From contig DASWNF010000014.1 in assembly GCA_036399335.1 (NCBI GenBank), positions 108,033 to 172,032 of the forward strand: a stretch of 64,000 nucleotides of DNA, given 5' to 3'. The position numbers were made by a program, and so were the translations under genes. Positions 1-64,000 of the stretch are shown one piece after another; positions within the stretch are counted from its first letter, which is position 1, and every line of letters starts with the position of its first letter. The notes under the pieces are model-generated. The model searched no databases. It was not told where the DNA came from and saw nothing but the letters and a program-made list of their open reading frames with translations. Origin of the DNA: Minisyncoccota bacterium. Lineage in GTDB: Bacteria; Patescibacteriota; Minisyncoccia; Phycocordibacterales; Phycocordibacteraceae.

Positions 1-33
1 TCATGTGATACAATACTAGCACAGCCCATTTTT

Positions 34-1038
34 ATGTCAAGTCCTTCCGACGATGTCCAGGTAGCCGCCGCCCCGCTCAAGATCCGGGACCAAGCGCTCG
101 ATAGTACGCTCCGGCCTTCGGCCTGGGACGAATATGTCGGCCAGGGGCACGTAAAGGCGAACGTACAGATAGTCCTCCAGGCCGCAAAGAAGCGCGGCGA
201 CATGCCCGAACACCTCCTCTTCTACGGGCCGCCGGGCGTCGGCAAGACCACGCTCGCCCACTTGATCGCGCGCTCGCTTGAGGCTCCGTTCAAGAGCACG
301 TCGGGCGTCGCCATCGAGCGCGCGGGCGACCTCGCCGCCATCCTGACGAACCTCGAGCCGGGCACCGTGCTCTTTATCGACGAGATCCACCAGCTCTCAT
401 CCAAGATCGAGGAACTCCTCTACCCGGCGCTCGAGAACGGCACGCTCGACATCGTACTCGGTAAAGGCCCGTCGGCGCGCACCGTCGAACTCGCGCTTCC
501 GCCCTTTACGCTCGTGGGTGCCACTACCCGCGTTGCGCAATTGTCGGGCCCGCTTCGCTCACGCTTCGGCGGCGGCGTGTACCAGCTCGATTTTTATAGC
601 GACGACGACCTCCGTGCCATCATCGCGCGCTCGGCGCGCGTCCTCTCCGTGTCCGCCTCAAGCGAAGTCGTCGACAAGATAGCCTCGCGCAGCCGTGCTA
701 CGCCGCGCGTGGCTAACGCCCTACTGAAGCGCGTGCGCGACTTCGCGCAGGTGCACGAGCAAGACCTCTCGCCGCAAGTGTGCGATGAAGCCTGCAAACT
801 CTTCGGCATCGACTCGCTCGGCCTCACCAAGGACGACCGCCGGTACCTTGAGACCTTGCGCGACGCATTCAAGGGCGGGCCGGCCGGCCTTCGCGCGCTC
901 GCGAGCCATCTCCACGAGGACCCGGATACCGTCGAGAACCTCTATGAGCCGTACCTCCTCCGCCTTACCTTCATTGAGCGTTCGCCGCGCGGACGCATCC
1001 TGACCGATAAGGGCCGCGAGTACCTCGCTAAGGGATAA
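34..1038 (+). CDS. ruvB: Holliday junction branch-migration ATPase RuvB
   Basis: 334 aa ORF; Walker A GPPGVGKTT, Walker B FIDEIHQL, RuvB C-terminal winged helix; extended -10 TGATACAAT ~19 nt upstream, no SD. Confidence 0.9.
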   Translation: MSSPSDDVQVAAAPLKIRDQALDSTLRPSAWDEYVGQGHVKANVQIVLQAAKKRGDMPEHLLFYGPPGVGKTTLAHLIARSLEAPFKSTSGVAIERAGDLAAILTNLEPGTVLFIDEIHQLSSKIEELLYPALENGTLDIVLGKGPSARTVELALPPFTLVGATTRVAQLSGPLRSRFGGGVYQLDFYSDDDLRAIIARSARVLSVSASSEVVDKIASRSRATPRVANALLKRVRDFAQVHEQDLSPQVCDEACKLFGIDSLGLTKDDRRYLETLRDAFKGGPAGLRALASHLHEDPDTVENLYEPYLLRLTFIERSPRGRILTDKGREYLAKG

Positions 1039-1219
1039 GCCCGAAGATGAGCGGGCGGCACGAGCTTACGAAGTCGCACTGCCCCGTCGTCGTGTCGCAA
1101 ATTTCTACTTTCTCCGTATCGCAGGATTCGATGATGAATCCAAGCGCAATAAGTATCGCCGCGAGCGCGAGGAAATAGACCGTAAGGGGTATGGTTCCAG
1201 GGGCTTCGGGCTCAGGCAT
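1028..1219 (-). CDS. small hypothetical membrane protein (one TM helix, Cys-rich N-terminus)
   Basis: 63 aa ORF with hydrophobic segment LALAAILIALGFII; TAGTAT -10-like box 9 nt upstream; overlaps ruvB stop by 11 nt; weak. Confidence 0.2.
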   Translation of the reverse strand: MPEPEAPGTIPLTVYFLALAAILIALGFIIESCDTEKVEICDTTTGQCDFVSSCRPLIFGLIP

Positions 1220-1254
1220 ATGCCCATACTAGCAGTAGCCGCACCGGTTTTGCA

Positions 1255-1503
1255 TCATCCTCCGCTTTTTTTGATGAGTTCGAGCTTCTTCGTGCGCGGC
1301 CACGCTTTAATCTCCGCTTCGCGCCTGAGGGCGCTTGAGCGGTCTTCGCAGGTTTCCGTATGCGCCATGCGCACGGCTTTTTTCGCGGCCGTGTAGTTAC
1401 TCCCCCTCCCGCTTACATGCTCCCTAAAGCGCCGCTCGACGTCCGTCGTGATGCCGGTGTAGAGCGTACCGTCAGCGCACTCGAGCAAGTAAACGAAGTA
1501 CAT
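1255..1503 (-). CDS. GIY-YIG nuclease superfamily protein (UPF0213-like)
   Basis: Internal Met start of the 1255..1911 ORF; 82 aa MYFVYLLECADGTLYTGITTDVERRFREH matches GIY-YIG core; the 5' extension of that ORF overlaps the next gene and is composition-biased, so it is rejected. Confidence 0.7.
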   Translation of the reverse strand: MYFVYLLECADGTLYTGITTDVERRFREHVSGRGSNYTAAKKAVRMAHTETCEDRSSALRREAEIKAWPRTKKLELIKKSGG

Positions 1504-1519
1504 CAGTTTATGCGCAGCC

Positions 1520-1939
1520 CTATGACGCAGACTGCTCGCAATACCTCTTGAAGGAATTGAGGATGGCCTGCCATCCAGCACGCTGAAGCTCGTGCGCGTT
1601 TTCCGCCTCCGGCTCGAATGTCTGGGTGATATGGGTCGTCTCACCTTCCTGTGCAAAGACGGTTTCCACCTTTCGGCCGTCCGCGAGCGTATACGCGAGG
1701 CGCTCATGCATGACCACGTCATCATAGGTGCCGGTGAGGTCGAATCCCTCGCTCCCGTCTTTGGCTTCCATGCGCGAAAGGAAGACGCCTCCGGCACGCA
1801 CGTCATTCTCTGCGTGAGTCGTATGCCAGTCATCGGACGCGCTGTTCCACGCCTTGATGGCCTCGGTGCTCGTAAAGTCTCTCCATACGTTCTCAATGGG
1901 AGCGTGTACACGCGTCTCTACGGTAATTCGTTCGTCCAT
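1520..1939 (-). CDS. SRPBCC/AHSA1-family (activator of Hsp90 ATPase homolog-like) protein
   Basis: 139 aa; N-terminal ITVETRVHAPIENVWRDFTSTEAIKAW typical of AHSA1/SRPBCC ligand-binding fold. Confidence 0.7.
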   Translation of the reverse strand: MDERITVETRVHAPIENVWRDFTSTEAIKAWNSASDDWHTTHAENDVRAGGVFLSRMEAKDGSEGFDLTGTYDDVVMHERLAYTLADGRKVETVFAQEGETTHITQTFEPEAENAHELQRAGWQAILNSFKRYCEQSAS

Positions 1940-2069
1940 GGGAAAAGTATACCAATAGCGCCTCCGTGCAGTACTCGAAAGACGGTTTCAAATTAAATGG
2001 ACGTCTGCGGCGTTTCGGCACTTTTTCGCAACGTATGATAGGTTTTGTTTAGGTAACAGGAGAACCGAA

Positions 2070-2480
2070 ATGAGTAGTCCCGGCTTTGGCGCTAGGGCTC
2101 GGTCCCTGCGCAAGAAACTTGGATTAAACCCGATCCAGGCAGCCCTTGCGCTGAACATTAAGGCTCCCTCGCGAATTGAGGATATGGAACGCACCGGGGT
2201 TAGTCCCTGGACCTTCGAGGCACTCGAGTCTGCGTATTCCGCATTTCTGCACGCTGGCCCAACGTCTAGGGGGAGGAACCTGCTTTTCGGGCAGCTCCCT
2301 ATCTCAGTGGCGCGTAGCCTTCTACGCTTATCCGTTGAGGAAATAGCTGAGCGGTGTGGCTACTCCGTTTCCTTCTGGATGAGGATGGAGGCGGACCATC
2401 GGCCCCTCCGTGCTGATGTACTTAAACGGCTCGAAGCCGACGTTAAAGAAGAGGTTCGAAGGACTATTTTAAAATGCTAA
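2070..2480 (+). CDS. hypothetical protein with helix-turn-helix-like segments (possible XRE-type regulator)
   Basis: 136 aa; SD AGGAGAACC 6 nt upstream of ATG; two HTH-like segments (LGLNPIQAALALNI, LSVEEIAERCGYS); lies at the left edge of the low-GC island. Confidence 0.5.
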   Translation: MSSPGFGARARSLRKKLGLNPIQAALALNIKAPSRIEDMERTGVSPWTFEALESAYSAFLHAGPTSRGRNLLFGQLPISVARSLLRLSVEEIAERCGYSVSFWMRMEADHRPLRADVLKRLEADVKEEVRRTILKC

Positions 2481-2522
2481 TCGCCCACAGGTCGCCCGAC
2501 CTAGTTGGGCGATTCTGTTTAT
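2479..2522 (+). terminator. rho-independent terminator after the HTH gene
   Basis: 9-bp stem AATCGCCCA/TGGGCGATT followed by CTGTTTATT. Confidence 0.5.
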
Positions 2523-2537
2523 TGCTGGCTTAGGAAC
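2522..2537 (+). repeat. short copy (L) of the interspersed repeat family: TTGCTGGCTTAGGAAC
   Basis: Shares TTGCTGGC...GGAAC ends with the family consensus; sits directly after a terminator like copies A, G, H and K. Confidence 0.45.
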
Positions 2538-3002
2538 AACTAAGCCTTATAAAAAGTGGGCCGTTGCGCGAAGCAACGGCCCGTGGATCCTACCAGACGA
2601 GTGAGTTTCCTCACTAGCCAAAACGTCGCACCTGAAAGCGCATAATGACTCGTCTCCGAAGCTTCGGCGGGTGGCTTGAGCCCTCGCACGATACGGCTAT
2701 CCATTTGCCCTTAACGAGCTTTTGAAAGCTGCTTTTAGCCACTACTTTGGGGCCTTAGCTGTCGGTTAGGGATTATCCCTCTATGGTTTCCTTGACCAAG
2801 GATTTTCAGTCTTAATGCGGAAACCACCTCAGATCCGTATTTAGCCTAGCACCATCAAAGGACTTGTCCAGTACAGGTGTGGATGCTGGGTACGCGTCGC
2901 ACCGCTTCCGGTGCGGCCACGAGACACACGGCACTTTGCCGCTCTGACGCACTGCCCGCAGCCAGCGAGAAGCCCGCTTCCTCACGGCAGCGGGCTTTTT
3001 TC
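2538..3002 (+). ncRNA. candidate structured non-coding RNA (~460 nt), unclassified
   Basis: No credible ORF on either strand; many local hairpins (GGGCCGTTGC/GCAACGGCCC, CCGAAGCTTCGG, AGGGATTATCCCT, GCACCGCTTCCGGTGC); ends in a strong terminator AGCCCGCttcctcacggcAGCGGGCTTTTTT at 2971-3002; flanked by repeat copies L and A. Confidence 0.35.
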
Positions 3003-3007
3003 TTACC

Positions 3008-3028
3008 GGGCGGTAGGATGTTGGAATC
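3008..3028 (+). repeat. partial copy (A) of the interspersed repeat: GGATGTTGGAATC
   Basis: 3' half of the consensus ...GATGTTGGAAC; immediately follows a terminator. Confidence 0.4.
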
Positions 3029-3030
3029 TA

Positions 3031-3531
3031 CTAATCCTGTGCAACTTCTTCCGAGACACTTTGGTTGCGCGTAAGTATTAATCGAGGTTCACCCGTATCG
3101 TCGTAATTTTCCTCTCTGCCGGTAATTTGGAAATCATAGGATTGATACAACTTAACCGCATTATTTTCAGGGTGAACTCTTAACCAGACTTGCGGAGCAC
3201 TCTTCAGGTGCTCAAGGATTTGTTCCAATGCCCTGCGTCCAAGGCCTTGTTTCTGATATTCAGGGTCTATCGCAAGGCCGTTGATGTACGCTCTTCCATC
3301 TTCTTCTATTGCGTACGAGGCTGCCCCCACTACCTGGTCTCCTCGTCTTATAAAAAACATTGGTCCCTTCCTATACTCCTCTTCAGCCTCTGAACGATCT
3401 TGAGCGGCCGCATATGTTTTGCCCTGGACTTTCTTCTCCAACGCGACATACGCCTCAAGGTCGTCGAGCGTCATGCGTTGAAGCTCTATAGGCATTTGGG
3501 GGCCTCGCTCGCCCTTACTTTCAACTGACAT
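3031..3531 (-). CDS. GNAT family N-acetyltransferase
   Basis: Acetyl-CoA binding motif QKQGLGRRALEQILEH; 3031..3582 ORF with likely start at an internal Met; low-GC codon usage. Confidence 0.7.
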   Translation of the reverse strand: MSVESKGERGPQMPIELQRMTLDDLEAYVALEKKVQGKTYAAAQDRSEAEEEYRKGPMFFIRRGDQVVGAASYAIEEDGRAYINGLAIDPEYQKQGLGRRALEQILEHLKSAPQVWLRVHPENNAVKLYQSYDFQITGREENYDDTGEPRLILTRNQSVSEEVAQD

Positions 3532-3589
3532 GTCGAAAGTATAGCAGCCAAGCAAATGCTGGGCTCTGAAACGATGTCGCATCCTGCTG

Positions 3590-4063
3590 TTATAAGTAGG
3601 ATGCGAACTCTTCGTCAGAAAGTTCTAGAAGGGTCGCGTCTCGCGAAATGGGGAGCGTGGTCATCTCAACTCCCATCCAAGGTAAGGGGACGAAATTCTC
3701 CGCCTCTTCCACTGAGGTAAACTCCACTTCGGCACGCATTAAACCCTCATACTTGCCACGATATACCTGTATAGAGATTTTTGGGTTCTCAGAAATGTCG
3801 TAGCGATCTCTAACTAAGGCGTCTGGTGCTACTTTCTTGAGTGTATCGAACTCCTCAGCTGAAATTTCCTTCTTCTCTCGAGTGCGCTCTAAACTAGATA
3901 AAAGTTCCTTTCTTTCATAAAAGTACTTCTCATTTATTTTGGAAATCCTCTCCTCAATATTACCTTCGTTCTTTAGGATATGTCGTTCGTAGTGAAGTGG
4001 GGCTATGCCAGACATGTTAGGCATTTCCCTTACATAAAACTTTCGCTCGATTTCATTTTGCAT
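3590..4063 (-). CDS. CYTH-domain protein (triphosphate tunnel metalloenzyme family)
   Basis: 157 aa; N-terminal EIERKFYV signature of the CYTH/CyaB-ThTPase family; AT-rich; 8 nt upstream of the GNAT gene, so probably co-transcribed. Confidence 0.65.
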   Translation of the reverse strand: MQNEIERKFYVREMPNMSGIAPLHYERHILKNEGNIEERISKINEKYFYERKELLSSLERTREKKEISAEEFDTLKKVAPDALVRDRYDISENPKISIQVYRGKYEGLMRAEVEFTSVEEAENFVPLPWMGVEMTTLPISRDATLLELSDEEFASYL

Positions 4064-4067
4064 AATC

Positions 4068-4370
4068 TCAGGCAGCTTTACATACTTTTTTGGTCACGGC
4101 ATCAACAAATAAACGGAAAGCCGGTCGCCTCTCTTTCTCCCAAATAACCCTTACTCCAAGGATGTGCTTATTGGGGCATGCAAATGTTTCTTCCGCGGTA
4201 GGGACTGCCGAATTGATGATGCGATCTAAGTACATACGCCTCAGCGTACCCGGTCCGTCTTTTTGATAAAGGCAGATGTGCTTCGAACATTTTTCGCAGG
4301 CGATATCCAAAAGTCGAGCATATCCCCCACGAGACTTTCTGTACTTGTCGCTTTTAAGGAGACTAGTCAT
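4068..4370 (-). CDS. small Cys-rich (zinc-ribbon-like) hypothetical protein
   Basis: ~100 aa from an internal Met (MTSLLKSD...); CEKCSKHIC...CPNKH spacing; TACAAT -10-like box 9 nt upstream; the 5' extension of the ORF runs through repeat copy B and is rejected. Confidence 0.45.
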   Translation of the reverse strand: MTSLLKSDKYRKSRGGYARLLDIACEKCSKHICLYQKDGPGTLRRMYLDRIINSAVPTAEETFACPNKHILGVRVIWEKERRPAFRLFVDAVTKKVCKAA

Positions 4371-4389
4371 GCAGTGATTGTAACAACGA

Positions 4390-4418
4390 TTGCTGCACTC
4401 TGGGGCGATGTTGGAACC
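4390..4418 (+). repeat. interspersed repeat copy B: TTGCTGCACTCTGGGGCGATGTTGGAACC
   Basis: Near-consensus copy in the gap between two minus-strand island genes. Confidence 0.6.
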
Positions 4419-4425
4419 AGTATTT

Positions 4426-5097
4426 CTAGTATTTGTCCCCTTCTTCGATAGCAATAACTGGCAATTTATATCCTTCGGTTAGAAGTACCTGCTGTATTTC
4501 ACTTACTCGACCCCTCGGCGCTTCAATATGAGTGAATTTCTTGATAGAAATTGGCTCTAATACCCTATCTTCATGCAAGTCGACAAATTCAGAGCCATGG
4601 GTAATTGCATAGGCTTCGCGTTCAACGCCAATTAGAATTGGGTAGTTGGATGATATATCTGTACCGCCGCGAAGAAGAAGATAAAAAAGCGATTGGTTTT
4701 TGTGGGTAAACTTCGCTATGAATGTCGCGGCCTTACTCCTATAGCCAACAGTAAACGGAAGCGGTACGCGTTCCTTCCAAGCGACCCATACGCTTGGAAG
4801 GAGGTAGCGACAGCACCAGAGGCAACGGTTACAGAGCTCTTGCAAACTTCTCTGGCTTTTTGGGAAAAAGAGGCTTGCATACAAGCGTGCGTACCCTCGC
4901 GAACGGGCAAATGATACTGACCGTGCATGCGGACGCTTTTGGTCTGAAGCGTCGTCATAAATAGAGAGTCCACCTTCGTGCAGTATTCCTTTTAAAATAT
5001 CCATGACTTCTCCATTTTCATATTTATAGCGGCCGGTTCCATGCCAAGAACCAATGTTCTCGTAAAGCTCTTCAATTTTTGAGCTGGGTTCACGCAT
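4426..5097 (-). CDS. hypothetical protein (223 aa), low-GC island cargo
   Basis: Long ORF with AT-rich codon usage distinct from the core genome; no recognisable domain. Confidence 0.5.
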   Translation of the reverse strand: MREPSSKIEELYENIGSWHGTGRYKYENGEVMDILKGILHEGGLSIYDDASDQKRPHARSVSFARSRGYARLYASLFFPKSQRSLQELCNRCLWCCRYLLPSVWVAWKERVPLPFTVGYRSKAATFIAKFTHKNQSLFYLLLRGGTDISSNYPILIGVEREAYAITHGSEFVDLHEDRVLEPISIKKFTHIEAPRGRVSEIQQVLLTEGYKLPVIAIEEGDKY

Positions 5098-5123
5098 AGA
5101 TATAGAAACTATACCAATACTAA

Positions 5124-5149
5124 TTGCTGGACTCTGTGATGTTGGAGCC
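5124..5149 (+). repeat. interspersed repeat copy C: TTGCTGGACTCTGTGATGTTGGAGCC
   Basis: Shortened copy of the consensus. Confidence 0.5.
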
Positions 5150-5205
5150 CTTTTACAGTATGCAATTAGAAGCCCCCGGGATGTTGGTCCCGGGGGCGAG
5201 GCGCT

Positions 5206-5853
5206 TCACGAGAGCGCGAGGGCTTGGAGATTTTCTCGTGCCTGCGGCTCAAGGTGTTTGAAGTGCGGGGTGAGGTAGATCTTTGGGCGTTCGAGGAACG
5301 TGGCAGCCCACATCTTCCTGCCCTCATCGTACTCGGCGCGTGTATACCGCGGCTCGTATTCGAGCCAGATGGCTTCCGTTTGCGACTGGAAGTACGCAGG
5401 GTCCTGTCCCAGCCCCCAGAGATCGAGGTCGATGAGCGGTGCGACGATGTTGACGAAGCGCTCATCCACGCATTCCAGGGTATGGGTGATAGTCGCGGTA
5501 ATGCCCTGGTACACGAGCTCTTCAAGAGGCGGGTGCCGTTCACCGTCACGGCGTTGCAGGTCTTCAATTGCCAGCCGAGCGCTTTCACGCTCGCTCTCAC
5601 CGTGTTCACGACCGACCTTAAGCCAGCGGTCGTGGCTCACGATAAGGAATTTAAGCAGAAGGAGCTCGTTCCCCATCAACACGAGGCCGCGCGCCCCTTC
5701 CAGCATGCCGAGGATATGGTTGGCATCATGGTACGTCCGCCACCTCTCGGAATAGGAGCAGCAGAGAGGCTCGACTGCCGCATAGGGGATGCCGAGCTCG
5801 CCGTAGATTTCGGTAACGGCCAGCCGCAGTTCGTCTGTCGGACTAAATTTCAC
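5206..5853 (-). CDS. hypothetical protein, possible HD-type metal-dependent phosphohydrolase
   Basis: 215 aa; GTG start with strong SD GAGGAGGG 4 nt upstream; His/Asp motifs (RTYHDANH, IVSHD) reminiscent of HD hydrolases; a competing 224-aa antisense ORF (5224..5898) is judged less likely. Confidence 0.45.
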   Translation of the reverse strand: MKFSPTDELRLAVTEIYGELGIPYAAVEPLCCSYSERWRTYHDANHILGMLEGARGLVLMGNELLLLKFLIVSHDRWLKVGREHGESERESARLAIEDLQRRDGERHPPLEELVYQGITATITHTLECVDERFVNIVAPLIDLDLWGLGQDPAYFQSQTEAIWLEYEPRYTRAEYDEGRKMWAATFLERPKIYLTPHFKHLEPQARENLQALALS

Positions 5854-5979
5854 AACGCCCTCCTCAAAGGTCTATGGTTTAAGCCAGCTTCACGATAATA
5901 CACAATAGTGGATATGTATAGGACGATTGGGCCTGGGATGATGCCGAGGTTTTTATATACAAAACCGCCCCAATCATCG

Positions 5980-5996
5980 TTGCTGGGACGGGCTTC
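5980..5996 (+). repeat. degenerate copy (M) of the interspersed repeat: TTGCTGGGACGGGCTTC
   Basis: Left half plus GGGACG core only; intergenic. Confidence 0.25.
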
Positions 5997-6005
5997 ATGG
6001 TCTGA

Positions 6006-6263
6006 TTAGACCGTTTCGAGCTTGGACGGGGGGACATTGGCTTGGTAACCAGGTCCCCCATTGTCGAAGTTGACTCGTACCACTCCCCCCGCATCTTCGG
6101 GGAGATGCTGGAGTCGAGAGTCCCAGACGTCGCCAATCTCTCCTTTCGGAATCGGCGAGTATCCAGGGAAAGGAACCTCCTCGGTCGTTCGCACCCTGCG
6201 ACCGCCCAGAGAAGGACGAACGGGTACTTGCCCGGCGACTCGGTCATCTTTGATAACAGACAT
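6006..6263 (-). CDS. hypothetical small protein (85 aa)
   Basis: ATG preceded by a canonical SD AGGAGGTG at 8-nt spacing. Confidence 0.5.
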   Translation of the reverse strand: MSVIKDDRVAGQVPVRPSLGGRRVRTTEEVPFPGYSPIPKGEIGDVWDSRLQHLPEDAGGVVRVNFDNGGPGYQANVPPSKLETV

Positions 6264-6316
6264 AACACTCACCTCCTGTCGCTATCTAACTACGAATGCA
6301 CCGCTCTGTCCATTAC

Positions 6317-6338
6317 TGCTCTGGGACGATGTTGGAAC
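6317..6338 (+). repeat. interspersed repeat copy D: TGCTCTGGGACGATGTTGGAAC
   Basis: Consensus core; lies 14 nt upstream of a small plus-strand ORF. Confidence 0.55.
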
Positions 6339-6351
6339 TTTTCTGTACGAA

Positions 6352-6540
6352 ATGCCGCCCATTGACCCGGGCGGCACGGCTCGAGACTTACCGTGTCTCG
6401 AGAGCCTCAACCCGCGCAGGAGGCGGATGCTGGAGGCCTGGGAAAAGTTGGCCGCTCTACCGACCCAACTGGTGCTCTTAAGAAATGCTTTGATCAACGC
6501 TTATCAGCGGGGTTGGCCCAAATGTTACTTTCTGAGATGA
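6352..6540 (+). CDS. hypothetical small protein (62 aa)
   Basis: ATG 14 nt downstream of repeat copy D; no SD; Arg-rich; could be a spurious ORF within the high-GC patch. Confidence 0.25.
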   Translation: MPPIDPGGTARDLPCLESLNPRRRRMLEAWEKLAALPTQLVLLRNALINAYQRGWPKCYFLR

Positions 6541-6625
6541 CCCACCTTTCAAATCACTAAACGTAACAGTTTCACCTTTAGAGCCAAACCCGTATCAACT
6601 TCAACGAGGAAATAGAAGTGTAGTT

Positions 6626-6655
6626 TTGCTGGCAGTCTGGGACGACGTTGGAACC
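6626..6655 (+). repeat. interspersed repeat copy E: TTGCTGGCAGTCTGGGACGACGTTGGAACC (near-consensus)
   Basis: Full-length copy. Confidence 0.65.
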
Positions 6656-6659
6656 TTTA

Positions 6660-6693
6660 TTTAAAAGACCACCCTCTCGCCGCAGCGAGAGGG
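6660..6693 (-). terminator. rho-independent terminator of the minus-strand gene 6715..6975
   Basis: Stem CCCTCTCGC/GCGAGAGGG followed by TGGTCTTTT on the minus strand. Confidence 0.5.
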
Positions 6694-6714
6694 GATCTCG
6701 CGGACATTGGGTGG

Positions 6715-6975
6715 TCAGCCTTGTGGCGGCTTATACGGCCTGGTACCGCCGCGCATGGCCATGACAGGAATCGGGAACGCATCGTTGAAGTCGTGGCCGC
6801 CTTCCTCTTCGAGGATCAGGACGACGGCATCGCAAATCGAGTCGAGCTCTTCTTGTTGCATGCCCATGAACTTCTTGGAATAAAGACGCGCCATGACATG
6901 CGAGGTTGTCGGGTCGATGCTGTTCTCCCCCGTGTCATCCGAAATGAAGGTTACGGTCGTCGAGTCGAGGAGCAT
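6715..6975 (-). CDS. hypothetical small acidic protein (86 aa)
   Basis: AGGAG 10 nt upstream of ATG; followed by a terminator. Confidence 0.4.
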   Translation of the reverse strand: MLLDSTTVTFISDDTGENSIDPTTSHVMARLYSKKFMGMQQEELDSICDAVVLILEEEGGHDFNDAFPIPVMAMRGGTRPYKPPQG

Positions 6976-7141
6976 TCCGAGTCGCTCCTGATAGAGCTGT
7001 TGAATCCGAGCACGAATTCTGCGCTTCTGCTCCGCTCACTTGCGTAGAAGCCTGAAATATCAACGATCGGCATGACGCCTCTCCCTTTGTGCTGTTGCAG
7101 GGATTAATATAGCACATATTCACCAGCTTGTCATCACTTCC

Positions 7142-7171
7142 GTGCTGGCAGTCTGGGACGATGTTGGAACC
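7142..7171 (+). repeat. interspersed repeat copy F: GTGCTGGCAGTCTGGGACGATGTTGGAACC (consensus)
   Basis: Full-length copy. Confidence 0.65.
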
Positions 7172-7326
7172 TTTCATACGCTGTGGTAGCTTCTTAGCAC
7201 TTGGCAGGAGGCGTCGGAAAGCTACGGACTATCCGCAGGGATAGAAACGGCACGAGTCGGCATGCATCTGTCCGTTGAACCTACGTAACAGCGAAAGCGA
7301 GGTTGGCAGTTCGGAAAGACGACATC

Positions 7327-7358
7327 GGAGCTTGGTTAAACTAAACCAAGCTCCTTTT
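7327..7358 (+). terminator. rho-independent terminator
   Basis: GGAGCTTGGTTaaactaAACCAAGCTCC followed by TTTTATT; repeat copy G begins right after it. Confidence 0.6.
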
Positions 7359-7359
7359 A

Positions 7360-7388
7360 TTGCTGGCAGTCTGGGACGACGTTGGGAC
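7360..7388 (+). repeat. interspersed repeat copy G: TTGCTGGCAGTCTGGGACGACGTTGGGAC
   Basis: Full-length copy immediately after a terminator. Confidence 0.65.
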
Positions 7389-7694
7389 TTTTTTATCCCC
7401 AGATAGGCACTTATGCTAAACTCGTCACAGATGGCGTGATGCCTGGTACGTAGTACGGAGCAACCCTCTTAGGGCCACTGCTAGTTACCAGTCACGAAAG
7501 GCTTGAAAACGCACCCGTAGCACCCACCATAGCCCTTCCCAGCCCCCTGTTGAGTAGTGCGACCTACTCGTCGCAACAGGGTCGTGGAGGGGTTACTAGG
7601 CAGAAGAACGGCATGCGGCTGGAAGGAGTGTGCGTAAACTCCACTGGTGACATCGCGCCATTGCAGAGAGCACCCGTAAGGGTGTTTTCTGTTT
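7389..7694 (+). ncRNA. candidate structured non-coding RNA (~300 nt), unclassified
   Basis: No credible ORF; nested helices (CCCTGTTG...CAACAGGG enclosing GAGTAG/CTACTC); ends with a GNRA-capped hairpin CACCCgtaaGGGTG plus TTTTCTGTTT terminator at 7671-7694; bounded by repeat copies G and H. Confidence 0.3.
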
Positions 7695-7697
7695 CCC

Positions 7698-7724
7698 TGC
7701 TGGGGTCTGAACGATGCTGGAATC
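7698..7724 (+). repeat. interspersed repeat copy H (divergent): TGCTGGGGTCTGAACGATGCTGGAATC
   Basis: Diverged copy following a terminator. Confidence 0.45.
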
Positions 7725-7734
7725 AAGCTGGGTA

Positions 7735-7765
7735 TTGACAGACTTATTTAAGAGCAGTAAAAAAT
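7735..7765 (+). promoter_or_regulatory. sigma70-like promoter TTGACA-17 nt-TAAAAAAT
   Basis: Near-consensus -35 with 17-nt spacer and an A/T -10; upstream of the 7832 ORF. Confidence 0.45.
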
Positions 7766-7831
7766 ATTACCGCCAAGGTGGCGGTTGCCTGCGAGGAAAT
7801 GTGGGTAAGCATCCTGGAATGGGAGGCTCTA

Positions 7832-8185
7832 ATGAGTGAATCTTTTGTTCTTACGTCGACAGTCAGCTGGGCACGGTATTGGGCTCTCGTGGCCGTGCAC
7901 ATGGAGGTGAAATGCAATCCCTTAATCGCTCAAACGTGCCCGCACAAGGTCATTGTCGAACCCATCGAGAATAACGAGCGCAGCGTAATCGTTCGTGGCA
8001 TGTGCGAAGGGCAGCTCTTCAGGCTGGTTTGCCAGATTTTCCAAGTTCGCACCGGCGGGTGGCGCCTCGTGCGGATTCGTGGTTACGTCGGTACGAACAA
8101 CAACATAAACATGTCTCCCGTGAATTTCGAAGGGTACGAGGCGGCTTGGACGATCATGGAGCGAAATTATAACGAAGTCGACTAG
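7832..8185 (+). CDS. hypothetical protein (~117 aa)
   Basis: Start chosen at an internal ATG preceded by GGGAGG; followed by the terminator at 8199-8250. Confidence 0.4.
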   Translation: MSESFVLTSTVSWARYWALVAVHMEVKCNPLIAQTCPHKVIVEPIENNERSVIVRGMCEGQLFRLVCQIFQVRTGGWRLVRIRGYVGTNNNINMSPVNFEGYEAAWTIMERNYNEVD

Positions 8186-8198
8186 GCCCTGCCTATTC

Positions 8199-8250
8199 AG
8201 AGCCCTGACGGAGAGCCCTCTTGCTCTGCATCAGGGCTCTTCTAATTTTA
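8199..8250 (+). terminator. rho-independent terminator
   Basis: AGAGCCCTGA...TCAGGGCTCT stem followed by TCTAATTTTA. Confidence 0.45.
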
Positions 8251-8274
8251 AGTTGGCAGACTAGGTTTCGAACT
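8251..8274 (+). repeat. variant copy K of the repeat family: GTTGGCAGACTAGGTTTCGAACTC
   Basis: J/K subfamily (TTGCTGGCAGAyTAGGTTTCGAAC); marks the right border of the low-GC island, just upstream of yebC. Confidence 0.5.
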
Positions 8275-8312
8275 CACCTCCTTCTACGTATACGCTTTGG
8301 TATACTCCAACC

Positions 8313-8873
8313 ATGTCAGGACACAGCAAATGGGCGCAGATAAAGCGGCAGAAAGGCGTCACGGACGCAGCGCGCAGCCGCGTATTCTCTAAATTCGCGC
8401 GGCTTATCACCATTGAAGCAAAAAAGTCGGGAGGCAATGCATCAGCACCCGGACTGCTCGCCGTCATCGCGCGCGCAAAGGCGGCGAATATGCCCAAGGA
8501 CAACATCGAACGCGCGGTCACGAAGGGCGCATCGAAAGAAGCCGGGGACTTGCACGAGGTTACCTACGAATTCTACGGTCCGGGTGGCGCTGCCGTTATC
8601 GTAAACGCCCTCACGGACAACAGGAACCGCACGACGCAGGAAATAAAACACCTTCTCACGAAGAATAACTTCGAGCTCGGCACCCCGGGAAGCGCTACGT
8701 GGGCCTTTAAGAAGAATCCAGACGGTTCCTTCACGCCGAACGAACCGTTGATGGACGTCGCGGGCGACGACGAGGAAGCGCTCGGCCGCCTGCTCGAGGC
8801 GTTCGACGAACACGAGGACGTACAGAACGTCGTGACGAATGCGCGCGGGTACGAGAACACGAGCGATGAGTAG
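8313..8873 (+). CDS. yebC: YebC/PmpR-family transcriptional regulator
   Basis: MSGHSKWAQIKRQKG N-terminus diagnostic of YebC; precedes ruvC as in many bacteria; TATACT -10 box 6 nt before ATG. Confidence 0.85.
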   Translation: MSGHSKWAQIKRQKGVTDAARSRVFSKFARLITIEAKKSGGNASAPGLLAVIARAKAANMPKDNIERAVTKGASKEAGDLHEVTYEFYGPGGAAVIVNALTDNRNRTTQEIKHLLTKNNFELGTPGSATWAFKKNPDGSFTPNEPLMDVAGDDEEALGRLLEAFDEHEDVQNVVTNARGYENTSDE

Positions 8874-8879
8874 TCCTGT

Positions 8880-9356
8880 ATGAGGGTGCTCGGCATAGAC
8901 CCGGGGTATGACCGGCTCGGCATGGCCGTGCTTGAAGGCGACCCGAGCCGCCCGACATTAGTCTGGAGCGAATGCGTGCTTCCAGAAAAGGGAAACCCTG
9001 AAGCCCGGCTTGCGCGCGTGTATGCCGAAGTCGCCAGCGCCCTCACGACCTATGCTCCCGATGTGCTCGCCATCGAGACCCTCTTTTTCAGTACCAATAA
9101 GAAGACGGCGCTCGCCGTGGCCGAGGCGCGTGGCGCCATACTCGCAGCTGCGGGTATGGCGCACATTCCCGTGCGCGAATTCTCCCCCGGACAAGTAAAG
9201 CTTGCGGTTACCGGCCACGGCGCCGCCGATAAGGCCGCGATTGCACGCATGCTTCCCCATCTCCTCACCCTCCCGCCAAAGAAGCGGCTTGATGACGAGC
9301 TCGATGCCATGGCGGTCGCGCTTGCCGGACTCGCAGCAAGGCTTCCCTCACGCTAG
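8880..9356 (+). CDS. ruvC: crossover junction endodeoxyribonuclease RuvC
   Basis: MRVLGIDPG...AIE...DAMAVAL catalytic motifs of RuvC. Confidence 0.85.
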   Translation: MRVLGIDPGYDRLGMAVLEGDPSRPTLVWSECVLPEKGNPEARLARVYAEVASALTTYAPDVLAIETLFFSTNKKTALAVAEARGAILAAAGMAHIPVREFSPGQVKLAVTGHGAADKAAIARMLPHLLTLPPKKRLDDELDAMAVALAGLAARLPSR

Positions 9357-9463
9357 CCGCTATCCACACACCAAGCGCCGAAAATGGGCTTGCAAATCAA
9401 CTCGCTTTTGTTCAAATAGAGAGGCTTCGAACGCGGGGCACATATTAGTATTAGCAACGGCGT

Positions 9464-9631
9464 ATGGATGAAGAAGAAGAGGAAACCCTTGATATCGATG
9501 ATGCAGCAGTAGTGCTCGGTGATGAGGACGAGGATGAAGACGATGACGACACGGAAGAAGTGCCCGAAGGCTTCCACGAAGTCGACCCCTTCATCGGCGG
9601 CGTCGCCCCAGACGAGGAAGAACCAGTCTAA
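9464..9631 (+). CDS. small highly acidic hypothetical protein (55 aa)
   Basis: Uninterrupted ORF MDEEEEETLDIDD...; followed by a strong terminator hairpin at 9632-9663; not in the ORF track (<60 aa). Confidence 0.35.
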   Translation: MDEEEEETLDIDDAAVVLGDEDEDEDDDDTEEVPEGFHEVDPFIGGVAPDEEEPV

Positions 9632-9673
9632 ACAAACGGCCCCGCACGGGGCCGTTTGTGTTAGGATAAACGC

Positions 9674-11938
9674 ATGAAAAAAGCCAAGAAAGGCCTTGGT
9701 TCCCTCCTCCACAGCTCACATCCGTTCGTACGGCTGGGCTTCGTGGCAGTCGGTATCGCACTCGTCTTCTTGGGCGGGAGCATCCTCTGGGTAGCCTTTA
9801 CGCCAATCCCCGCACTTAATACGTTCGACCCGTCCAAGGTCGCGATGTCGACCAAGATTTACGACCGGACCGGCAAGACCGTGCTCTACGACCTCAACCG
9901 TGACATGCGCCGCACGATCGTCCCGCTTTCGGACGTCTCCCCCAACCTCCAGAAGGCGACCCTCGCCATCGAGGACTCCGATTTCTATTCGCACGGCGGC
10001 ATCAGCATCACCGGTACGGCCCGCGCCCTCCTTACGGACGTCGTAAGCATGTCATTCGCCCAAGGTGGCTCAACCATCACCCAGCAGGTGGTGAAAAACA
10101 CCATCCTGACCGGGAAGAAGAGCGTCATCCGCAAGGCGCAGGAATGGATTCTCGCCATCCGCTTCGAGGGTGAGTACACCAAGGATGAGATCCTTGAGTT
10201 CTATTTCAACGTATCGCCGTACGGCGGTACGCTCTACGGCGCCGAGGCTTCGAGCCGCGCCTTCTTCGGGAAGAGCGCGAAAGACCTCACCCTCGCCGAA
10301 GCTGCATATATGGCTTCCATCCCCCAGCGCCCGACCTACTACTCCCCGTACGGGAATAACCGCGAAGCGCTCGATGAAAGGAAGAACCTCGTGCTCGCCC
10401 GCATGCTAAAACTCGAGCAGATCACTAAAGAGGAGCATGACGCGGCGCGGAACGAAAAGGTTGCCTTCAGCCGCCAGCAGAACAACTCCATCATCGCGCC
10501 GCACTTCGTCTTTTACATCGAACAGCAGCTCGAGGAGATGTACGGCCCCGAGGTCGCGAACCAGGGCTATAGTGTTATCTCGACCCTGGACGTCGACCTC
10601 CAGCGTGAGGCCGACACCATCGTGAACCGCCACGCAATTGCGAATACCTCGCGCTTTAATGCAAGCAATGCGGCGCTCGTCGCCATCGACCCGAAGACGG
10701 GGCAGGTGCTCGCCATGGTCGGCTCTCGCGACTACTTCGATAAGGAGATTGACGGTAACTTCAATGCTGCGCTCGCGCTCCGGCAGCCGGGCTCGGCCTT
10801 TAAGCCGTTCGTGTATGCCGCAGCTATCGCCAAGGGCTACACGCGCGACACCATTGTCTTCGACCTCCCGACACAGTTCTCGACGACCTGTTCCCCAGCG
10901 GACAACCAGAACGGCGAACCGCCGTGCTACGCCCCAGGTAACTTCGACGACAAGTTCCGCGGCCCGATGACCTTCACGACGGCGCTTGCGCAGTCGATCA
11001 ATATTCCGGCCGTGAAGATCCTCTACCTCGCAGGCATCCCGAACGTGCTCACGCTCGCAAAGAGCATGGGGCTCAATACGCTCGGCGAACCCCGCGACTA
11101 CGGGCTCTCCCTTGCGCTCGGTGCAGCCGAGGTACGCCTCCTCGACCTGACGGCCGCCTTCGCGGGCTTCGGTAACGAGGGCATGGTGAATAAGCCGTAC
11201 GGCATATTGAGTGTGTCTGATGCCGCCGGGAAGACGCTTGATGACTTCAAGCCGGAGCCCAAGCGCGCCATCGACCCTGAGGTAGCGCGCGAAGTTTCCT
11301 ACATGCTTTCAAATAACGCCGCGAGAGAGAACGCAGTGAACCCATTCAACTTCCCTGGGTATGATGTGGCAGCGAAGACCGGTACGACGAACGAGTCGCG
11401 TGACGTATGGACCGTCGGGTACACGCCGTCTATCGCCATCGGTGTCTGGGCCGGAAACAACAACAACGCGCCCATGGTGAAGCAGACGGCCGGCTTCATC
11501 GTCGCGCCTATGTGGAATGAGGTCATGCGGTACGCGCTCGGTAAGTACCCGCAGGAATTCTTCAGCGCGCCGCCCGAGATACCGGCTGACGCCCCTGCAG
11601 CGCTCCGTGGCGTGTACTCGGGCCCGACGGGCGTCCACGACATCCTCCACTGGGTGAATAAGGACAACCCGCGCTCCGGCGGCTCATCACAAGGCGATGG
11701 CCAGTACCGCTACTGGGAATACCCTCTTTCGGGATGGTTTGTAGGTGGCATGCCGGACCCTAACGCAACGACGACTGCGTCAACGACACCAAGCTTCGAC
11801 TTCCTCTTCGAAGGCGAACCTGACGGCGATGGCGGCCAAGGGGATCCCGGAGACAACGGCAACAACGGGAACGGTGACGGAAACGGTAATGGCGACCCTC
11901 CCCGGCGCCCAGAGGACGACGCCGAAGACGCCGCCTAA
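9674..11938 (+). CDS. class A penicillin-binding protein (PBP1A-type glycosyltransferase/transpeptidase)
   Basis: 754 aa; N-terminal TM; GT51 motifs (EDSDFYSHGG, GGSTITQQ); transpeptidase motifs SAFK, SNN, KTGT; low-complexity G/N/D tail. Confidence 0.9.
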   Translation: MKKAKKGLGSLLHSSHPFVRLGFVAVGIALVFLGGSILWVAFTPIPALNTFDPSKVAMSTKIYDRTGKTVLYDLNRDMRRTIVPLSDVSPNLQKATLAIEDSDFYSHGGISITGTARALLTDVVSMSFAQGGSTITQQVVKNTILTGKKSVIRKAQEWILAIRFEGEYTKDEILEFYFNVSPYGGTLYGAEASSRAFFGKSAKDLTLAEAAYMASIPQRPTYYSPYGNNREALDERKNLVLARMLKLEQITKEEHDAARNEKVAFSRQQNNSIIAPHFVFYIEQQLEEMYGPEVANQGYSVISTLDVDLQREADTIVNRHAIANTSRFNASNAALVAIDPKTGQVLAMVGSRDYFDKEIDGNFNAALALRQPGSAFKPFVYAAAIAKGYTRDTIVFDLPTQFSTTCSPADNQNGEPPCYAPGNFDDKFRGPMTFTTALAQSINIPAVKILYLAGIPNVLTLAKSMGLNTLGEPRDYGLSLALGAAEVRLLDLTAAFAGFGNEGMVNKPYGILSVSDAAGKTLDDFKPEPKRAIDPEVAREVSYMLSNNAARENAVNPFNFPGYDVAAKTGTTNESRDVWTVGYTPSIAIGVWAGNNNNAPMVKQTAGFIVAPMWNEVMRYALGKYPQEFFSAPPEIPADAPAALRGVYSGPTGVHDILHWVNKDNPRSGGSSQGDGQYRYWEYPLSGWFVGGMPDPNATTTASTTPSFDFLFEGEPDGDGGQGDPGDNGNNGNGDGNGNGDPPRRPEDDAEDAA

Positions 11939-12189
11939 CGAAGCTCCATCACTTGAATACCGTCTCGGTTGAGGCGGTTTTTCAATGCGTCGAGATTGAG
12001 GAGTATGGCCGACTTAAGGACGGGCGGCACGCTAAGCACCAGGCGGCCATCCGTATGCGTGACCTGGCTTGGGGTTATGGGTACGCCCGTGACGGCGGTG
12101 ACTGCCTCCGCAACCATTTGCCTGATCCCTGCCTCCCGAAGGCCGGGCATTGGGTGCCGGGCGAGGATGTCCTTGATGGAGAATTCCAT
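11935..12189 (-). CDS. DUF721 (DciA-like) protein
   Basis: 84 aa; composition and size like DUF721 proteins that typically sit beside dnaA/dnaN/recF; assignment from motif memory only. Confidence 0.4.
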   Translation of the reverse strand: MEFSIKDILARHPMPGLREAGIRQMVAEAVTAVTGVPITPSQVTHTDGRLVLSVPPVLKSAILLNLDALKNRLNRDGIQVMELR

Positions 12190-12252
12190 GCCTCTAGCAT
12201 ACCTGCCTACTCAAGGAGAACGAAGTGATTAAAAACGGAGGTAGTCCGGGGG

Positions 12253-12810
12253 TTATACGAGGCCGCTTTGCAGCAGCTTTTTAGTAAACCGGTGCATTTG
12301 GGGATCGAGGATTGCTGGGTCAGCAGCTAGCACTTCTTCGTATCCAAACCATCGGTAGCCATGGAATTCGCTTGTGTCGAAAGTAATATGCTGCCTTGAG
12401 TCCCCTTTCACTACATACCAGAAACTCACGTCGGTATGCCCTGCAGTTAAGCCAACAGTAACCGTACGCGTGAGGAAGATTGGTAACTCAGAAATAAAGT
12501 CTGCATTTATATTAAGTTCTTCTTGTATTTCTCGCTCAACTGTCGTTTTTGGATGCTCGCCCTTCTCGACGTGCCCGCCGCTTGGCAGCCAAAGGCAGGC
12601 TTTAATATGGTCCATAAGCAGAATCTTTTTTGCCTCTGGATCTACAACAACAAAGTATGAAACAAGATGTTTGGGTGGCACGTCTGGTTTCTCAATGCGA
12701 AATATCTCTACTTCGCTCTCGATCCAATTAACAGCATCGGTAATTGTTTGCTTCTCTAGATCATCATATGGGCTTATGGCCCGTATGAGTGCGTGTATTT
12801 GCTCTCTCAT
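12253..12810 (-). CDS. NUDIX hydrolase
   Basis: Nudix box GGHVEKGEHPKTTVEREIQEELN. Confidence 0.8.
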   Translation of the reverse strand: MREQIHALIRAISPYDDLEKQTITDAVNWIESEVEIFRIEKPDVPPKHLVSYFVVVDPEAKKILLMDHIKACLWLPSGGHVEKGEHPKTTVEREIQEELNINADFISELPIFLTRTVTVGLTAGHTDVSFWYVVKGDSRQHITFDTSEFHGYRWFGYEEVLAADPAILDPQMHRFTKKLLQSGLV

Positions 12811-12827
12811 CAGGTTAGAGACTGGAC

Positions 12828-13928
12828 CTACTGGTTCATCGGCATCACGAGGTAGAGGAAGGTGTTGTCACCGACGCCGCGGATGACGAGCGGGCGGCCG
12901 ATGCCGGCGGACGAAAGAGAAAGGTTCTCGCTCGTGATAAGCGAAAGCGGCGCTGAAAGGTACCGATGGTTGAAGGAGAGTTCGATAGGTTCGCCCGTGA
13001 GTGAGGAAGTGACGCTTTCATTCGACTCTCCGACATCACTGTTACGCGCCGAAAAGAACAACTGTTTATCCGGGACGGAGAAGCTGACGCGGATCTTCTG
13101 GAATGAGTCGGAGAAGACGGCGGTACGGCGAAGGACGGCCTCGAAGTCTTTCTTGAGGACGGTGGCCTCGCAGGAGAACGACTTCGGGATGATCTGGGTG
13201 TAGTCAGGATACGGCACGGTCACGAGACGGGTCGTCACGAGGCCGGTGTTCCAAGAAAAGGCGCATTGGTGCTCGTCGATAAGCACTTCCACATTATCGT
13301 CCGGTATGGTCTGGACGATATCGAGTGCATTCTTCGCGGGAATGAGTATTGAGAAGGGGGTGATCGACCCTGATACGGGCATGCGCTTCTCCGCCAGGCG
13401 GAAGGAGTCGGTCGCGACGGCCTTTATCGTCCCTGCTTCAGCTGAAAGGAGTACACTTCCGAGCTCAGGGCGCACTGTCGACGGTGAAGCATATGCGGCA
13501 ACCGCCCCGACAAGCGCCCGAAGTGAACTTCCCGCGAGCGAAAATTTGGTCTTACCTGCGTCCGGAAGCGGCAGTGTAGGGAAATCCTCGTAGGCAAGGG
13601 TCTTGAGGGTGCTCTTGCCCGCTTTTGAGCCGAGGATGACTGTTTCTCCCGTATGCTCAAGTTTGATTAACCCCGTGTCCGTGAACGACCCGGTTATCTC
13701 GCGAAGGGTGGTTGCAGGAAGGACGACTACACCCGGAGTCTCAATCGTTCCATTCACCCGCAAATCGATTCCCGTCTCAAGGTTTGTTGCGCGAAGCTTG
13801 ATACCGTCGTCACCCGCAATGATGGCGATACCTGCGAGAACCGGGAGTGTTGCTGAACGACGTTCTGCAAATCGTGCGACCCGAAGAACAGCTTCCGCGA
13901 ATTCCTTCTTTTCTAAAGTGATAACCAT
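12828..13928 (-). CDS. dnaN: DNA polymerase III beta sliding clamp
   Basis: 366 aa three-domain clamp; immediately downstream of dnaA. Confidence 0.9.
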   Translation of the reverse strand: MVITLEKKEFAEAVLRVARFAERRSATLPVLAGIAIIAGDDGIKLRATNLETGIDLRVNGTIETPGVVVLPATTLREITGSFTDTGLIKLEHTGETVILGSKAGKSTLKTLAYEDFPTLPLPDAGKTKFSLAGSSLRALVGAVAAYASPSTVRPELGSVLLSAEAGTIKAVATDSFRLAEKRMPVSGSITPFSILIPAKNALDIVQTIPDDNVEVLIDEHQCAFSWNTGLVTTRLVTVPYPDYTQIIPKSFSCEATVLKKDFEAVLRRTAVFSDSFQKIRVSFSVPDKQLFFSARNSDVGESNESVTSSLTGEPIELSFNHRYLSAPLSLITSENLSLSSAGIGRPLVIRGVGDNTFLYLVMPMNQ

Positions 13929-14170
13929 GAAATGCTTATTATTAGGGGTGTTGATACTGGGGAAACGAAACTCTATCCAGTATATATGCCGCGTAAGGGT
14001 CTGCCCACGAACTGATAACTCGGTTGCTGCACGACTTCTGCTTGGGGAGAACTATAAGCCCGTAAAAGCTTGCGTGGATAAGTAGTGGTGATTTTCATGA
14101 CTTGTACCCACCTATCCACTGAGCTTTTCATTGTTTATTCATAACTTCTCCCCAGCCTTATGCCTCTTGC
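13929..14170. promoter_or_regulatory. dnaA-dnaN intergenic region with DnaA-box-like sites (candidate oriC)
   Basis: CTTATCCAC (complement of GTGGATAAG), CTATCCACT and CTATCCAGT resemble the TTATCCACA consensus; AT-rich. Confidence 0.45.
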
Positions 14171-15544
14171 TTAAACAAGGAGGCTGCGTATGTCCTGAAT
14201 CTCCTTCGCGAGTTCAGCATCGTTAACGATTTCCCGCTTCACTTTCTCGCACGAATGGATGACGGTCGTATGGTCGCGTCCGCCAAGCTTGCTGCCGATG
14301 GTCGGGTACGAGACGCTGAAGTCCTCACGGAGGATATACATGATGACCTGGCGAGGCCGCACCACTTCCCTGCGGCGGGTCTTCTCATAGATACTGTCTT
14401 CCTCAATGCCGTAGAACTCGGCGATCTTTGAGACGACATGTTTCACTGAGACGGTCTTGGTAGGCCGCGAGAATGAGCGGAGCGATTGGCGCACCTCGGC
14501 AAGGTCGGGCGGTATGCCCTTTACCTGCGTATGGCAGACAATCGAATTGATGACGCCCTCGAGCTCGCGAATAGAGCCTGATACGGAGGTCGCAATGAAC
14601 TCTACCGCCTCTTCAGCGAGCGTAATGCCTTGGGAAGCGAGCTTCTTCCGCACGATGGCAATACGGGATTCGGCGTCAGGCTCGCTGATATCGACCGTCA
14701 TGCCGCTCGCAAGGCGCCCGCGAAGGCGATCGGCGATATCAGGAATCGCTACCGGTGCCCTATCGGAGGAGAAGACGATCTGCTTGTTGTTGTCGTAGAG
14801 GGAGTTAAAGAGGTGGAAGAGCTCCTCCTGGAACTTGTCCTTCTTCGAGAAGAACTGGACGTCGTCGATGATGAGGAGGTCATACCCGCGGTACTTATCC
14901 TTAAAGCGGTTTGCCGTCCCGAGCTGGAGGGAGTCGGTGAACTCGTTTCCGAACCGGTCCGAGGTCAGGTAATAGACCTTCCGGGAGGGATAGAGCTTCT
15001 TGTACTGGTTCCCTATCGCCTGGATAAGGTGGGTCTTGCCGCGGCCGGTATCCCCGTAGATGAAGAGCGGGTTGTAGGTAATGCCGGGGCGATGAAGCGC
15101 TGCCTGGGCAGCCGTATAGGCGAGCTCGTTGAAGGGGCCGACGACGAAGGTGTCGAAGGTATAGCGCGGGTTGAGGTTGTCGCTCTTATTAATGTAGAAG
15201 TCGTTTAGCGGGAGCTCGGTGTTTGGCACCGGAGCGCGGCGTACTTCCTTGGGTTTTCGGGATGCGTCCTTCACTATCGTGTACTCGATATTGCGGTACT
15301 CGTATGAGACCCCACGCAAGATCTTGAGAAGGAGCGTGTGGAACTTCTTGAGGTACCAGTCGCGGAAGAACTGGCTCGGTACGCCGATGTAGACGATACC
15401 GTCCTCTATCTTCTGGATCGAACTCTCACGGAACCAGGTGTTGAAGTTGGCGGGCGAGATGGAGAGCTCGACCTGGGTGAGCATGAATTCCCATAACTCA
15501 TGCGGGTCAGAACGGTTAACAACGTTAGAAAGGGTGAGACTCAT
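14171..15544 (-). CDS. dnaA: chromosomal replication initiator DnaA
   Basis: 457 aa; AAA+ Walker A GDTGRGKTHL; C-terminal DNA-binding domain; canonical synteny. Confidence 0.95.
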   Translation of the reverse strand: MSLTLSNVVNRSDPHELWEFMLTQVELSISPANFNTWFRESSIQKIEDGIVYIGVPSQFFRDWYLKKFHTLLLKILRGVSYEYRNIEYTIVKDASRKPKEVRRAPVPNTELPLNDFYINKSDNLNPRYTFDTFVVGPFNELAYTAAQAALHRPGITYNPLFIYGDTGRGKTHLIQAIGNQYKKLYPSRKVYYLTSDRFGNEFTDSLQLGTANRFKDKYRGYDLLIIDDVQFFSKKDKFQEELFHLFNSLYDNNKQIVFSSDRAPVAIPDIADRLRGRLASGMTVDISEPDAESRIAIVRKKLASQGITLAEEAVEFIATSVSGSIRELEGVINSIVCHTQVKGIPPDLAEVRQSLRSFSRPTKTVSVKHVVSKIAEFYGIEEDSIYEKTRRREVVRPRQVIMYILREDFSVSYPTIGSKLGGRDHTTVIHSCEKVKREIVNDAELAKEIQDIRSLLV

Positions 15545-15818
15545 GCGCGCAGAAACGTATTACCTGATAAGAACCCGTATCCTGAATCGTAAGCGCGTAC
15601 TTTCTACCGGGGTTCATCGTTTCCAAAGTATACGCAGGTTTTTTCTTTAGTGAAGTTTTAGGGAATTTCTTACCCACCTGAGCGCAAGCTGTTATTAACC
15701 TGTGGATATCCTTAAATCCCGAGCCATGAATACCAGGTTTTATTGCCCCAAAACGTAATTTGTGGGAGAATGCTCGAAATTAACCATTCCCGACCTCAAA
15801 GCCGGATTTTAGAGATAT
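15545..15818. promoter_or_regulatory. rpmH-dnaA intergenic region with DnaA-box-like sites and an AT-rich stretch (candidate oriC or dnaA promoter region)
   Basis: TGTGGATAT (8/9 to TGTGGATAA) and TTACCCACC; A/T-rich segment near 15640-15700. Confidence 0.45.
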
Positions 15819-15971
15819 ATGCCTAAGCGAACGTACCAACCGAAGAAAAGGAAGCGCGCCCGAACCCACGGTTTCCTTGCCCGTACCGCGACCCCTGGAG
15901 GGCGCCGCGTGCTTCTTGCCCGCCGCCGCAAAGGACGCGCAAGCCTGACGGTTTCGAAGAAAGTAAGGTAA
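15819..15971 (+). CDS. rpmH: 50S ribosomal protein L34
   Basis: 50 aa [45 protein letters not shown]; not in the ORF track (<60 aa); directly upstream of rnpA. Confidence 0.9.
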
Positions 15972-15977
15972 TACGCC

Positions 15978-16304
15978 ATGTTTCCGCGTAAGCTTCGGCT
16001 TTCTCGTCGCGGTTTCGAGTCGGCTCGCGGCCTCAATAGGGCGGCGAGCCGTTACTTTTCTGTCTCCCACGGTCCCGCTCCCGAGGAAGGAGGTGCTGCC
16101 GTCGTAGTCTCAAAGAAGGTGGCGCGCCTCTCGGTTATGCGCCATCTCCTAAGGCGACGGGTCATGGCCGTCGCCCGCCCGTACGCGTCCCCCGAGCGAG
16201 CGCTTATCATCCATGTGCGTCCGGGTGCCGGGCAGGTGGCCTTCCCTCTGCTTCGGGATGAGCTTATTGGGCTATTACGGTCTATACTACCTGCACAACC
16301 ATAA
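15978..16304 (+). CDS. rnpA: RNase P protein component
   Basis: 108 aa basic protein; conserved rpmH-rnpA-yidC order. Confidence 0.85.
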   Translation: MFPRKLRLSRRGFESARGLNRAASRYFSVSHGPAPEEGGAAVVVSKKVARLSVMRHLLRRRVMAVARPYASPERALIIHVRPGAGQVAFPLLRDELIGLLRSILPAQP

Positions 16305-16313
16305 CGTCCCTCT

Positions 16314-17060
16314 ATGTTTTCTGCGTTTTTCCACAACTTCCTCTACGCCCCAATCTATAACCTGCTCGTATTCCTCGTAGGCCTCGTTCCTGGAGGAGAT
16401 GTCGGCCTTGCCGTCATCATCGCTACGGTCATCGTGAAGCTCATTATCATGCCGCTTTCCTTGCGCGCCGTACGGACGCAGCGCCAAATGAAGCTCATCG
16501 AGCCCCAGCTGAGGGCACTCAAGGAAACCCACAAGAATGACCGCGAGCGCCAGGCAAAGGAAATGCTTACGCTTTACCGTGAGCACAACATCCGCCCGTT
16601 CGCGAGCATCCTGGGCATCCTGATCCAGCTCCCTATAATCGTTGCGCTCTACTTCGTCTTTAGCCGTGAAGCGCTTCTTAATATTGATCCGTCGCTCCTC
16701 TATAGTTTCGTCGGCGTGCCGGAAACCATCTCTCCGCTCTTCCTCGGTACGTTCGTGGTCACCGGCTCAAGCGTTATCCTCGCCGTTCTCGCCGGCCTTG
16801 CACAGGCGGCACACGCCCGCCTATCCGTTCCTGTCCCAGACGCACCGGCAGCGGGAGCAGTGCGAAGCATGGGTGACGACTTCGGCCGGATCATGGCGAT
16901 GCAGGCGCGCTACATCCTCCCGGTTATCGTGGTGGTCATCGCCTACATAACCTCGGGCGCCGTTGCCCTCTATTTCATAACGAGCAGCCTGGTTGGCCTT
17001 CTCCAGGAGTGGGTGGTGCGAAGGATGAAGCATCCGGAGTCCCCTTCTTCGGCTGCGTAA
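16314..17060 (+). CDS. yidC: membrane protein insertase YidC (short, Gram-positive/Oxa1-like form)
   Basis: 248 aa; 5 TM helices; conserved after rnpA. Confidence 0.85.
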   Translation: MFSAFFHNFLYAPIYNLLVFLVGLVPGGDVGLAVIIATVIVKLIIMPLSLRAVRTQRQMKLIEPQLRALKETHKNDRERQAKEMLTLYREHNIRPFASILGILIQLPIIVALYFVFSREALLNIDPSLLYSFVGVPETISPLFLGTFVVTGSSVILAVLAGLAQAAHARLSVPVPDAPAAGAVRSMGDDFGRIMAMQARYILPVIVVVIAYITSGAVALYFITSSLVGLLQEWVVRRMKHPESPSSAA

Positions 17061-17068
17061 CCCGGCAT

Positions 17069-17110
17069 AAAAAGAAAAGGCGGCGCCCAGAGGGCGCCGC
17101 CTTTTCTTTT
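17069..17110. terminator. bidirectional rho-independent terminator between yidC and the T4SS-like operon
   Basis: AAAAAGAAAAGGCGGCGCCCagagGGCGCCGCCTTTTCTTTT. Confidence 0.7.
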
Positions 17111-17113
17111 TAC

Positions 17114-18340
17114 CTAGAGGTCGTAGAGCCAAAGCGCACCATTGTGCTTGTCGGTAAAAAGGAGGACGTCTTCGCCCGGGTCAGTCGTGAGGGCAATGGC
17201 GTCTATCGAGACGTCAGCGACTGCGCTCGGGTCGATAACGAGGGTCGCGAGGCGGTTGCCCATGTCGATTTCCCATATGCGGTCGGCGAACGTCACGGCT
17301 CCCTGGTACCAGAAGTCCGGCAGTCCGCGCGGCAGGCTCTTCGGCACGGCGCAGTACACGGAACCACTATCAGGTGCCCACGTACACTTCTCCGGTAAGG
17401 TAGCGACCGGAAGCGCCGTAGCCTGGCGCGTTGCCGTGTCGAAGACGGCAAGGCGAAGCGTGCCGCGGTCGATGTAGCTGTAGAGGACGAGGTTCCCCGC
17501 AGGGCTCGGAAGTATGGAGAGCCCGGCGAGCGGCCCTAGGATGCGGGTGAAGGCGCCGTTTGCGGTGCTGATGCGGAAGGCGTAGCCGCTCCGGAATACC
17601 GAAGCTTTCGTGTGCGCAAAGTAGTCGCCCTGGGTCGGGTGGACGATAATGGAGGAGAGGAGCGAGGTGAATAGCGTGCGGGCGTTCGTGCCGTCAGCGC
17701 GCGCGACCGAACCGACCGAACCGGCTGTGCCCGAAAGCATGGTAAAGAGCGTACTCGAGCCCACCGCCTGTGCCGCTGCCAGGTTTTGCTCGAGGAAGAA
17801 GCCCCCTTCCCCGCTCTCAGGGAGCACGTACGTTGCGACCTGCTCTGCGCCCGGCGTCCCGGCTGCGAAGCGCGCGTAGGCCATCGAGCCGCCAGGAAGC
17901 CATGAAACCCGTTGGACGCCCGGCAGGGTCTTGTTTGAAATGCGCACGAGGCTGCGTTCCTCTTTGAGGTAACGGTATATGTTGCCGCTCGCGCGGTCGA
18001 TGAAGCGGGCTTCCGTGTCGCGCACCTCGACCTCGACGAGGGCCGGCGTACCGGACGCCGTCTCGACGGTTTGGGTGGTCGTTGATATGCGCGGTATGGC
18101 AACCATGCCTTCGGCCACCGGCCGGTCCGTGATACGGATAAGGCGTGGTGCGAACTCGTCCCCTGCCCCGGAACTGATTTCAACAGGCCCCTCCTCGCTC
18201 ACGAGGCCGCTTCCCGTACCGCCGAACGGGTCGTCGGTTGCCGTAAGTTCACCCGAGTCGGCAAAGAGGAAGTATGCGCCGGCCACGAGCCCGAGGATGA
18301 CGATGATGCTCGCACTGATGATGAGTGTCCGTTTTCGCAT
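17114..18340 (-). CDS. membrane-anchored hypothetical protein, last gene of the T4SS-like operon
   Basis: Internal Met start gives an N-terminal TM helix (TLIISASIIVILGLVAGAYFLF); its start overlaps the stop of the upstream gene. Confidence 0.5.
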   Translation of the reverse strand: MRKRTLIISASIIVILGLVAGAYFLFADSGELTATDDPFGGTGSGLVSEEGPVEISSGAGDEFAPRLIRITDRPVAEGMVAIPRISTTTQTVETASGTPALVEVEVRDTEARFIDRASGNIYRYLKEERSLVRISNKTLPGVQRVSWLPGGSMAYARFAAGTPGAEQVATYVLPESGEGGFFLEQNLAAAQAVGSSTLFTMLSGTAGSVGSVARADGTNARTLFTSLLSSIIVHPTQGDYFAHTKASVFRSGYAFRISTANGAFTRILGPLAGLSILPSPAGNLVLYSYIDRGTLRLAVFDTATRQATALPVATLPEKCTWAPDSGSVYCAVPKSLPRGLPDFWYQGAVTFADRIWEIDMGNRLATLVIDPSAVADVSIDAIALTTDPGEDVLLFTDKHNGALWLYDL

Positions 18341-18342
18341 GC

Positions 18343-19359
18343 TTATGGCTCGCAACGCATGGTACCTGCGTAACACCTTGGAAGTGCGACTCCCACCGCG
18401 TCCCCGGGACAAAGGCTCGGATTTGCTGCTGCCCGTACCTTCCACGTGCCGCCGTCCGCGGTGCATGACTTCTGGAAGGCGAGGTAGCGCTCCTTGTCGC
18501 TTTCTCGGGGACCGTAGGTGCCAGTGTTCCCGGTCTTTTCAAGAGCGACGCTTGCCGTAAGTCCGCAATAGGCCGTGTATGCGGAACATCCGTCAGCATC
18601 GCAATCCCCCTTCCCTTTCGTGGTACAGGTTGTCGTGCACCCCTTACTCGTAGCGATGCCCTCATTCACCATAACCTTTGCCGTACATTGTGTGAGGAAG
18701 GTATCCAGCCCTGCCTTCGTGGGGAATACGCCCTTTTTAAGGGTCGTGCCGGTAACGGATCCGCTACCGAGCGATGTAATCGCATCCTGGCCACGTTTCT
18801 GCTCCGGTGTCTGCGGGATATCCGTAAGCGTGCGGCTTAATGACGAAAGGTCGAGCTTCAATTTCAGTATGTCAGGGTTTATGATGCCGAAAACGATAGC
18901 CGGGGAGAGCACCAGGAGAAGTCCGAGGAGTGAGCTTGAGATGAGGTGCTTCGCTTGTTCGTTATGCCCCACGCTGCCTTTATGGAACATGAAATATGCA
19001 CCCGCACGCATGATTTGGAGGACGGCAATGCCGGCTGCAATACCGATACAAAGGCGGTACAGGTAATTGAGGAAGTCGGGCAGAGTGTCTGGCTTTGACG
19101 CATCTTCAATGCCGGGAAGGTTCGTAAGCGGTACGAACTTATAATCGTCGCCCGTTGCCGCTGCGCCCGTTGCCGGGGTTTCGTCAGTTGCGGGCGGAGC
19201 CGCAGGATCGGCCGCCGGTTTTGGCGTTTCGTCAGTTGCAGGCGTCGCAGCTGCCGGTGCTTCCGTGGTAGGCTGCGCCTTCGTACCCTGGGCATGCAGT
19301 ACAAGCGGCATGCCGGCAACGAGAGCCGAGAGGATGAAGATAATGAGGTGCGTACGCAT
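18343..19359 (-). CDS. secreted/membrane protein with signal peptide, Pro/Thr-rich linker, two hydrophobic helices and a Cys-rich C-terminal domain (possible T4SS pilin-like component)
   Basis: Start at the internal Met MRTHLIIFILSALVAG (signal peptide); begins 2 nt after the stop of the upstream gene. Confidence 0.45.
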   Translation of the reverse strand: MRTHLIIFILSALVAGMPLVLHAQGTKAQPTTEAPAAATPATDETPKPAADPAAPPATDETPATGAAATGDDYKFVPLTNLPGIEDASKPDTLPDFLNYLYRLCIGIAAGIAVLQIMRAGAYFMFHKGSVGHNEQAKHLISSSLLGLLLVLSPAIVFGIINPDILKLKLDLSSLSRTLTDIPQTPEQKRGQDAITSLGSGSVTGTTLKKGVFPTKAGLDTFLTQCTAKVMVNEGIATSKGCTTTCTTKGKGDCDADGCSAYTAYCGLTASVALEKTGNTGTYGPRESDKERYLAFQKSCTADGGTWKVRAAANPSLCPGDAVGVALPRCYAGTMRCEP

Positions 19360-19363
19360 ATGG

Positions 19364-20350
19364 TTATAGGCCAAAGAAGCCGAGTGAGCTCTCGCCCTTG
19401 AACGTAATAGTAAGCCGCTGGCTCGCACTTTGTCCCGTATCGGGAACCTCGGCAAGTACTTGTACGAGTGCCGTCCCGCCCCTCGACCCCGAGGAGCGTA
19501 GAGTGATGTCCTGGTCATTGTCGCTTGCATCATCCCCCACGCTCCATGTGAGGAGTGGCCGGTCGGGGAAGAAGTACGGCACGGCACGGAAAGTTTCCTC
19601 CGTACCGACGAGTGCCGTATTTGCGGGGAGCGCCGTGCCGTACAGGGGGCCGAGTAGCGGGTCGTTGCGGTATACCCGGACGAACGGGTCGCTCGGCGCG
19701 ACAACGGTTGCCGCCTCAGCTACCACGGAACGGTCTTGGCTCGTCACCGTCACCGATATGCGCGCGTCGCGGTGCCTCACTGGGGCACTTGCCGAAAGTA
19801 CGGACTTCCCTATCCCGGATGCGCCCTGGAGGATCTGGTCGCCGTTCCGCCAGGTGTAGACCAAGCTTGCCGCAGGTATGGGCGCCCCTGAAGACGTGCG
19901 AAGGTCGGGGATGGCAACGAGACGGACGGCGCCTTCGGACGAGGTGAGCGCTCCTCCCTCATAGAAAGGATGCACCGTCGAATATGGCTCGACGACGAGT
20001 GCCACGTCCGCCGGGCGAATCGTCAGGCTCTTGGTGAAACTTTGGGCACCGGATGTCGCGCGTATGGTAATCGTGGTCACGGTGCCCGGGCCCCCGACGG
20101 TTACGTATGCGGGCTCCGCCCCGCTGCCTTCGGATACGACCGAGCCGTTTACGAGCACGGTCACTTTACTGGCGGAAAGGTCTATATACGTACTTTCCGG
20201 GATGATGGTCACGGTTTCATACGGCCGTGGGTACGACGGCATGATGGTTGCTGTAATCGGTTCGGTCCCAAGCATCTGCTGGGCCTGTGAGGCCGAGACT
20301 ATGCCGAAGCCTGCAGCGATAAGGAGCAGGGTCGCGAATGCACGCTTCAT
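19364..20350 (-). CDS. secreted hypothetical protein (328 aa)
   Basis: Signal peptide MKRAFATLLLIAAGFGIVSASQA; beta-rich composition. Confidence 0.55.
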   Translation of the reverse strand: MKRAFATLLLIAAGFGIVSASQAQQMLGTEPITATIMPSYPRPYETVTIIPESTYIDLSASKVTVLVNGSVVSEGSGAEPAYVTVGGPGTVTTITIRATSGAQSFTKSLTIRPADVALVVEPYSTVHPFYEGGALTSSEGAVRLVAIPDLRTSSGAPIPAASLVYTWRNGDQILQGASGIGKSVLSASAPVRHRDARISVTVTSQDRSVVAEAATVVAPSDPFVRVYRNDPLLGPLYGTALPANTALVGTEETFRAVPYFFPDRPLLTWSVGDDASDNDQDITLRSSGSRGGTALVQVLAEVPDTGQSASQRLTITFKGESSLGFFGL

Positions 20351-20404
20351 GCATACAGTATACCTGAGCGGCCCCGCAGCCGTTGCACCCTGCGGCGGAT
20401 AAGT

Positions 20405-21046
20405 TTACACGGCCTCGAGTTCGTCGGCCCGTTCGCGCCGCGCCGCGCCGTCCTTTGCGGTCGTAGGTACGCCCGGCCCGGGGGCTCTTGGCATGGGTGT
20501 CTTGGGGGCGTAGGAGTCGACCTTCGTCCAATCCTGGCGAGGGCGCGCTATAGGACGAGGCTCCGGTAGTGCGGCCCTCGATCCCTGTGGCTCCTCGGCT
20601 TCTCGTGCTTCTGGCATGCCTGCGGGTACGCGGCCGGATATCCTGGTCGGGAACATGCGGGTTTTTGCGGCCGCCTTTTCCTTAACCTCCTTTCTTTCTT
20701 TGGCTTTTTCGCGATCCTCCATACGCGTGCCTATGATCACGAGCGCGACTCCGAGCGTAAGCGCAGGAAGCGCGTTTACGATAGGGACGAGTTCCAATAC
20801 CGTACCGGTCATAATGCCCAGTACCTTGAGCCCCGCCTTCTTCCCCGTGAAGTAGTTGACCCCATCACAGAAGATGAACAGCCAAAGGGAGGCTATGAAT
20901 ATACCGATGAAGGTTACGCCTAAATTAATGACCTGTCCCAGGACAGGGATGAGGTTGATGAGGAACTGGACGCCGTCGAGAAAAAGTTCGACGGTAAGAA
21001 GGCTTATGGCTGAGGCGGTCCCTACGCGATACGTAACCTTATCCAT
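20405..21046 (-). CDS. polytopic membrane protein with Pro-rich C-terminal tail (T4SS-associated, unclassified)
   Basis: Four predicted TM helices; stop/start adjacent to the VirB4 C-terminal gene. Confidence 0.5.
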   Translation of the reverse strand: MDKVTYRVGTASAISLLTVELFLDGVQFLINLIPVLGQVINLGVTFIGIFIASLWLFIFCDGVNYFTGKKAGLKVLGIMTGTVLELVPIVNALPALTLGVALVIIGTRMEDREKAKERKEVKEKAAAKTRMFPTRISGRVPAGMPEAREAEEPQGSRAALPEPRPIARPRQDWTKVDSYAPKTPMPRAPGPGVPTTAKDGAARRERADELEAV

Positions 21047-21048
21047 GG

Positions 21049-22860
21049 CTACTCACTCCCATGCCGGTCTTTCTCGCGCTTGATGGCGAGGAGTTGCGAG
21101 GGGTCAGACGTAATGATCTGGTCTTCCGTGTATGAGGCGACGATTTTAATGGCGACATGCTTCATGCCGGCAAAGAATAGCCCCTCACCGACGTTTGATT
21201 CGAGAAGCAGGAACTTCTCTTCCTCGGTAAGGTTAAAGGTCTCTTGGAGCGTATCGATGACTGTTGGTGACTGCTTGAGCAGGAGCTGTATGGAGGAGTT
21301 GCTGAGGATAGGGCGACCGTACGGCGAACGGAGGAAGTCTTCCACGTCTTGGGTGATGGTGGCGAGCCCGAGGTAGTACTTACGTCCGCGCTTCGCAAGG
21401 CTGTAGAGGAAGGAGGCCGTGTCCTCCGACTTCATCATCCACCACGCCTCGTCGATGATAAGCAGGCGCTTCTTAAGCTCCTGGCGGACGGAGTTCCAGA
21501 TGTAGTGGGTAATGATGTACATCGCCACGGGCTTGAGCTCGTCTTCCATATCGCGCACCGAGAAAACGATGAACTGCTTCTTGATATCGATATTAGTCGG
21601 CTGGTTCAGGAAGCCCGACCAGGTACCGCGAGTGTATTTCGAGAGGCGGGTCACGAGCGATTCGCTGCCTTCCATGCCCGAGAGCACGCTTTCAAAGTCG
21701 GAAAGGAGCGGCGGCTCCATGCCGGTAAAGTCGGCATCGCCGGTAATGTCCTTGAGCGCATAGGTTTCGGTAATCGCGCGGTCGATGATGGCATCCTCTT
21801 CGGGGCTCAGCCCACCCAGCATGATGCGGAAAAGGCCGACGAGGTTAATGATGTTATTCCGCAGGATATCTGTCGGCTCTTCGTCTTCGCGCACGGGAGG
21901 GAGGTCGAACGGGTTGATGTGGTGCTCGCTCGAAAGCGAAATGTTGAACATGCGTCCGCCCGTTGCCTGGGCAAGGTACTCATACTCGCGCTCAGGGTCG
22001 ATGACGATGACCTCGGTGTCGAACATGAGCGAGCGCAAGATCTCGAGCTTCACGGCATAGGACTTCCCCGAACCCGACTTCGCAAAGACGACCGAGTTGT
22101 AGTTTTCGAGGGAGAACCGGTCAAACAGGATGAGCGACGAGTTGTGGCGGTTAATGCCGTAGAGGATGCCGCGGTCGCTCGAAAGGTCGAAGGAGACGAA
22201 GGGGAATATCGAAGAAAGCGGTGAAGAGTTCAGTTTTGAGTGGACGTTTAGCTCGTCGATGGCGAGCGGCAGGGTCGAGCGGAAACCCTGCTCCTGTTCA
22301 AAGAGCGCCGGCTTGGTATACACCAGCTTGGAGTCGAGGATACCGCGCACTTCGCCCTCGACCTTGTCGAGTTCTTCCTTCGTGCTCTCATAGAGGGTGA
22401 TATACAGGCCAACCTCGAAGAGGCGTTCCTGCGCCTGCTGCAGCGTGTCGCGCAAGTTCTCGAGGTCCTGGTACGCCGTGTCGAGCATCGGGTCGCGCAC
22501 GAGGCCTTTTTGTTCGCGCTCCATGATCTGGCTCTCGACTTCAGCGACCTTCTTCTGGAAATTGCGCAGCATGAGGCCGGTCTCAAGCGGATGGATGAAG
22601 ATGCCCACGTCGAAGACCTTGTCGAGGTTGATGATCGGCGTGAACCAGCCGTCGTTGAGGAAGCGAGGGTATGAAATGGTGTAGAACGAGCGGGCAATCT
22701 TCTCCCCGAGCTCGAGCTCGCGCGAAGCAACCTTGAGGGCGGCCGGGGCAATGGTATCGGCAAGGTCGAGCTTCCCTTCCGCATAGATGTCCTTCGGCAG
22801 GACCGGGGTAATTTTCACCTCGTCCTCCTTATTCCGGTTGAAAAAATCGAGTAGGGCCAT
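21049..22860 (-). CDS. VirB4/TrbE-family conjugal transfer ATPase, C-terminal ATPase part
   Basis: Walker A FAKSGSGKSY; Walker B LLIIDEAWWM; VirB4/CagE-like motifs; start MALLDFF lies 1 nt after the stop of the upstream N-terminal part. Confidence 0.8.
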   Translation of the reverse strand: MALLDFFNRNKEDEVKITPVLPKDIYAEGKLDLADTIAPAALKVASRELELGEKIARSFYTISYPRFLNDGWFTPIINLDKVFDVGIFIHPLETGLMLRNFQKKVAEVESQIMEREQKGLVRDPMLDTAYQDLENLRDTLQQAQERLFEVGLYITLYESTKEELDKVEGEVRGILDSKLVYTKPALFEQEQGFRSTLPLAIDELNVHSKLNSSPLSSIFPFVSFDLSSDRGILYGINRHNSSLILFDRFSLENYNSVVFAKSGSGKSYAVKLEILRSLMFDTEVIVIDPEREYEYLAQATGGRMFNISLSSEHHINPFDLPPVREDEEPTDILRNNIINLVGLFRIMLGGLSPEEDAIIDRAITETYALKDITGDADFTGMEPPLLSDFESVLSGMEGSESLVTRLSKYTRGTWSGFLNQPTNIDIKKQFIVFSVRDMEDELKPVAMYIITHYIWNSVRQELKKRLLIIDEAWWMMKSEDTASFLYSLAKRGRKYYLGLATITQDVEDFLRSPYGRPILSNSSIQLLLKQSPTVIDTLQETFNLTEEEKFLLLESNVGEGLFFAGMKHVAIKIVASYTEDQIITSDPSQLLAIKREKDRHGSE

Positions 22861-22861
22861 G

Positions 22862-23491
22862 TTATGCGAAATGAATAGGGTTTTCCATATCCCCCACGTT
22901 AAAGGAACGGTACAGGAGCTCAATAATCTCCTCGGTCCCGAGCGGCGCGGCGCGCACGCCCGCTGAGGCGAGCCCGTTCATGACCAATGACATGCGCTGC
23001 TCAAGCTGCACGCGGCTTTCTTCGAAGGAAGTGTCCTCGTTTGATTCACCCTTATCCTTTTTCCCGCTGAGGAAGGACAATCCGCTCGAGACCGATACCC
23101 CGCTCCCGCCCTCGTACGGGACGACGGCATAAAAGGTTTTCGTCATGATGTCCGCACCCTCGATGAAGTTGCGGATGAAGTTCGAGTACTCGCGCAGCTG
23201 CACGCGCATGAGTTCGCTTCCCTGGAGCGGCATACGCTCTTCGAGCAGGTTCAAGTACGGACGGATATCGGTTTTGCGTGAGTGGACGACAATCTGTACG
23301 GAGAAGTCGATGGTATTCAGGAACGTCTGGAAGCCGCCGATGATGGCGCGCTGCTCGTCTCCCGACTTGAGCGCGAAGTTGACCGACGAGCACATAAGGA
23401 TGCCGCGGTACCCGCCGCTCTTCAAAATGACGACGCCGCTGCGCACTTCTTCGACTGGCACGAATGACTGTGAAGCTTGGGAAGAAGGCAT
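22862..23491 (-). CDS. VirB4-family N-terminal domain protein (split VirB4, N-terminal part)
   Basis: ~209 aa resembling the N-terminal domain of TrbE/VirB4 (VILKSGGYRGILMCSSVNFALKS); TAA-C-ATG junction with the ATPase part. Confidence 0.6.
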   Translation of the reverse strand: MPSSQASQSFVPVEEVRSGVVILKSGGYRGILMCSSVNFALKSGDEQRAIIGGFQTFLNTIDFSVQIVVHSRKTDIRPYLNLLEERMPLQGSELMRVQLREYSNFIRNFIEGADIMTKTFYAVVPYEGGSGVSVSSGLSFLSGKKDKGESNEDTSFEESRVQLEQRMSLVMNGLASAGVRAAPLGTEEIIELLYRSFNVGDMENPIHFA

Positions 23492-23492
23492 A

Positions 23493-23903
23493 TTACGTGG
23501 TTGGGGCACCTGGGTTCTGGTCCTTAATATCAAGCGACCAGGCGAGCTCCTTCAGCTTTCCTTGGGTAAGTACGAGCTTTTCCCGCACCGGGGCTACGGG
23601 CGCCGCTACAGGCGCTGCCTCATGCTCCTGCTTCTTCCAGAGGTAGAGGCGGTCTTTTGTGTAGAAGGTAATGGCCGCCTCGATGATGTCGACGAAGCTC
23701 TTGTTGTTGATTTTATAAAAAGCGAGCGCTCCTGAGAATGCGGCCACGGGCAGCGCGAGCACGATGCCGACCATGAGCGGCAAGGAAAGCACGAGTATGG
23801 CGCACAAGCCGATGCCGCCGGCAAGATAGATGAATTGTTTGAGTGAAAGAGGACCGAATATCTTGTCCTCAACTTCAATGAACTGCGGCACCTGGTACTC
23901 CAT
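23493..23903 (-). CDS. PrgI/VirB3-like small membrane protein
   Basis: 136 aa with two TM helices, sitting directly upstream of VirB4 as in Gram-positive T4SS. Confidence 0.5.
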   Translation of the reverse strand: MEYQVPQFIEVEDKIFGPLSLKQFIYLAGGIGLCAILVLSLPLMVGIVLALPVAAFSGALAFYKINNKSFVDIIEAAITFYTKDRLYLWKKQEHEAAPVAAPVAPVREKLVLTQGKLKELAWSLDIKDQNPGAPTT

Positions 23904-23934
23904 AAACAGTAGTATACCGCACGCCTACCGACCC

Positions 23935-24810
23935 TTACTCGATGGCTTCGCGGTAGGGGTCGCTTCCGTACTCTTTCGTAATGGGCGTGTTCTCATACGT
24001 CCGGTCGATCGGCGTCAGGCGTACGGGCGCGAGCGCGGGAGGCGCATATGCAGACTCCGGATATGTCGGTGCGGGCTGGGACTGGGGCGCCGGTGGAGGC
24101 GGAGGTGCGTAGGTAACGGGCACCGACGCCGTCTGGAACGAGCGCGCAGGGCTTGCTGCCTGGCCTTCGAGGCCTTGGGAGGCGAGCTGCATGTCCCCGG
24201 CCATGGTACGCGCATGGGGATAGGTAGGAACCGGTACGTTCATATATATAGGAGCGCTCGCCGGTGCAGGCGTATATACCGGTACCGGCGGTGTCGGTAG
24301 AGGTGCGGGAGCCGGTGTCGGTGCGGCTACCGGCGGCGGCATGGGCTGATGTGGCCGTTGAGGTACCGGTTCCGCGGGCGTGCTCGCGGCAGGAGGTTTA
24401 GGTGGCTCCATACCCTCTCCCACCGCCATAGGTGGTACGGCAGGGCTTGGCCGACGCGGCGGCTCGGGCGTCGCAGGCCCGACGCGCTCCTCATCACGGA
24501 GCTTCTTGAACACCTGATCGTTTACGTCGGCCGTAAGGCTCCTAATGGTCGCGTCGTCAATGCCCCCCTCGCGGAGCGCACCCACGAATTCGTCGGGCGA
24601 GTATACGCCAAGCAGCATGAATATGTATGCGCGCTCGAAGGCCCCGGCGGCGTCAGCATGAAGGCTATGTTTCTGCGACAAACGCAACGAAACCGCATCG
24701 CGTTCCGGACTGCGCAAGAAATTCTGTATCGCAGGCGGAAGCTCCTCCATGAGGAGCTCGACTTGGTCACTGATACTTGTCGTTGAGACGTCGATCTCTT
24801 CTTCGGGCAT
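23935..24810 (-). CDS. proline-rich hypothetical protein (291 aa)
   Basis: Long PxP/PPPP low-complexity tracts; member of the T4SS-like operon. Confidence 0.5.
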   Translation of the reverse strand: MPEEEIDVSTTSISDQVELLMEELPPAIQNFLRSPERDAVSLRLSQKHSLHADAAGAFERAYIFMLLGVYSPDEFVGALREGGIDDATIRSLTADVNDQVFKKLRDEERVGPATPEPPRRPSPAVPPMAVGEGMEPPKPPAASTPAEPVPQRPHQPMPPPVAAPTPAPAPLPTPPVPVYTPAPASAPIYMNVPVPTYPHARTMAGDMQLASQGLEGQAASPARSFQTASVPVTYAPPPPPAPQSQPAPTYPESAYAPPALAPVRLTPIDRTYENTPITKEYGSDPYREAIE

Positions 24811-24837
24811 AGTTTCATATTACACGAGGGTGACTAC

Positions 24838-27285
24838 TTAGTGGTCGGCTTTGTCATGGCCGTGGTCGTCACCGTGGTCGTCACCGTGCCCGTCTTCCTT
24901 GTCGGCTGCCTTTGTCGCGCGTTCGGCGTGCTCTTTTATCTCATGCGTATCCTTGCCTGACTTCGCTATCTCACCCTTAAGTTCGTCGAAGAGCTTCTCG
25001 GACTTCGATTTCTTCATCTCTTTCTTGATCGCTTCATACGCATGGTGGCGCGCACGACCCTTGGCGGTGATAGAGGTTCCACTCGACTCATGCAAATCGT
25101 TAGCGTACCGGGTCATTGGCGCTTTCTTCGCCTTCTCTATGTTCGCTTCAGCATCCTTTATGTCCTTATCGAAGTCCTTCATCGCCTGGTCGTGGTCTTT
25201 CTGCCGGTCGGCGATCGCTTCCTGCCTATTCCGTATGTCATCGCGTTCTTTCGTCGCTGTGGCGCGGTGCACCTCAAGGAGGGCGTTAAGGGCCTCTTGT
25301 TCGCGCTCTACTGCGGCCCTCCGGGCCGCTTGAATTTCCGGCTTGTCGTCATCAGCCTCTGCCGCCGCATTCGCAGCCGCGTTCAACTGCGCCATTTGGG
25401 CTTCACGCTGCGCCGCGCGCGTCTTCTCGATTTCCGCATACTCGTCCTTGAGCTTGTTCGCCGCCTTCTCCATGGTTCGCTTCTCGTCTGCCCAAGTCTT
25501 TTGTGCTGTTTCTTTCTTGGTGCCAATTGTTTCCTTTTTCTGCTCGTAGTGAGTTTGGATGGCTTTGTCGTCATCAGTCTGCTTGAGCGACTTCGCGTAC
25601 TTCACGCGAGCTTCTTCGCCGTGATGGACCAGGTCTGCATACCCGCCCTTATGGGCCTTACCAAGATCTCCCACCTGCTTACCGAGCGTTCCACCGAGTG
25701 CGGTAGCACGGAAGTCGAAACTCGCCTTACCGCCGTAATCAGCGATGCTGGCCATACGGTAACCCATCTCAGTGTGCCCCCAGTCTGTTGCGCGGATGCG
25801 CTCGCTTGCCTTCGAGGCGGCCCGGCCGACGGTCCTCCGTCCCATGAAGCCCATGGCGCCTATGCTGGTTTTTCCTGCAGTCGCTATCGCAAACGACGCC
25901 CCGGCCGCACCGAATTTTCGTGCAGCCGCTAGTGAGGCCAGGAGGAAGCCGATGACGAGCGCGTATATGAGAATGACGCCCATCATGCCGGTCTTGCCCG
26001 TCGTGAGTGCCTGCATTAAGGAGCCTCGGGTGCCCATGCCTGCAAGCCCGTCGGTAATTTTAAGGCTGATGAGCATGAGGAGGAGCATCACCGGAGCGAA
26101 GAACGACTGGTTGATGAGGTTATGCCACCACTGCTCGCCAATCTTCCGGAGTGGCGGTATTGCCATACCGGCAAAGCCTATAGGTGCGGTGACCATAAGG
26201 AAGGTAAGGGTCACTGCGCGGATGATGAGCATGATAGACGCGCCGAAAAGTACGCCAGCGGCAATAAACGCTAGGATGGTAGTCGCGAGGAGTGACGTCG
26301 TGCTTATGTCGAATATGCTTTCGTCATTCCTGAATAGGGAAGAAATTCCCGTACTCTCCATAATGTGGGCGGAAATTCCATAGTTAATGGCGCATCCTTG
26401 CTCACTCTTCCCGTCCTCAGAAATACCACCGATCTCGCTCCCGGCATTAACGTCGTCCGAAAAACACGGGTCAGTATTCGCCTGGTTGTATACGACGGAG
26501 CTTAGGCCGTTCGCCGTGTCGATTACCGCCTCTGCGGCAAACAGGCTGAAGTTCATGAGTACGGCAAAGATAATGAGGAAAGGAAGCGTCTTCTTTGCCG
26601 GGTACGAGTGGAGGTCGAGGATGGTCGAGATCCCGATGAATATGAAGCCGAAGAGGAGGAGCATGTTCCCGATGTCCCGGAGGATCGTCCATGCGGCAAG
26701 GAGCCCCTCGGAGTTCCCGATAAGCGTGGAGAACTGGAAGACGGTCTTCAAGATGACCCAGTTAAAGAGGATGCCGGAAATACCCAGTAGGAAGGTCGCA
26801 AACGTAAGCGCAATGCCGGCCATGCCGCGCGCAAGACAGTTCGGCCAACTCGATGGGTCTGTTGCCGAACAACCGTCTCCCTCCGGTGGTGCTCCTTGCG
26901 CGGTGGAAGTAATAGTCATCTCGCCGGTCACTGAGTCATCCGCTACCTTAACGACGGCACCGCCCGTCGGAATTTCCGTGCTCGACGCACCTACGGGAGT
27001 CCCGGCAGCGTCCTTCACGGCGCATGAAGTTGATGGCGCCATGTCCGGCAAGGGAGAAGGTGAGGATACGCACGTTTCCGTATTTCCATTCGCCTCCTTA
27101 CACTCTACAGTCGTGGCTCCGGATAATGCGCTTGTCGTACTTACGCATTGCCGTCCCTTGTCGTCCGTAAAACGTGTTTGGGCATTACTGATATAAGGCA
27201 CGAGTACGAAAAAGACGGCAATTAAGGCAACCCAAAGCGTGCTTTTCGTTACACTGCTCCTAGGTAGGGTGAGGAATCTAGGCAT
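24838..27285 (-). CDS. large polytopic membrane protein, VirB6/TrbL-like, with C-terminal charged coiled-coil and HGDDHGDDHGHD tail
   Basis: ~815 aa from the internal Met MPRFLTLP; signal/TM, then at least 6 TM helices, then a K/E/D-rich coiled coil; position typical of VirB6 in PrgI-VirB4 clusters. Confidence 0.55.
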   Translation of the reverse strand: MPRFLTLPRSSVTKSTLWVALIAVFFVLVPYISNAQTRFTDDKGRQCVSTTSALSGATTVECKEANGNTETCVSSPSPLPDMAPSTSCAVKDAAGTPVGASSTEIPTGGAVVKVADDSVTGEMTITSTAQGAPPEGDGCSATDPSSWPNCLARGMAGIALTFATFLLGISGILFNWVILKTVFQFSTLIGNSEGLLAAWTILRDIGNMLLLFGFIFIGISTILDLHSYPAKKTLPFLIIFAVLMNFSLFAAEAVIDTANGLSSVVYNQANTDPCFSDDVNAGSEIGGISEDGKSEQGCAINYGISAHIMESTGISSLFRNDESIFDISTTSLLATTILAFIAAGVLFGASIMLIIRAVTLTFLMVTAPIGFAGMAIPPLRKIGEQWWHNLINQSFFAPVMLLLMLISLKITDGLAGMGTRGSLMQALTTGKTGMMGVILIYALVIGFLLASLAAARKFGAAGASFAIATAGKTSIGAMGFMGRRTVGRAASKASERIRATDWGHTEMGYRMASIADYGGKASFDFRATALGGTLGKQVGDLGKAHKGGYADLVHHGEEARVKYAKSLKQTDDDKAIQTHYEQKKETIGTKKETAQKTWADEKRTMEKAANKLKDEYAEIEKTRAAQREAQMAQLNAAANAAAEADDDKPEIQAARRAAVEREQEALNALLEVHRATATKERDDIRNRQEAIADRQKDHDQAMKDFDKDIKDAEANIEKAKKAPMTRYANDLHESSGTSITAKGRARHHAYEAIKKEMKKSKSEKLFDELKGEIAKSGKDTHEIKEHAERATKAADKEDGHGDDHGDDHGHDKADH

Positions 27286-27289
27286 GTGT

Positions 27290-28696
27290 TTATGTCTCGC
27301 ACGAAGCGGCAAGGCGTCTCATTTCTGAATAGAAACTGCCGGGGCGTGCGTCTCCAGTGTCTGCTGCTTCCACTTCGCCTTGGGCGAGCGCGCTTAAACC
27401 GCGCATAAGCGCCTGGAAACGACTGACAAGCGCATTTACGGCAACAGGGTCGTTCGCGCCCGAGGTAACCATCGCATTCTTATCGGTTTCTATCCGGTCG
27501 AGTTCGGCAAGCGTACGGTTCGCCTCGGCAAGCCGCTCGGTTGCGCGTCCGTATATGGCATCTGCTGCCTCACGGTCTCCGCCGGTGCACCGTTGTCGGG
27601 CAGCGTTGGCTGCGTCGGCGATGCGCTGCCAGTCCGCCCGGTATTTCGTAACCTGGCTCCGCACGTCCCGGATGCCTTCCGTAAACCCGGAGCTGAGGCT
27701 CGCTGAGAAATCAGTCGCACTACTGAGGAACGAGCGGCCACCTCCGCTCGTAGGCTCGGACACTCCTGAAAGCCCGTTCCCGCCAAGGACCTTGCCCACC
27801 ATCTGGGTCATAAGGGCTCCGACTATCTCATTTATGGAATCTGCGACCTCGAGTTGCCGCAAGGGCGAGTTGACGGTGATGCCAAGAGTTTCTTCAATCA
27901 TCGCGCCTGGAGTTCGGATACTGCATTTGGCATTCGGCTCCTTCTGTTGTAGCGAAACCTTATTATTGGCGACAGATTTGCCGCCTGCAGTCGTTGCGCT
28001 GGCAGCGGACTTGTTGGCTGCGGCGATGGTCTTAGCCGGATCTGCATTCGGCCCGCACGGACCGCGCCATGAAAGGAAGCCGTTGCCCCAACCGAGTTCG
28101 GTCATCCGGGTCTCAAGCTGTTTGTCGACTTCTGCAAAGAGTTCCCGGCGTGCGAGCTGGTACCTGCCGTACGGGTTGTTTGCCGGGTTCTGGCTCTCGC
28201 ACATCCATCCATCAAGCGAGAAGTCCCCGCCGCCGTAGCAGTCGCGATACGGGTGCCGCGCATCAAATCCGTAGCTGCTCGTTGTGCGGTAGAACTCATC
28301 GCGGAGCGCATTGCGGAGTTGGTCCTGGAACGGTGCGCGTATGGAAAGGCCGGTGTTGTCGACGGCGACCTTGTCGAGGCCATAGATGAAGTCATCGGCA
28401 ATGGTGTCGGCAAGGTTCCCGAGGTTGCGGTTTAAATCGGTTACGAAGGCGGGCGAACCCTGGAAACCAGAGTTTATCCACGTAACAATGCTCTGGGTCA
28501 TCGACTGGATGATGGTTTTCGCAGCCATCCATGCGGCAGCGTCGAGCACCTGTTCAAGGAGGCGCGGCGCGTCGCCGACGATAGCTACGGGGAGGGCGTG
28601 CGCCTTCGGGGTTACGGGAGCGTACGGTGCGTACGCGAAAGATGCCACGAGAATGGTGCACGCCACACCTGCGAATGTTTTCTTTAAGGTGTTCAT
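27290..28696 (-). CDS. secreted hypothetical protein (468 aa)
   Basis: Signal peptide; start overlaps the upstream gene stop by 4 nt (ATGA). Confidence 0.55.
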   Translation of the reverse strand: MNTLKKTFAGVACTILVASFAYAPYAPVTPKAHALPVAIVGDAPRLLEQVLDAAAWMAAKTIIQSMTQSIVTWINSGFQGSPAFVTDLNRNLGNLADTIADDFIYGLDKVAVDNTGLSIRAPFQDQLRNALRDEFYRTTSSYGFDARHPYRDCYGGGDFSLDGWMCESQNPANNPYGRYQLARRELFAEVDKQLETRMTELGWGNGFLSWRGPCGPNADPAKTIAAANKSAASATTAGGKSVANNKVSLQQKEPNAKCSIRTPGAMIEETLGITVNSPLRQLEVADSINEIVGALMTQMVGKVLGGNGLSGVSEPTSGGGRSFLSSATDFSASLSSGFTEGIRDVRSQVTKYRADWQRIADAANAARQRCTGGDREAADAIYGRATERLAEANRTLAELDRIETDKNAMVTSGANDPVAVNALVSRFQALMRGLSALAQGEVEAADTGDARPGSFYSEMRRLAASCET

Positions 28697-29685
28697 TGCT
28701 CTTGTTCGCGACGCACGGTGTCGACAATATAGAACCCGGGATTCCCCGGTAGCGGTTCACCCTGAAGAATCACTTCTCCGGCAATTTGGTCGAACGAGAG
28801 AAGGATATCGGTTCGTGCGGGGAGGAGTACCGAGAGCGCTCCCATCGTGAGGAGGGGGTCAGTCTTGTACGTGCTTACGGCCTTAGCTGCACGCCCCGCT
28901 TGTTCGAAGGCGCGCACGAGACGGAGGTGGCTTTCGACGAGTCCCGGGGGCGCAGGAACGGCGAGAAGCGCGCGCGCCGCGGCGAGGTATTGTCCGCCGA
29001 GGACATCAAGCCGTTCGGCTGCGGCCTCGTCGCCCTGCTCTATGACCGCTTGGGTAAGGAGGAACATGTCCGAGTTAGGTGCCGTGGGAATAGCAATATC
29101 GAGCGCCCGTTCCACATTGCCCGCATAGGTCGTTGCTGAGCCGAAGGCGTCAGTGCGCATCGATACCCGTGTGTACGAGGACGTAAGGGAGGCTGCCGCC
29201 TTGCGGGTGAACTCACCGAGGAGCTTCGTTACGACCGCCTCTTTAGAGGAATCATCGAGGGGCTCCCCGGTATTTGCGCGCATGTACTCCTCAAAGAACG
29301 ACCGTGAGAATTGCTCCGTGAAGCTTCCCGGTGCCGGCGGTTCGCCGGGGATGTCTTCGGTCGCCGCGTTGTTTGTCGGGAGTTCAGCAGCGAGCGAAAC
29401 CGGCGTTAGGAGCCCTTGGCGTACCGCCTCTCCGTCCGTAATGCCGTCGCCGTCCGTATCCGCAGTATTGCTGTCGGTGCCGTACAGCACTTCTTGCCAG
29501 TCGGGAAGCTTGTCGTTGTCCGTGTCTTTTGCGACGTAATCAGCAAGGAGTTCGTCAGTCAGTGCGGCGTTAACCGTCTTAGTATTCGGCGCACCGATAC
29601 CCGGGAGAACATACCCTCCTACGACAAGAAGCAGGGCAATAAGTGATGCTCCACCGATGCGCACATTTCGTGAAGATATGGGCAT
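28693..29685 (-). CDS. membrane-anchored protein with Ca-binding-like DxDxDG repeats, first gene of the operon
   Basis: N-terminal TM; DTDNDKLPDW and DTDGDGITDGEA motifs. Confidence 0.5.
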   Translation of the reverse strand: MPISSRNVRIGGASLIALLLVVGGYVLPGIGAPNTKTVNAALTDELLADYVAKDTDNDKLPDWQEVLYGTDSNTADTDGDGITDGEAVRQGLLTPVSLAAELPTNNAATEDIPGEPPAPGSFTEQFSRSFFEEYMRANTGEPLDDSSKEAVVTKLLGEFTRKAAASLTSSYTRVSMRTDAFGSATTYAGNVERALDIAIPTAPNSDMFLLTQAVIEQGDEAAAERLDVLGGQYLAAARALLAVPAPPGLVESHLRLVRAFEQAGRAAKAVSTYKTDPLLTMGALSVLLPARTDILLSFDQIAGEVILQGEPLPGNPGFYIVDTVRREQEQ

Positions 29686-29876
29686 AAATGCTAGGTAAAT
29701 ACTAGCATGAACAGGTCATGAATGTGGAAAACAGGTGTACAACGTTGTATAACTCATCTGACAACCACCTAATAAACATAGGGACAGCTCTGTATAAGTG
29801 CCCCTATCGCAGGGCATACTGAGTGGAAACCTTGGGGATAAAACCTTCCAAACCCGAAAAAGCGGGGATACGTGAC

Positions 29877-30668
29877 CTATTTTATGTAGGAAAGAAGCCG
29901 CAACCAGTCGGCCAGGGATAAGTCTTCCGAGCGGGTCTTTTCGGAAATGTTTGCGGTGGCAAGTGATTTACGTACGTGCTCCGGAGGATAATGGAGCGCG
30001 AGGTTGCCGCCTAATTGCTTGCGTTTGTGCGCAAACCCGGCGCGAACTAGGTTGAAGAACGCGGATTCCCCTTCGGCATTCGCGAAAGCGTCCGGGTTAA
30101 TGTCCCGAATGGCCAATACTGCGGAGTCTACGTTTGGCGCCGGGCGAAATGCGCCGCGGGGCACCGTAAAGCAGTATTCAGGCTTCCCGAATACCTTTAC
30201 CGATAGCGAAAGGAGGCTTTCTTTGGGCCGTTTTTCGTCCAAGCGGGCGATGCGCTCAGCGACCTCCTTCTGTACCAGGAGCGTCATCGATTGGGGCTTG
30301 TTAGGCGCCGTCAGGAAGGTGCGGATGATCTCACCGGTAATGTAGTACGGGATATTGGCTATAAGGGCATACGGGCGTGGGAGCGAAGCGGTGTCGAAAG
30401 CCCGGATATCCTCATGGATAACCGTTAGCTTCCCTGCCCCGATTTCGCTTGCAAAGGTTTCCCGTAAGGGCGCGATGAGTTCATCGTCAGCCTCCACGGC
30501 TATCACGCGGTAGCCAGCCCCGAGGAGCGCGCGCGTGAGCATACCCGTTCCGGGACCGATCTCGAGCACGGGGACGCCTGCGGGTACCTGCGCAACGTTT
30601 ACGATACGTTCCGCGATTTGCGGATGCATGAGGAAGTTTTGACCGAGTGACTTTTTTGGGAGCGGCAT
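29877..30668 (-). CDS. rsmA: 16S rRNA (adenine1518/1519-N6)-dimethyltransferase RsmA/KsgA
   Basis: SLGQNFL and LEIGPGTGMLT SAM motifs; start set at the internal Met MPLPKK, which abuts the uvrD stop; the 5' ORF extension overlaps uvrD and is rejected. Confidence 0.85.
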   Translation of the reverse strand: MPLPKKSLGQNFLMHPQIAERIVNVAQVPAGVPVLEIGPGTGMLTRALLGAGYRVIAVEADDELIAPLRETFASEIGAGKLTVIHEDIRAFDTASLPRPYALIANIPYYITGEIIRTFLTAPNKPQSMTLLVQKEVAERIARLDEKRPKESLLSLSVKVFGKPEYCFTVPRGAFRPAPNVDSAVLAIRDINPDAFANAEGESAFFNLVRAGFAHKRKQLGGNLALHYPPEHVRKSLATANISEKTRSEDLSLADWLRLLSYIK

Positions 30669-30669
30669 A

Positions 30670-32595
30670 TTAGATGTGGATGACGTCTTCGTATTCGGTA
30701 TCCCCCGATTCAAGGAACGACACGAGGGACGGGTCGATGTCGCGCAGGAAGTTCGAAGGCTCGGAGAAGTATTCGGTACCGTAGATGCGGCGTACGCGCG
30801 CAAGCGTGAGCACGAGACGCTTGCGCGCACGCGTGACGGCGACATAAAAGAGCCGCCGCTCTTCTTCCTCATCGCGCTCCTCTTCGTTCATGCCCTCATG
30901 CGGGAAGAGCCCCTCCTCCAGCCCGGTAACGAAGACGAGATCGAATTCGAGCCCCTTCGCCGCGTGTACCGTCATCAAGGTCGCACCTTTCTTCTTCTGG
31001 TCGCGGTCCATCTCGTCCTGGTCGCTGGCGAGCGCCGAGTCGGCAAGGAAGCTGGCAAGACCCTCCTTCCCCGGAAGGTGGTCGTGCCGGCTCGCGAGCG
31101 CACCGAGCTCGCGGATGTTCTCAAGGCGGTCCTGGCCCTCCTCCCCTTCCTTGAGGAGCGCCGTCTCCATCCCGCTTTTCTCAAGCACGAGCTTCACGAA
31201 TGCCGAGGGCGGAGTCGCTTCTGCCGCTGCCGACAACTCCGCAACAACCTTCTCGAAGTCGCCGACTTTGGCGCGCTCTGCAGGACGGAGCGTATCGAGT
31301 TTCCCTGCCGTTATCTTGCCGAGCGTAACTTTACCGATGCCGCGCGGGGGCGATTGTACGGCGCGAATACGGTCTATATCGCGCCCGGGCTCAAGCGCGA
31401 GGCGAGCCCAGGCGAGTACGTCCTTCACTTCCTTACGGTCGAAGAAGCGCGTACCGAGAAGCCGGTACGGTATCCCTGCATGGAGGAATGCTTCCTCAAG
31501 CGCGCGCGACTGCGCGTTCGTCCTATATAAGACGGCGACCTCCTCGGAAGGGGTTCCGTTCCGTATTGCTTGGCGTGCCTCGCGCGCGACCCATCCCGCT
31601 TCAAGTTCGGCGGTGTCGGCTGCATGCACGGTGATGCGCTCGCCATCGGGGTTGTCGGTTACGGAACGTTTCTCTTTGCGGTTCCGGTTCTTCTCGATGA
31701 TGTCGTTCGCGGCGGCAACGATGGTCTTCGTTGAGCGGTAGTTATGTTCGAGCACGACATGCTTCGCGTCGGGATAGGTCTCCTCGAACTTAAGGAGGTT
31801 ATCGATAGTCGCGCCCCGCCAAGTGTAAATCGACTGGTCGATGTCGCCGACAACGAATACGTTCCTGCGCTCTCCCGCAATGAGGCCGACAAGCCGCGCC
31901 TGGAGCTCATTCGTGTCCTGGTACTCGTCGATGTGCAGGTGGGTGAAGCGCTCTTGTACGAGCGTACGCACGTCATCGTGCCGCTCAAGAAGGCGTACAG
32001 GAAGGAGAATGAGGTCATCAAAGTCGAGCGCCTTCTCCTTCTTGAGCGTTTCCTCGTACTTAACCCAGACTTCGCTTGTGACGCGCGAACGGAAGCTTTC
32101 CCTTCCGTGCTTTTCACGGAACTCGGCGAGCGACATGCCTTCGCCCTTCGCTTTTGAGATGCGCCCGAGGATAGCTGCCGGCGGCACTTCCTTCGGGTCG
32201 ATGTCGAGCTCCTTGAGGGCCGTGCGCACGGCGCTCTTAGAATCGTCGCGGTCAAAAACACAGAAATAGCGCGGAATTCCCATCGCGGCACCGTACGTCT
32301 GGAGCAATTCGCGTCCAAGCCCGTGGAACGTCGCGAGTAACGGCAGGGGCGTGTCCGGAAGGCGCTGTTGGAGGCGTTCGCGCATCTCTCGCGCAGCCTT
32401 ATTGGTAAAGGTTACAGCAAGGATCCGTTCGGGAAGTACGCCTTCGCGTATGAGATGGTAGATGCGGGTCGTAAGGACGGAGGTTTTTCCCGAACCGGCA
32501 CCGGCAAGTACAGAAACGGGCCCCTGAGTAGCAAGTACAGCCTCTTTTTGGCGGGCATTCAGGCGCACAAGGTACTCTGGCTCTCGGGTATCCAC
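30670..32595 (-). CDS. UvrD/PcrA-family ATP-dependent DNA helicase
   Basis: 641 aa; Walker A AGAGSGKT; helicase motifs I-VI. Confidence 0.9.
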   Translation of the reverse strand: MDTREPEYLVRLNARQKEAVLATQGPVSVLAGAGSGKTSVLTTRIYHLIREGVLPERILAVTFTNKAAREMRERLQQRLPDTPLPLLATFHGLGRELLQTYGAAMGIPRYFCVFDRDDSKSAVRTALKELDIDPKEVPPAAILGRISKAKGEGMSLAEFREKHGRESFRSRVTSEVWVKYEETLKKEKALDFDDLILLPVRLLERHDDVRTLVQERFTHLHIDEYQDTNELQARLVGLIAGERRNVFVVGDIDQSIYTWRGATIDNLLKFEETYPDAKHVVLEHNYRSTKTIVAAANDIIEKNRNRKEKRSVTDNPDGERITVHAADTAELEAGWVAREARQAIRNGTPSEEVAVLYRTNAQSRALEEAFLHAGIPYRLLGTRFFDRKEVKDVLAWARLALEPGRDIDRIRAVQSPPRGIGKVTLGKITAGKLDTLRPAERAKVGDFEKVVAELSAAAEATPPSAFVKLVLEKSGMETALLKEGEEGQDRLENIRELGALASRHDHLPGKEGLASFLADSALASDQDEMDRDQKKKGATLMTVHAAKGLEFDLVFVTGLEEGLFPHEGMNEEERDEEEERRLFYVAVTRARKRLVLTLARVRRIYGTEYFSEPSNFLRDIDPSLVSFLESGDTEYEDVIHI

Positions 32596-32758
32596 CTATC
32601 CACTATACCGAGCCTCTCCCGAGGCGTCATCTTTCGGAGTTATACACACTTTATGAAGACTTTTGAGTTTTTGGAACGAGCCCTTAAACCCTAGGTTTTA
32701 GGCCATTACAGTTGAGGTGAAGGGTTCATGAGCCCTTAACTTTAGCCATCGTCAAGAG

Positions 32759-32786
32759 TTGACCCCATTCCCTCGCTGGCTATACT
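32759..32786 (+). promoter_or_regulatory. sigma70-like promoter TTGACC-16 nt-TATACT
   Basis: Near-consensus hexamers upstream of the M23 peptidase gene; a 10-bp stem-loop plus T tract (32815-32852) lies between promoter and start. Confidence 0.5.
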
Positions 32787-32853
32787 AGCCAAGTTGAATG
32801 TGATGCCGTAACTCAAGGAATGGCGTATTTAAATAACTTTAAGTACGCCATTC

Positions 32854-33726
32854 TTGTATTCTGAAGAAACGCTGAACCACCCTTCCTTTCGTATTACGCA
32901 AAACCAAAACCTTTCCGAAGCATCAATTTCCCGTTTCGTTCGGAATGCATATCTAGCGGTTGGTCTTGCCGGCATATCGGCAGCCCTTCTCGGCCTTCTC
33001 ATCCTCTTCTACCCACGTTTCGTTGACGCGAAATGGCTCTTTACGGGCGCCGAGGCAGCTGACGGGAGCGAAATAATCCTCCATGACCCCGGTCTGGCAC
33101 TCCTTGAGGCTGCGGTTAACCCTGACCCGAACCCGACCAAGGACACCCAACTCCTCATTCTCTCCGAAGGGTCTGCCCTTCTTGCCGCAGGCGGTGTCGA
33201 AGGAATCGAGGTTATAACCAAGAGCGAATCTCCTAGCGAGCAGCCTAAGGTTGTTGTTGAGGAAAGGAAGAAAGAAGAAGCTCCGGCCGTTAAAAAAGTT
33301 GAGAAGAAAGTGGCACCGAAGCCCGCAGTCGCGAAGGCAGCGCCTAAGGCCGCCGTTAAGACCAAGGTTTCAGGTACCGGCTACTTCACCAACCCCGTCC
33401 CTGCAGGCCGTAAGTCCCAAGGTATCCATGGCAATAACGCTGTCGACATCGCTGCTCCTGCCGGTACGCCGATTTATGCATCTGCAGCAGGACGCATCAC
33501 CGTCGCAAAGACGGACGGGGGTTACAACAGCGGTTGGGGTAACTACCTGAAGATTTCACACGGTAACGGTGCCCAAACCCTGTACGCCCACATGTCGCGA
33601 GTGGTTGTCGCAAGCGGCTCGGTCGCCAAAGGACAGCTGATCGGCTACGTCGGCAGCACGGGAGAGTCCACGGGCAACCACCTCCATTTCGAGGTATACG
33701 GCGCAAAGAACCCGCTCGCCTACTAA
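32854..33726 (+). CDS. M23 family metallopeptidase (LytM domain) with N-terminal TM and Lys/Ala/Pro-rich linker
   Basis: HxxxD and HLHFE zinc motifs; apparent TTG start. Confidence 0.8.
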   Translation: MYSEETLNHPSFRITQNQNLSEASISRFVRNAYLAVGLAGISAALLGLLILFYPRFVDAKWLFTGAEAADGSEIILHDPGLALLEAAVNPDPNPTKDTQLLILSEGSALLAAGGVEGIEVITKSESPSEQPKVVVEERKKEEAPAVKKVEKKVAPKPAVAKAAPKAAVKTKVSGTGYFTNPVPAGRKSQGIHGNNAVDIAAPAGTPIYASAAGRITVAKTDGGYNSGWGNYLKISHGNGAQTLYAHMSRVVVASGSVAKGQLIGYVGSTGESTGNHLHFEVYGAKNPLAY

Positions 33727-33739
33727 GGAACGAGCAACG

Positions 33740-33770
33740 AAGAAAGGCCCGCATGCGGGCCTTTCTTCGT
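33740..33770. terminator. bidirectional terminator hairpin
   Basis: AAAGAAAGGCCCGCATGCGGGCCTTTCTT. Confidence 0.6.
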
Positions 33771-33772
33771 GC

Positions 33773-35277
33773 TTAGGTGATACCCAGCAAGCCGCGGGGG
33801 CGGTATTGGAGCGCTTCCATGACGTGCGGGGTCTCAACCGTATCGACATCGGCAAGGTCGGCGATTGTCCGCGCTACCCGCATGGCGCGATGGTAGGAGC
33901 GAGGTGAGAGGTCCAGGGTACGGCTTGCGGCAAGCAGTGCCACTTTAGCGGCGCTTGAAAAGCCGGCCGTCTCTAACTGCCGGCCACTTAGCTTTGCGTT
34001 GGCCCCGCCTCGGGCGTTTGCCCGCGCGCGGGCCCGCATGACGCGCATACGGACGCGTACTGAAGGCTCGCCCTGCCCAAGCCCGTGAAGCGTTTCGTGC
34101 GGCACGTGTGGGACTTCTTATCAATGATAGGCCGCGAGAGCCGGCGCGATTGCTTTTCCGCTTCGCGCGCCATGGCGCGGCCGTCGCTCGAGAGCGTCTC
34201 TGCGGGGTTCATGGCGGCCACAAGCATGCAGTCAGCCGGGAAAGTAACGCTTGCCTTCGTACGTGAGACGGTCACTACCCGGTCTTCGAGCGGTTGCCGC
34301 AGCGCCTCGAGCGTACGGGCATCGAATTCCGGGAGCTCGTCCATGAAGAGCACGCCGTTATGCGCGAGCGTCACTTCGCCTGCGCGCGGGTATGCCCCGC
34401 CACCGACTAAGGCCGTATGCGATACCGTGTGGTGCGGACTCCTGAAAGGCGGCAGCCGTACGATGCCGCCCGCAGGCAGCGTGCCCGCAGTCGAATGTAT
34501 GGAAGTCGTCTCTAGCACCTCATCGTCGTTTAAGGGCGGGAGGATGCCTACCAAGGCCCGGGCAAGCGTCGTCTTCCCCGTACCCGGCGGGCCGTAGAGG
34601 ACGAGGTTGTGGCGGCCGGCGGCGGCAATCTCAAGGGCACGCTTCGCCCCTTCCTGGCCCCTAATTTCTGAAAGGTCGAGCGCAGGAGCGTCAGGTCCCT
34701 CGACTTCTTCAGGCACAGAAGGACTAAGCAGGACGCTACCCTTCAGGTGGAGCACCAAGTCGCTGAGCGTAGCTGGCGCATACACGGTGAGGTCGCGGGC
34801 AAGAAGCGCTTCTGCCTGGTTTCCCGGCGGCACGAACACCTCACGCACTCCTGCCCCTGCGGCGCGCATTACTTGCGGTAGGATGCCCCGTACGGCGCGG
34901 AGCGTGCCATCAAGACCGAGCTCTCCTGCGAAGAGCGCAGACCCTTTCGGTAGGCGCACATCCCCGGCCGCAACGAGATAGCAGAGCGCAAGCGGAAGGT
35001 CGTAATGGGAGCCTTCCTTCTTGAGGTCGGCAGGAGAGAGCGAAAGGATAATCCTTTTATTCGATGCCTTCGGTGAGGTAAACCCCGAGTGCCGTATGGC
35101 AGCGGCAATGCGGTCGCGCGCCTCTTCCATCGCCTTATCGGGTAGCCCGATAATACTGAATGCGTGAAGCCCGTGCGTAAGGTCAGCTTCAACGGTAACC
35201 AGACGAGCCCCTGCACCTGTTGGTTGTGCGCATAGGAGTCGCGCATACCCTCGCTCGCTCTTTCTCAGATCGTTCAT
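33773..35277 (-). pseudogene. comM: Mg-chelatase-like competence ATPase ComM/YifB, frameshifted
   Basis: N-terminal 357 aa (Lon-like domain, Walker A GPPGTGKTT, MDELPEF) in ORF 33988..35277; the conserved C-terminus ([16 protein letters not shown]) is in a different frame (ORF 33773..34105) and the Zn-finger region between them is garbled. Confidence 0.6.
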
Positions 35278-35397
35278 ACAATTAGGGTAGCCTCATTCCC
35301 ACCTCGGAAGCTGAATCTTCGGCGGGGAGAAGCCATAGGCCGCATCATAAAAAACACATCCCGCGCAAGCGGGATGTGTTTTTTATAGGCCAAAGGT

Positions 35398-36069
35398 TTA
35401 CAAAACCGGACCCGAGACCGTTTCCGCAGCAACCGTGGGTAGTTCCGTTGTTCCAGCGGGTACGGCAGCGTTCGTGATTATGCGGTACGCATGTGCGAAG
35501 GCGAACATGCTGACCGGTATGGACACGAGAAGCCCGACAATGAACGCGAGTGCACCGAGGAAGTTCACGATGAACACGGTGAGGATGAGCAAGAAGAGCT
35601 TCATTCGGTAGCCCTTGGTGATGCGCCAGCTTTCCTTGGCGGCAGCGACCGGCCCCATACCCTTGTCGACGACTAGGTAGGTCGCGAGCGAAAGCCCCGC
35701 ACCGACGATGATACCGGGAATGATAAGCAGGATAAGGCCTAGGATTACGAGCACGCCGGTGATGATGCTGATTCCCAGGTACCGGAAGTACGCCTCCGGG
35801 TACCATAGGTCCTCAAGCCGCGCAGCCTCGACATCATCATACGCCTTCAGGGTGAAGCGGGTTCCGGCCAAGTAGATGAACTGGTTTAGGAGGAAGGAAA
35901 CGACAAAGACTCCGGCTATAACAAACCACGGGTCGTGGCGGTCAACCGACGGAAGGATAGAGCTTACGACAACAATAAGAAGCGAAACGCCTGCGAAGAA
36001 CCACGGGCGCTTTTTAAACGTCTGCCAGCCATAACGGAAGCACGCGCGCACTGAGAGTGCCGTGTCCAT
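35398..36069 (-). CDS. DUF975-like polytopic membrane protein
   Basis: Start set at the internal Met MDTALSV, which abuts the dksA-like stop; multiple TM helices. Confidence 0.5.
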   Translation of the reverse strand: MDTALSVRACFRYGWQTFKKRPWFFAGVSLLIVVVSSILPSVDRHDPWFVIAGVFVVSFLLNQFIYLAGTRFTLKAYDDVEAARLEDLWYPEAYFRYLGISIITGVLVILGLILLIIPGIIVGAGLSLATYLVVDKGMGPVAAAKESWRITKGYRMKLFLLILTVFIVNFLGALAFIVGLLVSIPVSMFAFAHAYRIITNAAVPAGTTELPTVAAETVSGPVL

Positions 36070-36070
36070 G

Positions 36071-36427
36071 TTACTGGTCGAGGTGCTCCTTGCACGTATC
36101 GGCCGAAGGGTCGACATCGAGGCGTTCTGCCTCGATTTCTTTTTCACATATGCGGCAGGTGCCGTAGCTTCCTGCCTCGAGGCGCGCGAGCGCTCCGGTC
36201 ACTTCGTTATAGCGGATCTCAAGGTCGTTAAGGATAGCCGCGTTCCCGCTGTATTCGGCCATCTGATCGGCGCGCTCATTCGGATCAGGCTGGAACTCGC
36301 TATTAATGGCCGTCGGCTCCCAGTCCTCAGGGTTCGAAGGGTTCCGGCGCCCGACAGTCTTAAGTTCTTCCTCCAGGCGGGCCTTTTCTTCATCGAGGCG
36401 CACGCGGTATTGGCTTTGGTCAGTCAT
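36071..36427 (-). CDS. DksA/TraR-family zinc-finger protein
   Basis: 118 aa acidic coiled-coil plus C-terminal CRICEKEI...DTCKEH finger. Confidence 0.6.
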   Translation of the reverse strand: MTDQSQYRVRLDEEKARLEEELKTVGRRNPSNPEDWEPTAINSEFQPDPNERADQMAEYSGNAAILNDLEIRYNEVTGALARLEAGSYGTCRICEKEIEAERLDVDPSADTCKEHLDQ

Positions 36428-36471
36428 GGCACCAGACTAGCACGTGTCGCCTCTCGGGCGCCATAGTGGCT

Positions 36472-38043
36472 TTACGGTTGGGCAGTGGTCGCCGTAAGCC
36501 GAGCGACCAGGGCTGTAAAGGCCGCTTCGTCCCGCACGATGATGAGGGTCTGGCGGTCAGCATACCCATAGAGGATAAGCGAGCGGCCGGAACGGTCGCG
36601 GAGCACGCGTACGTCGTGGTTCGCAACGACTGCGTCGACGAAGTTTTGCGGCGCCGGAGGCAGGAGCGGCTGCATGACAATGCTCGAAGTTGCCGTCGTT
36701 GGCGTAACGGGCTCAGGCATAACCGTACTTGTCGCATATTCCGGATACCAGAGACCCAGATCGGTAACCATGCGGTTCTCCCAACCGAGCATGCCGGCGA
36801 ATGTCCGCTCATATGAATTCACACGAAGGATGAAGAACGGCCTCGTCTCTCCTCCTGCGGCTATGACGCCGACGGTGCTTGAGAGGTCGACGTTACGCAT
36901 GAGTATGTCCGGAGCACCGAGACTGAGGCGGCGGATGAGCGCACCCCCGGGCTGCGGGGAGTTTGAGAGCCCGAGCGGCGTCGAGCTGGCTTCGGTCACA
37001 TAGGTCACAAGGATGTTCCCTTCGACGAGCGGTTGCCCTGCGGCGTCCGCGAGATCCTGTCGGTAGTTAGGGCCCATGAGTTCCATCTTCTCGTCAGCGT
37101 ATATGAGTGACGGGACGCCAAGCGTAGCCTGCTCCACGTTCCGATTCGTGGTGAACTGGTATGCGGCGAAGAGGCCGCCCGCTCCGAGCACGATAAGGAG
37201 TACGGAAAAGACCACCGGCAGGATGTGCCGTTCTTTCTTGGGCGCGGTGCGGCGGGTACCCGCATCCTTTTCCGCCGCGAGGACGCTGAAGGTAGAGGCG
37301 CGCTGGCTGTCGATGCGATCGGCAAAGTCCGAGGTATACGTGTGAAGCGAAGGTGCCCCCGCATCTTTCTGAAGCGGTATAACTCCGGGCGGCGGCATGG
37401 AGGGAGGCGCAGGCGCAACGTACGGCGGAGGGGCCGGTATGGGCGGAGGAACAGGCGCGGGCGGTATGTAAGCCGGTGGTGCAGGCGGAACATATGCTGG
37501 CTGAGGAGGCGGTGCGGGCGGGGGGGTGTACGCCGGAGGAGGGGGGACAGGTGCTGGCGGAACGTATGGCGGTGGCGGAGGAACAGGCGCGGGCGGCACG
37601 AATACGGGTGTCGGGGGAGGAGGTGGGACTGGAGGAGGTACTGGCCCTGCGGCAACTTTCTGGCGAAGGCGTGCGAGTACGGCTTCGCGCTGTTCGTCGG
37701 CGGATGGTGACGGTGGTGCAGGCGGCGGCGGCGGTTGTGTCGGTGCTGGCGGCGTGGGTGCCGGCCTTCGCACGGTAAAGATGTCTGCACTGTCGTCCTT
37801 CGAGAGCTCGAGAGTTTCTTGTGGGAAGTCGTGCACGATACCGCCCGGCCGATTTACGGGGGATGCATCGAACTCCGGCAAGGTAACGCTGTCGGCAGCG
37901 GGAGCTGCGGGCTTCGGGGACTGGGGCACCGGCTGGTTCGTAAGCCGAGCCACGTCTTTCGCATACGTACGGATGTACGGCGACATGTCGCGCGAGGGAT
38001 CGTTTCCTTGGTTTTGGTCTCCCGCAGGGGTAGCGTCAGCCAT
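36472..38043 (-). CDS. proline-rich membrane protein (523 aa)
   Basis: SD AAGGAG; ~150-aa run of PPxP repeats (PVPPPPPYVPPAPVPPPPAYTPPPAPPPQPAYVPPAPPAYIPPAPVPPPIPAPPPYVAPAPP); one TM; C-terminal globular domain. Confidence 0.6.
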   Translation of the reverse strand: MADATPAGDQNQGNDPSRDMSPYIRTYAKDVARLTNQPVPQSPKPAAPAADSVTLPEFDASPVNRPGGIVHDFPQETLELSKDDSADIFTVRRPAPTPPAPTQPPPPPAPPSPSADEQREAVLARLRQKVAAGPVPPPVPPPPPTPVFVPPAPVPPPPPYVPPAPVPPPPAYTPPPAPPPQPAYVPPAPPAYIPPAPVPPPIPAPPPYVAPAPPSMPPPGVIPLQKDAGAPSLHTYTSDFADRIDSQRASTFSVLAAEKDAGTRRTAPKKERHILPVVFSVLLIVLGAGGLFAAYQFTTNRNVEQATLGVPSLIYADEKMELMGPNYRQDLADAAGQPLVEGNILVTYVTEASSTPLGLSNSPQPGGALIRRLSLGAPDILMRNVDLSSTVGVIAAGGETRPFFILRVNSYERTFAGMLGWENRMVTDLGLWYPEYATSTVMPEPVTPTTATSSIVMQPLLPPAPQNFVDAVVANHDVRVLRDRSGRSLILYGYADRQTLIIVRDEAAFTALVARLTATTAQP

Positions 38044-38105
38044 TTCTCCTTATATTACACACAAAGCCCCATAAACGGGGCTTTGTGTGTGTAGACTGGG
38101 GCGAT

Positions 38106-38621
38106 TTAGCCTCGCTGGCCTATCAGGAACTTCTTCGGGTCTTCGCACATGTCGGTAAAGGCATGGGCGGCTTCCTTGAGCTTGGCGCTTGAGGACTTGC
38201 CGAAGGAGATGACTTCGACCTGGCAGCCCATGTTCATGTCTAAGTACTCGATAAGCGGCACGAAGTCGCCGTCCCCGGTCGCGAGGATGACGGTATCCAG
38301 TTTCGGGGCGAGCTTTACGGCGTCGATGGCGATGCCCACGTCCCAGTCGGCCTTCTTGGCGCCATCCGAGAATATCTGGAGTCCTTTTACCTTCGTCTCG
38401 ATACCGATCTTGGTGAGTGCGTCGAAGAAAGCACCCTCTTCGCCGCCTTCGGTCGAAATGACGTAGGCGATGGCGCGCACGAGGACGCGGTCCCCCACTG
38501 CCTCGGCGAGGACGTTGGCGAAGTTTACGCGAGTCTTATAAAGGTGCTTGGCGCTATGGTAGAGGTTCTGCGTATCGATAAATACGCCTACGCGCTGCGC
38601 TGGATGTTTGATAACGGCCAT
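38106..38621 (-). CDS. NYN-domain (LabA/DUF88-like) protein
   Basis: VGVFIDTQNLYHS...ILATGDGDFVPLIEYL acidic motifs of NYN/PIN-like nucleases. Confidence 0.7.
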   Translation of the reverse strand: MAVIKHPAQRVGVFIDTQNLYHSAKHLYKTRVNFANVLAEAVGDRVLVRAIAYVISTEGGEEGAFFDALTKIGIETKVKGLQIFSDGAKKADWDVGIAIDAVKLAPKLDTVILATGDGDFVPLIEYLDMNMGCQVEVISFGKSSSAKLKEAAHAFTDMCEDPKKFLIGQRG

Positions 38622-38764
38622 ACAAATCTGGGTTATGTGTGGCGGTCCGTAGTCCGGACTGCCCTAAGTGTTATTAAAATGTGGTGGGCGAGTGCGCCAC
38701 TCCATTCAGCTTACCATCCGAAGCCTTGTAAAAAGCAAATGCCCGGGAAGCTCCCGGGCACCGG

Positions 38765-39031
38765 CTACTTCTTCAACCCCAGCTTCTTGATGAGGGCCGA
38801 GTACTGGCGCTTGTTGCTCTTCTCCAGGTAACGGAGGTGCGTGCGACGGTCGGCGACCATCTGCAAGAGTCCGCGGCGGGAGTGAAAGTCCTTCTGGTTC
38901 TTCTTGAGATGCTTCGTGAGCTCCTCAATCTGACGGGACAAAAGCGCTACCTGCACCGACACGGAGCCGGTATCAGCAGTATGCTCGGCCGCACCCTTGA
39001 TGGTGGCGGTCTTTACTCGTTTGGTAAGCAT
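38765..39031 (-). CDS. rpsO: 30S ribosomal protein S15
   Basis: 88 aa; conserved S15 sequence; terminator hairpin downstream. Confidence 0.9.
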
Positions 39032-39145
39032 TGAGCCTACCTTACCACACCTTGACTATTTATGCAAGTGTACCGAAAAAGCGGAGCGGTCAGTCTCGAG
39101 CCTGAGCTAAACATTGTGCGAAGCTCCAGATGCTACACTTTTACC

Positions 39146-40057
39146 ATGCAAGCCGAGCCCATGAAGCGACAATTCCTCGAATATATCGAGATCGAGCGCG
39201 GCCGTGCCGTGAAGACCATAGAAAACTATGACCATTACCTCACCCGCTTCTTCGCGCAGATGAACATCACGGATACGTCGGACATTACCGAAGACCGCGT
39301 ACGCGAATTTCGCATGTGGCTTAATCGCCAGCCGGGCGTGTCGGGCTCAATGAAGCGTCGTACCCAGAATTATTACCTCATCGCGCTCCGTGCCTTCCTC
39401 AAGTACTTGCGGAAGCGCGATGTCGTCGCGCTGTCCCCCGAAAAGATAGAGCTCGCAAAACTCCCCGAGCGTTCACTCGACCTCATAAGTTCCGCCGAAC
39501 TCGAGCGGCTGATGGACGCTACCAAGGGCGACGATATCAAGGCCTTCCGCGACCGCGCCATCCTCGAACTCCTTTTCTCGACTGGCCTTCGCGTCTCCGA
39601 GCTCTGTTCGCTCGATAGCGACCTCGACCTCACGCGCGATGAGTTCTCCGTCCGCGGTAAGGGCGACAAGGTTCGTGTCGTATTCTTGTCGCCGGCCGCA
39701 AAGGAATCCGTACGCACGTACCTGGCAGCACGGAAGGACATGGAGGAGGCGCTCTTCGTCAGTACGCCCCGCGGCGGCAAGGGCGGAGGTCCCATGTCCG
39801 TGCCTACCCGACTTACTCCCCGCTCGATAGAGATGCTCATCAAGACCTACGCCACCAAGGCCGGCATAACGAAGAAGGTCACGCCCCACGTCCTTCGCCA
39901 CTCCTTCGCAACGGACCTCTTAAGTAACGGTGCGGACATCCGTTCCGTACAGCAGCTTCTCGGGCATGCCTCCATAAACACCACCCAGATCTATACGCAC
40001 GTCACCGACGCCCACCTCCGAGAGGTGCATAAGAAGTTCCACTCCCGCAGCCGCTAG
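39146..40057 (+). CDS. tyrosine site-specific recombinase XerC/XerD family
   Basis: C-terminal catalytic motifs HVLRHSFAT...LLGH...TQIYTHV; start at an internal Met of the 39062 ORF. Confidence 0.85.
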   Translation: MQAEPMKRQFLEYIEIERGRAVKTIENYDHYLTRFFAQMNITDTSDITEDRVREFRMWLNRQPGVSGSMKRRTQNYYLIALRAFLKYLRKRDVVALSPEKIELAKLPERSLDLISSAELERLMDATKGDDIKAFRDRAILELLFSTGLRVSELCSLDSDLDLTRDEFSVRGKGDKVRVVFLSPAAKESVRTYLAARKDMEEALFVSTPRGGKGGGPMSVPTRLTPRSIEMLIKTYATKAGITKKVTPHVLRHSFATDLLSNGADIRSVQQLLGHASINTTQIYTHVTDAHLREVHKKFHSRSR

Positions 40058-40389
40058 GGAGTGCACGCGCAAGGCTTTGTTTTCAACAGCTCGCGCTGCG
40101 TAGCGATGTCGTCGATATAGTCGTTCTGGATCTGCTTCCCTCCGGCGAGCTTCTTATCAAGCGGCGAGGCGTGGTTGTAGCCGCGCGCTTCCATCTCACG
40201 CACGAGCGCTTCGTGCCTCGTGTAGAGGGCTGCCGTCTTCCCCACCCAGCGTTTCGTCTCCGGATGGTTGGCGTAGCCGCCTTTCCCTTTGTGCTTGGTC
40301 AGGATGTTCCAAAGCCCGTGGAGCTCACGGTGCTCGCCGAGCAAATGCTGTCGGCATAATTCCTCTGGCGGGACGTCCCAAATTCTCAT
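40054..40389 (-). CDS. pyrimidine-dimer DNA glycosylase-like protein (T4 endonuclease V / Pyr_excise family)
   Basis: N-terminal MRIWDVPPEELCRQHLLGEHRELH...W resembles the family N-terminus; 111 aa. Confidence 0.55.
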   Translation of the reverse strand: MRIWDVPPEELCRQHLLGEHRELHGLWNILTKHKGKGGYANHPETKRWVGKTAALYTRHEALVREMEARGYNHASPLDKKLAGGKQIQNDYIDDIATQRELLKTKPCACTP

Positions 40390-40442
40390 CTTTCGAGTAT
40401 ACCGCCGAAGCGAACGGCCGATCTTCGCCTTAGCCCAGGGCC

Positions 40443-41090
40443 CTATTTCTTTTTACCCACAAATCGCACGAGGTTTGAGTTGCCGAGCGCCCGGTCCTTA
40501 TAAGTCTCTCCGAGTTCGTCAAGGATTATAGGATTGAAATCCCCTACGTATGCGCTTAACGACTGGGCACTAAAGTACCGCTTCTTTACTCCATCAACTA
40601 AAAAATACCCGTCCTCAATAAATGTTCCTTTCCCAAACTCAGCATCATGTACGGAGTTAAGTAGGAGCGTTAAGACTCCACCCTCCTTAAGTACTCGCGC
40701 GAATTCGCCGATAAGAGTTCGTGTTTCAACCTCCGTAAAATAGTGTGCGGCGAGATGTGAGTGCACTACGTCAAACTCCCCGTCTTGAAATGGCAGCCTC
40801 GAAGCGAGGTCAGCTTCGATAAAAGATAGGCGGCTCGCCAATACAGGTGGAGTCTTCTCAATCGCCTTTTGTATTCCTGCAGGAGCAAAGTCCATTCCGG
40901 TCACGTGGTATCCCCTTCCAGCAAAAAATCTTGAGTCCTGCCCTTGTCCACAACCGGCGTCCAGTACTTTTCCTTCCGCTGGGAAATATTCAAGTACGGA
41001 CTCAGCGAATAGGGTCGGCTTATGTATCCAATCGGTGTGTGCGTACCGCTCGTGGGCCTCGTCCCAGTACGGCTTCGGCGCTATTACCAT
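40443..41090 (-). CDS. class I SAM-dependent methyltransferase
   Basis: Motif I VLDAGCGQGQD; motif post-I; 215 aa. Confidence 0.75.
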   Translation of the reverse strand: MVIAPKPYWDEAHERYAHTDWIHKPTLFAESVLEYFPAEGKVLDAGCGQGQDSRFFAGRGYHVTGMDFAPAGIQKAIEKTPPVLASRLSFIEADLASRLPFQDGEFDVVHSHLAAHYFTEVETRTLIGEFARVLKEGGVLTLLLNSVHDAEFGKGTFIEDGYFLVDGVKKRYFSAQSLSAYVGDFNPIILDELGETYKDRALGNSNLVRFVGKKK

Positions 41091-41188
41091 GCTCCAATAC
41101 TACATTACTGCCGGATTCTGAAATGATGGAACCTTTCTACAACTATGATAGGTTGGGAACCAGAACTGCGAGGGAGGATTCCGTGAGA

Positions 41189-41503
41189 ATGATAAGCCTT
41201 AGCCTCCCGCTTGGTGTGGGAGACAATCGAATCGATGCATTTTGGTCCGTATTGGCCGCAGAAATTAATGCCCGTGGAGGCTTGGCTCAAGGACAGGTCG
41301 ACTTCTTCACCCATCCAACGAAAATCAGGTCGGTGTATGTCTTGGTGTATGAGGCCGTGGTCATTGACCTGATCACTGACGCACTCCGTGAAGCCTTGGG
41401 TTCCACGTGGCCCGAACACACTAACCTCTATGTAATTGAGTCCTTGGTTCGAGGGGAAAGCATCGTTCGTCTAGGCATGGTCCGCGGTGGGAAAGGAGAT
41501 TAA
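41189..41503 (+). CDS. hypothetical protein (~105 aa)
   Basis: SD AGGGAGG upstream of GTG/ATG; preferred over the antisense ORF 41105..41419. Confidence 0.35.
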   Translation: MISLSLPLGVGDNRIDAFWSVLAAEINARGGLAQGQVDFFTHPTKIRSVYVLVYEAVVIDLITDALREALGSTWPEHTNLYVIESLVRGESIVRLGMVRGGKGD

Positions 41504-41591
41504 TGACACCAAGTAAAAGCCCCTGCAATGAGGGGCTTCTTTTATCTTGGCAGAATAGGTTCCAGACCTTTGGGTGGTATAGAATGCGGGC

Positions 41592-42359
41592 ATGAAAATC
41601 GTTTCCTGGAACGTTAACGGCCTGCGCTCCGTCGCCCGGAACGGCTACTGGCAGCCCTTCCTGAAGGCCGCGAAGCCCGACGTTATCTGCCTCCAGGAAG
41701 TTAAGGCGGAGCCTGACCAGCTGCCGGACGACGTGCGCGAGGTCGGCGGGTTCTCGTCTTTCTTCTCCCCCTGTCAGATCAAAAAAGGATATAGCGGTGT
41801 TGCGCTGTATTCGCGTATCGAGCCCCTGTCAGTCATATATGGCATGGGTATAAAGGAGTTCGACCAGGAAGGGCGGCTAATCGGGGCCGAATACGAGGAC
41901 TTTTGGCTCTTAAACATCTACTTCCCAAACGGCGGACGGGGCCCCGAGAGGCTGGACTTCAAGCTCCGGTATTACGAAGCCTTCCTCGCCTTTTGCGAAG
42001 GGCTGCGTAAAAGTAAGCCGGTGGTCTTTTGCGGCGATGTGAACACTGCTCACTTCCCTATCGATCTTGCTCGCCCTACCCAAAACCAAAACAACACGGG
42101 CTTCCTCCCTATCGAGCGGAAGTGGATGGACGAGCTGGTCGACGCCGGTTACGTGGACACCTTCCGTCATTTTTATCCCAAAAAGATAGAAGCATATTCA
42201 TACTGGGATACGTTCACCCATGCCCGCGAACGCAACGTAGGATGGCGCATCGACTACTTTTTTGCCGCCGAAGAATTCTTGAGACATATCCAAAAAGCCG
42301 AAATACATACGGAAATATTTGGTTCCGACCACTGCCCCGTGTCCGTTACATTAAAGTAG
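41592..42359 (+). CDS. xth: exodeoxyribonuclease III (Xth/APE1 family AP endonuclease)
   Basis: MKIVSWNVNGLRS...CLQE...DHCP motifs; 255 aa. Confidence 0.9.
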   Translation: MKIVSWNVNGLRSVARNGYWQPFLKAAKPDVICLQEVKAEPDQLPDDVREVGGFSSFFSPCQIKKGYSGVALYSRIEPLSVIYGMGIKEFDQEGRLIGAEYEDFWLLNIYFPNGGRGPERLDFKLRYYEAFLAFCEGLRKSKPVVFCGDVNTAHFPIDLARPTQNQNNTGFLPIERKWMDELVDAGYVDTFRHFYPKKIEAYSYWDTFTHARERNVGWRIDYFFAAEEFLRHIQKAEIHTEIFGSDHCPVSVTLK

Positions 42360-42770
42360 TTTAAAGGACATATCCCCAGGTATGTCCTTTACAATGTCCT
42401 ATAGAGGAATAGACTGCTAACAGACGGCTGATCTTTGCTTAATGCACCTGTACCTTGAATCAGGTGTCCGTAACGTGTTTGTCCCTCCCGCTAACGAATC
42501 GGGCGATCCCCGCATATAAAGAGAGTGAGGCAGGACTTGTTACACGTGAAAGACACAATCAAAATCGAAACCATCCAGAACCGAATTCTCCCTGGAGACC
42601 AAACCAATCCCTGCCCAACTCAATACCCCGGTCTTCAATGGTTCCACGACGGTTACAACGCAAGAGGCCGCGCAGAGCGATTTCATCCCCCATGGAATCC
42701 CTCTTCGCGGCCTCTTTTCTTATTCTATTTGTTACACGCGAAACATAAATCCTGACGTTTCGCGTGAAAA

Positions 42771-44234
42771 CTAGCTAACGTGGTGTTTTTTAAGGATTTC
42801 TTGTACTTCTGCTTCTTCGCGCTCTTCCCTCTTTTTCTTACCTTCGTCCCCGAGTAGCTTAAGTTCTTGGTCCGGGAGCTCCAATAGTCTCAATGCCTGA
42901 GCCTCTAGGTATTCCGTGGTGTTTTTAGAAGGTTCCTCTAATACCTCCTCAAGTAAGGCGTTGAGAGTCCAGCCAATCCGGGGTCCAGGTTGCACGTGTA
43001 ACTTAGTCATAAATACATTTCCGTCGATATTAAGCCTTTTCACAGAGATTGGGTCGCGTAGCGCCTCGTCCACCATGGCCTTGTATTTACGGAAGCGGAA
43101 TGGTTGCTCCTTAGGGCGCCCAGTACCGATGCGGTCACAAATACGCAGGTTCAGAAGATCCCATATATGCTCCTCACCGACGTTACGTATCATCCTGCGG
43201 ACAGCAGAAAGGCTTATTTGGTCTGGATCTGAGAAAAACATGTGCCAGCGCACCAATTTGCTTACCTTTTCTATTGTTTCGCGTGAAAAGCGCAGGTCAT
43301 TAAGTGCGGAACGTGTTACACGTGAACCCACCACTTCATGGCCGTGGAAGGTCCAATCTTTCTTTTCGTCAGACCAGCGGCGCGTTTCGGGCTTTGAAAT
43401 ATCGTGAAACAGAGCTGCAAGTCGTGTGTCAAATTCCCAGCCCTTATCTGCGGCGTGTTGAAGGGCCCTAAGGTTATGCTCAAATACCGTATAACTATGA
43501 GCCTGGTTTTGGTCTATGCCGATTCCACGGAGCAAGTCCGGGGCAATGTATTCAAGAAGGCCTAGCTGCTGACAGAGTATGAGCGCCATCATTGGCTGGT
43601 CAGAGTTGAGGATGCGTACGAATTCGTCACGAATGCGCTCTTTTGATATGTGGCTTAGGTTTGGCGCCTTAACCTGTATTGCGGCAGCCGTGTCGGTGTT
43701 GAGCGCAAACCCGAGTTCTGCCACCAATCGGACAGCCCGCATAAGACGCAATGCGTCCTCCTCAAAGCGTTCAAGCGGGTCACGGACTGTCCGCAGTACC
43801 TTAAGCTCAATGTCTTTTTGGCCTTGATAGGGATCTACCAAGTGATTCCGCAAATCGTCGTACGCGAGGGCGTTAATAGTGAAGTCGCGACGCGCAAGGT
43901 CTTCTTCGAGGCTTTCGCCGAAGGCGACGGCGTCTGGCCGGCGTTTATCCGAGTACCCGGCTTCAGTGCGGTAGGGAGTTACTTCGATGATGGCTAACCG
44001 GAGGTCTTCCGAGCCTGTCTTCACGCCGACCGTGCCAAAGTCGTTCTCATAGAAGGAGTCGGGGAAGGCGGCTTGGATATCTTGCGGCTTCGCGTTCGTG
44101 GTCACGTCCCAGTCCTTGGGGGCGCGGCCTATGAGTAAGTCCCGTACGCAGCCGCCGACGAGGTAGGCTTCGAAGCCCGCCTCACGGAGTTTTCCCGATA
44201 CGGCAGCTACCTCCTCAGGAACCTTAAAATGCAT
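42771..44234 (-). CDS. cca: CCA-adding tRNA nucleotidyltransferase with HD domain
   Basis: GGCVRD and DxD polymerase-beta motifs plus a C-terminal HD domain; 487 aa. Confidence 0.85.
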   Translation of the reverse strand: MHFKVPEEVAAVSGKLREAGFEAYLVGGCVRDLLIGRAPKDWDVTTNAKPQDIQAAFPDSFYENDFGTVGVKTGSEDLRLAIIEVTPYRTEAGYSDKRRPDAVAFGESLEEDLARRDFTINALAYDDLRNHLVDPYQGQKDIELKVLRTVRDPLERFEEDALRLMRAVRLVAELGFALNTDTAAAIQVKAPNLSHISKERIRDEFVRILNSDQPMMALILCQQLGLLEYIAPDLLRGIGIDQNQAHSYTVFEHNLRALQHAADKGWEFDTRLAALFHDISKPETRRWSDEKKDWTFHGHEVVGSRVTRSALNDLRFSRETIEKVSKLVRWHMFFSDPDQISLSAVRRMIRNVGEEHIWDLLNLRICDRIGTGRPKEQPFRFRKYKAMVDEALRDPISVKRLNIDGNVFMTKLHVQPGPRIGWTLNALLEEVLEEPSKNTTEYLEAQALRLLELPDQELKLLGDEGKKKREEREEAEVQEILKKHHVS

Positions 44235-44291
44235 AGGAAAATAGTAGTATGCGTTAACTGTTTTTCCTAACGTATAGTATTGTGCGGTTAC

Positions 44292-44363
44292 GCCCCTGTA
44301 GTGAAATGGATATCACAACAGTCTTCGGAACTGTCGTTCTAGGTTCGAATCCTGGCGGGGGCA
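44292..44363 (+). tRNA. tRNA-Arg (anticodon TCG)
   Basis: Hand-folded cloverleaf: acceptor GCCCCTG/CGGGGGC, T-arm CTAGG-TTCGAAT-CCTGG, anticodon loop CTTCGGA. Confidence 0.65.
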
Positions 44364-44402
44364 CTAGAAAATAGGCGCAGCTTTGTGTATGATGCTTTCG
44401 AA

Positions 44403-44473
44403 GCGGATATGGTTTAGTGGTAAAACGCGTCCTTGCCAAGGACGAGTCGGGAGTTCGATTCTCCCTATCCGCA
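44403..44473 (+). tRNA. tRNA-Gly (anticodon GCC)
   Basis: Acceptor GCGGATA/TATCCGC, anticodon stem CGTCC/GGACG with loop TTGCCAA, T-loop TTCGATT. Confidence 0.75.
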
Positions 44474-44657
44474 CTACTAAGAGTTAGGAAGGTAGGGTTG
44501 GTCTTAAATATCAAAAACCGTTACGGACGCGTTAACTTCTCTTCATCAAAAGAGGGGATAAAGGTGTTAATACTGGGGATAAAGGACAGCCTGAAAGTCA
44601 GGAATATTTTAGAAAGTCTTAAACAAATGCCGTACCTAGGCCGTATATGTTAAGGGC

Positions 44658-45050
44658 GTGGATATTACGGGTTATACAAGAAAAGACATAGGCAACCTTG
44701 GTGAACGGGTAGCGGCGGAATACGCCCGGAGGCTCGGATTCACCGTAATTGCACGAAACGTAGCTAGGAAAACCGGCGAATTAGATGTCGTGGCGCGAAA
44801 GGGCAAGGTGCTTCACGTCATAGAAGTGAAGACACTTGTCTGCGAAGAATTCCCAACCGCACACGCCAATCGGCATCATCCTGGGGATAACCTGCACCTG
44901 TATAAGATCCGGAAGGTAGCGAGAACTGCGGAGTGGTATGTAGCCGATATTAAGTGGGCAGGGGAGTGGCAAGTCGACGGAGTGCTCGTGTGGCTCAGAA
45001 AGCGCGACGCGCTCGCGAAGGTGCGTTATGTGCCGCAAATTATTCAATAA
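44658..45050 (+). CDS. YraN/UPF0102-family endonuclease
   Basis: GERVAAEY...ELDVVARKGKVLHVIEVKT restriction-endonuclease-like core; GTG start. Confidence 0.7.
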   Translation: MDITGYTRKDIGNLGERVAAEYARRLGFTVIARNVARKTGELDVVARKGKVLHVIEVKTLVCEEFPTAHANRHHPGDNLHLYKIRKVARTAEWYVADIKWAGEWQVDGVLVWLRKRDALAKVRYVPQIIQ

Positions 45051-45123
45051 CATGGTACGCTGTGCGGAATCGGCTACCGCTTCCAAGCCGATGTCCCTGG
45101 CAATGGAGGTGGAGGCAATAATT

Positions 45124-45194
45124 CGGGCCGTAGTATACCGGTAGTACGTCTGCTTTGGGAGCAGATAGACCGAGTTCGATTCTCGGCGGCCCGA
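45124..45194 (+). tRNA. tRNA-Pro (anticodon TGG)
   Basis: Acceptor CGGGCCG/CGGCCCG, anticodon loop TTTGGGA, T-arm CCGAG-TTCGATT-CTCGG. Confidence 0.75.
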
Positions 45195-45234
45195 CAACTA
45201 AAAGTGTGGTATTCTCGCCCTGTAGCGGGATTAG

Positions 45235-45298
45235 TTTAATGGTAGAACATCAGTTTTCCAAACTGAGAGCAGGAGTCCGATTCTCCTATCCCGCACCA
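45235..45298 (+). tRNA. tRNA-Gly (anticodon TCC), CCA encoded
   Basis: Acceptor GCGGGAT/ATCCCGC, anticodon loop TTTCCAA, 3' ACCA; terminator hairpin follows at 45307-45344. Confidence 0.7.
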
Positions 45299-45421
45299 GG
45301 TTAGTAACAAGAAAAGGCAGTCCTAGGAACTGCCTTTTCTTGTTGAAACAGAGAACCACGGCTCTTCATTACCGGACCAGCTTCATGCAAAACGCGTTTA
45401 GAAAAGTGCTACTATCAAGGC

Positions 45422-45655
45422 ATGAATTTTAACGGGCCGCCTCGGCCATCGGAAGCCCCAAAAGGACCAGTGATTGGGCCGGACGAAAAGGACATTCTGA
45501 CTGTCCTTAAGGAACTCGAGGCAAGGAAAGCGGGGATTGCCCTTCCTGAAGAGGCTGCCGACGAAACCCTGGAAGACACATTAGAAACGGATGCTTTCGG
45601 TTCTGCAGACCTCGGAGACCTCGTCCGGAAGTTTGAAGAAGAAAGGGAAGGGTAG
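45422..45655 (+). CDS. small acidic hypothetical protein (77 aa)
   Basis: Plus-strand ORF with natural composition, preferred over the Ser-rich antisense ORF. Confidence 0.35.
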   Translation: MNFNGPPRPSEAPKGPVIGPDEKDILTVLKELEARKAGIALPEEAADETLEDTLETDAFGSADLGDLVRKFEEEREG

Positions 45656-45739
45656 GAAGCCCTTCCCTTCATGCTCTCTGCATGATAGGTATGGTAGAGA
45701 TTGCAGAGTTTACTTAATTACCACCTAGTCATATTACCC

Positions 45740-46873
45740 ATGTCTATCACCAAGAACGGCTTCATATTGGCCGCTGTAAGCGCGCTTTTCCTCGCTTCGG
45801 CGGTTATTGCCCCTATAAGTGCCCAGGCGCAGACTTCCTGCTCCTTTTACCGTAACCTCGCCGTAGGTTCTTCGGGCGGCGATGTTTACTGCCTCCAGAA
45901 CTGGCTCGCTGCACAGGGCTACTTTGCTGCGGGTTCGACCGGCTACTACGGTCCAATCACCCAGCAGGCCGTAATCCGCTGGCAGCTTGCCTCTGGACAG
46001 CCGGCTACCGGCGTCTTCACTCCGGGTAGCTTTGGCCGCGAACTCGCGCCGCTCGGCGTGTCCTATACGAATAACTCAGCCGGTGCCGCTGATGCTATTC
46101 GGGACGCGGAAGAGGCTATCGATGATGCTGAAGACGAAATTGACGACGCGAGCGGAAGTCGTGCAGACGAAGCCGAAGACCTCCTCGACGACGCAGAAGA
46201 CGAGCTCGATGATGCTCGCCGCGCCTATGCGTCTGCTGACTACAGCCGCGCTATCGACCACGCCGAAGAGGCGGAAGACCTGGCCAACGAAGCCATTGAC
46301 GAGGTCGACGGTGACCGCAACGACCGTGATAACGACCGTGACGACGAAGACCGTGACGACGCGGCTGATGCCATTGATGACGCCCGCAACTCACTCGATG
46401 ATGCGTGGGACGAGGTAGATGAAGCATGGGAAGACGGTTGGGACACCGACGAGGCCGAAGATACCCTTCATGACGCCGATGACGTCCTGATGGACGCTGA
46501 GGACGCGTACGACGACCGTGACTACGACGAGGCACTCGACCTTGCCGACGTAGTCGAAGACCTCATCAGCGAGGCTCTCGATGAGATAGACGAGGACCGT
46601 GATGATGATTGGGATAACGACTACTACGGGAACGCTACTGACGCTCGGGATGCCCTCGAAGACGCTGAGGATAACCTCAACGATGCGTGGGATGACCTTG
46701 ATGACGCTTGGTATGACGGTTGGGACACCGACGAGGCCGAAGACATCCTCCACGACGCCGATGACGCCCTTATGGATGGCTGGGATGCCTACCGTGACGG
46801 TGATTACAGCGAGGCACTCGACCTTGCCGATGAAGTCGAAGACCTCATTGACGAGGCAATGGACGAAATCTAA
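45740..46873 (+). CDS. secreted protein with peptidoglycan-binding (PG_binding_1-like) domain and a long acidic D/E repeat region
   Basis: Signal/TM MSITKNGFILAAVSALFLASAVIA; DVYCLQNWLAAQGYFAAGSTGYYGPITQQAVIRWQ PG-binding motif; ~55-aa repeats DAEDxLDDAxDAYDDGDYDEALDLADEVEDLIDEALDEID; terminator at 46896-46925. Confidence 0.7.
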   Translation: MSITKNGFILAAVSALFLASAVIAPISAQAQTSCSFYRNLAVGSSGGDVYCLQNWLAAQGYFAAGSTGYYGPITQQAVIRWQLASGQPATGVFTPGSFGRELAPLGVSYTNNSAGAADAIRDAEEAIDDAEDEIDDASGSRADEAEDLLDDAEDELDDARRAYASADYSRAIDHAEEAEDLANEAIDEVDGDRNDRDNDRDDEDRDDAADAIDDARNSLDDAWDEVDEAWEDGWDTDEAEDTLHDADDVLMDAEDAYDDRDYDEALDLADVVEDLISEALDEIDEDRDDDWDNDYYGNATDARDALEDAEDNLNDAWDDLDDAWYDGWDTDEAEDILHDADDALMDGWDAYRDGDYSEALDLADEVEDLIDEAMDEI

Positions 46874-47010
46874 GCTCTACTGAGCTCGTTAAGCAAAAGA
46901 GCGCCCGTAATGGGCGCTCTTTTGCTTTTACACGCCTAAAGAGAGGAAACGCACATGGTATCCTTGGGTATCGTTGTTAAGCGACGTTACCAGTATTAAC
47001 AAAGATCTTT

Positions 47011-48180
<1,170 letters not shown>

Positions 48181-48267
48181 CCGTCCCTTCGGAACGACAA
48201 AAGCCCGGCTCTAGAGCCGGGCTTTTGTCGTTCACGCAAACTTTCCCGAAAGGAGTACCATGGGGCC

Positions 48268-49458
48268 ATGGAACCGCTTGCATCACGCATACGTCCAACG
48301 TCGTTAACTGAAGTCGTTGGCCAGGAGCATTTGGTAGGGGAGGGTAAGCCGCTTCGGGTGGCCGTTGAGAAGGCGCATCTCTTCTCCTTCGTCCTCTGGG
48401 GCCCGCCAGGCACGGGGAAGACCACTATTGCCCGTATCTACGCAAATGCCCTCGACGCCGAGCTCCATGAGCTTTCAGCCGTCTCTGCGGGGAAGGAAGA
48501 CATACGCAAGATCCTGGGAAAGCCCGAGACCCGCGGCGCGCTCGGTACGGGGCAACCGCTTCTCGTGCCTGACCGGCCGAAGGTGCTTTTCCTCGATGAG
48601 ATACATCGGTTCAATAAGAGCCAACAGGACTTCCTCTTACCCTATGTCGAAAGCGGCCAATTGACGCTCATCGGCGCGACGACGGAGAACCCCTCGTTCG
48701 AAGTCATCCCGGCGCTCCTCTCGAGATGTCGCGTCTTCGTACTTGAACCGTTATCCGAAGAGTCGCTTCGCGCAATCGTAAAGCGCTCGAAGCTGAAGCT
48801 CGGCAAGGACGCTTTCGAATGGCTCATGGCGTACGCAAACGGGGATGCCCGTCGCGCGCTCACGCTTCTCGACAATACGCAGAGCCTCTACGGGAAAATC
48901 ACTACCGAGACGCTCAATAAGGCGCTTGAGTCGCCGCATCTCCGGTATGACAAGAAGGGCGATGAGCATTACGACACCATCAGCGCTTTCATTAAGAGCA
49001 TGCGGGCGTCACAGCCGGATGCGGCAGTCTATTATCTTGCACGTATGGTCGAGGCCGGGGAGGACCCGCTTTTCATCGCACGCCGGATGGTCATATTCGC
49101 CTCCGAAGATATCGGGCTTGCGCAGCCCACGGCGCTCGTTGTTGCAAACAGCGTGTTCCGGGCCTGCGAAACCATCGGGTATCCGGAATGCGCGATAAAT
49201 CTCGCGCACGGGGTTGCGTACTTGGCGAATTGCCCGAAGACAAAGTCGGCGTACGAAGCATTACGGGAGGCCCAAGCCGATATACGGAAATACGGGAACC
49301 TGCCGATACCGAAGAAGATACGCAATGCGCCGACGAAGCTCATGCAAGACCTCGACTACGGCAAGGGGTATGAACGCTACGACGACGAGAGCTATTTACC
49401 CGATAAGCTCAAGAAGAAAGCCTACTTCCCTAAGAAGAAGAAACAAGAAGGCGAATGA
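48268..49458 (+). CDS. rarA: replication-associated recombination protein A (RarA/MgsA AAA+ ATPase)
   Basis: Walker A GPPGTGKTT; LFLDEIHRFNKSQQD; MgsA C-terminal domain. Confidence 0.9.
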   Translation: MEPLASRIRPTSLTEVVGQEHLVGEGKPLRVAVEKAHLFSFVLWGPPGTGKTTIARIYANALDAELHELSAVSAGKEDIRKILGKPETRGALGTGQPLLVPDRPKVLFLDEIHRFNKSQQDFLLPYVESGQLTLIGATTENPSFEVIPALLSRCRVFVLEPLSEESLRAIVKRSKLKLGKDAFEWLMAYANGDARRALTLLDNTQSLYGKITTETLNKALESPHLRYDKKGDEHYDTISAFIKSMRASQPDAAVYYLARMVEAGEDPLFIARRMVIFASEDIGLAQPTALVVANSVFRACETIGYPECAINLAHGVAYLANCPKTKSAYEALREAQADIRKYGNLPIPKKIRNAPTKLMQDLDYGKGYERYDDESYLPDKLKKKAYFPKKKKQEGE

Positions 49459-49511
49459 TAGGTAAAAAGCGCCGGCCTTGTGGCCGGCGCTTTTTACCTA
49501 CATGGGTCGAA

Positions 49512-49784
49512 CTACTTAACCGCGTCCTTGAGGGCCTTTGCGGGGCGGAACTTAGGAGTGCGGGTTGCAGCGATCTTGATGGTCTCGCCGGTGCGCGGGT
49601 TGCGTCCGGTGCGAGCTGGGCGTGCCTTTGCGACAAAGATGCCGAGTCCTGCGATAGAAACCTCGTCACCGCTGCGGAGACCGCCAGTAATGCTCTCGAT
49701 GACGCACTCGACTGCACGATCTGCATCAGCGCGCGTGCCGCCGAGTACTTCCTGCACCTTCGATACGATATCTGCTTTGTTCAT
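49512..49784 (-). CDS. hup: HU-family DNA-binding protein
   Basis: 90 aa MNKADIV...GFGKF-like arm RNPRTGETIKI. Confidence 0.9.
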   Translation of the reverse strand: MNKADIVSKVQEVLGGTRADADRAVECVIESITGGLRSGDEVSIAGLGIFVAKARPARTGRNPRTGETIKIAATRTPKFRPAKALKDAVK

Positions 49785-50146
49785 AGTGTTAAACCTTGCT
49801 TGGTATTAGGGCTAAGTCCACCTTCCGGGGGCTATGCTAAAAAGTATAGGAAATGCGCCATATTGTGCAATAGCAGCAAAATGAGAGCGGGGATAGCCGA
49901 TTTTGTTGACGGATGGGCTTATTCCGGTCATGATTGCGGAGGTTGGCAAGCATCCCAGCCCTTATTGGAGCATAGATATGCCGAGAATTTTTGCCGGACT
50001 GATTGCGGTACTGCTTGTGAGCGTGGTGCTCATCGCACTCGCGACGGAAGGGAACCTCTCGAACCTTTCGAACATCTTCTAGAGGCCGCACGCGCAATCA
50101 GGAAGGGGCGCCCCTCACCGGGCGCCCCTTTTTCTCATCCCTTTTA

Positions 50147-51676
50147 TTACCGCGCGAACTCAACGACGCGATTCTCCCTAATGACGTTCACCTTTATCTC
50201 TCCCGGGTACTTAAGCTCCTCCTGGATGCGGTTTGCGATATCTGCCGCAAGCCGGTGGGTCGCAATATCGGATACCTTGCCGGGGTTAACGAAGATGCGT
50301 ATCTCGCGGCCTGCCTGTATGGCATAGGCCTTCTCTACTCCGTGGAAGCCTGAAGCAAGGCGCTCAAGGTCGTTCAGGCGCTCAAGGTAGCGTTCTACGG
50401 TATCGCGGCGCGCGCCTGGGCGGCCAGCGGAGACGGCGTCTGCAACCTGCACGATCATGGACTCGGGCGTTTCGTAGGGGAATTCCTCATGGTGCGATTG
50501 CATCGCTTGGATTACCGGCTTTCCTACGCCGAATTTCTCAAGGATGCGGCGGCCTATCTCGACATGGGTACCTTGGACTTCATGGTCGACTGCCTTGCCG
50601 ATATCGTGAAGAAGGGCACCGGCGCGCGCAATGTCAGGATTAGCGCCCAGCTCTTCGGCGAGCATGCCGGCTATGTGCGCCATTTCGACTGAATGCTGGA
50701 GGACGTTCTGGCCATAGCTGCTGCGGAAGTGGAGGCGGCCGAGAAGCGAAATGAGCTTCGGGTCGAGCCCGACAACGCCGGCCTCGTACGCGGCTTCTTC
50801 ACCCTTCTGCTTCACTATGTCGCTTACTTCGCGGCGCACCTTCTCCAGGGTCTCCTCGATCTTCGCGGGCTGGATGCGGCCGTCTTCAAACAAGCGCTCG
50901 AGGGTGACTTTCGCGATGTAGCGGCGAAGCGGGTCGAAGGAAGAAAGGGTAATGCGTTCAGGAGCATCGTCGATGATGATGTCGACGCCGGTTGCCCGCT
51001 CGAAGGCTTTGATGTTGCGGCCTTCCTTACCGATGACCTTACCCTTCATTTCTTCAGATGGGATGGAGACGGACGTACTCATGACCTCGGCATTTACGCT
51101 CGAACCAAGGCGATGGATCGCCGTAATGAGGAGTTCGCGCGCCTTGCCCTCAAGCTTCCTTCGCGAGGTCGTCTCGAGCTTCTGCAGGCGGGCAAGAAGC
51201 GCTTCCTTATGGATCTCTTCGAGGTCGCCCATGAGCTTCTTGAGCGCCTCTTCTTCGGTGAGGTGGGCGAGCCGGACCAGGTCGTCACGGCGTTCGCGGA
51301 TAAGCGCCTCGGCTTCAGCGCGTGCCTTGCGCAGTTCACTCTCTCGCTTTTCAAGCGAGTCCGCGCGCTCGACCAGCGACTGCTCACGGTCATCGAGGAA
51401 TTCCTCGCGCTTTCCGAGGCGCGCGGCAAACTTTTCCACCCGTTCCTCGCGCTCGCGCAAGGGGCCTTGCCCGGCCTTCTCGATGTCCTCAGCGCGCGCC
51501 TCGGCCTCTTCTATGATGCCGGCTGCCTTCTCGCGGGCCTCAAGGAGCCGCTGTTTAACTTGGATATCGAGCGAGCCGCGCTGTCCGAGCGCGATGAGGA
51601 CACGCAGAATATACCCGAGCGCGATGCCGGCAAGGCCCGAAAGGGCCAATAATATGAGTACCAGTTTTATGGACAT
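50147..51676 (-). CDS. rny: ribonuclease Y
   Basis: N-terminal TM, coiled coil, KH domain and HD domain (LLHDIGKAVDHE); start set at the internal Met MSIKLV. Confidence 0.9.
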   Translation of the reverse strand: MSIKLVLILLALSGLAGIALGYILRVLIALGQRGSLDIQVKQRLLEAREKAAGIIEEAEARAEDIEKAGQGPLREREERVEKFAARLGKREEFLDDREQSLVERADSLEKRESELRKARAEAEALIRERRDDLVRLAHLTEEEALKKLMGDLEEIHKEALLARLQKLETTSRRKLEGKARELLITAIHRLGSSVNAEVMSTSVSIPSEEMKGKVIGKEGRNIKAFERATGVDIIIDDAPERITLSSFDPLRRYIAKVTLERLFEDGRIQPAKIEETLEKVRREVSDIVKQKGEEAAYEAGVVGLDPKLISLLGRLHFRSSYGQNVLQHSVEMAHIAGMLAEELGANPDIARAGALLHDIGKAVDHEVQGTHVEIGRRILEKFGVGKPVIQAMQSHHEEFPYETPESMIVQVADAVSAGRPGARRDTVERYLERLNDLERLASGFHGVEKAYAIQAGREIRIFVNPGKVSDIATHRLAADIANRIQEELKYPGEIKVNVIRENRVVEFAR

Positions 51677-51849
51677 GAGTTTTCGATGCCTGGCGAACGC
51701 GTATCCCGAGTCATGCAACCGCAATGGAGTCCTGGGGAGGGGTGCTTCGCTAGGTGTTGTTTTCTGTAACCTCACCACCTTGCCACAACGGGCGTGGTTT
51801 GTAAAAAGAACGGCCGCGCACGAGGCGCGGCCGTTCTTTTTACGCGCAA

Positions 51850-52461
51850 TTAACGCTTATATACCTGGTCGACGATGCCGTACTTCTTTGCGTCTTCGGC
51901 CATCATGAAGTAGTCGCGGTCTACGTCCTTTTCAATCCTTTCAAGCGGCTGCCCGGTCGTCTTCGCGAGGATCTTATTCAGGCGGTCGCGGGTGGCAAGG
52001 ATGTGCCGCGCTGTAATCTCGATGTCGGTTGCCTGGCCCTGGGCACCGCCCCATGGCTGGTGGATCATCACTTCGGCATTCGGGAGCGCGTAGCGCTTAC
52101 CCTTTTCTCCCGCCGCAAGGATAACGGCTGCGGCGCTGGCTGCCATGCCGACGCAGACGGTCGATACGGCCGGCTTTACGTGGTTCATCGTGTCGAGGAT
52201 GGCGAGGCCCGCCGTGACTGAGCCGCCGGGCGAATTGATGTAGAGCGAAATATCCTTCTTCGGGTCCTCGGACTCGAGGAAGAGGAGCTGGGCGATGATG
52301 AGGTTCGCTACGTCGTCATCGATACCGCCGCCGAGGAAGACGATGCGGTCCTTCAGGAGGCGGGAATAGATGTCATAGCCGCGTTCGCCGAACTGCGACT
52401 TTTCAATAACCATCGGTACGAGCATGGCGGAACGGGTGTGGGTTTGTTTTTCCATAGGCAA
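51850..52461 (-). CDS. clpP: ATP-dependent Clp protease proteolytic subunit
   Basis: Ser-His-Asp triad context GGSVTAG...MIHQP; 203 aa. Confidence 0.9.
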
Positions 52462-52508
52462 AAGCTTAGTTACGGAATGGTAACAGAATTTGGAAGGCGA
52501 GGCTAACG

Positions 52509-52691
52509 TTAATAGGTTCCGGGAAGCGTAACCTCAGCCGGCTGGAGTGCGATACGGTCCGTGAGTGCATAATAGGCGCCGGCTACGACGATGGCGAGGA
52601 TGAGGAAGATAGAGATAAGAGCGCCCCAGGAACCTTTAGAAGGCCTGTTCGTGCGGGGAAGGGCTGGGGTAGTGGTGAATTCCATACTCAT
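52509..52691 (-). CDS. small single-TM hypothetical protein (60 aa)
   Basis: Hydrophobic helix [20 protein letters not shown]; no SD. Confidence 0.3.
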
Positions 52692-52823
52692 TTAATTAGT
52701 ACAGATGCCGTGTGGATCCGGTGAATCTTACGAACTTTGAAACGCAGACTGTTCGTTAGGTACATTCCCTGCGACAAAGCAAAACGCCCCGCAATGCGGG
52801 GCGTTTTGCCTGAGCGTTGTTGC

Positions 52824-53345
52824 CTATGCCTTCTTCTCCGCGTACATCTGGCATGCACGGTCGAAGGCTGCCTGTGCTGCGTCCTTTCCTTCGAACTCAC
52901 CGAGCGACACCTTCTTCTCCTGGAGTTGCTTGTAGGTGAGGAAGAAGTGGGAAATCTCCTTCAGGGTGTGCGGGTTCACGTCCTTGAGGTCCTGTATTTC
53001 CGCAAAGCGCGGGTCGGTCGCCGGTACGGCGAGCACCTTTTCGTCCTTCTCGCCGCCGTCGACCATGGGCAGGATGCCGATGGGCCGGGCATGCACGAGG
53101 ATGCCGGGCATGAGGGGCTGGGTCGTGAGGAGTACGACATCGAGCGCATCACCGTCGTCCCACAGGGTCTGCGGCACGAAGCCGTAGTCGAAGGGGTACT
53201 GCTGTGCCGTGTGGAGTACGCGATCCAGCGCGATGAGGCCGGTCTCCTTGTCGATCTCGTACTTATTTTGCGAACCGCGCGGAATCTCGATGATGACGTT
53301 CATCACGTCCTTCGTTCCCGGGGTGATGTCGTGAAGCAGGTTCAT
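52824..53345 (-). CDS. ppa: inorganic pyrophosphatase
   Basis: Family I PPase motifs DGDALDVVLL; 173 aa. Confidence 0.9.
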   Translation of the reverse strand: MNLLHDITPGTKDVMNVIIEIPRGSQNKYEIDKETGLIALDRVLHTAQQYPFDYGFVPQTLWDDGDALDVVLLTTQPLMPGILVHARPIGILPMVDGGEKDEKVLAVPATDPRFAEIQDLKDVNPHTLKEISHFFLTYKQLQEKKVSLGEFEGKDAAQAAFDRACQMYAEKKA

Positions 53346-53359
53346 ATATAGAGTATAGG

Positions 53360-54811
53360 CTATGCCTGGTGCTCGGCCTGTTCCTCCGTGGTGACATCGC
53401 GGTCTTCGAGGTTGGTCGAGTCGCCGCTGTCGGAGAGCTTCATCTCGTCCTCGACGGTAAGCGCACCGGAGTCGTTGGTTGCGTCGTCCTCAGTCGTGAC
53501 GACCGAGGCGCTTTCGTTTGGTGCGATGCCTGCCTCGATAGATGGGCTCCGTTCTACCGCAGCTTCTGCGGCCTCAAGCTCGCCTTCAACGGCGATGCTC
53601 GTGTCGGGGGCGTTCTTCTTCTCGGCGTAGAGTTCGCTTGAATCGGCACCGCCCACGGCGTCTCCGCCGACCGAAGCGATGTCGATGTTCCAGCCGGTCA
53701 GCTTTGCGGCGAGGCGTACGTTCTGTCCGCCGCGGCCGATAGCGAGCGACTGCTGGTCTTCTGAAACGGTAACAGTGGCACGGTGGCCGGCTTCGTCGAG
53801 CTCAACTTCGAGCACGGTCGCAGGCGAGAGGGCTTCCTTAATGAAGTCACTCTGGTTCTCCGACCATTCGATGATGTCGATGCGTTCGCCGCCGAGCTCG
53901 CCCATGACGGTCGAGACGCGGACGCCGCGCTGGCCGACGAGCGAACCGACCGGGTCGACATGCGGGTCAAGCGAACCGACGGCAATCTTCGTACGGCTGC
54001 CGGCTTCGCGTGCAAGCCCCTTCACTTCAAGGCTGCCCGCAGCGAGCTCCGGTACCTCGGCTTCAAAAAGCTTCACGAGGAACTTCGGATGCGAACGGGA
54101 CAGGCGCAGGTATACGCCGCGAAATCCTTCGTCCACGTTGTAAAGGAAGGCGCGGATGCGCTCTCCGGGACGGAAACGTTCGCCGGGAATCTGCTCCTCG
54201 TACGGGATGATACCGGTTGCGCGGCCGAGGTCGACGAAGATGGCGCCGCGCTCTACGCGCTGCACGATGCCCGATACGATCTCGCCCTTCTTGTGGCCGA
54301 ATTCCTCCAAGATAGAAAGTTTCTCGGCTTCGCGGATCTTCTGGATGACGACCTGCTTCGCCGTCTGTGCGGCGATGCGGCCGAAGTCGTCCTGAGGTTC
54401 GAGCGGGAAGACTATTTCGCCGCCCAGCTCGGCGTCGCGCTTAATGCGCTTCGCGTCCTCAAGGAGGATGTGCTTTTCGGCGTCAAAGCGTGGCAGCTCG
54501 CCCTCGGGAACCTCTTCGTGCTCATGATGAAAACGATCCTGGTGTTCGTGGACTACCTCGGCAGCTTCAGCTTCCTCCTCGGGGGAGGGGAAGCGGACCA
54601 TGCTTTCGTCGACGATGGACTTCACTTGCTCAAAGCCGACGCTACCCGAGTTCATGTCGAGCATGGCGCGCACGATCTGGCCGCGCTTGCCGTACTCCTT
54701 CTTGTACGCCGTTGCCATCGCGGATTCGATGGCCTCGAGCATGGTTTCGCGGGAAATTCCGCGATCCTCGAACTCTCCAAGCACGGAATGTATTGTTTTT
54801 AGGTCCAACAT
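53360..54811 (-). CDS. nusA: transcription termination/antitermination factor NusA with a long acidic C-terminal extension
   Basis: N-terminal domain, S1 and two KH domains, then a ~90-aa D/E-rich tail. Confidence 0.9.
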   Translation of the reverse strand: MLDLKTIHSVLGEFEDRGISRETMLEAIESAMATAYKKEYGKRGQIVRAMLDMNSGSVGFEQVKSIVDESMVRFPSPEEEAEAAEVVHEHQDRFHHEHEEVPEGELPRFDAEKHILLEDAKRIKRDAELGGEIVFPLEPQDDFGRIAAQTAKQVVIQKIREAEKLSILEEFGHKKGEIVSGIVQRVERGAIFVDLGRATGIIPYEEQIPGERFRPGERIRAFLYNVDEGFRGVYLRLSRSHPKFLVKLFEAEVPELAAGSLEVKGLAREAGSRTKIAVGSLDPHVDPVGSLVGQRGVRVSTVMGELGGERIDIIEWSENQSDFIKEALSPATVLEVELDEAGHRATVTVSEDQQSLAIGRGGQNVRLAAKLTGWNIDIASVGGDAVGGADSSELYAEKKNAPDTSIAVEGELEAAEAAVERSPSIEAGIAPNESASVVTTEDDATNDSGALTVEDEMKLSDSGDSTNLEDRDVTTEEQAEHQA

Positions 54812-54954
54812 AGCCTTCCTTTATTTAGTTGTGCGCACGTATGTAATTGTCGCCTCGTTAATAAGAAATGCCCGCGGGGGCGGACATTTCAGGTAATAAA
54901 AACGTACCATATATATAGGTGGGGGGTCAATGAAGCCCGCACGGATTGAGTCGG

Positions 54955-54974
54955 CTCTGGGGCGATGTTGGAAC
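54955..54974 (+). repeat. interspersed repeat copy I: CTCTGGGGCGATGTTGGAAC
   Basis: Right-half consensus copy downstream of the low-GC gene. Confidence 0.55.
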
Positions 54975-54986
54975 TTTGTACCCGTC

Positions 54987-55532
54987 TTAAGTTTCCGAAT
55001 AAACACTACCTGTTTGAGTAGTTGATCCCGTGCGTACATCAAGCTCCCACTCCCCGTATGTGCTCCCGCCCCCATCTCCACTGTACGTGGTAAAGAATAC
55101 TGTGTATTCATCTATAAAACGAAGACTGTCCGGATTTATGCCGGGGCCTCCTGTGTAAGAACCAATGTACTCAATAGCAGGCGTATCAGCCCATACCGAT
55201 TCGAGAAAGAAATAGCAGGTAGGCGCTCCATAAGGACCGCATGTTGAATTCCTAAAACCGTCAGTCTCTCGCTCGACTACGACATAAAGCGCATCGTATT
55301 TTTTTGAACTTGTTGAAAGTTGTGAAATGAATTTGTTCCTTACGATGCTTACTATCTTGAACCTGGAGCTCTCATACAACTCACGAGTCGATAGACCTTC
55401 TTTAGTTTCTGTCAGAGTTGATGAGGGTGTTGTTTTAAAATCACTAGTCTTTGAGTAAGAGACATAAGATAGTATTCCTAACAAAGCAACTAGGAGAAGC
55501 GGCACAACAATTCGACCGGCTTTTATATTCAT
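54987..55532 (-). CDS. secreted hypothetical protein (181 aa), low-GC single-gene insertion
   Basis: Signal peptide MNIKAGRIVVPLLLVALLGILSYVSYS; AT-rich codon usage unlike the flanking core genes; TATTAT -10 box 9 nt upstream; flanked by repeat copies I and J. Confidence 0.6.
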   Translation of the reverse strand: MNIKAGRIVVPLLLVALLGILSYVSYSKTSDFKTTPSSTLTETKEGLSTRELYESSRFKIVSIVRNKFISQLSTSSKKYDALYVVVERETDGFRNSTCGPYGAPTCYFFLESVWADTPAIEYIGSYTGGPGINPDSLRFIDEYTVFFTTYSGDGGGSTYGEWELDVRTGSTTQTGSVYSET

Positions 55533-55553
55533 ATAGAACGATAATAGCAGTGA

Positions 55554-55578
55554 TTGCTGGCAGATTAGGTTTCGAACC
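55554..55578 (+). repeat. variant repeat copy J: TTGCTGGCAGATTAGGTTTCGAACC
   Basis: J/K subfamily; upstream of the low-GC gene. Confidence 0.55.
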
Positions 55579-55634
55579 TATTCCCACATGAAAGGCATTA
55601 AGCCCACCCTTATGCACGCTATACTGCATACAGC

Positions 55635-57386
55635 ATGCAGGTTGCAGAAAGCGAACTGAAAACATTCATCCTCGATTCGGGGCTCGTGTCGCGTGCCGAA
55701 GTCGACGACGCGGAGAAGGAAGCAAAAGAACGGAAGCAGTCCATCGGCGACATCCTCGTGTCAAAGGGCACCTTATCCGAGGACGCGCTCCGCCGTATCA
55801 AGGCATACGTGCTCGGCATTCCTTTTGTGAACCTGAAGGAGCTCAAGGTGCCGCTCGACGTCCTCTCGCTCATCCCGGAGCCGATCGCGCGCACGCACAA
55901 CATCATCGCGTATAAGAAGACGGATAAAGGGCTCGAGGTAGCCATGCTCGACACCGAAGACTTGCCGGCTATCGACTCGGTCAGGAAGAAGACACGCCTT
56001 AACATCCTCCCGCGCCTTACGGACGACGAGTCAATCAAGCATGCGCTCCTGCAGTACCAGAAGTCCCTCAAGGAAGAGTTCGGCGACCTCATCACGACCG
56101 AGGCCAGCCGGCTTACGCTCGTCTCTGAAGACCCGTCGGGCGAGACCTCGGGCGAGGATTTGAAGCGCATGGCCGAAGACCTGCCTATCGTCCGCATTGT
56201 CGACACGCTCCTGCGCCACGCCATCATGGAAGACGCCTCTGACATCCATATCGAGCCTATGGAGAAGGAGGTCATGGTCCGGTACCGCATCGACGGCATC
56301 CTGCACGACGCGATGACGCTCCCGAAGCAGGCATCCGCCGGGCTTACGGCCCGCATCAAGGTGCTTTCATCCTTGAAGCTTGATGAAAAGCGCCTTCCGC
56401 AGGACGGACGCTTCAAGATGGAGACGGAGCGCGACAAGGTCTCCTTCCGCGTGTCGCTCCTCCCGACTTACTACGGCGAGAAGATCGTCATGCGCCTCCT
56501 TCGCGAGAGCGGGGAAGGGTTCACGCTCGATGCCCTCGGCTTCCATGGTGCTCCCCTCGAACGCATCCACCAGGCGGTGAAGCAGACGACCGGCATCATC
56601 CTTATTTCCGGACCGACGGGCTCGGGCAAGACGACTACCCTCTATACTGTCCTCGACATCCTCAATACGCCCCAGGTAAACATCTCCACGGTCGAAGACC
56701 CGATCGAGTACCAGATGAAGCGCGTGAACCAGACGCAGGTGAACCCGGCAATCGGCTTTACGTTCGCGAACGGCCTCCGCGCGCTCCTGCGCCAGGACCC
56801 GAACATCATCATGGTCGGCGAAATCCGTGACAGCGAGACGGCATCGCTTGCCATCAACGCCGCGCTCACCGGCCACCTCGTCCTTTCGACCATCCACACG
56901 AATAGCGCATCCGGCGCCATCCCGCGCCTCATGGATATGGGTGTCGAACCGTTCCTCCTCGTGTCGACCCTACGTCTCGTTGTCGGGCAGCGCCTCGTAC
57001 GCCGCCTCTGCGACAGCAAGCAGCCGTATACGCTCGATGATGTCGCGCGCGCAAAGGTCGCGACCGAGGACCGCTTTGGTGCGGCGCTCGAAGCCCTGAC
57101 CTCCGAGAAGCTCGTGAAGCCAGGAACGGCGATAGGGGAGGTGCCGTTTTATAAGCCGGTGCCGTCTCCCGAATGCGACGATGGGTACCAAAGCCGTATC
57201 GGCATCCACGAAGTCCTCTCCATTTCACCTGCCATACGCGAACTCATCCTCCATAACGGCACGCCGGACGCCATCGAGGCCCAGGCGCAGAAGGAAGGCA
57301 TGCTCACCATGCTTGAGGACGGCGTGTACAAGAGCGCCCGGGGCATCACTTCGCTCGAGGAAGTGCTTCGCGCTATCTCGGAATAG
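55635..57386 (+). CDS. pilB: type IV pilus assembly ATPase PilB (GspE family)
   Basis: Walker A GPTGSGKTTT, Asp box, His box, tetracysteine-region remnant; 583 aa. Confidence 0.9.
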   Translation: MQVAESELKTFILDSGLVSRAEVDDAEKEAKERKQSIGDILVSKGTLSEDALRRIKAYVLGIPFVNLKELKVPLDVLSLIPEPIARTHNIIAYKKTDKGLEVAMLDTEDLPAIDSVRKKTRLNILPRLTDDESIKHALLQYQKSLKEEFGDLITTEASRLTLVSEDPSGETSGEDLKRMAEDLPIVRIVDTLLRHAIMEDASDIHIEPMEKEVMVRYRIDGILHDAMTLPKQASAGLTARIKVLSSLKLDEKRLPQDGRFKMETERDKVSFRVSLLPTYYGEKIVMRLLRESGEGFTLDALGFHGAPLERIHQAVKQTTGIILISGPTGSGKTTTLYTVLDILNTPQVNISTVEDPIEYQMKRVNQTQVNPAIGFTFANGLRALLRQDPNIIMVGEIRDSETASLAINAALTGHLVLSTIHTNSASGAIPRLMDMGVEPFLLVSTLRLVVGQRLVRRLCDSKQPYTLDDVARAKVATEDRFGAALEALTSEKLVKPGTAIGEVPFYKPVPSPECDDGYQSRIGIHEVLSISPAIRELILHNGTPDAIEAQAQKEGMLTMLEDGVYKSARGITSLEEVLRAISE

Positions 57387-57436
57387 GGCGCCGTCGGTCG
57401 CCTGGCCAGTACTTCCTGCGTGCTACACTTTTTCTA

Positions 57437-58648
57437 ATGAAATTCAGCGTCGTGCTGCGCCACCCTGACGGTAGCGAGACCAAGCAGGTCATTGAGGCGG
57501 AGAATCGCCTTGCCGTATACGGACTCGTCGAGAAAGAAGGCGCACTCGTCGCCTCCATGGAAGAGAAAAGGGGCTTTGCCATGCCGGCGTGGACAACGAT
57601 GACCTTCGGTACGGGGGTAAAGGCCGACCATAAGATTACGTTCACCAAGAACCTTTCCGCCATGCTCGGTGCGGGGCTTACGCTTTCACGCGCATTGTCG
57701 GTGCTTGAGCGCCAGACCCAGCAGAAGCCCTTGAAGCGCATCATTATCTCGCTCGAGAACGGGGTAAAGAGCGGCGCCTCATTCCACGAGGCGCTTGCCG
57801 TCCACTCGAAAGTTTTCTCACGGCTCTATGTCGCCATGGTAAAGGCGGGTGAGGAAGGCGGACAGCTCACCGACACGCTCCGCGTACTTGCGAAACAGAT
57901 GGAAGCTTCCCAGAACCTCCGGAAAAAGGTGAAGGGCGCGATGATCTATCCCGCCATCATCCTCTCCGCCGTCTTCATTATCGGTATCCTCATGCTCATC
58001 TACGTCGTGCCGACCTTGTCGAGCACGTTCGCCTCGCTCGGCGCCGACTTGCCACGTTCGACGACCATCATCATTGCCGTCTCGGATTTCTTCATCAACA
58101 ACCTGCTCATCGCGATTTCCCTCATCCTCGCCGGGATCATCGCCCTCGTTGTTTTCCTGAAATCCGGTATCGGGCGCCGTGCCGTGCTCGGTGGCGCGCT
58201 GTACGCACCGGTCATCAAGGACCTTGTGCGTGAGACGTATAGCGCGCACGCGACCCGCACGCTCTCCTCGCTTCTTGCGTCCGGTGTGGAGATGCTGACC
58301 GCGATCGGCATCAGTGCCGAAGTCGTGGGCGACAACCGCTTCGGGAAAGTGTTGAAGGAGGCTGAAGACCGGGTGCGCAAGGGCGAGGCGCTCTCGGCAA
58401 CATTCATCGCGTATCCGAAGCTGTACCCTATTTTTGTTTCGGAAATGATTTCAGTGGGAGAGGAGACGGGTAAGCTCGCCGAAATGCTCGGCCAGGTCGC
58501 CGAGTTCTACGAGAACGATGTCGAAGCCCGCACCAAGGACCTCTCGACCATCATCGAGCCCGTGCTCATGCTTTTCATCGGCGTGTTCGTCGGTATCTTT
58601 GCGCTCTCGATGATCGCACCTATCTACTCGCTGTCGGACAAGATTTAA
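57437..58648 (+). CDS. pilC: type IV pilus inner-membrane platform protein PilC (GspF family)
   Basis: Two GspF repeats; 403 aa. Confidence 0.9.
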   Translation: MKFSVVLRHPDGSETKQVIEAENRLAVYGLVEKEGALVASMEEKRGFAMPAWTTMTFGTGVKADHKITFTKNLSAMLGAGLTLSRALSVLERQTQQKPLKRIIISLENGVKSGASFHEALAVHSKVFSRLYVAMVKAGEEGGQLTDTLRVLAKQMEASQNLRKKVKGAMIYPAIILSAVFIIGILMLIYVVPTLSSTFASLGADLPRSTTIIIAVSDFFINNLLIAISLILAGIIALVVFLKSGIGRRAVLGGALYAPVIKDLVRETYSAHATRTLSSLLASGVEMLTAIGISAEVVGDNRFGKVLKEAEDRVRKGEALSATFIAYPKLYPIFVSEMISVGEETGKLAEMLGQVAEFYENDVEARTKDLSTIIEPVLMLFIGVFVGIFALSMIAPIYSLSDKI

Positions 58649-58702
58649 GAGGTAACAAAAACAGCCGCCCCCTTGGGGCGGCTGTTTTTGTTACCTCGCT
58701 AC

Positions 58703-59044
58703 TTACATCGGTAGCTCGTTCACCGGCATTACTTCGATTGCTGCCTGGGGGATTTGGAGATGGGTATGGTTCTCAAACATCTTGGCCGCAGCCTCATGGG
58801 ATTCGGCCTCGACGATGGAGTAGAGCATGATGTCGTTCGTGACATCGTTGACTCCGTCCTTCGTAACGCGCTTATTCTTGCCGGCACCAGCCGTCGTGAT
58901 GACCGCGCTTGCGTGCGTGCCCATCCACGTTTGCCACTCGCCTTGCATCTGGTCGGTCTGCGCCTTGCGTTCTTCCTCGGGGGTCTGCATCCATTCCTGG
59001 ATGACCGCTGCGGGCGCTGTGTAGAGTACTAAGAATTGGGACAT
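58703..59044 (-). CDS. hypothetical protein (113 aa)
   Basis: Start set at the internal Met MSQFLVLY; the 5' ORF extension is composition-biased and rejected. Confidence 0.4.
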   Translation of the reverse strand: MSQFLVLYTAPAAVIQEWMQTPEEERKAQTDQMQGEWQTWMGTHASAVITTAGAGKNKRVTKDGVNDVTNDIMLYSIVEAESHEAAAKMFENHTHLQIPQAAIEVMPVNELPM

Positions 59045-59416
59045 GGAATATTCGTTAAGCGGTAATGGGGACAGTATAGGCCTCAAAGGCCATAAAACAG
59101 AATCGCCTGACGGGCAGGTGATCCCGTCAGGCGATGGGCCTGAATCAATCGCACTCATCTTCGGGCGGTGGCTTTTTCGGCAGGTCATGGCTCTGTGCCG
59201 GTGCTTCATACCTGCGAACGAAGTCCCGGGGCAGTCGACCTGCCTCCATGTCCTCAATCTCCATGCCGGAGTCGGGGTTAGGCTCGGGTGTTACGTGCAT
59301 TTCGCCTCTCCTCTTGGCTTCTCCTGTGCGTAGTCTTCTCACCGCAGATTGCCTCATCTACAGGGGAGTGTCAACGGATGCAGCGATAGCCGGTACGGGT
59401 GCGCTATCATAAGCAC

Positions 59417-59791
59417 ATGCGCGGTTTCACTCTTATCGAAGTGGTCATCTCCGTATTCATTATTGGCATGCTCGTCGTGCTTTCGGGCGCGATGGTTACG
59501 GCGGCGCCCCTCTCCCGCCAGGTCCGCTATGAGAACCTTGCACGCACCATTGCCGCCGGGGAACTTGAGCGCGTGCGCGCGCTCGGGTACGACGCGCTCC
59601 CTGCTACCGGCGCTTTTACGCACGCACGGCTTGCCGACCTGCCTGCGGGAAGCGGGTACGTGACCGTGTCCGAATATAACGACCGGACGAAGGAGATCGT
59701 CGTCACGGTTTCCTGGCGCGAGTCGGCTGCGACGGCCGTCTCGACCGCATCGCTCACGGCGCTCGTTACGGCCGTCGGCGGACTGCCATGA
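59417..59791 (+). CDS. prepilin-type N-terminal cleavage/methylation domain protein (pilin or pseudopilin)
   Basis: MRG|FTLIEVVISVFIIGML class III signal; start at second Met. Confidence 0.8.
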   Translation: MRGFTLIEVVISVFIIGMLVVLSGAMVTAAPLSRQVRYENLARTIAAGELERVRALGYDALPATGAFTHARLADLPAGSGYVTVSEYNDRTKEIVVTVSWRESAATAVSTASLTALVTAVGGLP

Positions 59792-60360
59792 GTACTCCCG
59801 TTACCCGTACCCGTGCCTTTACGCTTATCGAAATGGTTATTACGGTAGCTATCTTCACGGCCATGATGGCCGTCGTGCTGGGCTTTTTCGTGAGCTCGAA
59901 CCGGAGCTTCCTCTACCAGAAGCGCTTTGTCGAAGTCGCGAGCGCTGCCGATGCGGTGATGGTAACCGCGACGGAAATTATCCCGCCTGCGAACGCCGTC
60001 GTCGCCTCGCATACCTTCCCCTCCGGCACCTACACCTCGGATGCGTCGACGCTCGTCCTCGAGCTCCCTGCGATAGACGGGTCGGGCACCATCATTAGCG
60101 GCTCGTATGATTACGTAGCGCTATACGTGGCGGACGGCAAGGTGCAGCGGGTTATCGAGGCGGATAGTGCGAGCGCCCGACGCTCAGGCACGCGCGCGCT
60201 TACGGACGCACTCCAATCAATCGCATTTGCGTACGACAACTCAGACCTTACCCAGGTCCAGGCGGTCACCATCGATATCACTGCTTCAGGCACTACGCAG
60301 GATTCGTCGCTCTCTGAGCGGATGACACAAACGTTCCGTCTCCGTAACGCACCCCAATGA
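59788..60360 (+). CDS. prepilin-type pilin/pseudopilin
   Basis: RA|FTLIEMVITVAIFTAMM N-terminal motif; ATGA overlap with neighbours. Confidence 0.75.
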   Translation: MSTPVTRTRAFTLIEMVITVAIFTAMMAVVLGFFVSSNRSFLYQKRFVEVASAADAVMVTATEIIPPANAVVASHTFPSGTYTSDASTLVLELPAIDGSGTIISGSYDYVALYVADGKVQRVIEADSASARRSGTRALTDALQSIAFAYDNSDLTQVQAVTIDITASGTTQDSSLSERMTQTFRLRNAPQ

Positions 60361-62120
60361 GTACCATGAACCTAAAGCCTGTCCGCGGATACGTCCTCCT
60401 CCTCACGCTCGTATTTTTTGGCGTATTCTTGTCGCTCTCGGCCGCGCTCATGGCCTATGTGCTCCAATATTCGCAATCGGGTAAATATGCGCTTGCCGCG
60501 ACGCAGGCTCTCTACCTCGCCGAGAGCGGTATTGAGGTGGCGGCCTACGAGCTTAACCGCAACTCAGGATATACGGGCGAATCGGATACGCCGCTCGGTG
60601 CCGGCGCCGTATCCATCGAAGTATCAAGCGTCGACTCAAGCACGAAGGCCGTGACCGTGACGGCCTCCGTCCCTTATAAAGGCACGGAGGTAAGGCGTAC
60701 CGTGCAGGCCAAGCTCGGCATCAACTCGTCCGTCGTGTCGTTCCGCTTCGGCGTGCAGGTCGGGGAAGGGGGCGTGACGATGGCGAACGGGTCGCGCATT
60801 AACGGCAACCTTTATTCGAACGGGGATATTACGGGCGGCGGTAATGCCATCGTGACCGGCGATGCTACCGTGGCCGGCGGCACCCAGGCAACACCAAGCC
60901 AGTCGTCGACCGTGCAGAGCGCGACGGTAAACCTAGGTGACGCAACCGCGCGGACGAGCCTCGCGCAAAGTTTCCGCCCATCGTCTTCCCAGGCGATTAA
61001 CAAGGTAAGCCTGTACCTCCGTAAGGTAGGTACCCCGGGCGACCTCACCATACGCATCATGGGCACGACGAGCGGCTCGCCGAATACGACGGTGCTCGCA
61101 TCCGGCACGCTACCCGCATCAAGCGTGTCGGGCACGTTTTCCTTCGTTGACGCGACCTTCTCCTCGAGCCCGACGCTCTCGAGCGGCCAGACCTACTGGC
61201 TTGTCGCAACGGCTTCGGTAAACGCTTCAAACTATTTCACGTGGGGGAGCGATGCGAGCGACGCGTACGCAAACGGTACCGGCAAGCGAAGCAGCAGTTG
61301 GAGCGGGGGTTCCTCTTCCTGGACCGCGCTCGCCCAGGACCTCGCCTTTAAGGCGTGGATGGGCGGGGTAACGACGTCGCTTTCCGGCATCCAGGTTTGG
61401 GGCAACGTATGGGCACCGTCCCTGTCCTCGTGCCAGGTCAGCGGGAACGCCATGTACCAGACGATGTCGGGGTGCTCGATTGGCGGTGTGGCGGAGGTTA
61501 CCTCAGACACTGCCGCCCCCGCTTCGATGCCGATTGCAGACGCACAGATCGCTGAGTGGGAGGATATCGCAAGCGATGGCGGCACCATCGTAGGCGATTA
61601 CGCCATTACGGGGACACAGCTCCTCGGCCCTAAAGCTATCAACGGGAACCTTACCGTGAGCGGCGCGATATACCTCACCGGGCCGGTGTGGGTCAAAGGG
61701 AACGTCACCTTCGCCAATAACTCGAGCATGATCGTGCACTCCTCGACCGGGAGTAACGGCGCGATCATCATTGCCGACAAGGAAGGAAGCGAAAGCACGA
61801 GCGGACGAGTGACACTTTCAAACAATATGACCATTGCAGGCAACGGGAACGCCGGAAGCTACCCGATGATCATCTCGACGAACACGAGCAGCAATGCCGT
61901 AACGATGAGCAATAACTCAACGAGCGTAATCCTGTACGCGCCGGACGGTACGGTAAACATCCTGAACAATGCGGCAGCAAACCAGATATCCGCAAAGTCC
62001 CTCAATTTGAATAACAACGTCACCGTTAACTACGTGAACGGCCTCCAGAGCCAGAGCTTCTCGAACGGGCCGGGCGGTTCATGGGCTTTCCTTCCAGGAT
62101 CATACGCAATTGTTCCGTAA
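60357..62120 (+). CDS. large pilus-associated secreted protein (587 aa) with N-terminal TM
   Basis: N-terminal hydrophobic segment LLLTLVFFGVFLSLSAALMAYVL; Thr/Ser/Asn-rich beta-type sequence; ATGA-coupled to the upstream pilin. Confidence 0.6.
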   Translation: MSTMNLKPVRGYVLLLTLVFFGVFLSLSAALMAYVLQYSQSGKYALAATQALYLAESGIEVAAYELNRNSGYTGESDTPLGAGAVSIEVSSVDSSTKAVTVTASVPYKGTEVRRTVQAKLGINSSVVSFRFGVQVGEGGVTMANGSRINGNLYSNGDITGGGNAIVTGDATVAGGTQATPSQSSTVQSATVNLGDATARTSLAQSFRPSSSQAINKVSLYLRKVGTPGDLTIRIMGTTSGSPNTTVLASGTLPASSVSGTFSFVDATFSSSPTLSSGQTYWLVATASVNASNYFTWGSDASDAYANGTGKRSSSWSGGSSSWTALAQDLAFKAWMGGVTTSLSGIQVWGNVWAPSLSSCQVSGNAMYQTMSGCSIGGVAEVTSDTAAPASMPIADAQIAEWEDIASDGGTIVGDYAITGTQLLGPKAINGNLTVSGAIYLTGPVWVKGNVTFANNSSMIVHSSTGSNGAIIIADKEGSESTSGRVTLSNNMTIAGNGNAGSYPMIISTNTSSNAVTMSNNSTSVILYAPDGTVNILNNAAANQISAKSLNLNNNVTVNYVNGLQSQSFSNGPGGSWAFLPGSYAIVP

Positions 62121-62139
62121 GCCCTGGTATCATGGGCGC

Positions 62140-62883
62140 ATGATACTTGCTGCAAACTGGAAGGCATACGTAGAGGATACGAAGAAGGCTAAGGCGCTCG
62201 CCGCAACGGTAAAGCGTCTCGCGCTTAAGAGCCCCCATACTTTTATTATCGCGCCCTCGTCCGCGCATCTTGCCCTGTTTGCTAAGGCTGGGAAGAAGAA
62301 CTTCCAGTTTGCTGCACAGGACATGTCAGTTGCTGCGGGCGGCGCGGCTACGGGAGAAACGACCGCAGTGCAGCTGAAGAACCTCGGCGTCGCGTACGCC
62401 ATCATCGGGCATTCCGAACGGCGCGCTATGGGCGAGACCGACGCTGAGGTTTCCGGGAAGGTGGTACAGGCGCTTGCCCAGAAAATCACCCCAATCCTCT
62501 GTATCGGCGAGCGGGTGCGCGATGCCGACGCGACGTACCTCCAGGGGCTCCGCTTGCAGCTTTCTTCCGTACTCTCCGCAGTCGCGCCGAATGAGCGCGG
62601 CAGCCTAGTCATCGCGTACGAGCCCGTCTGGGCCATCGGCCGTTCCGCGCGCGAAGCGCTTTCGCCGGGCGACCTTGCCGAGATGGTCCTCTATATACGG
62701 AAGGTGCTGGCCGAACACCTGCCCGCACGCGCAGCGGCAAAGGTGCCCGTGCTTTATGGCGGTTCGGTCGAGCCCGGGAACATCCGTGACCTGGCCGAGG
62801 GCGGTCGTGTCGACGGGTTCCTTATCGGCCACGCGAGCGTCGACTCTGCGACGTTTTCCACGCTCGTAAAGCAAGTCCCGTAA
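62140..62883 (+). CDS. tpiA: triosephosphate isomerase
   Basis: AANWK, IGHSERR and YGGS motifs; start at Met MILAANWK. Confidence 0.9.
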   Translation: MILAANWKAYVEDTKKAKALAATVKRLALKSPHTFIIAPSSAHLALFAKAGKKNFQFAAQDMSVAAGGAATGETTAVQLKNLGVAYAIIGHSERRAMGETDAEVSGKVVQALAQKITPILCIGERVRDADATYLQGLRLQLSSVLSAVAPNERGSLVIAYEPVWAIGRSAREALSPGDLAEMVLYIRKVLAEHLPARAAAKVPVLYGGSVEPGNIRDLAEGGRVDGFLIGHASVDSATFSTLVKQVP

Positions 62884-62884
62884 C

Positions 62885-63604
62885 ATGAGCTTGCGTACCA
62901 CCCTCATGGCGCTTGGGGGAGCGGTACTCGCCGCCCTTATCTGGTGGGGTATACGCACCTACCTCTCGCTCAACGCCTCAAAGCAGCTTATTGAACATAC
63001 GCGACCGTTTGAGCGCCTGACGGATGATACGCGCGTGTCGTTGCTCGTGCTTGGTGACAGCACGGCCGTCGGCGTGGGTGCGACCCTACCTGAAGAAAGC
63101 GTTCCTGGCCGCGTTGCAGCCGCACTCGGCGCAACCTACGTCGAGAACCATGCCGTCATCGGCGCCGTTACTGCCGACCTCGCCGACCAGGTTAAGCAGG
63201 GTGCGCTCCCCGCATACGATTTCATACTTATACAAATAGGCGCAAACGACATGGTGCGATTCCATGATGCGGAAGCGACTGCGCGCGCGTTGGGAACGAC
63301 GCTCGCGTCGCTTCCGCCGGCAGGCTCAGTCGTCGTGATTTCTGCAGGTGACCTGGGGACGGCTCGTTTGTTTCCGTATCCCCTCCGGGTTTTATATACG
63401 CGCATTAACCGGGAGTACCACCAGGCCTTCGGTGCAGCCGTTCGGGCTGAGGGCGCAACCTACGTCGACCTTTCAAAGGGGCCGGGCGTTGTCCGATTTG
63501 AGGAAGACCCGACCGCACACTTTGCTGCCGATAATTTCCATCTTTCCTCACGCGGATACGGGCTTTGGTTCGAGGCCATCCGCGAGAATGTGCAGGGGTT
63601 GTAA
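62885..63604 (+). CDS. SGNH/GDSL-family hydrolase
   Basis: N-terminal TM; GDSTAVG block I; GAND block III; DxxH end. Confidence 0.7.
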   Translation: MSLRTTLMALGGAVLAALIWWGIRTYLSLNASKQLIEHTRPFERLTDDTRVSLLVLGDSTAVGVGATLPEESVPGRVAAALGATYVENHAVIGAVTADLADQVKQGALPAYDFILIQIGANDMVRFHDAEATARALGTTLASLPPAGSVVVISAGDLGTARLFPYPLRVLYTRINREYHQAFGAAVRAEGATYVDLSKGPGVVRFEEDPTAHFAADNFHLSSRGYGLWFEAIRENVQGL

Positions 63605-63653
63605 GGGTCCTCGGTGGTCCCGGACGAGGCCTGGAGTGGAGTAGTATAGGTAC

Positions 63654-64000
63654 ATGCGCAGCCTCCGGTACATCCCGCACCTCGAGAACATTCCCGTGCT
63701 GGTACGGGCGGCACTTAACGTGCCCGTCGAGAACGGAAGGGTGACGAGCACGTACCGGCTCCGCAAAGCCGTGCCGACCATTAATTTCCTACGCCGCGAG
63801 TACGCGCGCGTCATACTTATCGGCCACATAGGTGACGGCGGCACGGAGACGCTCGCGCCCGTGTATGAGGCGATGAAGGCCTATGTCCCAGGCATGCGCT
63901 TTTGCTCTTCGACCGTAGGGCCTGAAGCACGCGCCGCGATACGGGACCTCCCGCCCGGCGGGGTACTCATGCTTGAGAACCTGCGGCGGCATGCAGGCGA
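63654..64000 (+). CDS. pgk: phosphoglycerate kinase (5' partial, runs off window)
   Basis: N-terminal motifs VLVRAALNVP...ENLRRH; no stop within the window, hence absent from the ORF track. Confidence 0.8.
   Translation, partial: MRSLRYIPHLENIPVLVRAALNVPVENGRVTSTYRLRKAVPTINFLRREYARVILIGHIGDGGTETLAPVYEAMKAYVPGMRFCSSTVGPEARAAIRDLPPGGVLMLENLRRHAG

Follow-up and report, generated by a model that had tools for sequence, protein, structure and literature searches.

Two neighbouring units upstream of yebC are probably non-coding cassettes of a tRNA-Gln-anchored repeat array in Patescibacteria

We describe two adjacent units, at 7175-7359 and 7393-7697 of the window (the whole stretch of 64,000 nucleotides that was analysed), which we read, with somewhat better than even confidence, as neighbouring non-coding cassettes of a tRNA-Gln-anchored array of a kind typical of Patescibacteria; the genome to which the window belongs is a Paceibacterota one. 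The array is built on two related sites: R, a 33-nt direct repeat with the consensus TTGCTGGCAGTCTGGGACGAYGTTGGAACCTTT, and T, a variant site that matches the 3' end of tRNA-Gln. An earlier note on this DNA had described a succession of repeat, non-coding unit, terminator and repeat, and had proposed modular cassettes resembling small RNA genes. The modular layout is borne out on a larger scale: R bounds ~280 cassettes in related genomes, and whole cassettes are gained or lost at R in near-identical contigs. The idea that the repeats punctuate small RNA cassettes in particular is not supported: most cassettes are protein-coding and only 14 of 266 are without an ORF of at least 50 aa. The features of the window on which the following analysis draws are these:

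~2999-8273, first array, between ruvB (34-1038) and yebC (8313)
2999..7141, plus strand, upstream part of the first array
R copies in the upstream part: 2999-3029, 3557-3585, 5124-5152 (degenerate); 4389-4421, 6310-6342, 6626-6658
Minus-strand genes in the upstream part: GNAT 3031-3531; 157 aa 3590-4063; 223 aa 4426-5097; 215 aa 5206-5853; 85 aa 6006-6263; 86 aa 6715-6975
6343-6625, short cassette with a 37-aa ORF preceded by AGGAGG-ATG
7142..7174, plus strand, R copy F, 32/33 match to the consensus
7175..7359, plus strand, unit 1, putative non-coding cassette with no protein, Rfam or DNA homologue
7360..7392, plus strand, R copy G, 30/33 match to the consensus
7393..7697, plus strand, unit 2, putative non-coding cassette
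7698..7724, plus strand, R copy H, degenerate, gapped match
7725..8251, plus strand, last cassette of the array, with a 94-aa ORFan gene at 7901-8185 (plus strand) and a hairpin at 8223-8237
7735-7740, TTGACA of the promoter-like site of the last cassette, with a weak -10, TAAAAA, 17 nt further on
8252..8273, plus strand, terminal site T (GTTGGCAGACTAGGTTTCGAAC), reverse complement of the tRNA-Gln 3' end
39146..40057, plus strand, XerA-like tyrosine recombinase
41105..41569, plus strand, array between the xer-like gene and xth (41592)
54946..55578, plus strand, array of one cassette between nusA and pilB

The window thus carries three arrays, each closed by the variant site T. In the first, T (8252-8273) consists of the T arm and acceptor strand of tRNA-Gln with the tRNA body absent, and yebC begins 40 nt downstream. 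The array between the xer-like gene and xth runs from a degenerate R (41105-41136) through a promoter module, a gene (41184-41503) and a terminator to T (41548-41569), which sits directly upstream of xth. The array between nusA and pilB starts with an R whose left half is degenerate (54946-54978), followed by a minus-strand gene for a 181-aa ORFan (54987-55532) and T (55554-55578). A 27-mer of the repeat has three matches in the window at up to three mismatches, against 0.00 expected, and seven ungapped R copies with at least 21/33 matches, all on the plus strand, compare with 0.1 in shuffled sequence; four further copies align only with gaps. The repeats therefore go far beyond chance and the original observation is confirmed, with two qualifications. 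The repeat reported to follow unit 2, copy H, is present but degenerate, recovered as a gapped match at 7698-7724, and the sigma70-like promoter reported after it does have TTGACA and a 17-nt spacing, but its -10 is weak and the promoter scan did not list it.

Outside the window, loci with 2-10 R copies each were found in Parcubacteria/Paceibacterota, Saccharibacteria, Nomura-, Lloyd-, Wolfe- and Berkelbacteria, and R is nearly identical across these distant lineages. A scan of one genome per species gave 2-6 exact copies per 8-kb locus, and a stricter R pattern gave at least 120 metagenome loci with at least 306 R copies; array loci were ascertained through R itself, and all these locus counts are lower bounds rather than measures of prevalence or of taxonomic limits. 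Among the matches listed, the orientation of R is uniform within every multi-copy locus (40 genome and 82 metagenome loci). Read from its sequence, R also holds three phased YTGGNA direct repeats at a spacing of ~10 bp. The literature searched yielded no paper in which the repeat sequence is given or arrays of this kind in CPR are described.

Several familiar identities for R were considered and rejected. As to a viral origin, the IMG/VR matches listed for the 18-mer core of R (at least 120) all lie within a single coding motif, VWDDVGTFDGRPW; judged by that motif only, the gene would be a DNA cytosine methyltransferase-like prophage gene. We take these matches as chance 18-mer identity. The same motif explains single matches in Rhodobacterales, Myxococcus and others, and the stricter R pattern gave 0 matches in IMG/VR. 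A CRISPR array is at odds with inter-repeat distances of 152-3515 nt with genes inside, as against uniform spacers of ~26-72 nt, and a sigma-54 promoter, a DNA-uptake sequence, MITE or IS ends and a dif-like site, as judged from the sequence, each fail on spacing, orientation, dyad or motif.

Unit 1 ends, as the earlier note had it, in a hairpin and U tract: a perfect 11-bp stem (GGAGCTTGGTT / AACCAAGCTCC) at 7327-7354 with a 6-nt loop is followed by TTTTATT, and R copy G begins 5 nt past the stem. At the other end, a promoter-like site is formed by TTGGAA at 7164-7169, inside R copy F, and, after 17 nt, the extended -10 TGgTAGCTT at 7184-7192. This arrangement recurs beyond unit 1. When TGnTAnnnT extended -10 motifs were located around 475 distinct R copies, 46 of the 74 motifs were found to lie 17-18 nt after R's TTGGAA, and unit 1 is a member of this group of 46. 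With R's TTGGAA serving as -35 and the extended -10 lying 17 nt on, the predicted RNA would run from ~7199 to 7361 (~160 nt). Its fold marginally beats shuffled sequences (z -1.9).

Unit 2 has an extended -10-like TGcTAAACT at 7414-7422 and a predicted RNA of ~265 nt at ~7429-7696, which would be strongly folded. The nested long helices ascribed to this unit correspond to a closed multi-branch structure in the minimum free energy fold of 7429-7696 (z -3.9, 0/200 shuffles as good), in which a 12-bp helix joins the 5' and 3' ends (7430-7441 with 7651-7662) just ahead of the terminator; the corresponding value for the minus strand, taken over the whole unit, is z -0.3. The GNRA-capped hairpin at its end is likewise present, as GCACCC/GGGTGT with a GTAA cap at 7670-7685, and it extends to 13 bp (7663-7692). 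The T-rich run TTTTCTGTTT follows this hairpin and partly overlaps it. A consensus terminator scan missed the hairpin, probably because most of the T run lies inside the extended stem.

Both units accordingly show the generic features of a small RNA gene at consensus level only (promoter, no ORF and intrinsic terminator on one strand). We consider that they are probably transcribed, as RNAs of ~160 nt and ~265 nt, and that their role is most likely that of cassette-borne small RNAs. Since each unit ends at an intrinsic terminator before the next R, R itself would stay untranscribed, and in the window cassettes examined for this (units 1 and 2 and the gene at 6715-7073) the signals leave R outside the predicted transcripts. 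Comparison with Rfam, a check proposed in the earlier note, returned nothing at E <= 10 within 7142-7730 and hence no family in either unit; across the whole window only four tRNAs reach the Rfam gathering score. A search for antisense targets within the window gave a longest match of 13 nt, which is the chance level.

The alternative that survives best, and which we nevertheless regard as unlikely, is that the two units are decayed protein-coding cassettes in which hairpins and promoter-like sites are leftovers and no functional RNA is made. Coding cassettes are the majority of this type, degenerate repeats are present in the array, and the neighbouring gene at 6715-7073 is possibly frameshifted, all of which would suit decay. 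Unit 2 moreover holds open frames of 81-91 codons on both strands, but the 81-aa minus-strand ORF matches only repetitive sequences in a full HMMER scan, and no six-frame segment of at least 20 aa from either unit has a match in 5.8 billion protein clusters. A protein search of the kind that could have exposed gene remnants thus gave no coding homologue, and when the ORFs of related loci were searched locally, no match fell below E 0.04. No ribosome-binding site precedes any start codon in units 1 and 2. At the DNA level, homologues are absent among the 280 cassettes and in 2.7 Mb of related loci, and metagenome contigs lack a 21-mer taken from unit 2; decay would fit such orphans without conserved relatives. 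On the other hand, the promoter-like site and terminator are intact and well placed on the plus strand, and the fold of unit 2 closes exactly from the predicted start to the terminator. We therefore keep to the reading of the units as non-coding, which the earlier note had proposed.

As non-coding cassettes, the two units belong to a minority within a highly diverse collection. The 280 cassettes, taken as the segments between R copies, range from 152 to 3515 nt with a median of 520 nt, and their longest ORF is a minus-strand one in 161 cases and a plus-strand one in 94. Similarity of the encoded proteins to one another or to any Pfam family is very rare. Many cassettes have a promoter-like site of their own and a terminator abutting the next R. 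The non-coding share is ~5-10%, and several of the cassettes counted in it encode proteins of 37-38 aa. At least one non-coding RNA family unrelated to our units recurs in the arrays of three loci (L042, L366 and L352), and non-coding cassettes from 18 further loci have no match to an Rfam family, either at gathering score or at E <= 10.

Cassette content changes exactly at R. In a pair of closely related loci, L357 and L362, the flanks and two cassettes are 92-95% identical, and L357 has one extra cassette and one extra R with the breakpoint exactly at R. The T-proximal cassettes of this pair are wholly different (three in L357, two in L362), and homology restarts at GCTG(G/A)CAGACTAGGATTCGAACC and runs into the right flank. 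An R-cassette-R segment of L369 is found again in L350 at 83% identity with an unrelated right neighbour, the left flank of L350 being too short for comparison; further cassettes are common to otherwise dissimilar arrays. The syntenic interval rpsO-xer-[...]-xth-cca likewise differs in content among genomes. Between xer and xth, the cassettes of the window and of L042 are mutually unrelated, L245 reads R-c-R-c-T, L354 has at least five R copies, and L250 has a 72-nt spacer with neither R nor T. That this empty site lacks T counts against the array model, as do the T sites at loci without a tRNA. A look-up of strain variants by exact protein found nothing beyond the source contig and one Logan contig, identical to it, which ends exactly at R. 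The source organism is rare in the collections searched.

The link to tRNA-Gln comes from site T. T (TTGCTGGCAGAYTAGGKWTCGAACC) corresponds, as a reverse complement, to the T arm, acceptor strand and discriminator of Patescibacteria tRNA-Gln, and 51/51 T sites have R's orientation and are positioned after the last R of the array; one T in opposite orientation was found. Often T is part of an intact tRNA-Gln gene. At array loci tRNA-Gln makes up 38 of 68 tRNAs, and 34 of these 38 genes lie at most 2.5 kb past the last R on the opposite strand, with holB and dusB as common neighbours. At other loci, including the three arrays of the window, T is a fragment of ~27 nt just upstream of a housekeeping gene, and partial tRNA duplicates are present in L011 and L254. 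R aligns to T and to the tRNA end if the T-loop part is permitted ~5-6 additional bases; R and T then have TTGCTGGCAG in common at the left and GGAACC/CGAACC at the right. T invariably has GGCAG or GGGAG as its left part, and the left part of R varies inside one array (GGCAG, GGGGG, GGCTG, GGCCG). From this constancy in T against variability in R, we infer that strand exchange takes place in or just left of the shared TTGCTGG.

We propose the following model. An array would read R-c1-R-c2-...-R-cn-T, where T is either the true tRNA-Gln 3' end or its ~27-nt copy, and cassettes would join, leave and be swapped at R and T. The likeliest route would be site-specific recombination, catalysed by an enzyme whose gene lies elsewhere in the genome, with strand exchange probably in or adjacent to the TTGCTGG common to both sites. 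R would then behave as a DNA-level recombination site derived from tRNA-Gln and not as part of an RNA. R itself has no dyad symmetry and forms no single-stranded DNA hairpin: alone or with 60-70 nt of flank, on both strands, it folds at dG -0.5 to -2.4 kcal/mol with z >= 0, and it pairs with no partner sequence in any of these folds. Without dyad and single-stranded fold, R resembles neither dif nor attC nor known tyrosine-recombinase cores.

As for the enzyme, no recombinase linked to the ~160 array loci was found by a tyrosine-recombinase query with phmmer/tblastn and by clustering of 1330 ORFs. The sole recombinase seen near any array is the XerA-like protein of the window (39146-40057), which may be the trans-acting enzyme and is the only candidate for it. 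It shows 77-88% identity across many Paceibacterota. Against the NCBIfam XerA model it scores 250 bits, above the cutoff of 220, and it fails the XerC, XerD and integron-integrase models (TIGR02249: 136 bits against a cutoff of 265). The intergenic region downstream of the XerA-like gene is an array locus in 4/7 distinct genomes, the window and L042 included.

The arrays might also do without a dedicated recombinase, R being a universal 33-bp homology adaptor at which RecA swaps DNA taken up by competent cells. We find this a little less probable still than decay of the units. It would account for arrays without a linked recombinase, for an R that is near-identical in distant lineages and for the missing dyad that is expected of a recombinase core, and the window also contains type IV pilus genes. 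In the L357/L362 pair, however, the T-proximal cassettes differ with a breakpoint at T, where R and T have a common stretch of only ~10 nt, which is not long enough for homologous exchange. RecA would leave unexplained the exchange at T, the strict polarity that puts T last and the tRNA origin, and a tRNA 3'-end origin together with strict polarity are hallmarks of integrase target sites. That R is instead a regulatory element (an operator or a shared promoter part) and the array an ordinary co-regulated gene cluster is very improbable: R's TTGGAA does lie at the -35 position of rightward promoter-like sites in ~10% of copies, a conserved promoter module follows some copies and the three YTGGNA repeats within R are phased at ~10 bp, but genes lie on both strands relative to R (161 minus, 94 plus), many have their own promoters at variable distances, whole-cassette indels fall exactly at R, content is hyper-variable at conserved loci, R appears to be derived from tRNA-Gln, and T closes every array.

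Site-specific recombination at R and T consequently remains our preferred reading, and taken to its full extent it leads to a broader proposal, to which we give slightly less than even confidence. The arrays may represent a Patescibacteria analogue of integrons, in which cassettes dock at the tRNA-Gln 3' end or at copies of it lying upstream of housekeeping genes, a sequence-conserved but unstructured 33-nt site mimics tRNA-Gln, an unlinked recombinase, possibly the housekeeping XerA-like one, acts on both, and self-expressed mini-genes and structured non-coding RNAs, units 1 and 2 among them, are shuttled across the whole radiation. Patescibacteria/CPR have tiny genomes in which few mobile elements can be recognised, and the question arises how accessory genes reach them. 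If true, a radiation-wide cassette system would offer a concrete and easily searched mechanism for gene flux in these organisms, recognisable by a near-invariant 33-nt site, by its anchor at tRNA-Gln and by mini-cassettes that number in the hundreds and are unrelated to one another. Such a system would also imply a large stock of small ORFan proteins and of orphan RNAs, and a recombination site unlike attC or dif. For units 1 and 2, the array context turns odd intergenic hairpins into candidate cassette-borne RNAs.

Among known systems, the two units themselves can be compared with bacterial small RNAs and with the non-coding cassettes of integrons. They share with these a promoter-like site, an ORF-free structured RNA, an intrinsic terminator and the status of cassette cargo; unlike bacterial small RNAs, they have no Rfam family, no homologue in 2.7 Mb of related loci and no antisense target longer than 13 nt in the window. 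The array as a whole recalls the Xer modules (the pdif/dif modules of Acinetobacter plasmids, and IMEX), where small modules lie between short conserved sites and are moved by a housekeeping-type Xer encoded elsewhere, a part for which the XerA-like protein is the candidate here. R and T nonetheless do not have the dif layout (28-30 bp, with inverted 11-bp arms and a spacer of 6-8 bp), and they are all direct whereas dif sites alternate.

A second comparison is with the tycheposons of Prochlorococcus, tRNA-anchored islands built by integrases (bioRxiv 10.1101/2020.12.28.424599). In both systems a tRNA gene has the island at its 3' end, direct repeats made of partial tRNA stand between insertions, newer insertions displace older ones away from the tRNA, and the host has a streamlined genome with few classical mobile elements. 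The units described here measure ~0.15-3.5 kb, with a median of 0.5 kb, and have no integrase or replication module. R is moreover a modified tRNA fragment with extra bases in the T-loop part, and the same site type closes loci that have no tRNA.

A third comparison is with integrons. Both systems consist of long arrays of tiny cassettes, mostly single ORFan genes with a non-coding minority, with one co-oriented site per cassette and one odd end site (T here, attI in integrons), and in both cassettes turn over fast at conserved loci; the end of R, GTTGGAA, is close to the attC core GTTRRRY. Relatives of the classical integron include the sedentary chromosomal integrons and the integrase-less attC clusters known as 'CALINs'. 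R differs from attC in being conserved in sequence and not in structure, since attC consists of imperfect inverted repeats (R''-L'' / L'-R') that fold as a single-stranded DNA hairpin. No IntI lies beside the equivalent of attI, and the sole tyrosine recombinase fails TIGR02249. Integron cassettes are mostly promoterless, co-oriented and driven by Pc, whereas genes here lie on both strands and many have their own promoters and terminators; the anchor is the tRNA-Gln 3' end, and one genome holds several arrays. The system thus works like an integron or a tRNA-anchored island, yet fails the defining tests of both.

The 33-nt direct repeat that separates the cassettes (R) ends on its right in TTGGAA, which occupies the position expected of a -35 hexamer in R copies generally (in the window, 7164-7192). 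Of 475 R copies, about 10% have an extended -10 motif 17-18 nt 3' of this TTGGAA, and a subset of copies has in common the conserved module CTTTATGCAATCTATGTTAGGTTCTGTCTAGA, which is placed ahead of unrelated genes. Each array is closed by T, the site that is the reverse complement of the tRNA-Gln 3' end. Each of the window's three T fragments precedes a plus-strand housekeeping gene by 25-60 nt, counted to the start codon, and stands just ahead of that gene's -10-like box:

8252-8273, plus strand, T fragment upstream of yebC
41548-41569, plus strand, T fragment upstream of xth
55554-55578, plus strand, T fragment upstream of pilB

The end of the array thus abuts the core-gene promoter, and may influence it.

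Loci retrieved by searching for R include a large set of false matches. The 18 nt of R's core are the same as the codons that encode VWDDVGTF in a gene, apparently for a DNA methyltransferase, that alphaproteobacterial and other prophages carry. This identity produced more than 100 such matches (L122-L241 from IMG/VR; L003, L005, L009 and others) and is taken as coincidence.

The interval from the XerA-like recombinase gene to xth (39146-42359 in the window; also in L042, L245, L250, L252 and L354) is a recurrent array locus. It contains differing cassettes in four genomes, is empty in one, and in one more carries other genes with neither R nor T. In L042 a copy of R begins immediately 3' of the xer stop codon.

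Base composition sets the island at about 2400-8400 (G+C 44-57%) apart from the flanking core genes ruvB, yebC and ruvC (59-65%; window 1-10000), the lowest values (44-47%) being those of the cassettes at 3600-5200. A Logan contig from SRR10954984 (L121), assembled independently from the same organism, matches 7143-16130 at 100% identity. It breaks off precisely where R copy F begins, at that copy's first base, which is the outcome expected if assembly is interrupted by the repeat or by heterogeneity of the array.

The island that holds the non-coding cassettes at 7175-7359 and 7393-7697 (units 1 and 2) also contains a third structured unit, about 420 nt long and lacking any obvious ORF:

2558-2582, minus strand, terminator-like hairpin, left boundary
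2583-2998, plus strand, structured unit
2968-2998, plus strand, terminator-like hairpin, right boundary
2999-3029, degenerate R directly after the unit

Its fold has a z-score of -2.6, none of 100 shuffles being equally good, and it has neither an Rfam match nor a homologue. Separately, three different contigs carry, within their R/T arrays, a conserved element some 240 nt long that is non-coding and RNA-like:

L042 3496-3739, minus strand
L366 4539-4755, minus strand
L352 1301-1431, plus strand

The element comes with a TTGACA promoter and a strong terminator. It matches no Rfam family and is not related to unit 1 or unit 2.

Several cassettes carry small ORFs:

6427, plus strand, ATG of a 37-aa ORF, MLEAWEKLAALPTQLVLLRNALINAYQRGWPKCYFLR
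7073, minus strand, start of a 40-aa ORF
6715-6975, minus strand, 86-aa ORF
7134-7106, minus strand, promoter of the 40-aa ORF (ATGACA, 17 nt, TATATT)

The first, with a perfect AGGAGG ribosome-binding site, belongs to a short plus-strand cassette (6343-6625), flanked by R copies E and F, that seems non-coding at first sight. The cassette gene at 6715-7073 looks split, since the 40-aa ORF, which has a good ribosome-binding site, and the 86-aa ORF are in different frames; it could be a frameshifted pseudogene or else two small genes. A 250-nt cassette common to two further arrays (L369 971-1224 and L350 145-390; 83% identity) encodes on its minus strand a Cys-rich, zinc-ribbon-like peptide of 38 aa with an AAGGAG ribosome-binding site, and micro-protein cassettes of this kind may be common.

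Follow-up and report, generated by a model that had tools for sequence, protein, structure and literature searches.

Chromosomal type IV secretion systems (T4SSs) of the kind analyzed here have already been published for Patescibacteria (Quinonero-Coronel et al. 2025, Microb Genom, PMC12102498; Wang et al. 2023, Cell, PMC10633639; FEMS review 2025, PMC12857230). In most Patescibacteria, VirD4-like genes lie far from virB4 (PMC12102498). In Southlakia epibionticum ML1, the T4SS genes (SEML1_0006-0019) are among the first in the chromosome numbering. Epibiotic growth requires this T4SS and its pilins, and the system has no recognized coupling protein or relaxase (PMC10633639). The hypothesis that such systems form a conduit was put forward in the FEMS review (PMC12857230), and tubular structures, possibly T4SS pili, have been reported at the parasite-host interface (bioRxiv 10.64898/2026.06.21.733656).

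We analyzed a stretch of 64 kb (the window) in which 11 consecutive ORFs, g01 to g11, run on the minus strand from 29685 to 17114. The cluster is a chromosomal, relaxase-free T4SS of ultrasmall CPR/Patescibacteria, and as a whole it is likely best explained as an origin-proximal T4SS that serves as a host-contact conduit and not as a conjugation apparatus. An earlier sequence-only reading had proposed a chromosomal Gram-positive-type CPR T4SS, and the survey of Patescibacteria describes the same kind of locus (PMC12102498). The “Saccharibacteria-like” taxon of the sequence-only reading had to be abandoned, as the source organism is a Paceibacteria (Parcubacteria) MAG and not a Saccharibacterium. 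The cluster comprises two evolutionary modules, A (g01 to g04, around VirB6) and B (g05 to g11, around VirB3/VirB4/pilin):

uvrD (30670 to 32595) and ksgA/rsmA (29877 to 30629), minus strand: upstream flank, 29877 to 32595; Pfam UvrD-helicase and RrnaAD on the source contig
g01, 28693 to 29685, minus strand: 330 aa, opens module A; putative N-terminal membrane anchor, then thrombospondin-type-3-like Ca-binding repeats
g02, 27290 to 28696, minus strand: 468 aa, predicted secreted all-alpha protein with a C-terminal three-helix bundle
g03, 24838 to 27285, minus strand: 815 aa, “extended” VirB6/TrbL-like polytopic membrane protein
g04, 23935 to 24810, minus strand: 291 aa, proline-rich; no family
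g05, 23493 to 23903, minus strand: 136 aa, PrgI/VirB3-like small membrane protein (PF12666), opens module B
g06, 22862 to 23491, minus strand: 209 aa, VirB4 N-terminal domain as its own protein (TrsD/TraC-like; partial match to conju_CD1110)
g07, 21049 to 22860, minus strand: 603 aa, VirB4 ATPase body of the Gram-positive (MPF_FATA) type (conju_CD1110)
g08, 20405 to 21046, minus strand: 213 aa, predicted small multi-pass membrane protein (alignment A4)
g09, 19364 to 20350, minus strand: 328 aa, predicted secreted protein with three tandem Ig-like beta-sandwich domains
g10, 18343 to 19359, minus strand: 338 aa, VirB2-like T4SS pilin (PF18895 via orthologues)
g11, 17114 to 18340, minus strand: 408 aa, predicted N-terminal membrane anchor and extracytoplasmic TolB-like (PD40) beta-propeller
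yidC (16314 to 17060) and rnpA (15978 to 16304), plus strand: downstream flank, 12828 to 17060; Pfam, source contig
rpmH, 15820 to 15957, plus strand: downstream flank; read from the sequence
dnaA (14171 to 15544) and dnaN (12828 to 13928), minus strand: downstream flank; Pfam, source contig

The tight packing of the 11 genes was evident from the ORF layout, and the same 11 genes were obtained by independent gene calls on the source contig (JGI 3300034138 Ga0334955_000011, 314 kb) and from a second assembly (Logan SRR10954984). According to the coordinates, g01 and g02 overlap by 4 nt, and the gaps measure 4 nt (g02/g03), 27 nt (g03/g04), 31 nt (g04/g05), 1 nt (g05/g06), 1 nt (g06/g07, TAA-c-ATG), 2 nt (g07/g08), 54 nt (g08/g09), 4 nt (g09/g10), and 2 nt (g10/g11). 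For g03, g10, and g11, translation most likely begins at 27285, 19359, and 18340, respectively, and not at the longest-ORF starts. Formal searches identified a family for five members (VirB4, its separate N-terminal piece, PrgI/VirB3, the VirB6/TrbL-like protein, and the VirB2-like pilin), and matched none for g01, g02, g04, g08, g09, and g11, whose roles, taken from fold class, are guesses. The sequence-only reading had named a split VirB4-family ATPase as well as PrgI-like, VirB6/TrbL-like, pilin-like, Ca-binding-repeat, and proline-rich proteins, all of which were borne out, the VirB6-like and pilin-like calls via orthologues and the Ca-binding repeats by a weak match.

The encoded membrane core is monoderm (MPF_FATA-like), consisting of VirB4 with a separate TrsD-like N-terminal domain, PrgI/VirB3, and an extended VirB6-like protein, and one VirB2-like pilin is encoded beside it. 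g07 matched NCBIfam conju_CD1110 over positions 182-733 with 377.6 bits (E 1.2e-112), exceeding the 325-bit cutoff, and P-loop_TraG PF19044 with E 2.5e-26. Its closest solved structure was Thermoanaerobacter VirB4 (4AG5, E 1.5e-44; TrwK, 5e-8), and Walker A (AKSGSGKS) and Walker B (LLIIDE) are intact as read from the sequence. g06 aligned to conju_CD1110 positions 4-119 and VirB4_plasma 101-195, matched TrsD weakly (E 0.02), and carries the precomputed Pfam label TraC-like PF26593; its stop codon is followed by a single base and then the virB4 ATG. g05, present at 78/82 loci, matched PF12666 PrgI with E 5.3e-10 and 40.1 bits, above the cutoff of 27.

The spread of VirB4 over two ORFs could also be a frameshift in a degenerating, non-functional T4SS whose unannotated ORFs are decaying genes; six ORFs without a family, and VirB6-like and pilin proteins that score under cutoffs, would fit such decay. 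However, almost every related species has the start-stop-coupled two-ORF arrangement, as do two independent assemblies, and it is the known TrsD arrangement (PMC12102498). Moreover, ORF lengths and order are kept among related loci, g09 homologues are >50% identical across 120 listed clusters, and the catalytic motifs of VirB4 are intact. A decaying remnant is thus refuted by conservation and retains only a negligible probability.

g03 comprises a signal/anchor segment, a Cys-containing ectodomain, ∼7 TM helices (8 hydrophobic segments were counted), a charged coiled-coil region of ∼290 aa, and, by direct reading, the His/Asp-rich tail GHGDDHGDDHGHDKADH. Since the window protein itself stayed under Pfam cutoffs and gave no VirB6/TrbL family match, its assignment rests on orthologues (TrbL/VirB6 PF04610 in 6/46, best 1.9e-7; TrbL_4 in 1/46); otherwise, only weak SMC-type coiled-coil matches were found. 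Likewise, g10 scored under the cutoff against PF18895 (E 3e-4), so that the pilin assignment rests on orthologues, 36 of 42 of which matched T4SS_pilin PF18895 (best 3e-11) and 19 of 42 TrbC/VirB2 PF04956. In g10, a signal peptide is followed by a Pro/Thr/Ala-rich linker, a two-helix hydrophobic hairpin (residues ∼75-165), and a hypervariable C-terminal extension of 176 aa with 10 Cys, an even number. No paralogue of g10 was found within the 64-kb window. In TrbC-type pilins, the C-terminal part is cleaved off in maturation, and by analogy the extension of g10 might be cleaved as well.

Models and profiles suggest fold classes for most of the remaining members. g01 appears to be a TSP3-repeat anchor protein, with a single hydrophobic segment (residues 10-28) and matches to TSP3_bac PF18884 (E 5.6e-4, under cutoff) and the CglD/MtsD TSP3 region (E 1e-5); tblastn found a counterpart at 26/82 loci. 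The putatively all-alpha, secreted g02 has the invariant N-terminal motifs WINSGFxGSPAFVTDL and TPG, adhesin-type add-on domains occur among its orthologues, and it is a candidate surface or tip protein. In g04, which has neither signal peptide nor TM segment and matched no family, a conserved N-terminal domain of ∼100 aa is joined by a 19%-proline linker to an invariant C-terminal DPYRE motif (D284, P285, Y286, and E288 invariant in alignment A8, 27 sequences). g08, likewise without a family match, is suggested to be a small multi-pass membrane protein with a near-invariant Asp in the first hydrophobic segment, a conserved E..P...P in a later one (alignment A4), and a charged, disordered tail; a profile built from this alignment placed a counterpart at 60/82 loci, always immediately after virB4 at the loci examined. 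g09, for which secretion and three Ig-like domains are suggested, is the unannotated member present at the largest number of loci. g11, the last gene and convergent with yidC, resembles a membrane-anchored TolB-like propeller: the window protein gave no family match, while TolB accounted for 12/14 PDB matches of profile A7 (E 0.007-0.07), PD40 was matched in 2/55 orthologues, and tblastn found counterparts at 68/82 loci. Signal/anchor segments, the Ig-like domains of g09, the TolB-like matches of g11, the g02 add-ons, and the even cysteine number and hypervariability of the pilin extension together point to accessory proteins that are exported or at the surface.

VirB4 is 75-88% identical in about 80 species-level Paceibacteria/Parcubacteria genomes (the set of 82 loci contains 2 copies of the source locus). 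Among these genomes the order uvrD-ksgA-[g01..g11]-yidC-rnpA-dnaA-dnaN recurs, with flanks common to most: uvrD-ksgA stays beside module A across loci, and the origin-region marker genes beside module B at nearly all. VirB4 identity, recurring gene order, and intact Walker motifs indicate purifying selection and fixation of the locus. Since the position between ksgA and yidC-dnaA is kept in dozens of species, the cluster is vertically inherited and not a mobile island. The two modules, adjacent here, are apart in a sister clade, in which module B lies ∼2 kb downstream of comEC and ∼4.5 kb from recJ.

Housekeeping flanks and the lack of a relaxase or coupling protein had been noted before, and indeed no ORF among those scanned across the 64-kb window (of the 314-kb contig) matched T4CP or relaxase families; a coupling protein gene could lie in another part of the genome. 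The window also carries an M23 peptidase 3 kb from the cluster, comM 4.3 kb upstream (33988-35277), and its own T4P cluster (55.6-62.1 kb). The claim that no mobile-element genes are adjacent needed qualification: the sole integrase-family match in the window is a tyrosine recombinase (39062-40057), 9.4 kb upstream. This gene and a VirB4 family typified by Firmicutes conjugative elements (CD1110/CTn2) would suit the transfer module of an integrated conjugative element (ICE), or a recently domesticated remnant, with relaxase, T4CP, and integrase outside the examined region. However, the recombinase has an XerC/D-type architecture (SAM_1 plus catalytic domain) and looks like a housekeeping gene, no repeat-bounded element was found in the window, and the GC content of the cluster (0.56-0.60) matches that of neighboring housekeeping genes. 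Relaxases, moreover, occur in just 103/3,035 Patescibacteria genomes (PMC12102498). Together with the common flanking genes, the VirB4 identity argues for excluding both an ICE and a decaying remnant; with one gene set recurring in one housekeeping setting across dozens of Paceibacteria species, this is not an ordinary ICE. The ICE explanation is largely refuted and highly improbable.

Host interaction or DNA uptake rather than conjugation had also been proposed; the non-conjugative part is supported, whereas DNA uptake is weakened. A competence-type T4SS like Helicobacter ComB or archaeal Ced, taking in DNA from the host or the environment for its nucleotides or genes, would agree with the missing relaxase and T4CP (as with ComB), with nearby comM, with the comEC- and recJ-proximal module B of the sister clade, and with comF/recG/radA adjoining virB4 in class ABY1 (PMC12102498). 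Weak, partial NCBIfam matches of VirB4 to the archaeal DNA-import ATPases CedB (E 5.7e-9) and CedD (E 2e-3) point the same way, but they span just the shared P-loop region far under cutoff. In Southlakia, comEC deletion abolished competence but not viability, while the T4SS is essential, so that its essential role there is not natural transformation (PMC12857230); competence is ascribed there to type IV pili and ComEC, and a T4P cluster is present in our window too. DNA uptake is therefore unlikely as the function.

A host-contact conduit is probably the function, judging from homology and from genetics in Saccharimonadia. VirB4 would dock on PrgI/VirB3 and VirB6 and drive the building of a tube or short pilus, made of the VirB2-like pilin, through the single membrane and thin wall. 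Exported g09, g11, g02, and g01 may build or decorate the extracellular part and touch the host cell, and the hypervariable, disulfide-rich C-terminal domain of the pilin could be a lineage-specific host-recognition surface. In this way, macromolecules or signals could pass between episymbiont and host.

Bordetella Ptl, Brucella VirB, Helicobacter ComB, and archaeal Ced likewise have no dedicated coupling protein beside VirB4, and show that protein secretion or DNA import by a T4SS needs no relaxase. Most, however, are diderm systems built on VirB7/9/10 cores, Ced being archaeal, and at the subfamily level they are unrelated to the present VirB4, the CedB/CedD matches being weak and at P-loop level. 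The closest VirB4 family is that of monoderm conjugative T4SSs (MPF_FATA: pCF10 Prg/Pcf, C. difficile CTn2 CD1110, and pGO1 Trs), which share the PrgI-type VirB3, the gene order VirB6-VirB3-VirB4, the lack of outer-membrane core genes and, in pGO1, the separate TrsD-like N-terminal protein. In contrast to these, our locus is chromosomally fixed, without relaxase, T4CP, oriT, or mobile-element context, and has a VirB2-like pilin that they lack; VirB8-like (PrgL/TraM) and VirB1-like (PrgK) genes were not recognizable inside the cluster.

The Southlakia T4SS (PMC10633639) is similarly origin-proximal, with the core order VirB6-like, PrgI, a protein of ∼290 aa (in Southlakia), and then VirB4, PF18895 pilins, an exported Ig-type protein downstream (PEGA in Southlakia), and no recognizable T4CP or relaxase in the cluster. 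It differs in its divergent array of six short pilins (about 100-185 aa), where our locus has a single pilin of 338 aa that includes a C-terminal domain, and in the genes after virB4: a phage-tail-lysozyme/glucosaminidase gene and a 1,113-aa protein, versus a small TM protein, the 3×Ig protein, and the TolB-like propeller. Essentiality has been demonstrated for Southlakia. From the T4SSs surveyed across Patescibacteria (PMC12102498) our locus differs in nothing essential: both have an MPF_FATA-affine VirB4, a nearby TrsD-like protein distantly related to the VirB4 N terminus, adjoining PrgI/VirB3 and VirB6, a VirB2-like pilin (PF18895), no relaxase, no nearby T4CP and, in Paceibacteria, proximity to dnaA, dnaN, rnpA, ksgA, and rpmH. 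VirB1 homologues are associated with Paceibacteria virB4 in the survey; here, the M23 peptidase is the sole candidate. Three features are not described in the main text of the survey: the six accessory proteins that lack annotation in the Paceibacteria version; the organization in two modules, a small addition of the present analysis; and the single pilin with its long, hypervariable, cysteine-rich C-terminal extension, which we add as well.

The sequence-only reading had described a tightly packed set of eleven minus-strand genes between housekeeping genes, and both points were borne out. A mechanical ORF listing returned eleven successive minus-strand ORFs (here g01 to g11, numbered in transcription order), in which neighbors overlap by at most 4 nt and lie at most 54 nt apart. 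Calling genes independently on the source contig (JGI metagenome 3300034138, Ga0334955_000011, 314 kb) gave the same eleven genes, and so did another assembly, obtained from a Logan run. The cluster and its flanks are arranged as follows.

Before the cluster, same strand: uvrD and ksgA/rsmA
29685 down to 17114, minus strand: g01 to g11
After the cluster, convergent with its end: yidC; farther out, rnpA, rpmH, dnaA and dnaN

For three genes the most likely starts are not those of the longest ORFs: 27285 for g03 (815 aa), 19359 for g10 (338 aa) and 18340 for g11 (408 aa). A scan for sigma-70 promoters gave fewer sites than shuffled sequence did, a terminator scan gave no usable signal, and an Rfam scan detected four tRNAs and nothing else.

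The claim of a VirB4-family ATPase held up in a formal homology search. The g07 product (21049-22860) matched NCBIfam conju_CD1110 with 377.6 bits (E 1.2e-112), exceeding the curated cutoff of 325 bits, and Pfam P-loop_TraG with an E value of 2.5e-26. Its nearest solved relative was the Gram-positive Thermoanaerobacter VirB4 (4AG5, E 1.5e-44), with R388 TrwK far behind (5e-8), and both the Walker A (AKSGSGKS) and Walker B (LLIIDE) motifs were intact. Judged from these matches, g07 is a bona fide VirB4 of the monoderm (MPF_FATA-nested) type. The preceding gene g06 (22862-23491, 209 aa) covers positions 4-119 of the conju_CD1110 model and g07 covers 182-733; both ORFs therefore tile one canonical VirB4, as expected of the split VirB4 proposed earlier. 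At their junction, the stop codon of g06 is followed, after a single base, by the ATG of g07 (start-stop coupling). A frameshift as the cause of the split was ruled out, since both assemblies and almost every related locus show the same split; a TrsD-like ORF was found immediately upstream of virB4 in 81 of 82 loci. The TrsD match of g06 itself was weak (E 0.02), accompanied by a TraC-like label (PF26593), and a profile search of PDB sequences gave no solved relative. By homology, the g06/g07 pair is a TrsD/TraC-like arrangement. The small protein described as PrgI-like, g05, was confirmed as PrgI/VirB3 (PF12666, E 5e-10, above cutoff).

Two further components were recognized through their orthologues. 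With Pfam and NCBIfam run on the window proteins by themselves, 6 of the 11 stayed unnamed, and scanning 27 to 55 orthologues per family gained names for VirB6 and the pilin only. While the g03 window protein by itself had no family match in either library, TrbL/VirB6 was matched by 6 of its 46 orthologues (best 1.9e-7) and TrbL_4 by one. Together with about eight hydrophobic segments, a charged coiled-coil region of ∼290 aa and a GHGDDHGDDHGHDKADH tail, these matches support the reported VirB6/TrbL-like polytopic protein with a coiled coil and a His/Asp tail; g03 is an "extended VirB6" by assignment through orthologues alone. Its family profile, like that of g02, returned coiled-coil noise only when run against PDB sequences. 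The pilin-like protein g10 matched PF18895 below cutoff (E 3e-4), but this family was found in 36 of 42 orthologues (best 3e-11) and TrbC/VirB2 (PF04956) in 19 of the 42, identifying g10, via its orthologues, as a VirB2-like pilin. Beyond the VirB2-like hairpin, g10 continues for 176 residues with 10 cysteines (18343-18870). Across the 42 orthologues the median length of this extension is 164 aa and its cysteines are usually even in number, and among 16 close relatives its median pairwise identity was 18%, compared to 54% for the hairpin; at the sequence level the C-terminal extension is thus hypervariable. The window carries one pilin gene, family profiles detecting no paralogues elsewhere in it.

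The remaining members are accessory proteins without a family name, and orthologue scans of g02, g08 and g11 yielded nothing useful. A Ca-binding-repeat protein had been proposed: g01 does show TSP3-type Ca-binding repeats and one anchor segment, but the family matches are weak. The proline-rich protein is g04 (23935-24810), with 19% proline, no export signal and a C-terminal DPYRE that was invariant across 27 sequences; this motif may act as a short peptide by which g04 docks onto a cytoplasmic partner, e.g., VirB4. The g02 product is a candidate all-alpha protein. The small membrane protein g08 is of the multi-pass type; one Asp in it is nearly invariant, a Glu/Pro pattern is conserved and the tail is charged. 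Detected in more related loci than all other unannotated members, g09 was predicted by an AF2 model (pLDDT 85.6) to form three Ig-like sandwiches in tandem; the model matched generic Ig/FN3 adhesion-type domains only and no type IV secretion system (T4SS) component. For the membrane-anchored g11, 12 of 14 matches of the family profile to PDB sequences were to TolB (E 0.007-0.07), and two orthologues matched PD40.

Neither a VirB8-like protein (PrgL/TraM/TcpC, NTF2-like) nor a VirB1-like hydrolase was matched by sequence among the members or their orthologues. Structures were modeled for g02 and g09, and neither prediction was NTF2-like. As VirB8 candidates, g11 was rejected for being TolB-like rather than NTF2-like, and g08 for being multi-pass and not bitopic. 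Upstream of the operon, at a distance of 3 to 5 kb, are an M23 peptidase gene (32854-33726, plus strand) and comM (Mg-chelatase-like; 33988-35277, minus strand). The former encodes a candidate VirB1-like wall hydrolase; such a hydrolase has been reported near virB4 in Paceibacteria (PMC12102498).

The VirB4 was 75 to 88% identical to proteins of at least 80 species-representative genomes. All 80 VirB4 loci kept were from MAG records; the titles mostly name Paceibacterota, Parcubacteria, Kaiserbacteria or another Patescibacteria group, and NCBI lists the window proteins VGB97_04015 and VGB97_04050 under "Candidatus Paceibacterota bacterium." These titles and protein names therefore place the locus in the class Paceibacteria; the likeness to CPR T4SSs seen in the sequence-only reading stands, its comparison to Saccharibacteria does not. 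When all window proteins were searched against the 82 loci by tblastn, the order uvrD-ksgA-g01...g11-yidC-rnpA-dnaA-dnaN recurred repeatedly; synteny of the cluster with housekeeping genes was kept in dozens of species, and its GC content is in line with that of its neighbors. As anticipated, no relaxase family and no coupling protein (VirD4/TcpA-type ATPase) was present among the ORFs scanned in the 64-kb window, nor was an oriT found there; a coupling-protein gene may lie elsewhere in this genome, as described for many Patescibacteria (PMC12102498). The sole integrase-family gene in the window scan encodes an XerC/D-type recombinase (39062-40057), 9.4 kb away. An integrative and conjugative element (ICE) was ruled out, as the cluster keeps its housekeeping neighbors in dozens of species and VirB4 is conserved; synteny and conservation likewise ruled out a decaying remnant or pseudogene.

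Comparison with a sister clade divided the cluster. In 19 of its 20 loci (L020-L039, the exception being L037), g05 to g11 were still found beside yidC-dnaA, whereas the g02 and g03 profiles detected nothing credible within 10 kb upstream. Because the downstream genes are kept there while the upstream ones are missing nearby, the "11-gene operon" consists of two units that are adjacent here: module A (g01-g04) around VirB6 and module B (g05-g11) around VirB3, VirB4 and the pilin. In the same 19 loci (e.g., L030:227-8827), other genes take the place of module A and ksgA/uvrD upstream of the PrgI gene; the three loci scanned carried housekeeping genes there, namely TIM, PGK, RecJ, RNase H, ComEC and an M50 peptidase, along with one gene that has no name.

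The window contains further features outside the cluster.

1255-6000: GIY-YIG nuclease-domain protein, HTH protein, GNAT acetyltransferase and four ORFs without family
36472-38043, minus strand: 523-aa protein without family, beside an NYN-domain (RNase-like) protein (38106-38621, minus strand)
45701-48180: pair of neighboring paralogous secreted proteins (390 and 389 aa), both with a PG_binding_1 domain and DUF4398 repeats
55635-62120: type IV pilus cluster with a PilB-like ATPase (583 aa), a PilC-like platform (403 aa) and two prepilin-like small proteins, by N-terminal sequence reading only
55635-62120, same cluster: 587-aa protein with a weak DUF7305 match

The GC content of 1255-6000 is 0.50, compared to about 0.58 to 0.60, and this stretch may be a small variable island. 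The 523-aa and NYN-domain proteins lie between the upstream flank of the cluster and the XerC/D-like recombinase, and a cluster of four tRNA genes (44292-45298) precedes the paralogous secreted proteins. A DnaA-box search of the window gave no cluster fixing oriC, and GC skew tracked gene strand and did not locate the origin. In the ksgA-g01 intergenic region (29686-29876, 191 bp), the 9-mers TTTTCCACA (at 29723) and TTATCCCCA (at 29833) occur on the operon strand; each is one mismatch from a DnaA box, with 17 such matches in the window versus 6.8 expected. If oriC were in the dnaA-rpmH gap (15545-15819), rpmH-rnpA-yidC would be co-directional with the rightward fork, and the T4SS operon, ksgA and uvrD (within 15545-29685) would be head-on to replication, an orientation that we only infer.

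The core comprises a monoderm-type VirB3/VirB4/VirB6 membrane set and a VirB2-like pilin, chromosomally fixed beside origin-region genes, and conjugation genes were not found nearby in the 64-kb window. In our working model, VirB4 would power the extraction of pilins and their polymerization into a tube, or a short pilus, spanning the single membrane. The exported g01, g02, g09 and g11 and the variable domain of the pilin would build or decorate the extracellular part and contact the host cell, and the structure would serve episymbiont-host exchange. In Southlakia, growth on the host requires the homologous cluster and its pilins, and neither a coupling protein nor a relaxase was recognized (PMC10633639). 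This essentiality and the lack of conjugation genes in the window support the suggested role in host interaction rather than conjugation. DNA uptake had been named as the other option; deletion of comEC in Southlakia abolished competence and spared viability (PMC12857230), which argues against uptake as the essential role. VirB4 gave only sub-threshold P-loop matches to archaeal CedB/CedD. The comEC gene adjoins module B in the sister clade, and comM is near the window cluster. For the favored role in host exchange, a pilus conduit has been proposed in a review (PMC12857230), and a 2026 preprint describes tubular structures at a parasite-host interface and host-RNA feeding (bioRxiv 10.64898/2026.06.21.733656).

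A more specific form of this model, which we consider unlikely, is a monoderm "decorated pilus" in Paceibacteria, combining a single-pilin T4SS pilus carrying a variable disulfide-bonded domain with exported parts. Such a pilus would be built from one VirB2-like pilin, every subunit displaying its fast-evolving, disulfide-bonded C-terminal domain outward, and would be joined by the lineage-specific exported parts g09 (three Ig domains), g11 (TolB-like) and g02 (all-alpha and possibly VirB5-like). It would serve host recognition and the movement of material between symbiont and host, attaining surface variability by another route than the Saccharimonadia arrays of short divergent pilins. To our knowledge, no T4SS with such a decorated pilus has been described. 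Southlakia has six short pilins (PMC10633639), in contrast to the single pilin gene of the window, and the 2025 survey makes no mention of the Cys-rich extension in its main text (PMC12102498).

Patescibacteria are a huge bacterial radiation, most of it uncultivated, with few conserved envelope machines; the T4SS is one of these and was essential for epibiotic growth in the sole species tested. The biology of the T4SS is an important question, but this locus alone makes it no more testable than published examples do. The locus is a clean and compact Paceibacteria example (eleven genes, one pilin gene, strongly conserved VirB4 and g09), so that it can reasonably serve as a template in structural studies or heterologous expression, and it points to six conserved proteins left unnamed by current profile libraries. 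Its descriptive additions are fold classes for g02, g09 and g11, the two modules and the hypervariable Cys-rich pilin extension. Unlike conjugative MPF_FATA T4SSs and ICEs, the locus has no relaxase, oriT or coupling protein in the window and no mobile-element context. The survey of 3,035 Patescibacteria genomes found a monophyletic, MPF_FATA-nested VirB4 clade in 2,407, with TrsD as the commonest partner, PrgI/VirB3, VirB6 and VirB2-like pilins near virB4, relaxases almost absent and, in Paceibacteria, virB4 close to dnaA, dnaN, rnpA, ksgA and rpmH (PMC12102498). Like that Patescibacteria-clade T4SS, the window locus combines an MPF_FATA-type VirB4 with an adjoining TrsD-like ORF, PrgI, VirB6 and a pilin, lacks a relaxase among the ORFs scanned in the 64-kb window, and is chromosomal beside the same origin-proximal genes (dnaA, dnaN, rnpA, ksgA and rpmH). 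Given these shared features, the sequence-only reading correctly recognized a system that had already been described, and by its gene content the locus appears to represent a known kind of T4SS rather than a new one.

What the first reader, a model, noticed from the sequence alone, without database searches (positions are those of the whole stretch)
21049..23491. VirB4 ATPase split into two adjacent translationally coupled genes
The N-terminal VirB4 domain (22862..23491) ends with TAA and the ATPase part starts one nucleotide later (TAAcATG). The upstream PrgI-like gene likewise abuts the N-terminal part. VirB4 is normally a single ~800-aa polypeptide, so this is either a genuine split, a programmed recoding event, or a point mutation or assembly error.
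Basis: seen in the sequence. Interest (0 to 1): 0.55.

Follow-up and report, generated by a model that had tools for sequence, protein, structure and literature searches.

The report
Two-gene VirB4 (TrsD-like plus ATPase)
The secretion-system motor VirB4 is really encoded here as two adjacent genes, but this is the normal, conserved and already published arrangement (TrsD-like protein plus short VirB4) in this group of ultra-small bacteria, not an error or a recoding signal.

Summary
On the minus strand a 209-aa gene (22862-23491) ends in TAA, and one base later the ATG of a 603-aa VirB4 ATPase gene (21049-22860) follows. The upstream PrgI/VirB3-like gene abuts in the same way (TAAtATG). The two products are collinear, non-overlapping pieces of one VirB4. 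They match positions 4-119 and 183-733 of one NCBIfam VirB4 model, and residues 1-213 and 226-796 of a naturally fused 797-aa relative. The split is not a mutation, an assembly error or a recoding site. In 79 of 79 species-representative genomes the two genes are separate, with gaps of -4 to 496 nt, in all three relative frames, and sometimes with another gene inserted between them. The window comes from a Candidatus Paceibacterota (Patescibacteria/CPR) chromosome, and the cluster lies next to yidC-dnaA-dnaN. The arrangement is the TrsD + TrsE/VirB4 layout of staphylococcal plasmids pGO1/pSK41. It was reported in 2025 as the most abundant T4SS component set in Patescibacteria (PMC12102498), and Pfam already models the domain (PF26593, TraC-like). 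One modest addition: an orthologous locus in Ca. Colwellbacteria carries the fused form. Verdict: real, ordinary for this lineage, already known; low interest.

The parts
23493..23903 (-). PrgI/VirB3-like small membrane protein (136 aa, 2 TM-like segments), first gene of the PrgI -> N-part -> ATPase triplet
   Evidence: Pfam PrgI PF12666, E 5.3e-10, above cutoff. TM scan. A PrgI gene sits in the same position in Colwellbacteria, Clostridium and Geobacillus loci.
23489..23495 (-). Junction 1: TAA stop of the PrgI-like gene, one base, then ATG of the N-part (TAAtATG)
   Evidence: Read directly from the sequence.
22862..23491 (-). TrsD-like / 'TraC-like' protein (209 aa, soluble). It corresponds to the first ~175-210 residues of a full-length VirB4.
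22858..22864 (-). Junction 2: TAA stop of the N-part, one base, then ATG of the ATPase gene (TAAcATG). The downstream frame is +1 relative to the upstream frame.
   Evidence: Read directly from the sequence. Comparable junctions occur in 79 species, with a gap of 6 nt or less in 55 of 79.
21049..22860 (-). N-terminally short VirB4-family ATPase (603 aa, soluble). It holds the second half of the VirB4 N-terminal domain plus the P-loop motor domain.
   Evidence: NCBIfam conju_CD1110 scores 377.7 bits (cutoff 325), model positions 183-733. Pfam P-loop_TraG 2.3e-26, AAA_10 and DUF87. PDB 4ag5 VirB4 1.5e-44; TrwK 287-734. 56% identity to P0243 residues 226-796. BLASTP to pSK41 TrsE 3e-35, starting at residue 32 against 33.
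22060..22083 (-). Walker A motif AKSGSGKS (C-part residues 260-267)
   Evidence: Motif located. It lies inside the P-loop_TraG/AAA_10 match.
21442..21465 (-). Walker B-type motif LLIIDEAW (C-part residues 466-473)
   Evidence: Motif located.

Best explanation
This is a genuine, evolutionarily conserved two-gene form of the VirB4 motor of a chromosomal type IV secretion system in a Candidatus Paceibacterota (Patescibacteria/CPR) bacterium. Gene 1 (209 aa) encodes a soluble TrsD-like/'TraC-like' protein equivalent to the first ~175-210 residues of VirB4. Gene 2 (603 aa) encodes the rest: the second half of the N-terminal domain plus the P-loop ATPase domain. Several things are shown here. The two products are collinear, complementary pieces of one VirB4. 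The split lies at the same point in every relative examined. The genes are independent cistrons. A naturally fused orthologue exists at the same chromosomal locus in another Patescibacteria lineage. The following is inferred. The two polypeptides assemble non-covalently to rebuild a VirB4-like subunit that docks on the PrgI/VirB3-like membrane protein encoded immediately upstream. The compact TAAnATG junctions, with no Shine-Dalgarno motif, would help make PrgI, the N-part and the ATPase in matched amounts by termination-reinitiation. The whole machine is the Patescibacteria T4SS that was found essential for epibiotic growth in Southlakia epibionticum.
For: Complementarity. The N-part matches positions 4-119 and the C-part positions 183-733 of the same NCBIfam VirB4 model. 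The N-part aligns to residues 1-213 and the C-part to residues 226-796 of the fused P0243. The C-part has no N-part-like domain of its own. The AF2 model of the fused orthologue aligns with full-length TrwK/VirB4 (TM 0.64, E 6e-28, ~850 columns).

Conservation. There are 1509 hits, and the best 120 are all 207-222 aa. Of the 150 best 50%-identity representatives, 149 are stand-alone. In 79 of 79 GTDB species loci there is a stop followed by a separate ATG-initiated ATPase gene.

Independent cistrons. All three relative frames occur, and gaps range from -4 to 496 nt. A 23S_rRNA_IVP gene is inserted between the two in L055.

Same layout elsewhere. pSK41 has trsC-trsD(227 aa)-trsE(672 aa). Clostridium and Geobacillus megaplasmids show the same order.

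Fused orthologue at the same locus. Ca. Colwellbacteria has ksgA ... PrgI - VirB4(778 aa) ... yidC-dnaA-dnaN, against the window's ksgA ... PrgI - N - C ... yidC-dnaA-dnaN.

Literature. TrsD homologues are the most abundant T4SS component in Patescibacteria, are mostly next to virB4, and are essential in S. epibionticum ML1 (PMC12102498; PMC10633639).
Confidence: 0.9

Rival explanations
1. The stop codon is a nonsense or frameshift mutation, or a sequencing/assembly error, in a gene that is normally a single ~800-aa VirB4. This copy would then be a pseudogene or an artefact.
For: Fused 775-807-aa forms do exist in related Patescibacteria. The junction is only one base away from continuity.
Against: The same two-gene layout, split at the same point, is found in 79 of 79 species-representative genomes from independent assemblies and in more than 1500 protein clusters. 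The downstream gene always has its own conserved ATG and N-terminus. Both halves are well conserved: 70-82% identity for the N-part among its best hits and up to 93% for the C-part. That fits purifying selection on two separate proteins.
Confidence: 0.01
2. Programmed recoding (+1 frameshift or stop-codon bypass) joins the two ORFs into one full-length VirB4 during translation.
For: In this window the downstream frame stays open for 116 nt upstream of the stop, so a +1 shift there would yield a fused protein.
Against: Across relatives the relative frame is 0, +1 or +2 (22/37/20). The overlap of the open downstream frame is often only 4-8 nt. Gaps reach ~500 nt, and in some loci another gene sits in between. 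No conserved slippery motif is seen at the junctions listed. Many N-part homologues end in long low-complexity tails, which fits free-standing proteins.
Confidence: 0.02
3. The 209-aa protein is an independent accessory factor that only descends from the VirB4 N-terminus. It might be a chaperone-like adaptor or a regulator, and it would not act as a structural part of the ATPase subunit.
Against: The ATPase gene lacks exactly the segment that the small protein supplies. The natural fusion at the orthologous locus folds as a complete VirB4. Adjacency and order are almost invariant.
Confidence: 0.07

Closest known systems
TrsD + TrsE (TraD + TraE) of staphylococcal conjugative plasmids pGO1/pSK41 (MPF_FATA, pGO1 subclass)
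   Same: The gene order is the same: small membrane protein (TrsC / PrgI-like), then a ~210-230-aa soluble protein, then a ~600-670-aa DUF87/VirB4 ATPase. The ATPases begin at the same point (window residue 32 against TrsE residue 33, BLASTP 3e-35). The small proteins align over their full length in profile comparison (E 5.8e-5).
   Different: Similarity of the small protein is very remote (17% identity), and the NCBIfam TrsD model does not detect it. The window system is chromosomal, next to the replication origin, with no relaxase or coupling protein seen in the cluster. It belongs to a CPR bacterium, not to a conjugative plasmid of Bacillota.
Patescibacteria chromosomal T4SS as described by Quinonero-Coronel et al. 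2025 (PMC12102498) and Wang et al. 2023 (PMC10633639)
   Same: The components match (PrgI/VirB3, TrsD homologue, VirB4, a polytopic VirB6-like candidate, pilin-like proteins), and the location is near dnaA/dnaN/ksgA. The paper counts 2,272 TrsD homologues, 1,664 of them next to virB4, with Paceibacteria the best-represented class.
   Different: There is no essential difference; the window is one more instance. The paper calls the small protein 'TrsD' with remote homology to the VirB4 N-terminus. In the text searched here it does not discuss split versus fused forms.
Canonical single-chain VirB4/TrwK/TraC (~800 aa), e.g. R388 TrwK (PDB 7O41, 8RTD)
   Same: Together the two window proteins cover the whole VirB4 architecture. 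The fused Patescibacteria orthologue models as a full-length TrwK-like fold (TM 0.64).
   Different: Here the first ~175-210 residues are a separate polypeptide. Sequence identity to TrwK is ~14-16%.
Fused VirB4 of Candidatus Colwellbacteria (P0243, P0342 and more than 110 relatives, 775-807 aa)
   Same: The locus is orthologous (ksgA ... PrgI - VirB4 ... yidC - dnaA - dnaN). Identity is 56% over the ATPase part and 37% over the N-part.
   Different: It is a single chain with a ~12-residue linker, where the window has a stop, one base and a new start.

Membership tests
VirB4-family T4SS ATPase (C-part, 21049-22860) | Match to a curated VirB4 model above its cutoff | tested here: met
   NCBIfam NF045971 conju_CD1110 scores 377.7 bits against a cutoff of 325. 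Pfam P-loop_TraG scores 92.9 bits against a cutoff of 25.8. PDB VirB4 4ag5, E 1.5e-44.
VirB4-family T4SS ATPase (C-part, 21049-22860) | Walker A and Walker B NTPase motifs | tested here: met
   AKSGSGKS at residues 260-267 and LLIIDEAW at residues 466-473.
VirB4-family T4SS ATPase (C-part, 21049-22860) | Complete N-terminal domain in the same polypeptide (~800 aa) | tested here: not met
   The C-part starts at about model position 183 of 752, roughly TrwK residue 175. The missing segment is supplied by the separate 209-aa product.
VirB4-family T4SS ATPase (C-part, 21049-22860) | VirB3/PrgI-like gene immediately upstream of the VirB4 coding region | tested here: met
   A Pfam PrgI gene (E 5.3e-10) lies directly upstream of the N-part.
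TrsD/TraD family (N-part, 22862-23491) | Match to NCBIfam NF041427 TrsD above cutoff (200 bits) | tested here: not met
   No hit at E <= 0.01. The model does recognise pSK41 TrsD at 227.6 bits.
TrsD/TraD family (N-part, 22862-23491) | Detectable homology to a bona fide TrsD | tested here: inconclusive
   hhalign of family alignment A2 against pSK41 TrsD gives probability 66% and E 5.8e-5, collinear over 174 columns. The paper reports TrsD-HMM hits across Patescibacteria, but that HMM was not run here.
TrsD/TraD family (N-part, 22862-23491) | ~200-230-aa soluble protein encoded between the VirB3-like gene and a short VirB4 gene | tested here: met
   209 aa, no TM segment, position PrgI -> N -> C. 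pSK41 has the same layout.
Pfam PF26593 'TraC-like' domain (N-part) | Pfam match | tested here: met
   The precomputed Pfam hit PF26593 is recorded for the identical protein P0001 and for all 120 best homologues. The local Pfam copy appears to lack this model, because it returned nothing.
N-terminal segment of VirB4 (N-part) | Collinear homology to the N-terminus of full-length VirB4 proteins | tested here: met
   P0243 residues 1-213, E 1e-42. NCBIfam VirB4 models match at their N-terminal positions. The fused form folds as full-length TrwK.
Patescibacteria origin-proximal T4SS | Chromosomal cluster near dnaA/dnaN/ksgA with PrgI, TrsD-like, VirB4, VirB6-like and pilin-like genes | tested here: met
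   The contig context shows ksgA upstream and yidC-dnaA-dnaN downstream. There is a polytopic 661-aa protein. The T4SS_pilin match is only weak (E 3e-4, below cutoff), so the pilin component is tentative.
Programmed ribosomal frameshift / readthrough site | Conserved frame relation and conserved shift/bypass signal at the junction | tested here: not met
   Relative frames are 37/22/20, gaps run from -4 to 496 nt, all three stop codons occur, and no common motif is seen.
Pseudogene / assembly artefact | Relatives fused, with an isolated disruption in this copy | tested here: not met
   79 of 79 species loci are split at the same point. The fused forms are confined to one clade.

The most novel reading that the evidence does not exclude
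The two-gene state may be ancestral for the Patescibacteria T4SS and shared with pGO1-type, Bacillota-megaplasmid and haloarchaeal systems. Ca. Colwellbacteria would then have secondarily re-fused the genes. A free-standing N-domain protein could also take on lineage-specific roles: it carries 100-230-aa disordered tails in many lineages and is fused to a different partner in haloarchaea. It might work as a separately dosed adaptor between PrgI/VirB3 and the motor. That would make the VirB4 N-terminus an exchangeable module. In a crude neighbour-joining tree the fused clade sits deep inside the diversity of split forms, but that tree is too weak to settle the direction of change.
Probability: 0.3. 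Interest if true: 0.35.

Novelty: already known. Interest (0 to 1): 0.15.

Why it matters
For annotation, the two ORFs should be kept as separate genes (a TrsD-like/TraC-like protein and VirB4). They should not be merged, flagged as a pseudogene or marked as a frameshift. Biologically, the pair belongs to the Patescibacteria T4SS, the only T4SS known to be essential for its bearer's growth. A naturally fused orthologue gives a simple way to design experiments on what the free N-terminal module does. As a discovery the split adds little, because the TrsD/VirB4 pair and its prevalence in Patescibacteria are already published.

Tried and rejected
1. The local Pfam scan of the N-part returned nothing. 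The local copy seems to lack PF26593, which the precomputed tables assign.

2. A profile search of the N-part family against PDB sequences gave no hit at E <= 1.

4. A literature search for the phrase 'split VirB4' returned no papers. The relevant literature uses the name TrsD.

5. Guglielmini 2014 (PMC4027160), which the 2025 paper cites for the TrsD-VirB4 homology, does not mention TrsD in its main text. The pNP40 paper (PMC8194271) has a fused-type TraE and was not informative.

6. The neighbour-joining trees of the N-domain are crude: distance-based, 218 columns, with depth used as a proxy for nesting. I use them only as a hint about the direction of change, fusion versus fission.

7. A complex prediction of the N-part with the C-part was not attempted, because the structure tool folds single chains of window or database sequences only.

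Full report
**Observation.** All genes concerned are on the minus strand. A 209-aa ORF starts at ATG 23491 and ends with TAA at 22864-22862. One base (c, 22861) separates that stop from ATG 22860, which opens a 603-aa ORF ending at 21049. The upstream 136-aa ORF (23493-23903) ends with TAA at 23495-23493, and one base (t) later the 209-aa ORF begins. The description in the finding is therefore accurate. Both ATG starts are supported by homologues. M1 is invariant in the N-part alignment, and the ATPase orthologues align from residue 1 at a conserved ATG. The longer TTG-initiated ORFs in the mechanical ORF list (22862-23533 and 21049-22923) are not needed.

**What the two products are.**
- The 603-aa protein is a VirB4-family ATPase.
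  - It scores 377.7 bits on NCBIfam conju_CD1110 (cutoff 325), and it matches Pfam P-loop_TraG, AAA_10 and DUF87.
  - It matches PDB VirB4 4ag5 at 1.5e-44 and TrwK at 5e-8.
  - It carries Walker A (AKSGSGKS) and Walker B (LLIIDEAW) motifs.
  - Its matches begin at model position 183 of 752, and its residues 112-550 align to TrwK 287-734. It therefore lacks roughly the first 175 residues of a canonical VirB4.
- The 209-aa protein matches the N-terminal positions of the same models (conju_CD1110 positions 4-119, E 7e-5; VirB4_plasma positions 102-196, E 1e-5).
- An identical database protein (P0001) and all its close relatives carry the precomputed Pfam domain PF26593 'TraC-like'.
- The strongest evidence is a natural fusion. 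P0243 (797 aa) aligns to the window's N-part over residues 1-213 (37% identity, E 1e-42) and to the C-part over residues 226-796 (56% identity).
- The AlphaFold model of that fused protein superposes on full-length TrwK/VirB4 of plasmid R388 (TM 0.64, E 6e-28, about 850 alignment columns).
- The C-part has no N-part-like domain of its own.

The two window genes are thus complementary pieces of one VirB4. The break lies inside the VirB4 N-terminal domain, not between that domain and the motor domain.

**Error, recoding or real.**
- A search with the N-part found 1509 protein clusters. The best 120 are all 207-222 aa and come from Candidatus Paceibacterota/Parcubacteria.
- A profile search of 1.84 billion representatives found 3077 relatives. 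Of the best 150, 149 are stand-alone and one is fused. Those of 280-443 aa carry low-complexity P/Q/T/E tails, not ATPase sequence.
- I fetched 80 loci from species-representative genomes and analysed the junction in the 79 that contain both genes. None is fused.
  - Every N-part ends in a stop (TAA 57, TAG 12, TGA 10), followed by a separate ATG-initiated ATPase gene.
  - The gap is 1 nt in 18 loci, 2 nt in 11 and 3 nt in 9. It is 6 nt or less in 55 loci, more than 30 nt in 12, and 421-496 nt in 5.
  - The three relative reading frames occur 37, 22 and 20 times.
- In the long-gap loci another gene is inserted: an intact 23S_rRNA_IVP four-helix-bundle gene in L055 (Pfam 2e-38) and a degraded copy in L042.

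This variability rules out a conserved frameshift or readthrough mechanism. The conservation of the break point rules out a mutation or assembly error.

**Context.**
- The window is part of a 314-kb contig of a Ca. Paceibacterota MAG.
- The cluster order is ksgA, three unannotated genes (330, 468 and 661 aa; the last has about 7 TM-like segments and is a VirB6-like candidate), a short stretch with ambiguous gene calls (23935-24810), the PrgI-like gene, the N-part, the ATPase, and four more genes (one with a weak T4SS_pilin match). Then come yidC, dnaA and dnaN.
- In Ca. Colwellbacteria the orthologous locus (ksgA ... PrgI - VirB4 ... yidC - rnpA - dnaA - dnaN) carries a single 778-aa VirB4 with PF26593 at its N-terminus. 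More than 110 such fused proteins of 775-807 aa were found.
- Outside Patescibacteria the order PrgI -> N-part homologue -> DUF87 ATPase occurs on Clostridium perfringens and Geobacillus megaplasmids. A haloarchaeal plasmid has the domain at the C-terminal end of a 1075-aa protein upstream of its ATPase.

**Comparison with what is known.**
- pSK41 encodes trsC (135 aa), trsD (227 aa, 'TrsD/TraD family') and a 672-aa DUF87 ATPase (TrsE) in this order.
- The window ATPase aligns with TrsE from residue 32 against 33, so the two share the same N-terminal truncation.
- The N-part family profile aligns with TrsD over 174 columns (E 5.8e-5, probability 66%). The curated NCBIfam TrsD model does not detect the window protein.
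- Quinonero-Coronel et al. [quoted passage not shown] They count 2,272 homologues, 1,664 of them next to virB4. They note that it is essential in Southlakia epibionticum ML1, and that these T4SS loci lie near dnaA/dnaN/ksgA.
- Wang et al. 2023 (PMC10633639) showed that this T4SS is essential for epibiotic growth.

The window is therefore one more instance of a published arrangement. What the searched text of that paper does not discuss is that fused and split forms coexist at orthologous loci within Patescibacteria.

**Mechanism.**
- Shown: there are two independent cistrons that encode complementary parts of VirB4, directly downstream of a two-TM PrgI/VirB3-like protein, and both are soluble.
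- Inferred from the R388 structures and from the fused orthologue: the 209-aa protein binds the ATPase to complete its N-terminal domain, and it helps dock the motor on PrgI/VirB3 at the membrane.
- Also inferred: the TAAnATG junctions and the absence of Shine-Dalgarno motifs upstream of these genes fit termination-reinitiation, which would give matched amounts of the three proteins. This is untested and cannot be obligatory, since some species have long gaps.

**Direction of evolution.** In a crude neighbour-joining tree of the N-domain, rooted on Bacillota homologues, the fused proteins form one small clade nested deep within the split forms. The clade lay at least 7 nodes from the root in all 60 bootstrap replicates. 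This hints that the fusion in Colwellbacteria is secondary, but the method is too weak for a firm claim.

**Verdict.** Recoding and error are rejected. The arrangement is conserved, ordinary for the lineage and already described as TrsD + VirB4, so interest is low.

Noticed in passing
L055 4738-5109; L042 4677-5052; also L039, L074, L076 (gap between the two genes): In 5 of 79 species a 420-500-nt insert separates the TrsD-like gene from virB4. In L055 it is an intact 123-aa 23S_rRNA_IVP four-helix-bundle gene (Pfam 2e-38). In L042 it is a frameshifted copy flanked by a hairpin at the upstream stop codon. The other three inserts were not inspected.
   Followed up: partly
P0132, P0137, P0156, P0157, P0172, P0177, P0208, P0222, P0225 (homologues of window 22862-23491): Many stand-alone N-part homologues carry 100-230-aa low-complexity P/Q/T/E-rich C-terminal tails. 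The window protein and the fused forms lack them.
   Followed up: partly
L084 (Salinibaculum sp. KK48 plasmid NZ_CP129994) 3559-6786 and 6828-9359: In a haloarchaeal plasmid the N-part-like domain is the C-terminal end of a 1075-aa protein with no Pfam match. It lies directly upstream of an 843-aa DUF87/P-loop_TraG ATPase, so the domain has a different fusion partner here.
   Followed up: partly
L082 (C. perfringens pJFP838A), L083 (Geobacillus pGspE55-1); 197 plasmid records: The triplet PrgI -> N-part homologue (312-318 aa) -> DUF87 ATPase occurs on many Bacillus, Clostridium and Paenibacillus megaplasmids. 176 of the 197 records are typed 'non-mobilizable'. In the two loci inspected the triplet lies next to sigma-70 and TlpA genes, which suggests a T4SS-like module that may not serve conjugation.
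   Followed up: no
L086 8001-10337 (Ca. Colwellbacteria); P0289, P0385: A fused 778-aa VirB4 sits at the orthologous origin-proximal locus. Within this fused clade two ~600-aa members (88% and 77% identical to P0243) lack the N-domain. They could be repeated fission events or fragmentary gene calls.
   Followed up: partly
window 23935-24810: Gene calls are ambiguous between the 661-aa membrane protein and the PrgI-like gene. One reading is a 291-aa minus-strand ORF. The public calls instead give an 89-aa minus-strand gene (23935-24204) plus a 145-aa plus-strand gene (24349-24786). None of these has a Pfam match.
   Followed up: no
window 17114-29685 (operon starts): Most genes of the cluster have no Shine-Dalgarno-like motif in the 30 nt upstream of their ATG. 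Several are separated by only 1-4 nt.
   Followed up: partly
window 12828-17060: yidC (16314-17060, +), dnaA (14171-15484, -) and dnaN (12828-13928, -) lie immediately beside the T4SS cluster, so the cluster is next to the probable replication origin. The literature reports this for Paceibacteria.
   Followed up: partly
window 2001-6000 and 42001-46000: G+C drops to about 0.50, against 0.56-0.62 elsewhere in the window.
   Followed up: no

Follow-up and report, generated by a model that had tools for sequence, protein, structure and literature searches.

The window analysed here is a 64,000-nucleotide stretch from a genome of Candidatus Paceibacterota (CPR) with a GC content of about 0.60. Within it, the divergent genes nusA and pilB are separated by a gap of 823 bp, inside which lies orf181. 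This gene stands out by its composition: its GC and GC3 values are 0.43 and 0.37, as against 0.61 and 0.74 in nusA and 0.61 and 0.80 in pilB. The initial annotation had singled out a low-GC gene of 181 AT-rich codons upstream of nusA, with one type of repeat on one side and a variant on the other. Both points hold, and the two repeats, which we call I and J, exceed what shuffled sequences produce by chance. The features of the locus are as follows.

53360-54811, minus strand: nusA, with NusA_N, S1 and KH domains (Pfam).
54812-54925, minus strand: promoter of nusA (TTGACC ... TATATATGGTA) followed by the 5' leader, which contains a conserved hairpin; core flank towards nusA.
54946-54978, plus strand: I-type repeat, the distal boundary of the proposed cassette, with its core TCTGGGGCGATGTTGGAAC at 54956-54974.
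54987-55532, minus strand: cargo gene orf181, 181 aa, ATG start, GC 0.43.
55541-55549, minus-strand reading: possible extended -10 box TGCTATTAT, 8 nt upstream of the orf181 ATG.
55553-55580, plus strand: J-type repeat ATTGCTGGCAGATTAGGTTTCGAACCTA, the proposed attachment site, with its core TGGCAGATTAGGTTTCGAAC at 55558-55577.
55581-55634, plus strand: promoter and leader of pilB, whose -10 box (TATACT) is conserved among relatives; core flank towards pilB, beyond J.
From 55635, plus strand: pilB-type ATPase gene, T2SSE (Pfam).

The unit from I to J measures 602 bp, a size typical of the metagenome units described below. The I repeat lies 8 nt past the orf181 stop codon, with about 20 nt between it and the conserved -35 box of nusA, and the J repeat lies 58 nt upstream of the pilB ATG. 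Immediately past the I repeat, the promoter and leader of nusA are intact, so the low-GC orphan gene upstream of nusA can be explained without invoking a change in the nusA operon. The suggestion that rimP would normally precede nusA had to be dropped: pilB is the divergent neighbour of nusA in 71 of the 80 relatives that we compared, and nine representative ORFs from the pilB–nusA gaps of these relatives gave no match to RimP. The nusA leader contains a hairpin of its own (GAAATGTCCGC-ACCC-GCGGGCATTTC, then a T-rich run), which is present in 29 of 30 aligned sequences and retains three of its five predicted pairs through two-sided changes. Judging from this pattern it looks like an attenuator, possibly serving NusA autoregulation.

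In the predicted structure of the orf181 protein (mean pLDDT 75), residues 6-28 form an N-terminal hydrophobic helix (transmembrane or signal), which a disordered linker joins to a beta domain of eight strands. The protein belongs to no Pfam family, and a comparison of the predicted fold with the PDB gave nothing significant, the best matches being weak and resembling beta-propeller blades (best E 0.012). The family is small: only four close relatives occur among 5.8 billion proteins, and its approximately 122 cluster representatives are all unannotated. According to the structural model, orf181 is probably a membrane-anchored or secreted surface protein. The earlier label of secreted protein corresponds to no more than this predicted helix and the beta-rich domain that follows it.

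Both repeats recur in the window. Allowing up to two mismatches, the I core has six copies, all on the plus strand, and J has exact copies at the target and at 8254 and a weaker third copy at 41548; in 100 shuffles, the expectation for either repeat was zero. Outside the target, these copies and a set of degenerate ones make up two arrays.

4389-8274, plus strand: array A, in the low-GC island between ruvB and yebC, made of I copies and a terminal J.
4389-4421, 6310-6342, 6626-6658, 7142-7174 and 7360-7392, plus strand: I copies of array A.
Near 3017, 5138 and 7700: degenerate I copies of array A.
8250-8274, plus strand: terminal J of array A, 40 nt before yebC.
40443-41090, minus strand: low-GC methyltransferase gene, left of array B.
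41103-41569, plus strand: array B, made of a degenerate I, an ORF, a terminator and J.
About 41103-41145: degenerate I of array B, about 400 nt left of J.
41189-41503, plus strand: 104-aa ORF of array B, followed by the terminator.
41543-41569, plus strand: J of array B, adjoining the exonuclease III gene.

Each window copy of J immediately precedes a promoter, namely that of yebC, of the exonuclease III gene or of pilB. Since the same I and J build the ruvB–yebC array, the target indeed belongs to the repeat system of that island, as had been proposed. At the target, the I core has one mismatch to the consensus, and the whole repeat is the most degraded of the six window copies, its left acceptor-like part reading GAGTCGGC where the consensus reads TGCTGGCAG. 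The orf181 cassette may therefore no longer be mobile, or may be fixed. A 13-nt match in the pyrophosphatase gene (LWDDG) was judged to be due to chance.

A low-GC (0.46) NUDIX hydrolase gene (12253-12810, minus strand), without flanking I or J, adjoins dnaN near dnaA (14171-15544) and may be another foreign insertion. On the plus strand, 45701-46873 and 47011-48180 encode proteins of about 390 aa with signal-peptide-like N-termini and Asp/Glu-rich internal repeats (families D1-D3 and D6), and these two genes are probable paralogues. Gly-rich repeats of the GGN type (family D4, 37442-37756) lie within a 523-aa ORF (36472-38043, minus strand).

What are these repeats? The reverse complement of J, GGTTCGAWACCTAGTCTGCCAGCAA, reads as a T-loop, the 3' strand of a T-stem, an acceptor strand TCTGCCA and a discriminator G, with the T-arm ATAGG-TTCGAAA-CCTAA. 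Bacterial tRNA-Gln ends in this form, with U1-A72 and G73. Read in this way, J is the last 25-30 nt of tRNA-Gln, from the T-loop to the acceptor end, and at three metagenome loci (L090, L095 and L164) J overlaps the 3' end of annotated tRNA-Gln genes. The I repeat is a different sequence of 31 nt with, on the window plus strand, the consensus GCTGG-NN-GTCTGGGACGATGTTGGAAC over 113 copies, and its acceptor-like half CCCAGACTGCCAGCAA matches the tRNA-Gln/J end CCTAGTCTGCCAGCAA at all but 2 of 16 positions. The target locus itself contains a fragment of the tRNA and no full gene: ARAGORN called no tRNA gene near it, Rfam gave no match on 55480-55680 at E up to 10, and the upstream flank of J aligned with tRNA-Gln showed no significant similarity (p ~0.95). 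We thus rejected a tRNA gene or pseudogene at J, since none of the three detected more than the 3' fragment.

Dyad symmetry is restricted to the T-arm in J, and inspection of the sequence revealed none in I. Folded as single-stranded DNA, neither strand of I reaches the stability of its shuffled controls (z +0.9 to +2.1), which rules out attC-like hairpins. Readings of the repeats as sigma-54 or sigma-70 promoters were also discarded, since their positions relative to genes are inconsistent.

A scan of metagenomes with the I core revealed how widespread and how ordered these arrays are. Among the 120 matches listed, at least 56 loci carry true I repeats, defined by the context TTGCTGG-NN-GT...AAC-CTTT. 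The system is thus found in at least 56 metagenome contigs in addition to several Paceibacterota species, and the core is nearly invariant in 113 copies from many metagenomes, with unrelated flanks. Among the matches listed, the I copies of a locus are co-oriented with a single exception, and all 24 of the 24 loci in which the end of the array is visible finish on the same side. At 13 of them the terminus is a full-length tRNA-Gln gene (UUG or CUG), encoded on the opposite strand and matched at its 3' end by the J model; at the other 11 it is only J. The arrays of the window, L001, L011, L012, L014 and L028 each read I...I and then J.

Between the repeats of the matches listed we counted 87 units. 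Their lengths run from 100 to 2676 bp around a median of 533 bp, and they usually contain one ORF. The gene points one way in 51 units and the other way in 27, and nine units have no ORF of at least 40 aa; the occurrence of genes in both orientations points to a site that acts at the DNA level. Some cassettes, at least, have promoters and terminators of their own; in L014, I is directly followed by a TTGACA-17-TATAAT promoter. The J sites that lack a full tRNA begin sharply at GGTTCGA and adjoin yebC, pilB, the exonuclease III gene, tpiA or the end of pilC, and in four species J abuts the pilC stop codon.

Certain metagenome loci show additional features. L100 and L108 carry a second tRNA-Gln 3'-end fragment past the resident gene, differing from the resident 3' end, and L090 carries a partial copy of the tRNA-Gln D-arm/anticodon region past the complete gene; these extra fragments are signs of repeated events at the tRNA. 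In L125 (oriented), the region 2937-5942 holds two small ORFs and then, between the last I and tRNA-Gln, a 553-aa ORF. Inspected by eye, its product resembles a reverse transcriptase whose C-terminal region is protease-like, and the ORF is likely to be defence cargo in the array.

Not every match to I marks an array. Nearly all matches in a scan of viral sequences fall inside one widespread phage C5 DNA methyltransferase gene (L161 6318-7499, and viral loci L209-L328), where the I core and its flanks GTCTGGGACGAYGTTGGAACCTT are identical over 23-24 nt within the sequence encoding VVWDDVGTFDG. Because this methyltransferase family is about 90% identical throughout, the I-like segment is not specially conserved in it, and the match is probably coincidental, the alternative being an old link. 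In L103 (oriented), the gene of a 498-aa large serine recombinase (150-1643) includes an 18-mer of I where it encodes KGSPNIVPDPE. Translated, the reverse complement of I gives KGSNIVPD, and we judged this 18-mer (PNIVPDPE) to be a chance coding match rather than a real site.

The same cargo occurs at other loci. A homologue of orf181 with 62% identity lies downstream of metK in another species (L082, JAIETW010000001.1), between two I repeats that face the same way with respect to the gene as I does in the window. The homologue has a GC of 0.41 while its neighbours have about 0.50, and one cassette away a complete tRNA-Gln(CTG) gene stands in the position of J. A second homologue, 73% identical, has an I-like repeat immediately upstream (L087). 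At the positions matching the possible -10 box of orf181, we read by eye TGCTACAAT in L087 and TGATAGTAT in L082, and orf181 has a probable promoter of its own by this comparison; a consensus promoter scan found none able to serve orf181 and did not call the extended -10 box, and a terminator scan found none in the cassette region and none separating orf181 from nusA. Similarly, a GNAT gene located between two I repeats in L189 shares 66% identity with the one at 3031-3582 of the window.

How does the target locus compare with that of relatives? Across 80 related nusA loci from different species (L001-L080), the gene block pilC-pilB / nusA-ppa-clpP is conserved, and no orf181 homologue is found in any of the 80, nor does any of them have I or J at this position. 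The gene is therefore not conserved at this position. In the 71 species where pilB is the divergent neighbour, the pilB–nusA gap is hypervariable (141-4129 bp) and filled with unrelated ORFs (TetR, TrmB, unknowns and small secreted proteins), with no detectable I or J in any of them (0/71). Judging from these contents, the gap is a general hotspot on which other insertion processes act as well. The initial annotation had looked ahead to an empty site with a single repeat, and none was found in any relative or conspecific, exact-protein look-ups returning the same arrangement alone. Nor did we see an empty J site: relatives without an array are also without J at tpiA, at the end of pilC and between pilB and nusA. 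There was no target-site duplication at the pilB and nusA promoter junctions or at the L001 tpiA site.

Array contents, in turn, change between genomes that share an array site. L011 and L014 have flanks that are about 90% identical; homology is lost in the array and resumes exactly at the first base of J. L182 and the window have the arrangement ruvB...J-yebC in common, and the content from ruvB to J is different except for the I repeat. According to these two comparisons, J-only sites are long-lived hotspots with changing content. Together with the homologues found between I repeats at other loci, this turnover, with homology resuming at J, supports the role in mobility or recombination that had been suggested for the repeat.

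To explain these observations, we propose serial, integron-like insertion at a tRNA-Gln-type site by a recombinase provided in trans, which is our best reading of the data. In the orientation of tRNA-Gln, the arrays would be built as [tRNA-Gln 3' end or J] - cassette - [I] - cassette - [I]. The model adds a circular intermediate, a crossover position and an enzyme: a circular cassette with one I would recombine with J in the acceptor-like segment that both have in common, with the exchange predicted inside CTGCCAGCAA. Insertion would regenerate J beside the core gene and leave I on the far side, so that repeated insertion would stack the cassettes, the newest at J and the older ones pushed outward. 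The recombinase would be supplied in trans rather than encoded by the array. At the target, one orf181 cassette would be bounded by J towards pilB and by a decaying I towards nusA. The observed array order is the product expected from serial site-specific insertion. A crossover in the T-loop, or a J carried by the incoming circle, predicts many J and one I, or a disrupted tRNA, and was rejected because it contradicts that order. On balance, we consider it reasonably probable that 54946-55580 is a horizontally acquired one-gene cassette of an integron-like array system that uses a tRNA-Gln site in Paceibacterota and related CPR.

Several points count against the model. J seems to arrive together with the cassettes, because relatives without an array also lack J, and simple insertion leaves this arrival unexplained; in addition, J-only sites retain no trace of the rest of the tRNA. 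The lack of dyad symmetry and of a hairpin in I is unusual for the core site of a tyrosine or serine recombinase. The gap genes without repeats in relatives and the lack of a linked recombinase also weigh against it. The window contains only one tyrosine recombinase gene.

39062-40057, plus strand: Xer-like tyrosine recombinase gene, with Phage_integrase and SAM-like N-terminal domains.

The gene stands at the I-distal side of array B, to the left of the J at 41548; the intervening 1.5 kb or so hold a pyrimidine-dimer glycosylase gene and the low-GC methyltransferase gene. At arrays elsewhere no such linkage was seen. Its protein had no BLAST match among the ORFs of the array loci, and phmmer searches with this protein, E. 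coli XerD and gamma-delta resolvase gave weak matches only (best E 0.009, an L103 ORF). No recombinase was seen when the ORFs flanking long arrays were inspected by eye, and among the matches listed none was found in or beside the arrays of 56 metagenome loci, nor an integrase in any of the 87 units; the target cassette consists of orf181 alone. The window Xer-like gene is a candidate for the enzyme only because it is present.

The lack of a recombinase in or near the arrays examined is what would be expected if RecA swapped DNA taken up by the type IV pilus or competence system, the repeats being portable homology that calls for no dedicated recombinase. CPR encode pilus and DNA-uptake genes, pilB and pilC adjoin the target, and cassettes are flanked by repeats on both sides. 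However, the conserved stretch of about 19-31 nt is short for RecA, the near-invariant core amid unrelated flanks in the 113 copies points to recognition by a protein, and homologous exchange does not require the strict polarity of the arrays (24/24 among the matches listed). We regard this explanation as unlikely.

The repeats could also be the att scars of integrase-bearing tRNA-Gln elements that have since lost all but one gene. Attachment at the 3' end of a tRNA is a classic pattern, in which successive integrations push older elements outward, as in tycheposons, and the extra tRNA-Gln fragments beside full genes in L090, L100 and L108 fit such a history. Decay of this kind accords poorly with 87 units that are small, tight in size (median 533 bp) and free of integrase remnants, with an I that is a distinct conserved 31-mer instead of a plain tRNA fragment, and with a one-gene unit that recurs intact in different genomes. 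It is quite unlikely to be the origin of the arrays.

If the repeats were regulatory DNA, an operator or promoter-associated motif, they would mark the variable regions and not cause them. In 51 of 78 units, the longest ORF indeed has the I repeat on its upstream side, the L014 promoter directly follows I, and the window J copies stand just ahead of three promoters. Yet I lies downstream of the gene at the target, 27 units have the opposite gene orientation, J abuts the pilC stop in four species and, at 13 loci, forms the 3' end of a tRNA gene, and the breaks in synteny coincide with the repeats, which makes a purely regulatory motif improbable. A non-autonomous unit of the transposon type, ending in I on one side and in J on the other and moved by a transposase encoded elsewhere, would fit the minimal modules bounded exactly by I and J where relatives have neither (the target and the L001 tpiA site), but we consider it highly improbable given ends that are direct and not inverted, the lack of a target-site duplication, arrays with many I and one J, and complete tRNA-Gln genes in the position of J.

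Returning to insertion at the tRNA-Gln-type site, we propose, tentatively, that it represents an undescribed gene-capture platform of CPR, with a 31-nt cassette site, an acceptor formed by the 3' end of tRNA-Gln (or by portable copies of this end beside housekeeping genes) and a recombinase elsewhere in the genome or on a transient element. The genomes of CPR/Patescibacteria are very small and, to our knowledge, contain few recognised mobile elements. If the proposal is true, the platform would be a main route for accessory and defence genes in these reduced, host-dependent bacteria and would offer a testable mechanism for CPR gene flux. The sequence tag GCTGGNNGTCTGGGACGATGTTGGAAC provides a handle on the CPR accessory gene pool, which includes at least one likely defence gene. 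The part of the literature that we searched describes neither the repeat sequence nor a link between tRNA-Gln and Patescibacteria, and the repeat/cassette system is apparently undescribed.

Which known systems does it resemble? Small units bounded by short sites, and the presence of a Xer-like gene in the window, recall pdif/Xer modules, in which one to a few genes are flanked by short conserved sites and moved by a chromosomal recombinase acting in trans. However, dif-like sites are 28-bp imperfect inverted repeats with XerC and XerD arms that alternate in orientation around modules, whereas I has no dyad symmetry and the I and J sites are co-oriented (with one exception in metagenomes), so the arrays do not qualify as pdif modules. 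MITE or IS elements do not fit either, since I and J are direct repeats and no target-site duplication accompanies them.

Tycheposons, which are several kb long and encode their own tyrosine recombinase, differ from the units described here, which measure 0.1-2.7 kb and contain no integrase. Like a tRNA-targeted element, the arrays attach at a tRNA 3' end, but they lack an element-encoded integrase; moreover, the internal junction is a distinct 31-mer with about 16 nt in common with the tRNA end, and J-only sites occur away from tRNA genes. In Prochlorococcus, tycheposons attach at tRNA genes, leave partial tRNAs at their junctions, and are displaced by newer insertions (bioRxiv 10.1101/2020.12.28.424599). 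In both cases, variable islands are formed in streamlined genomes (bioRxiv 10.1101/2020.12.28.424599).

The resemblance to integrons and CALINs lies in the array itself: small, mostly single-ORF cassettes of a few hundred bp, a comparable size, are separated by co-oriented repeats, one distinct primary site stands at the end of the array, and the content turns over between relatives. Integrons also grow by serial insertion, through attI x attC recombination. Here, by contrast, I is a sequence-conserved 31-nt site without a hairpin, unlike attC, which is an imperfect inverted repeat of 57-141 bp defined by its structure; the place of an attI beside intI as primary site is taken by the 3' end of tRNA-Gln or by a copy of it; the arrays have no adjacent integrase; and genes occur in both orientations, at least some cassettes having promoters and terminators of their own. 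Thus, a co-oriented single-ORF array is present, and the attC hairpin and the adjacent IntI are not. The system fails the defining features of both integrons and tRNA islands, and yet it shares the workings of integrons with those of tRNA-island accretion. If our reading is correct, it would extend the integron idea to a sequence-defined, tRNA-derived site.
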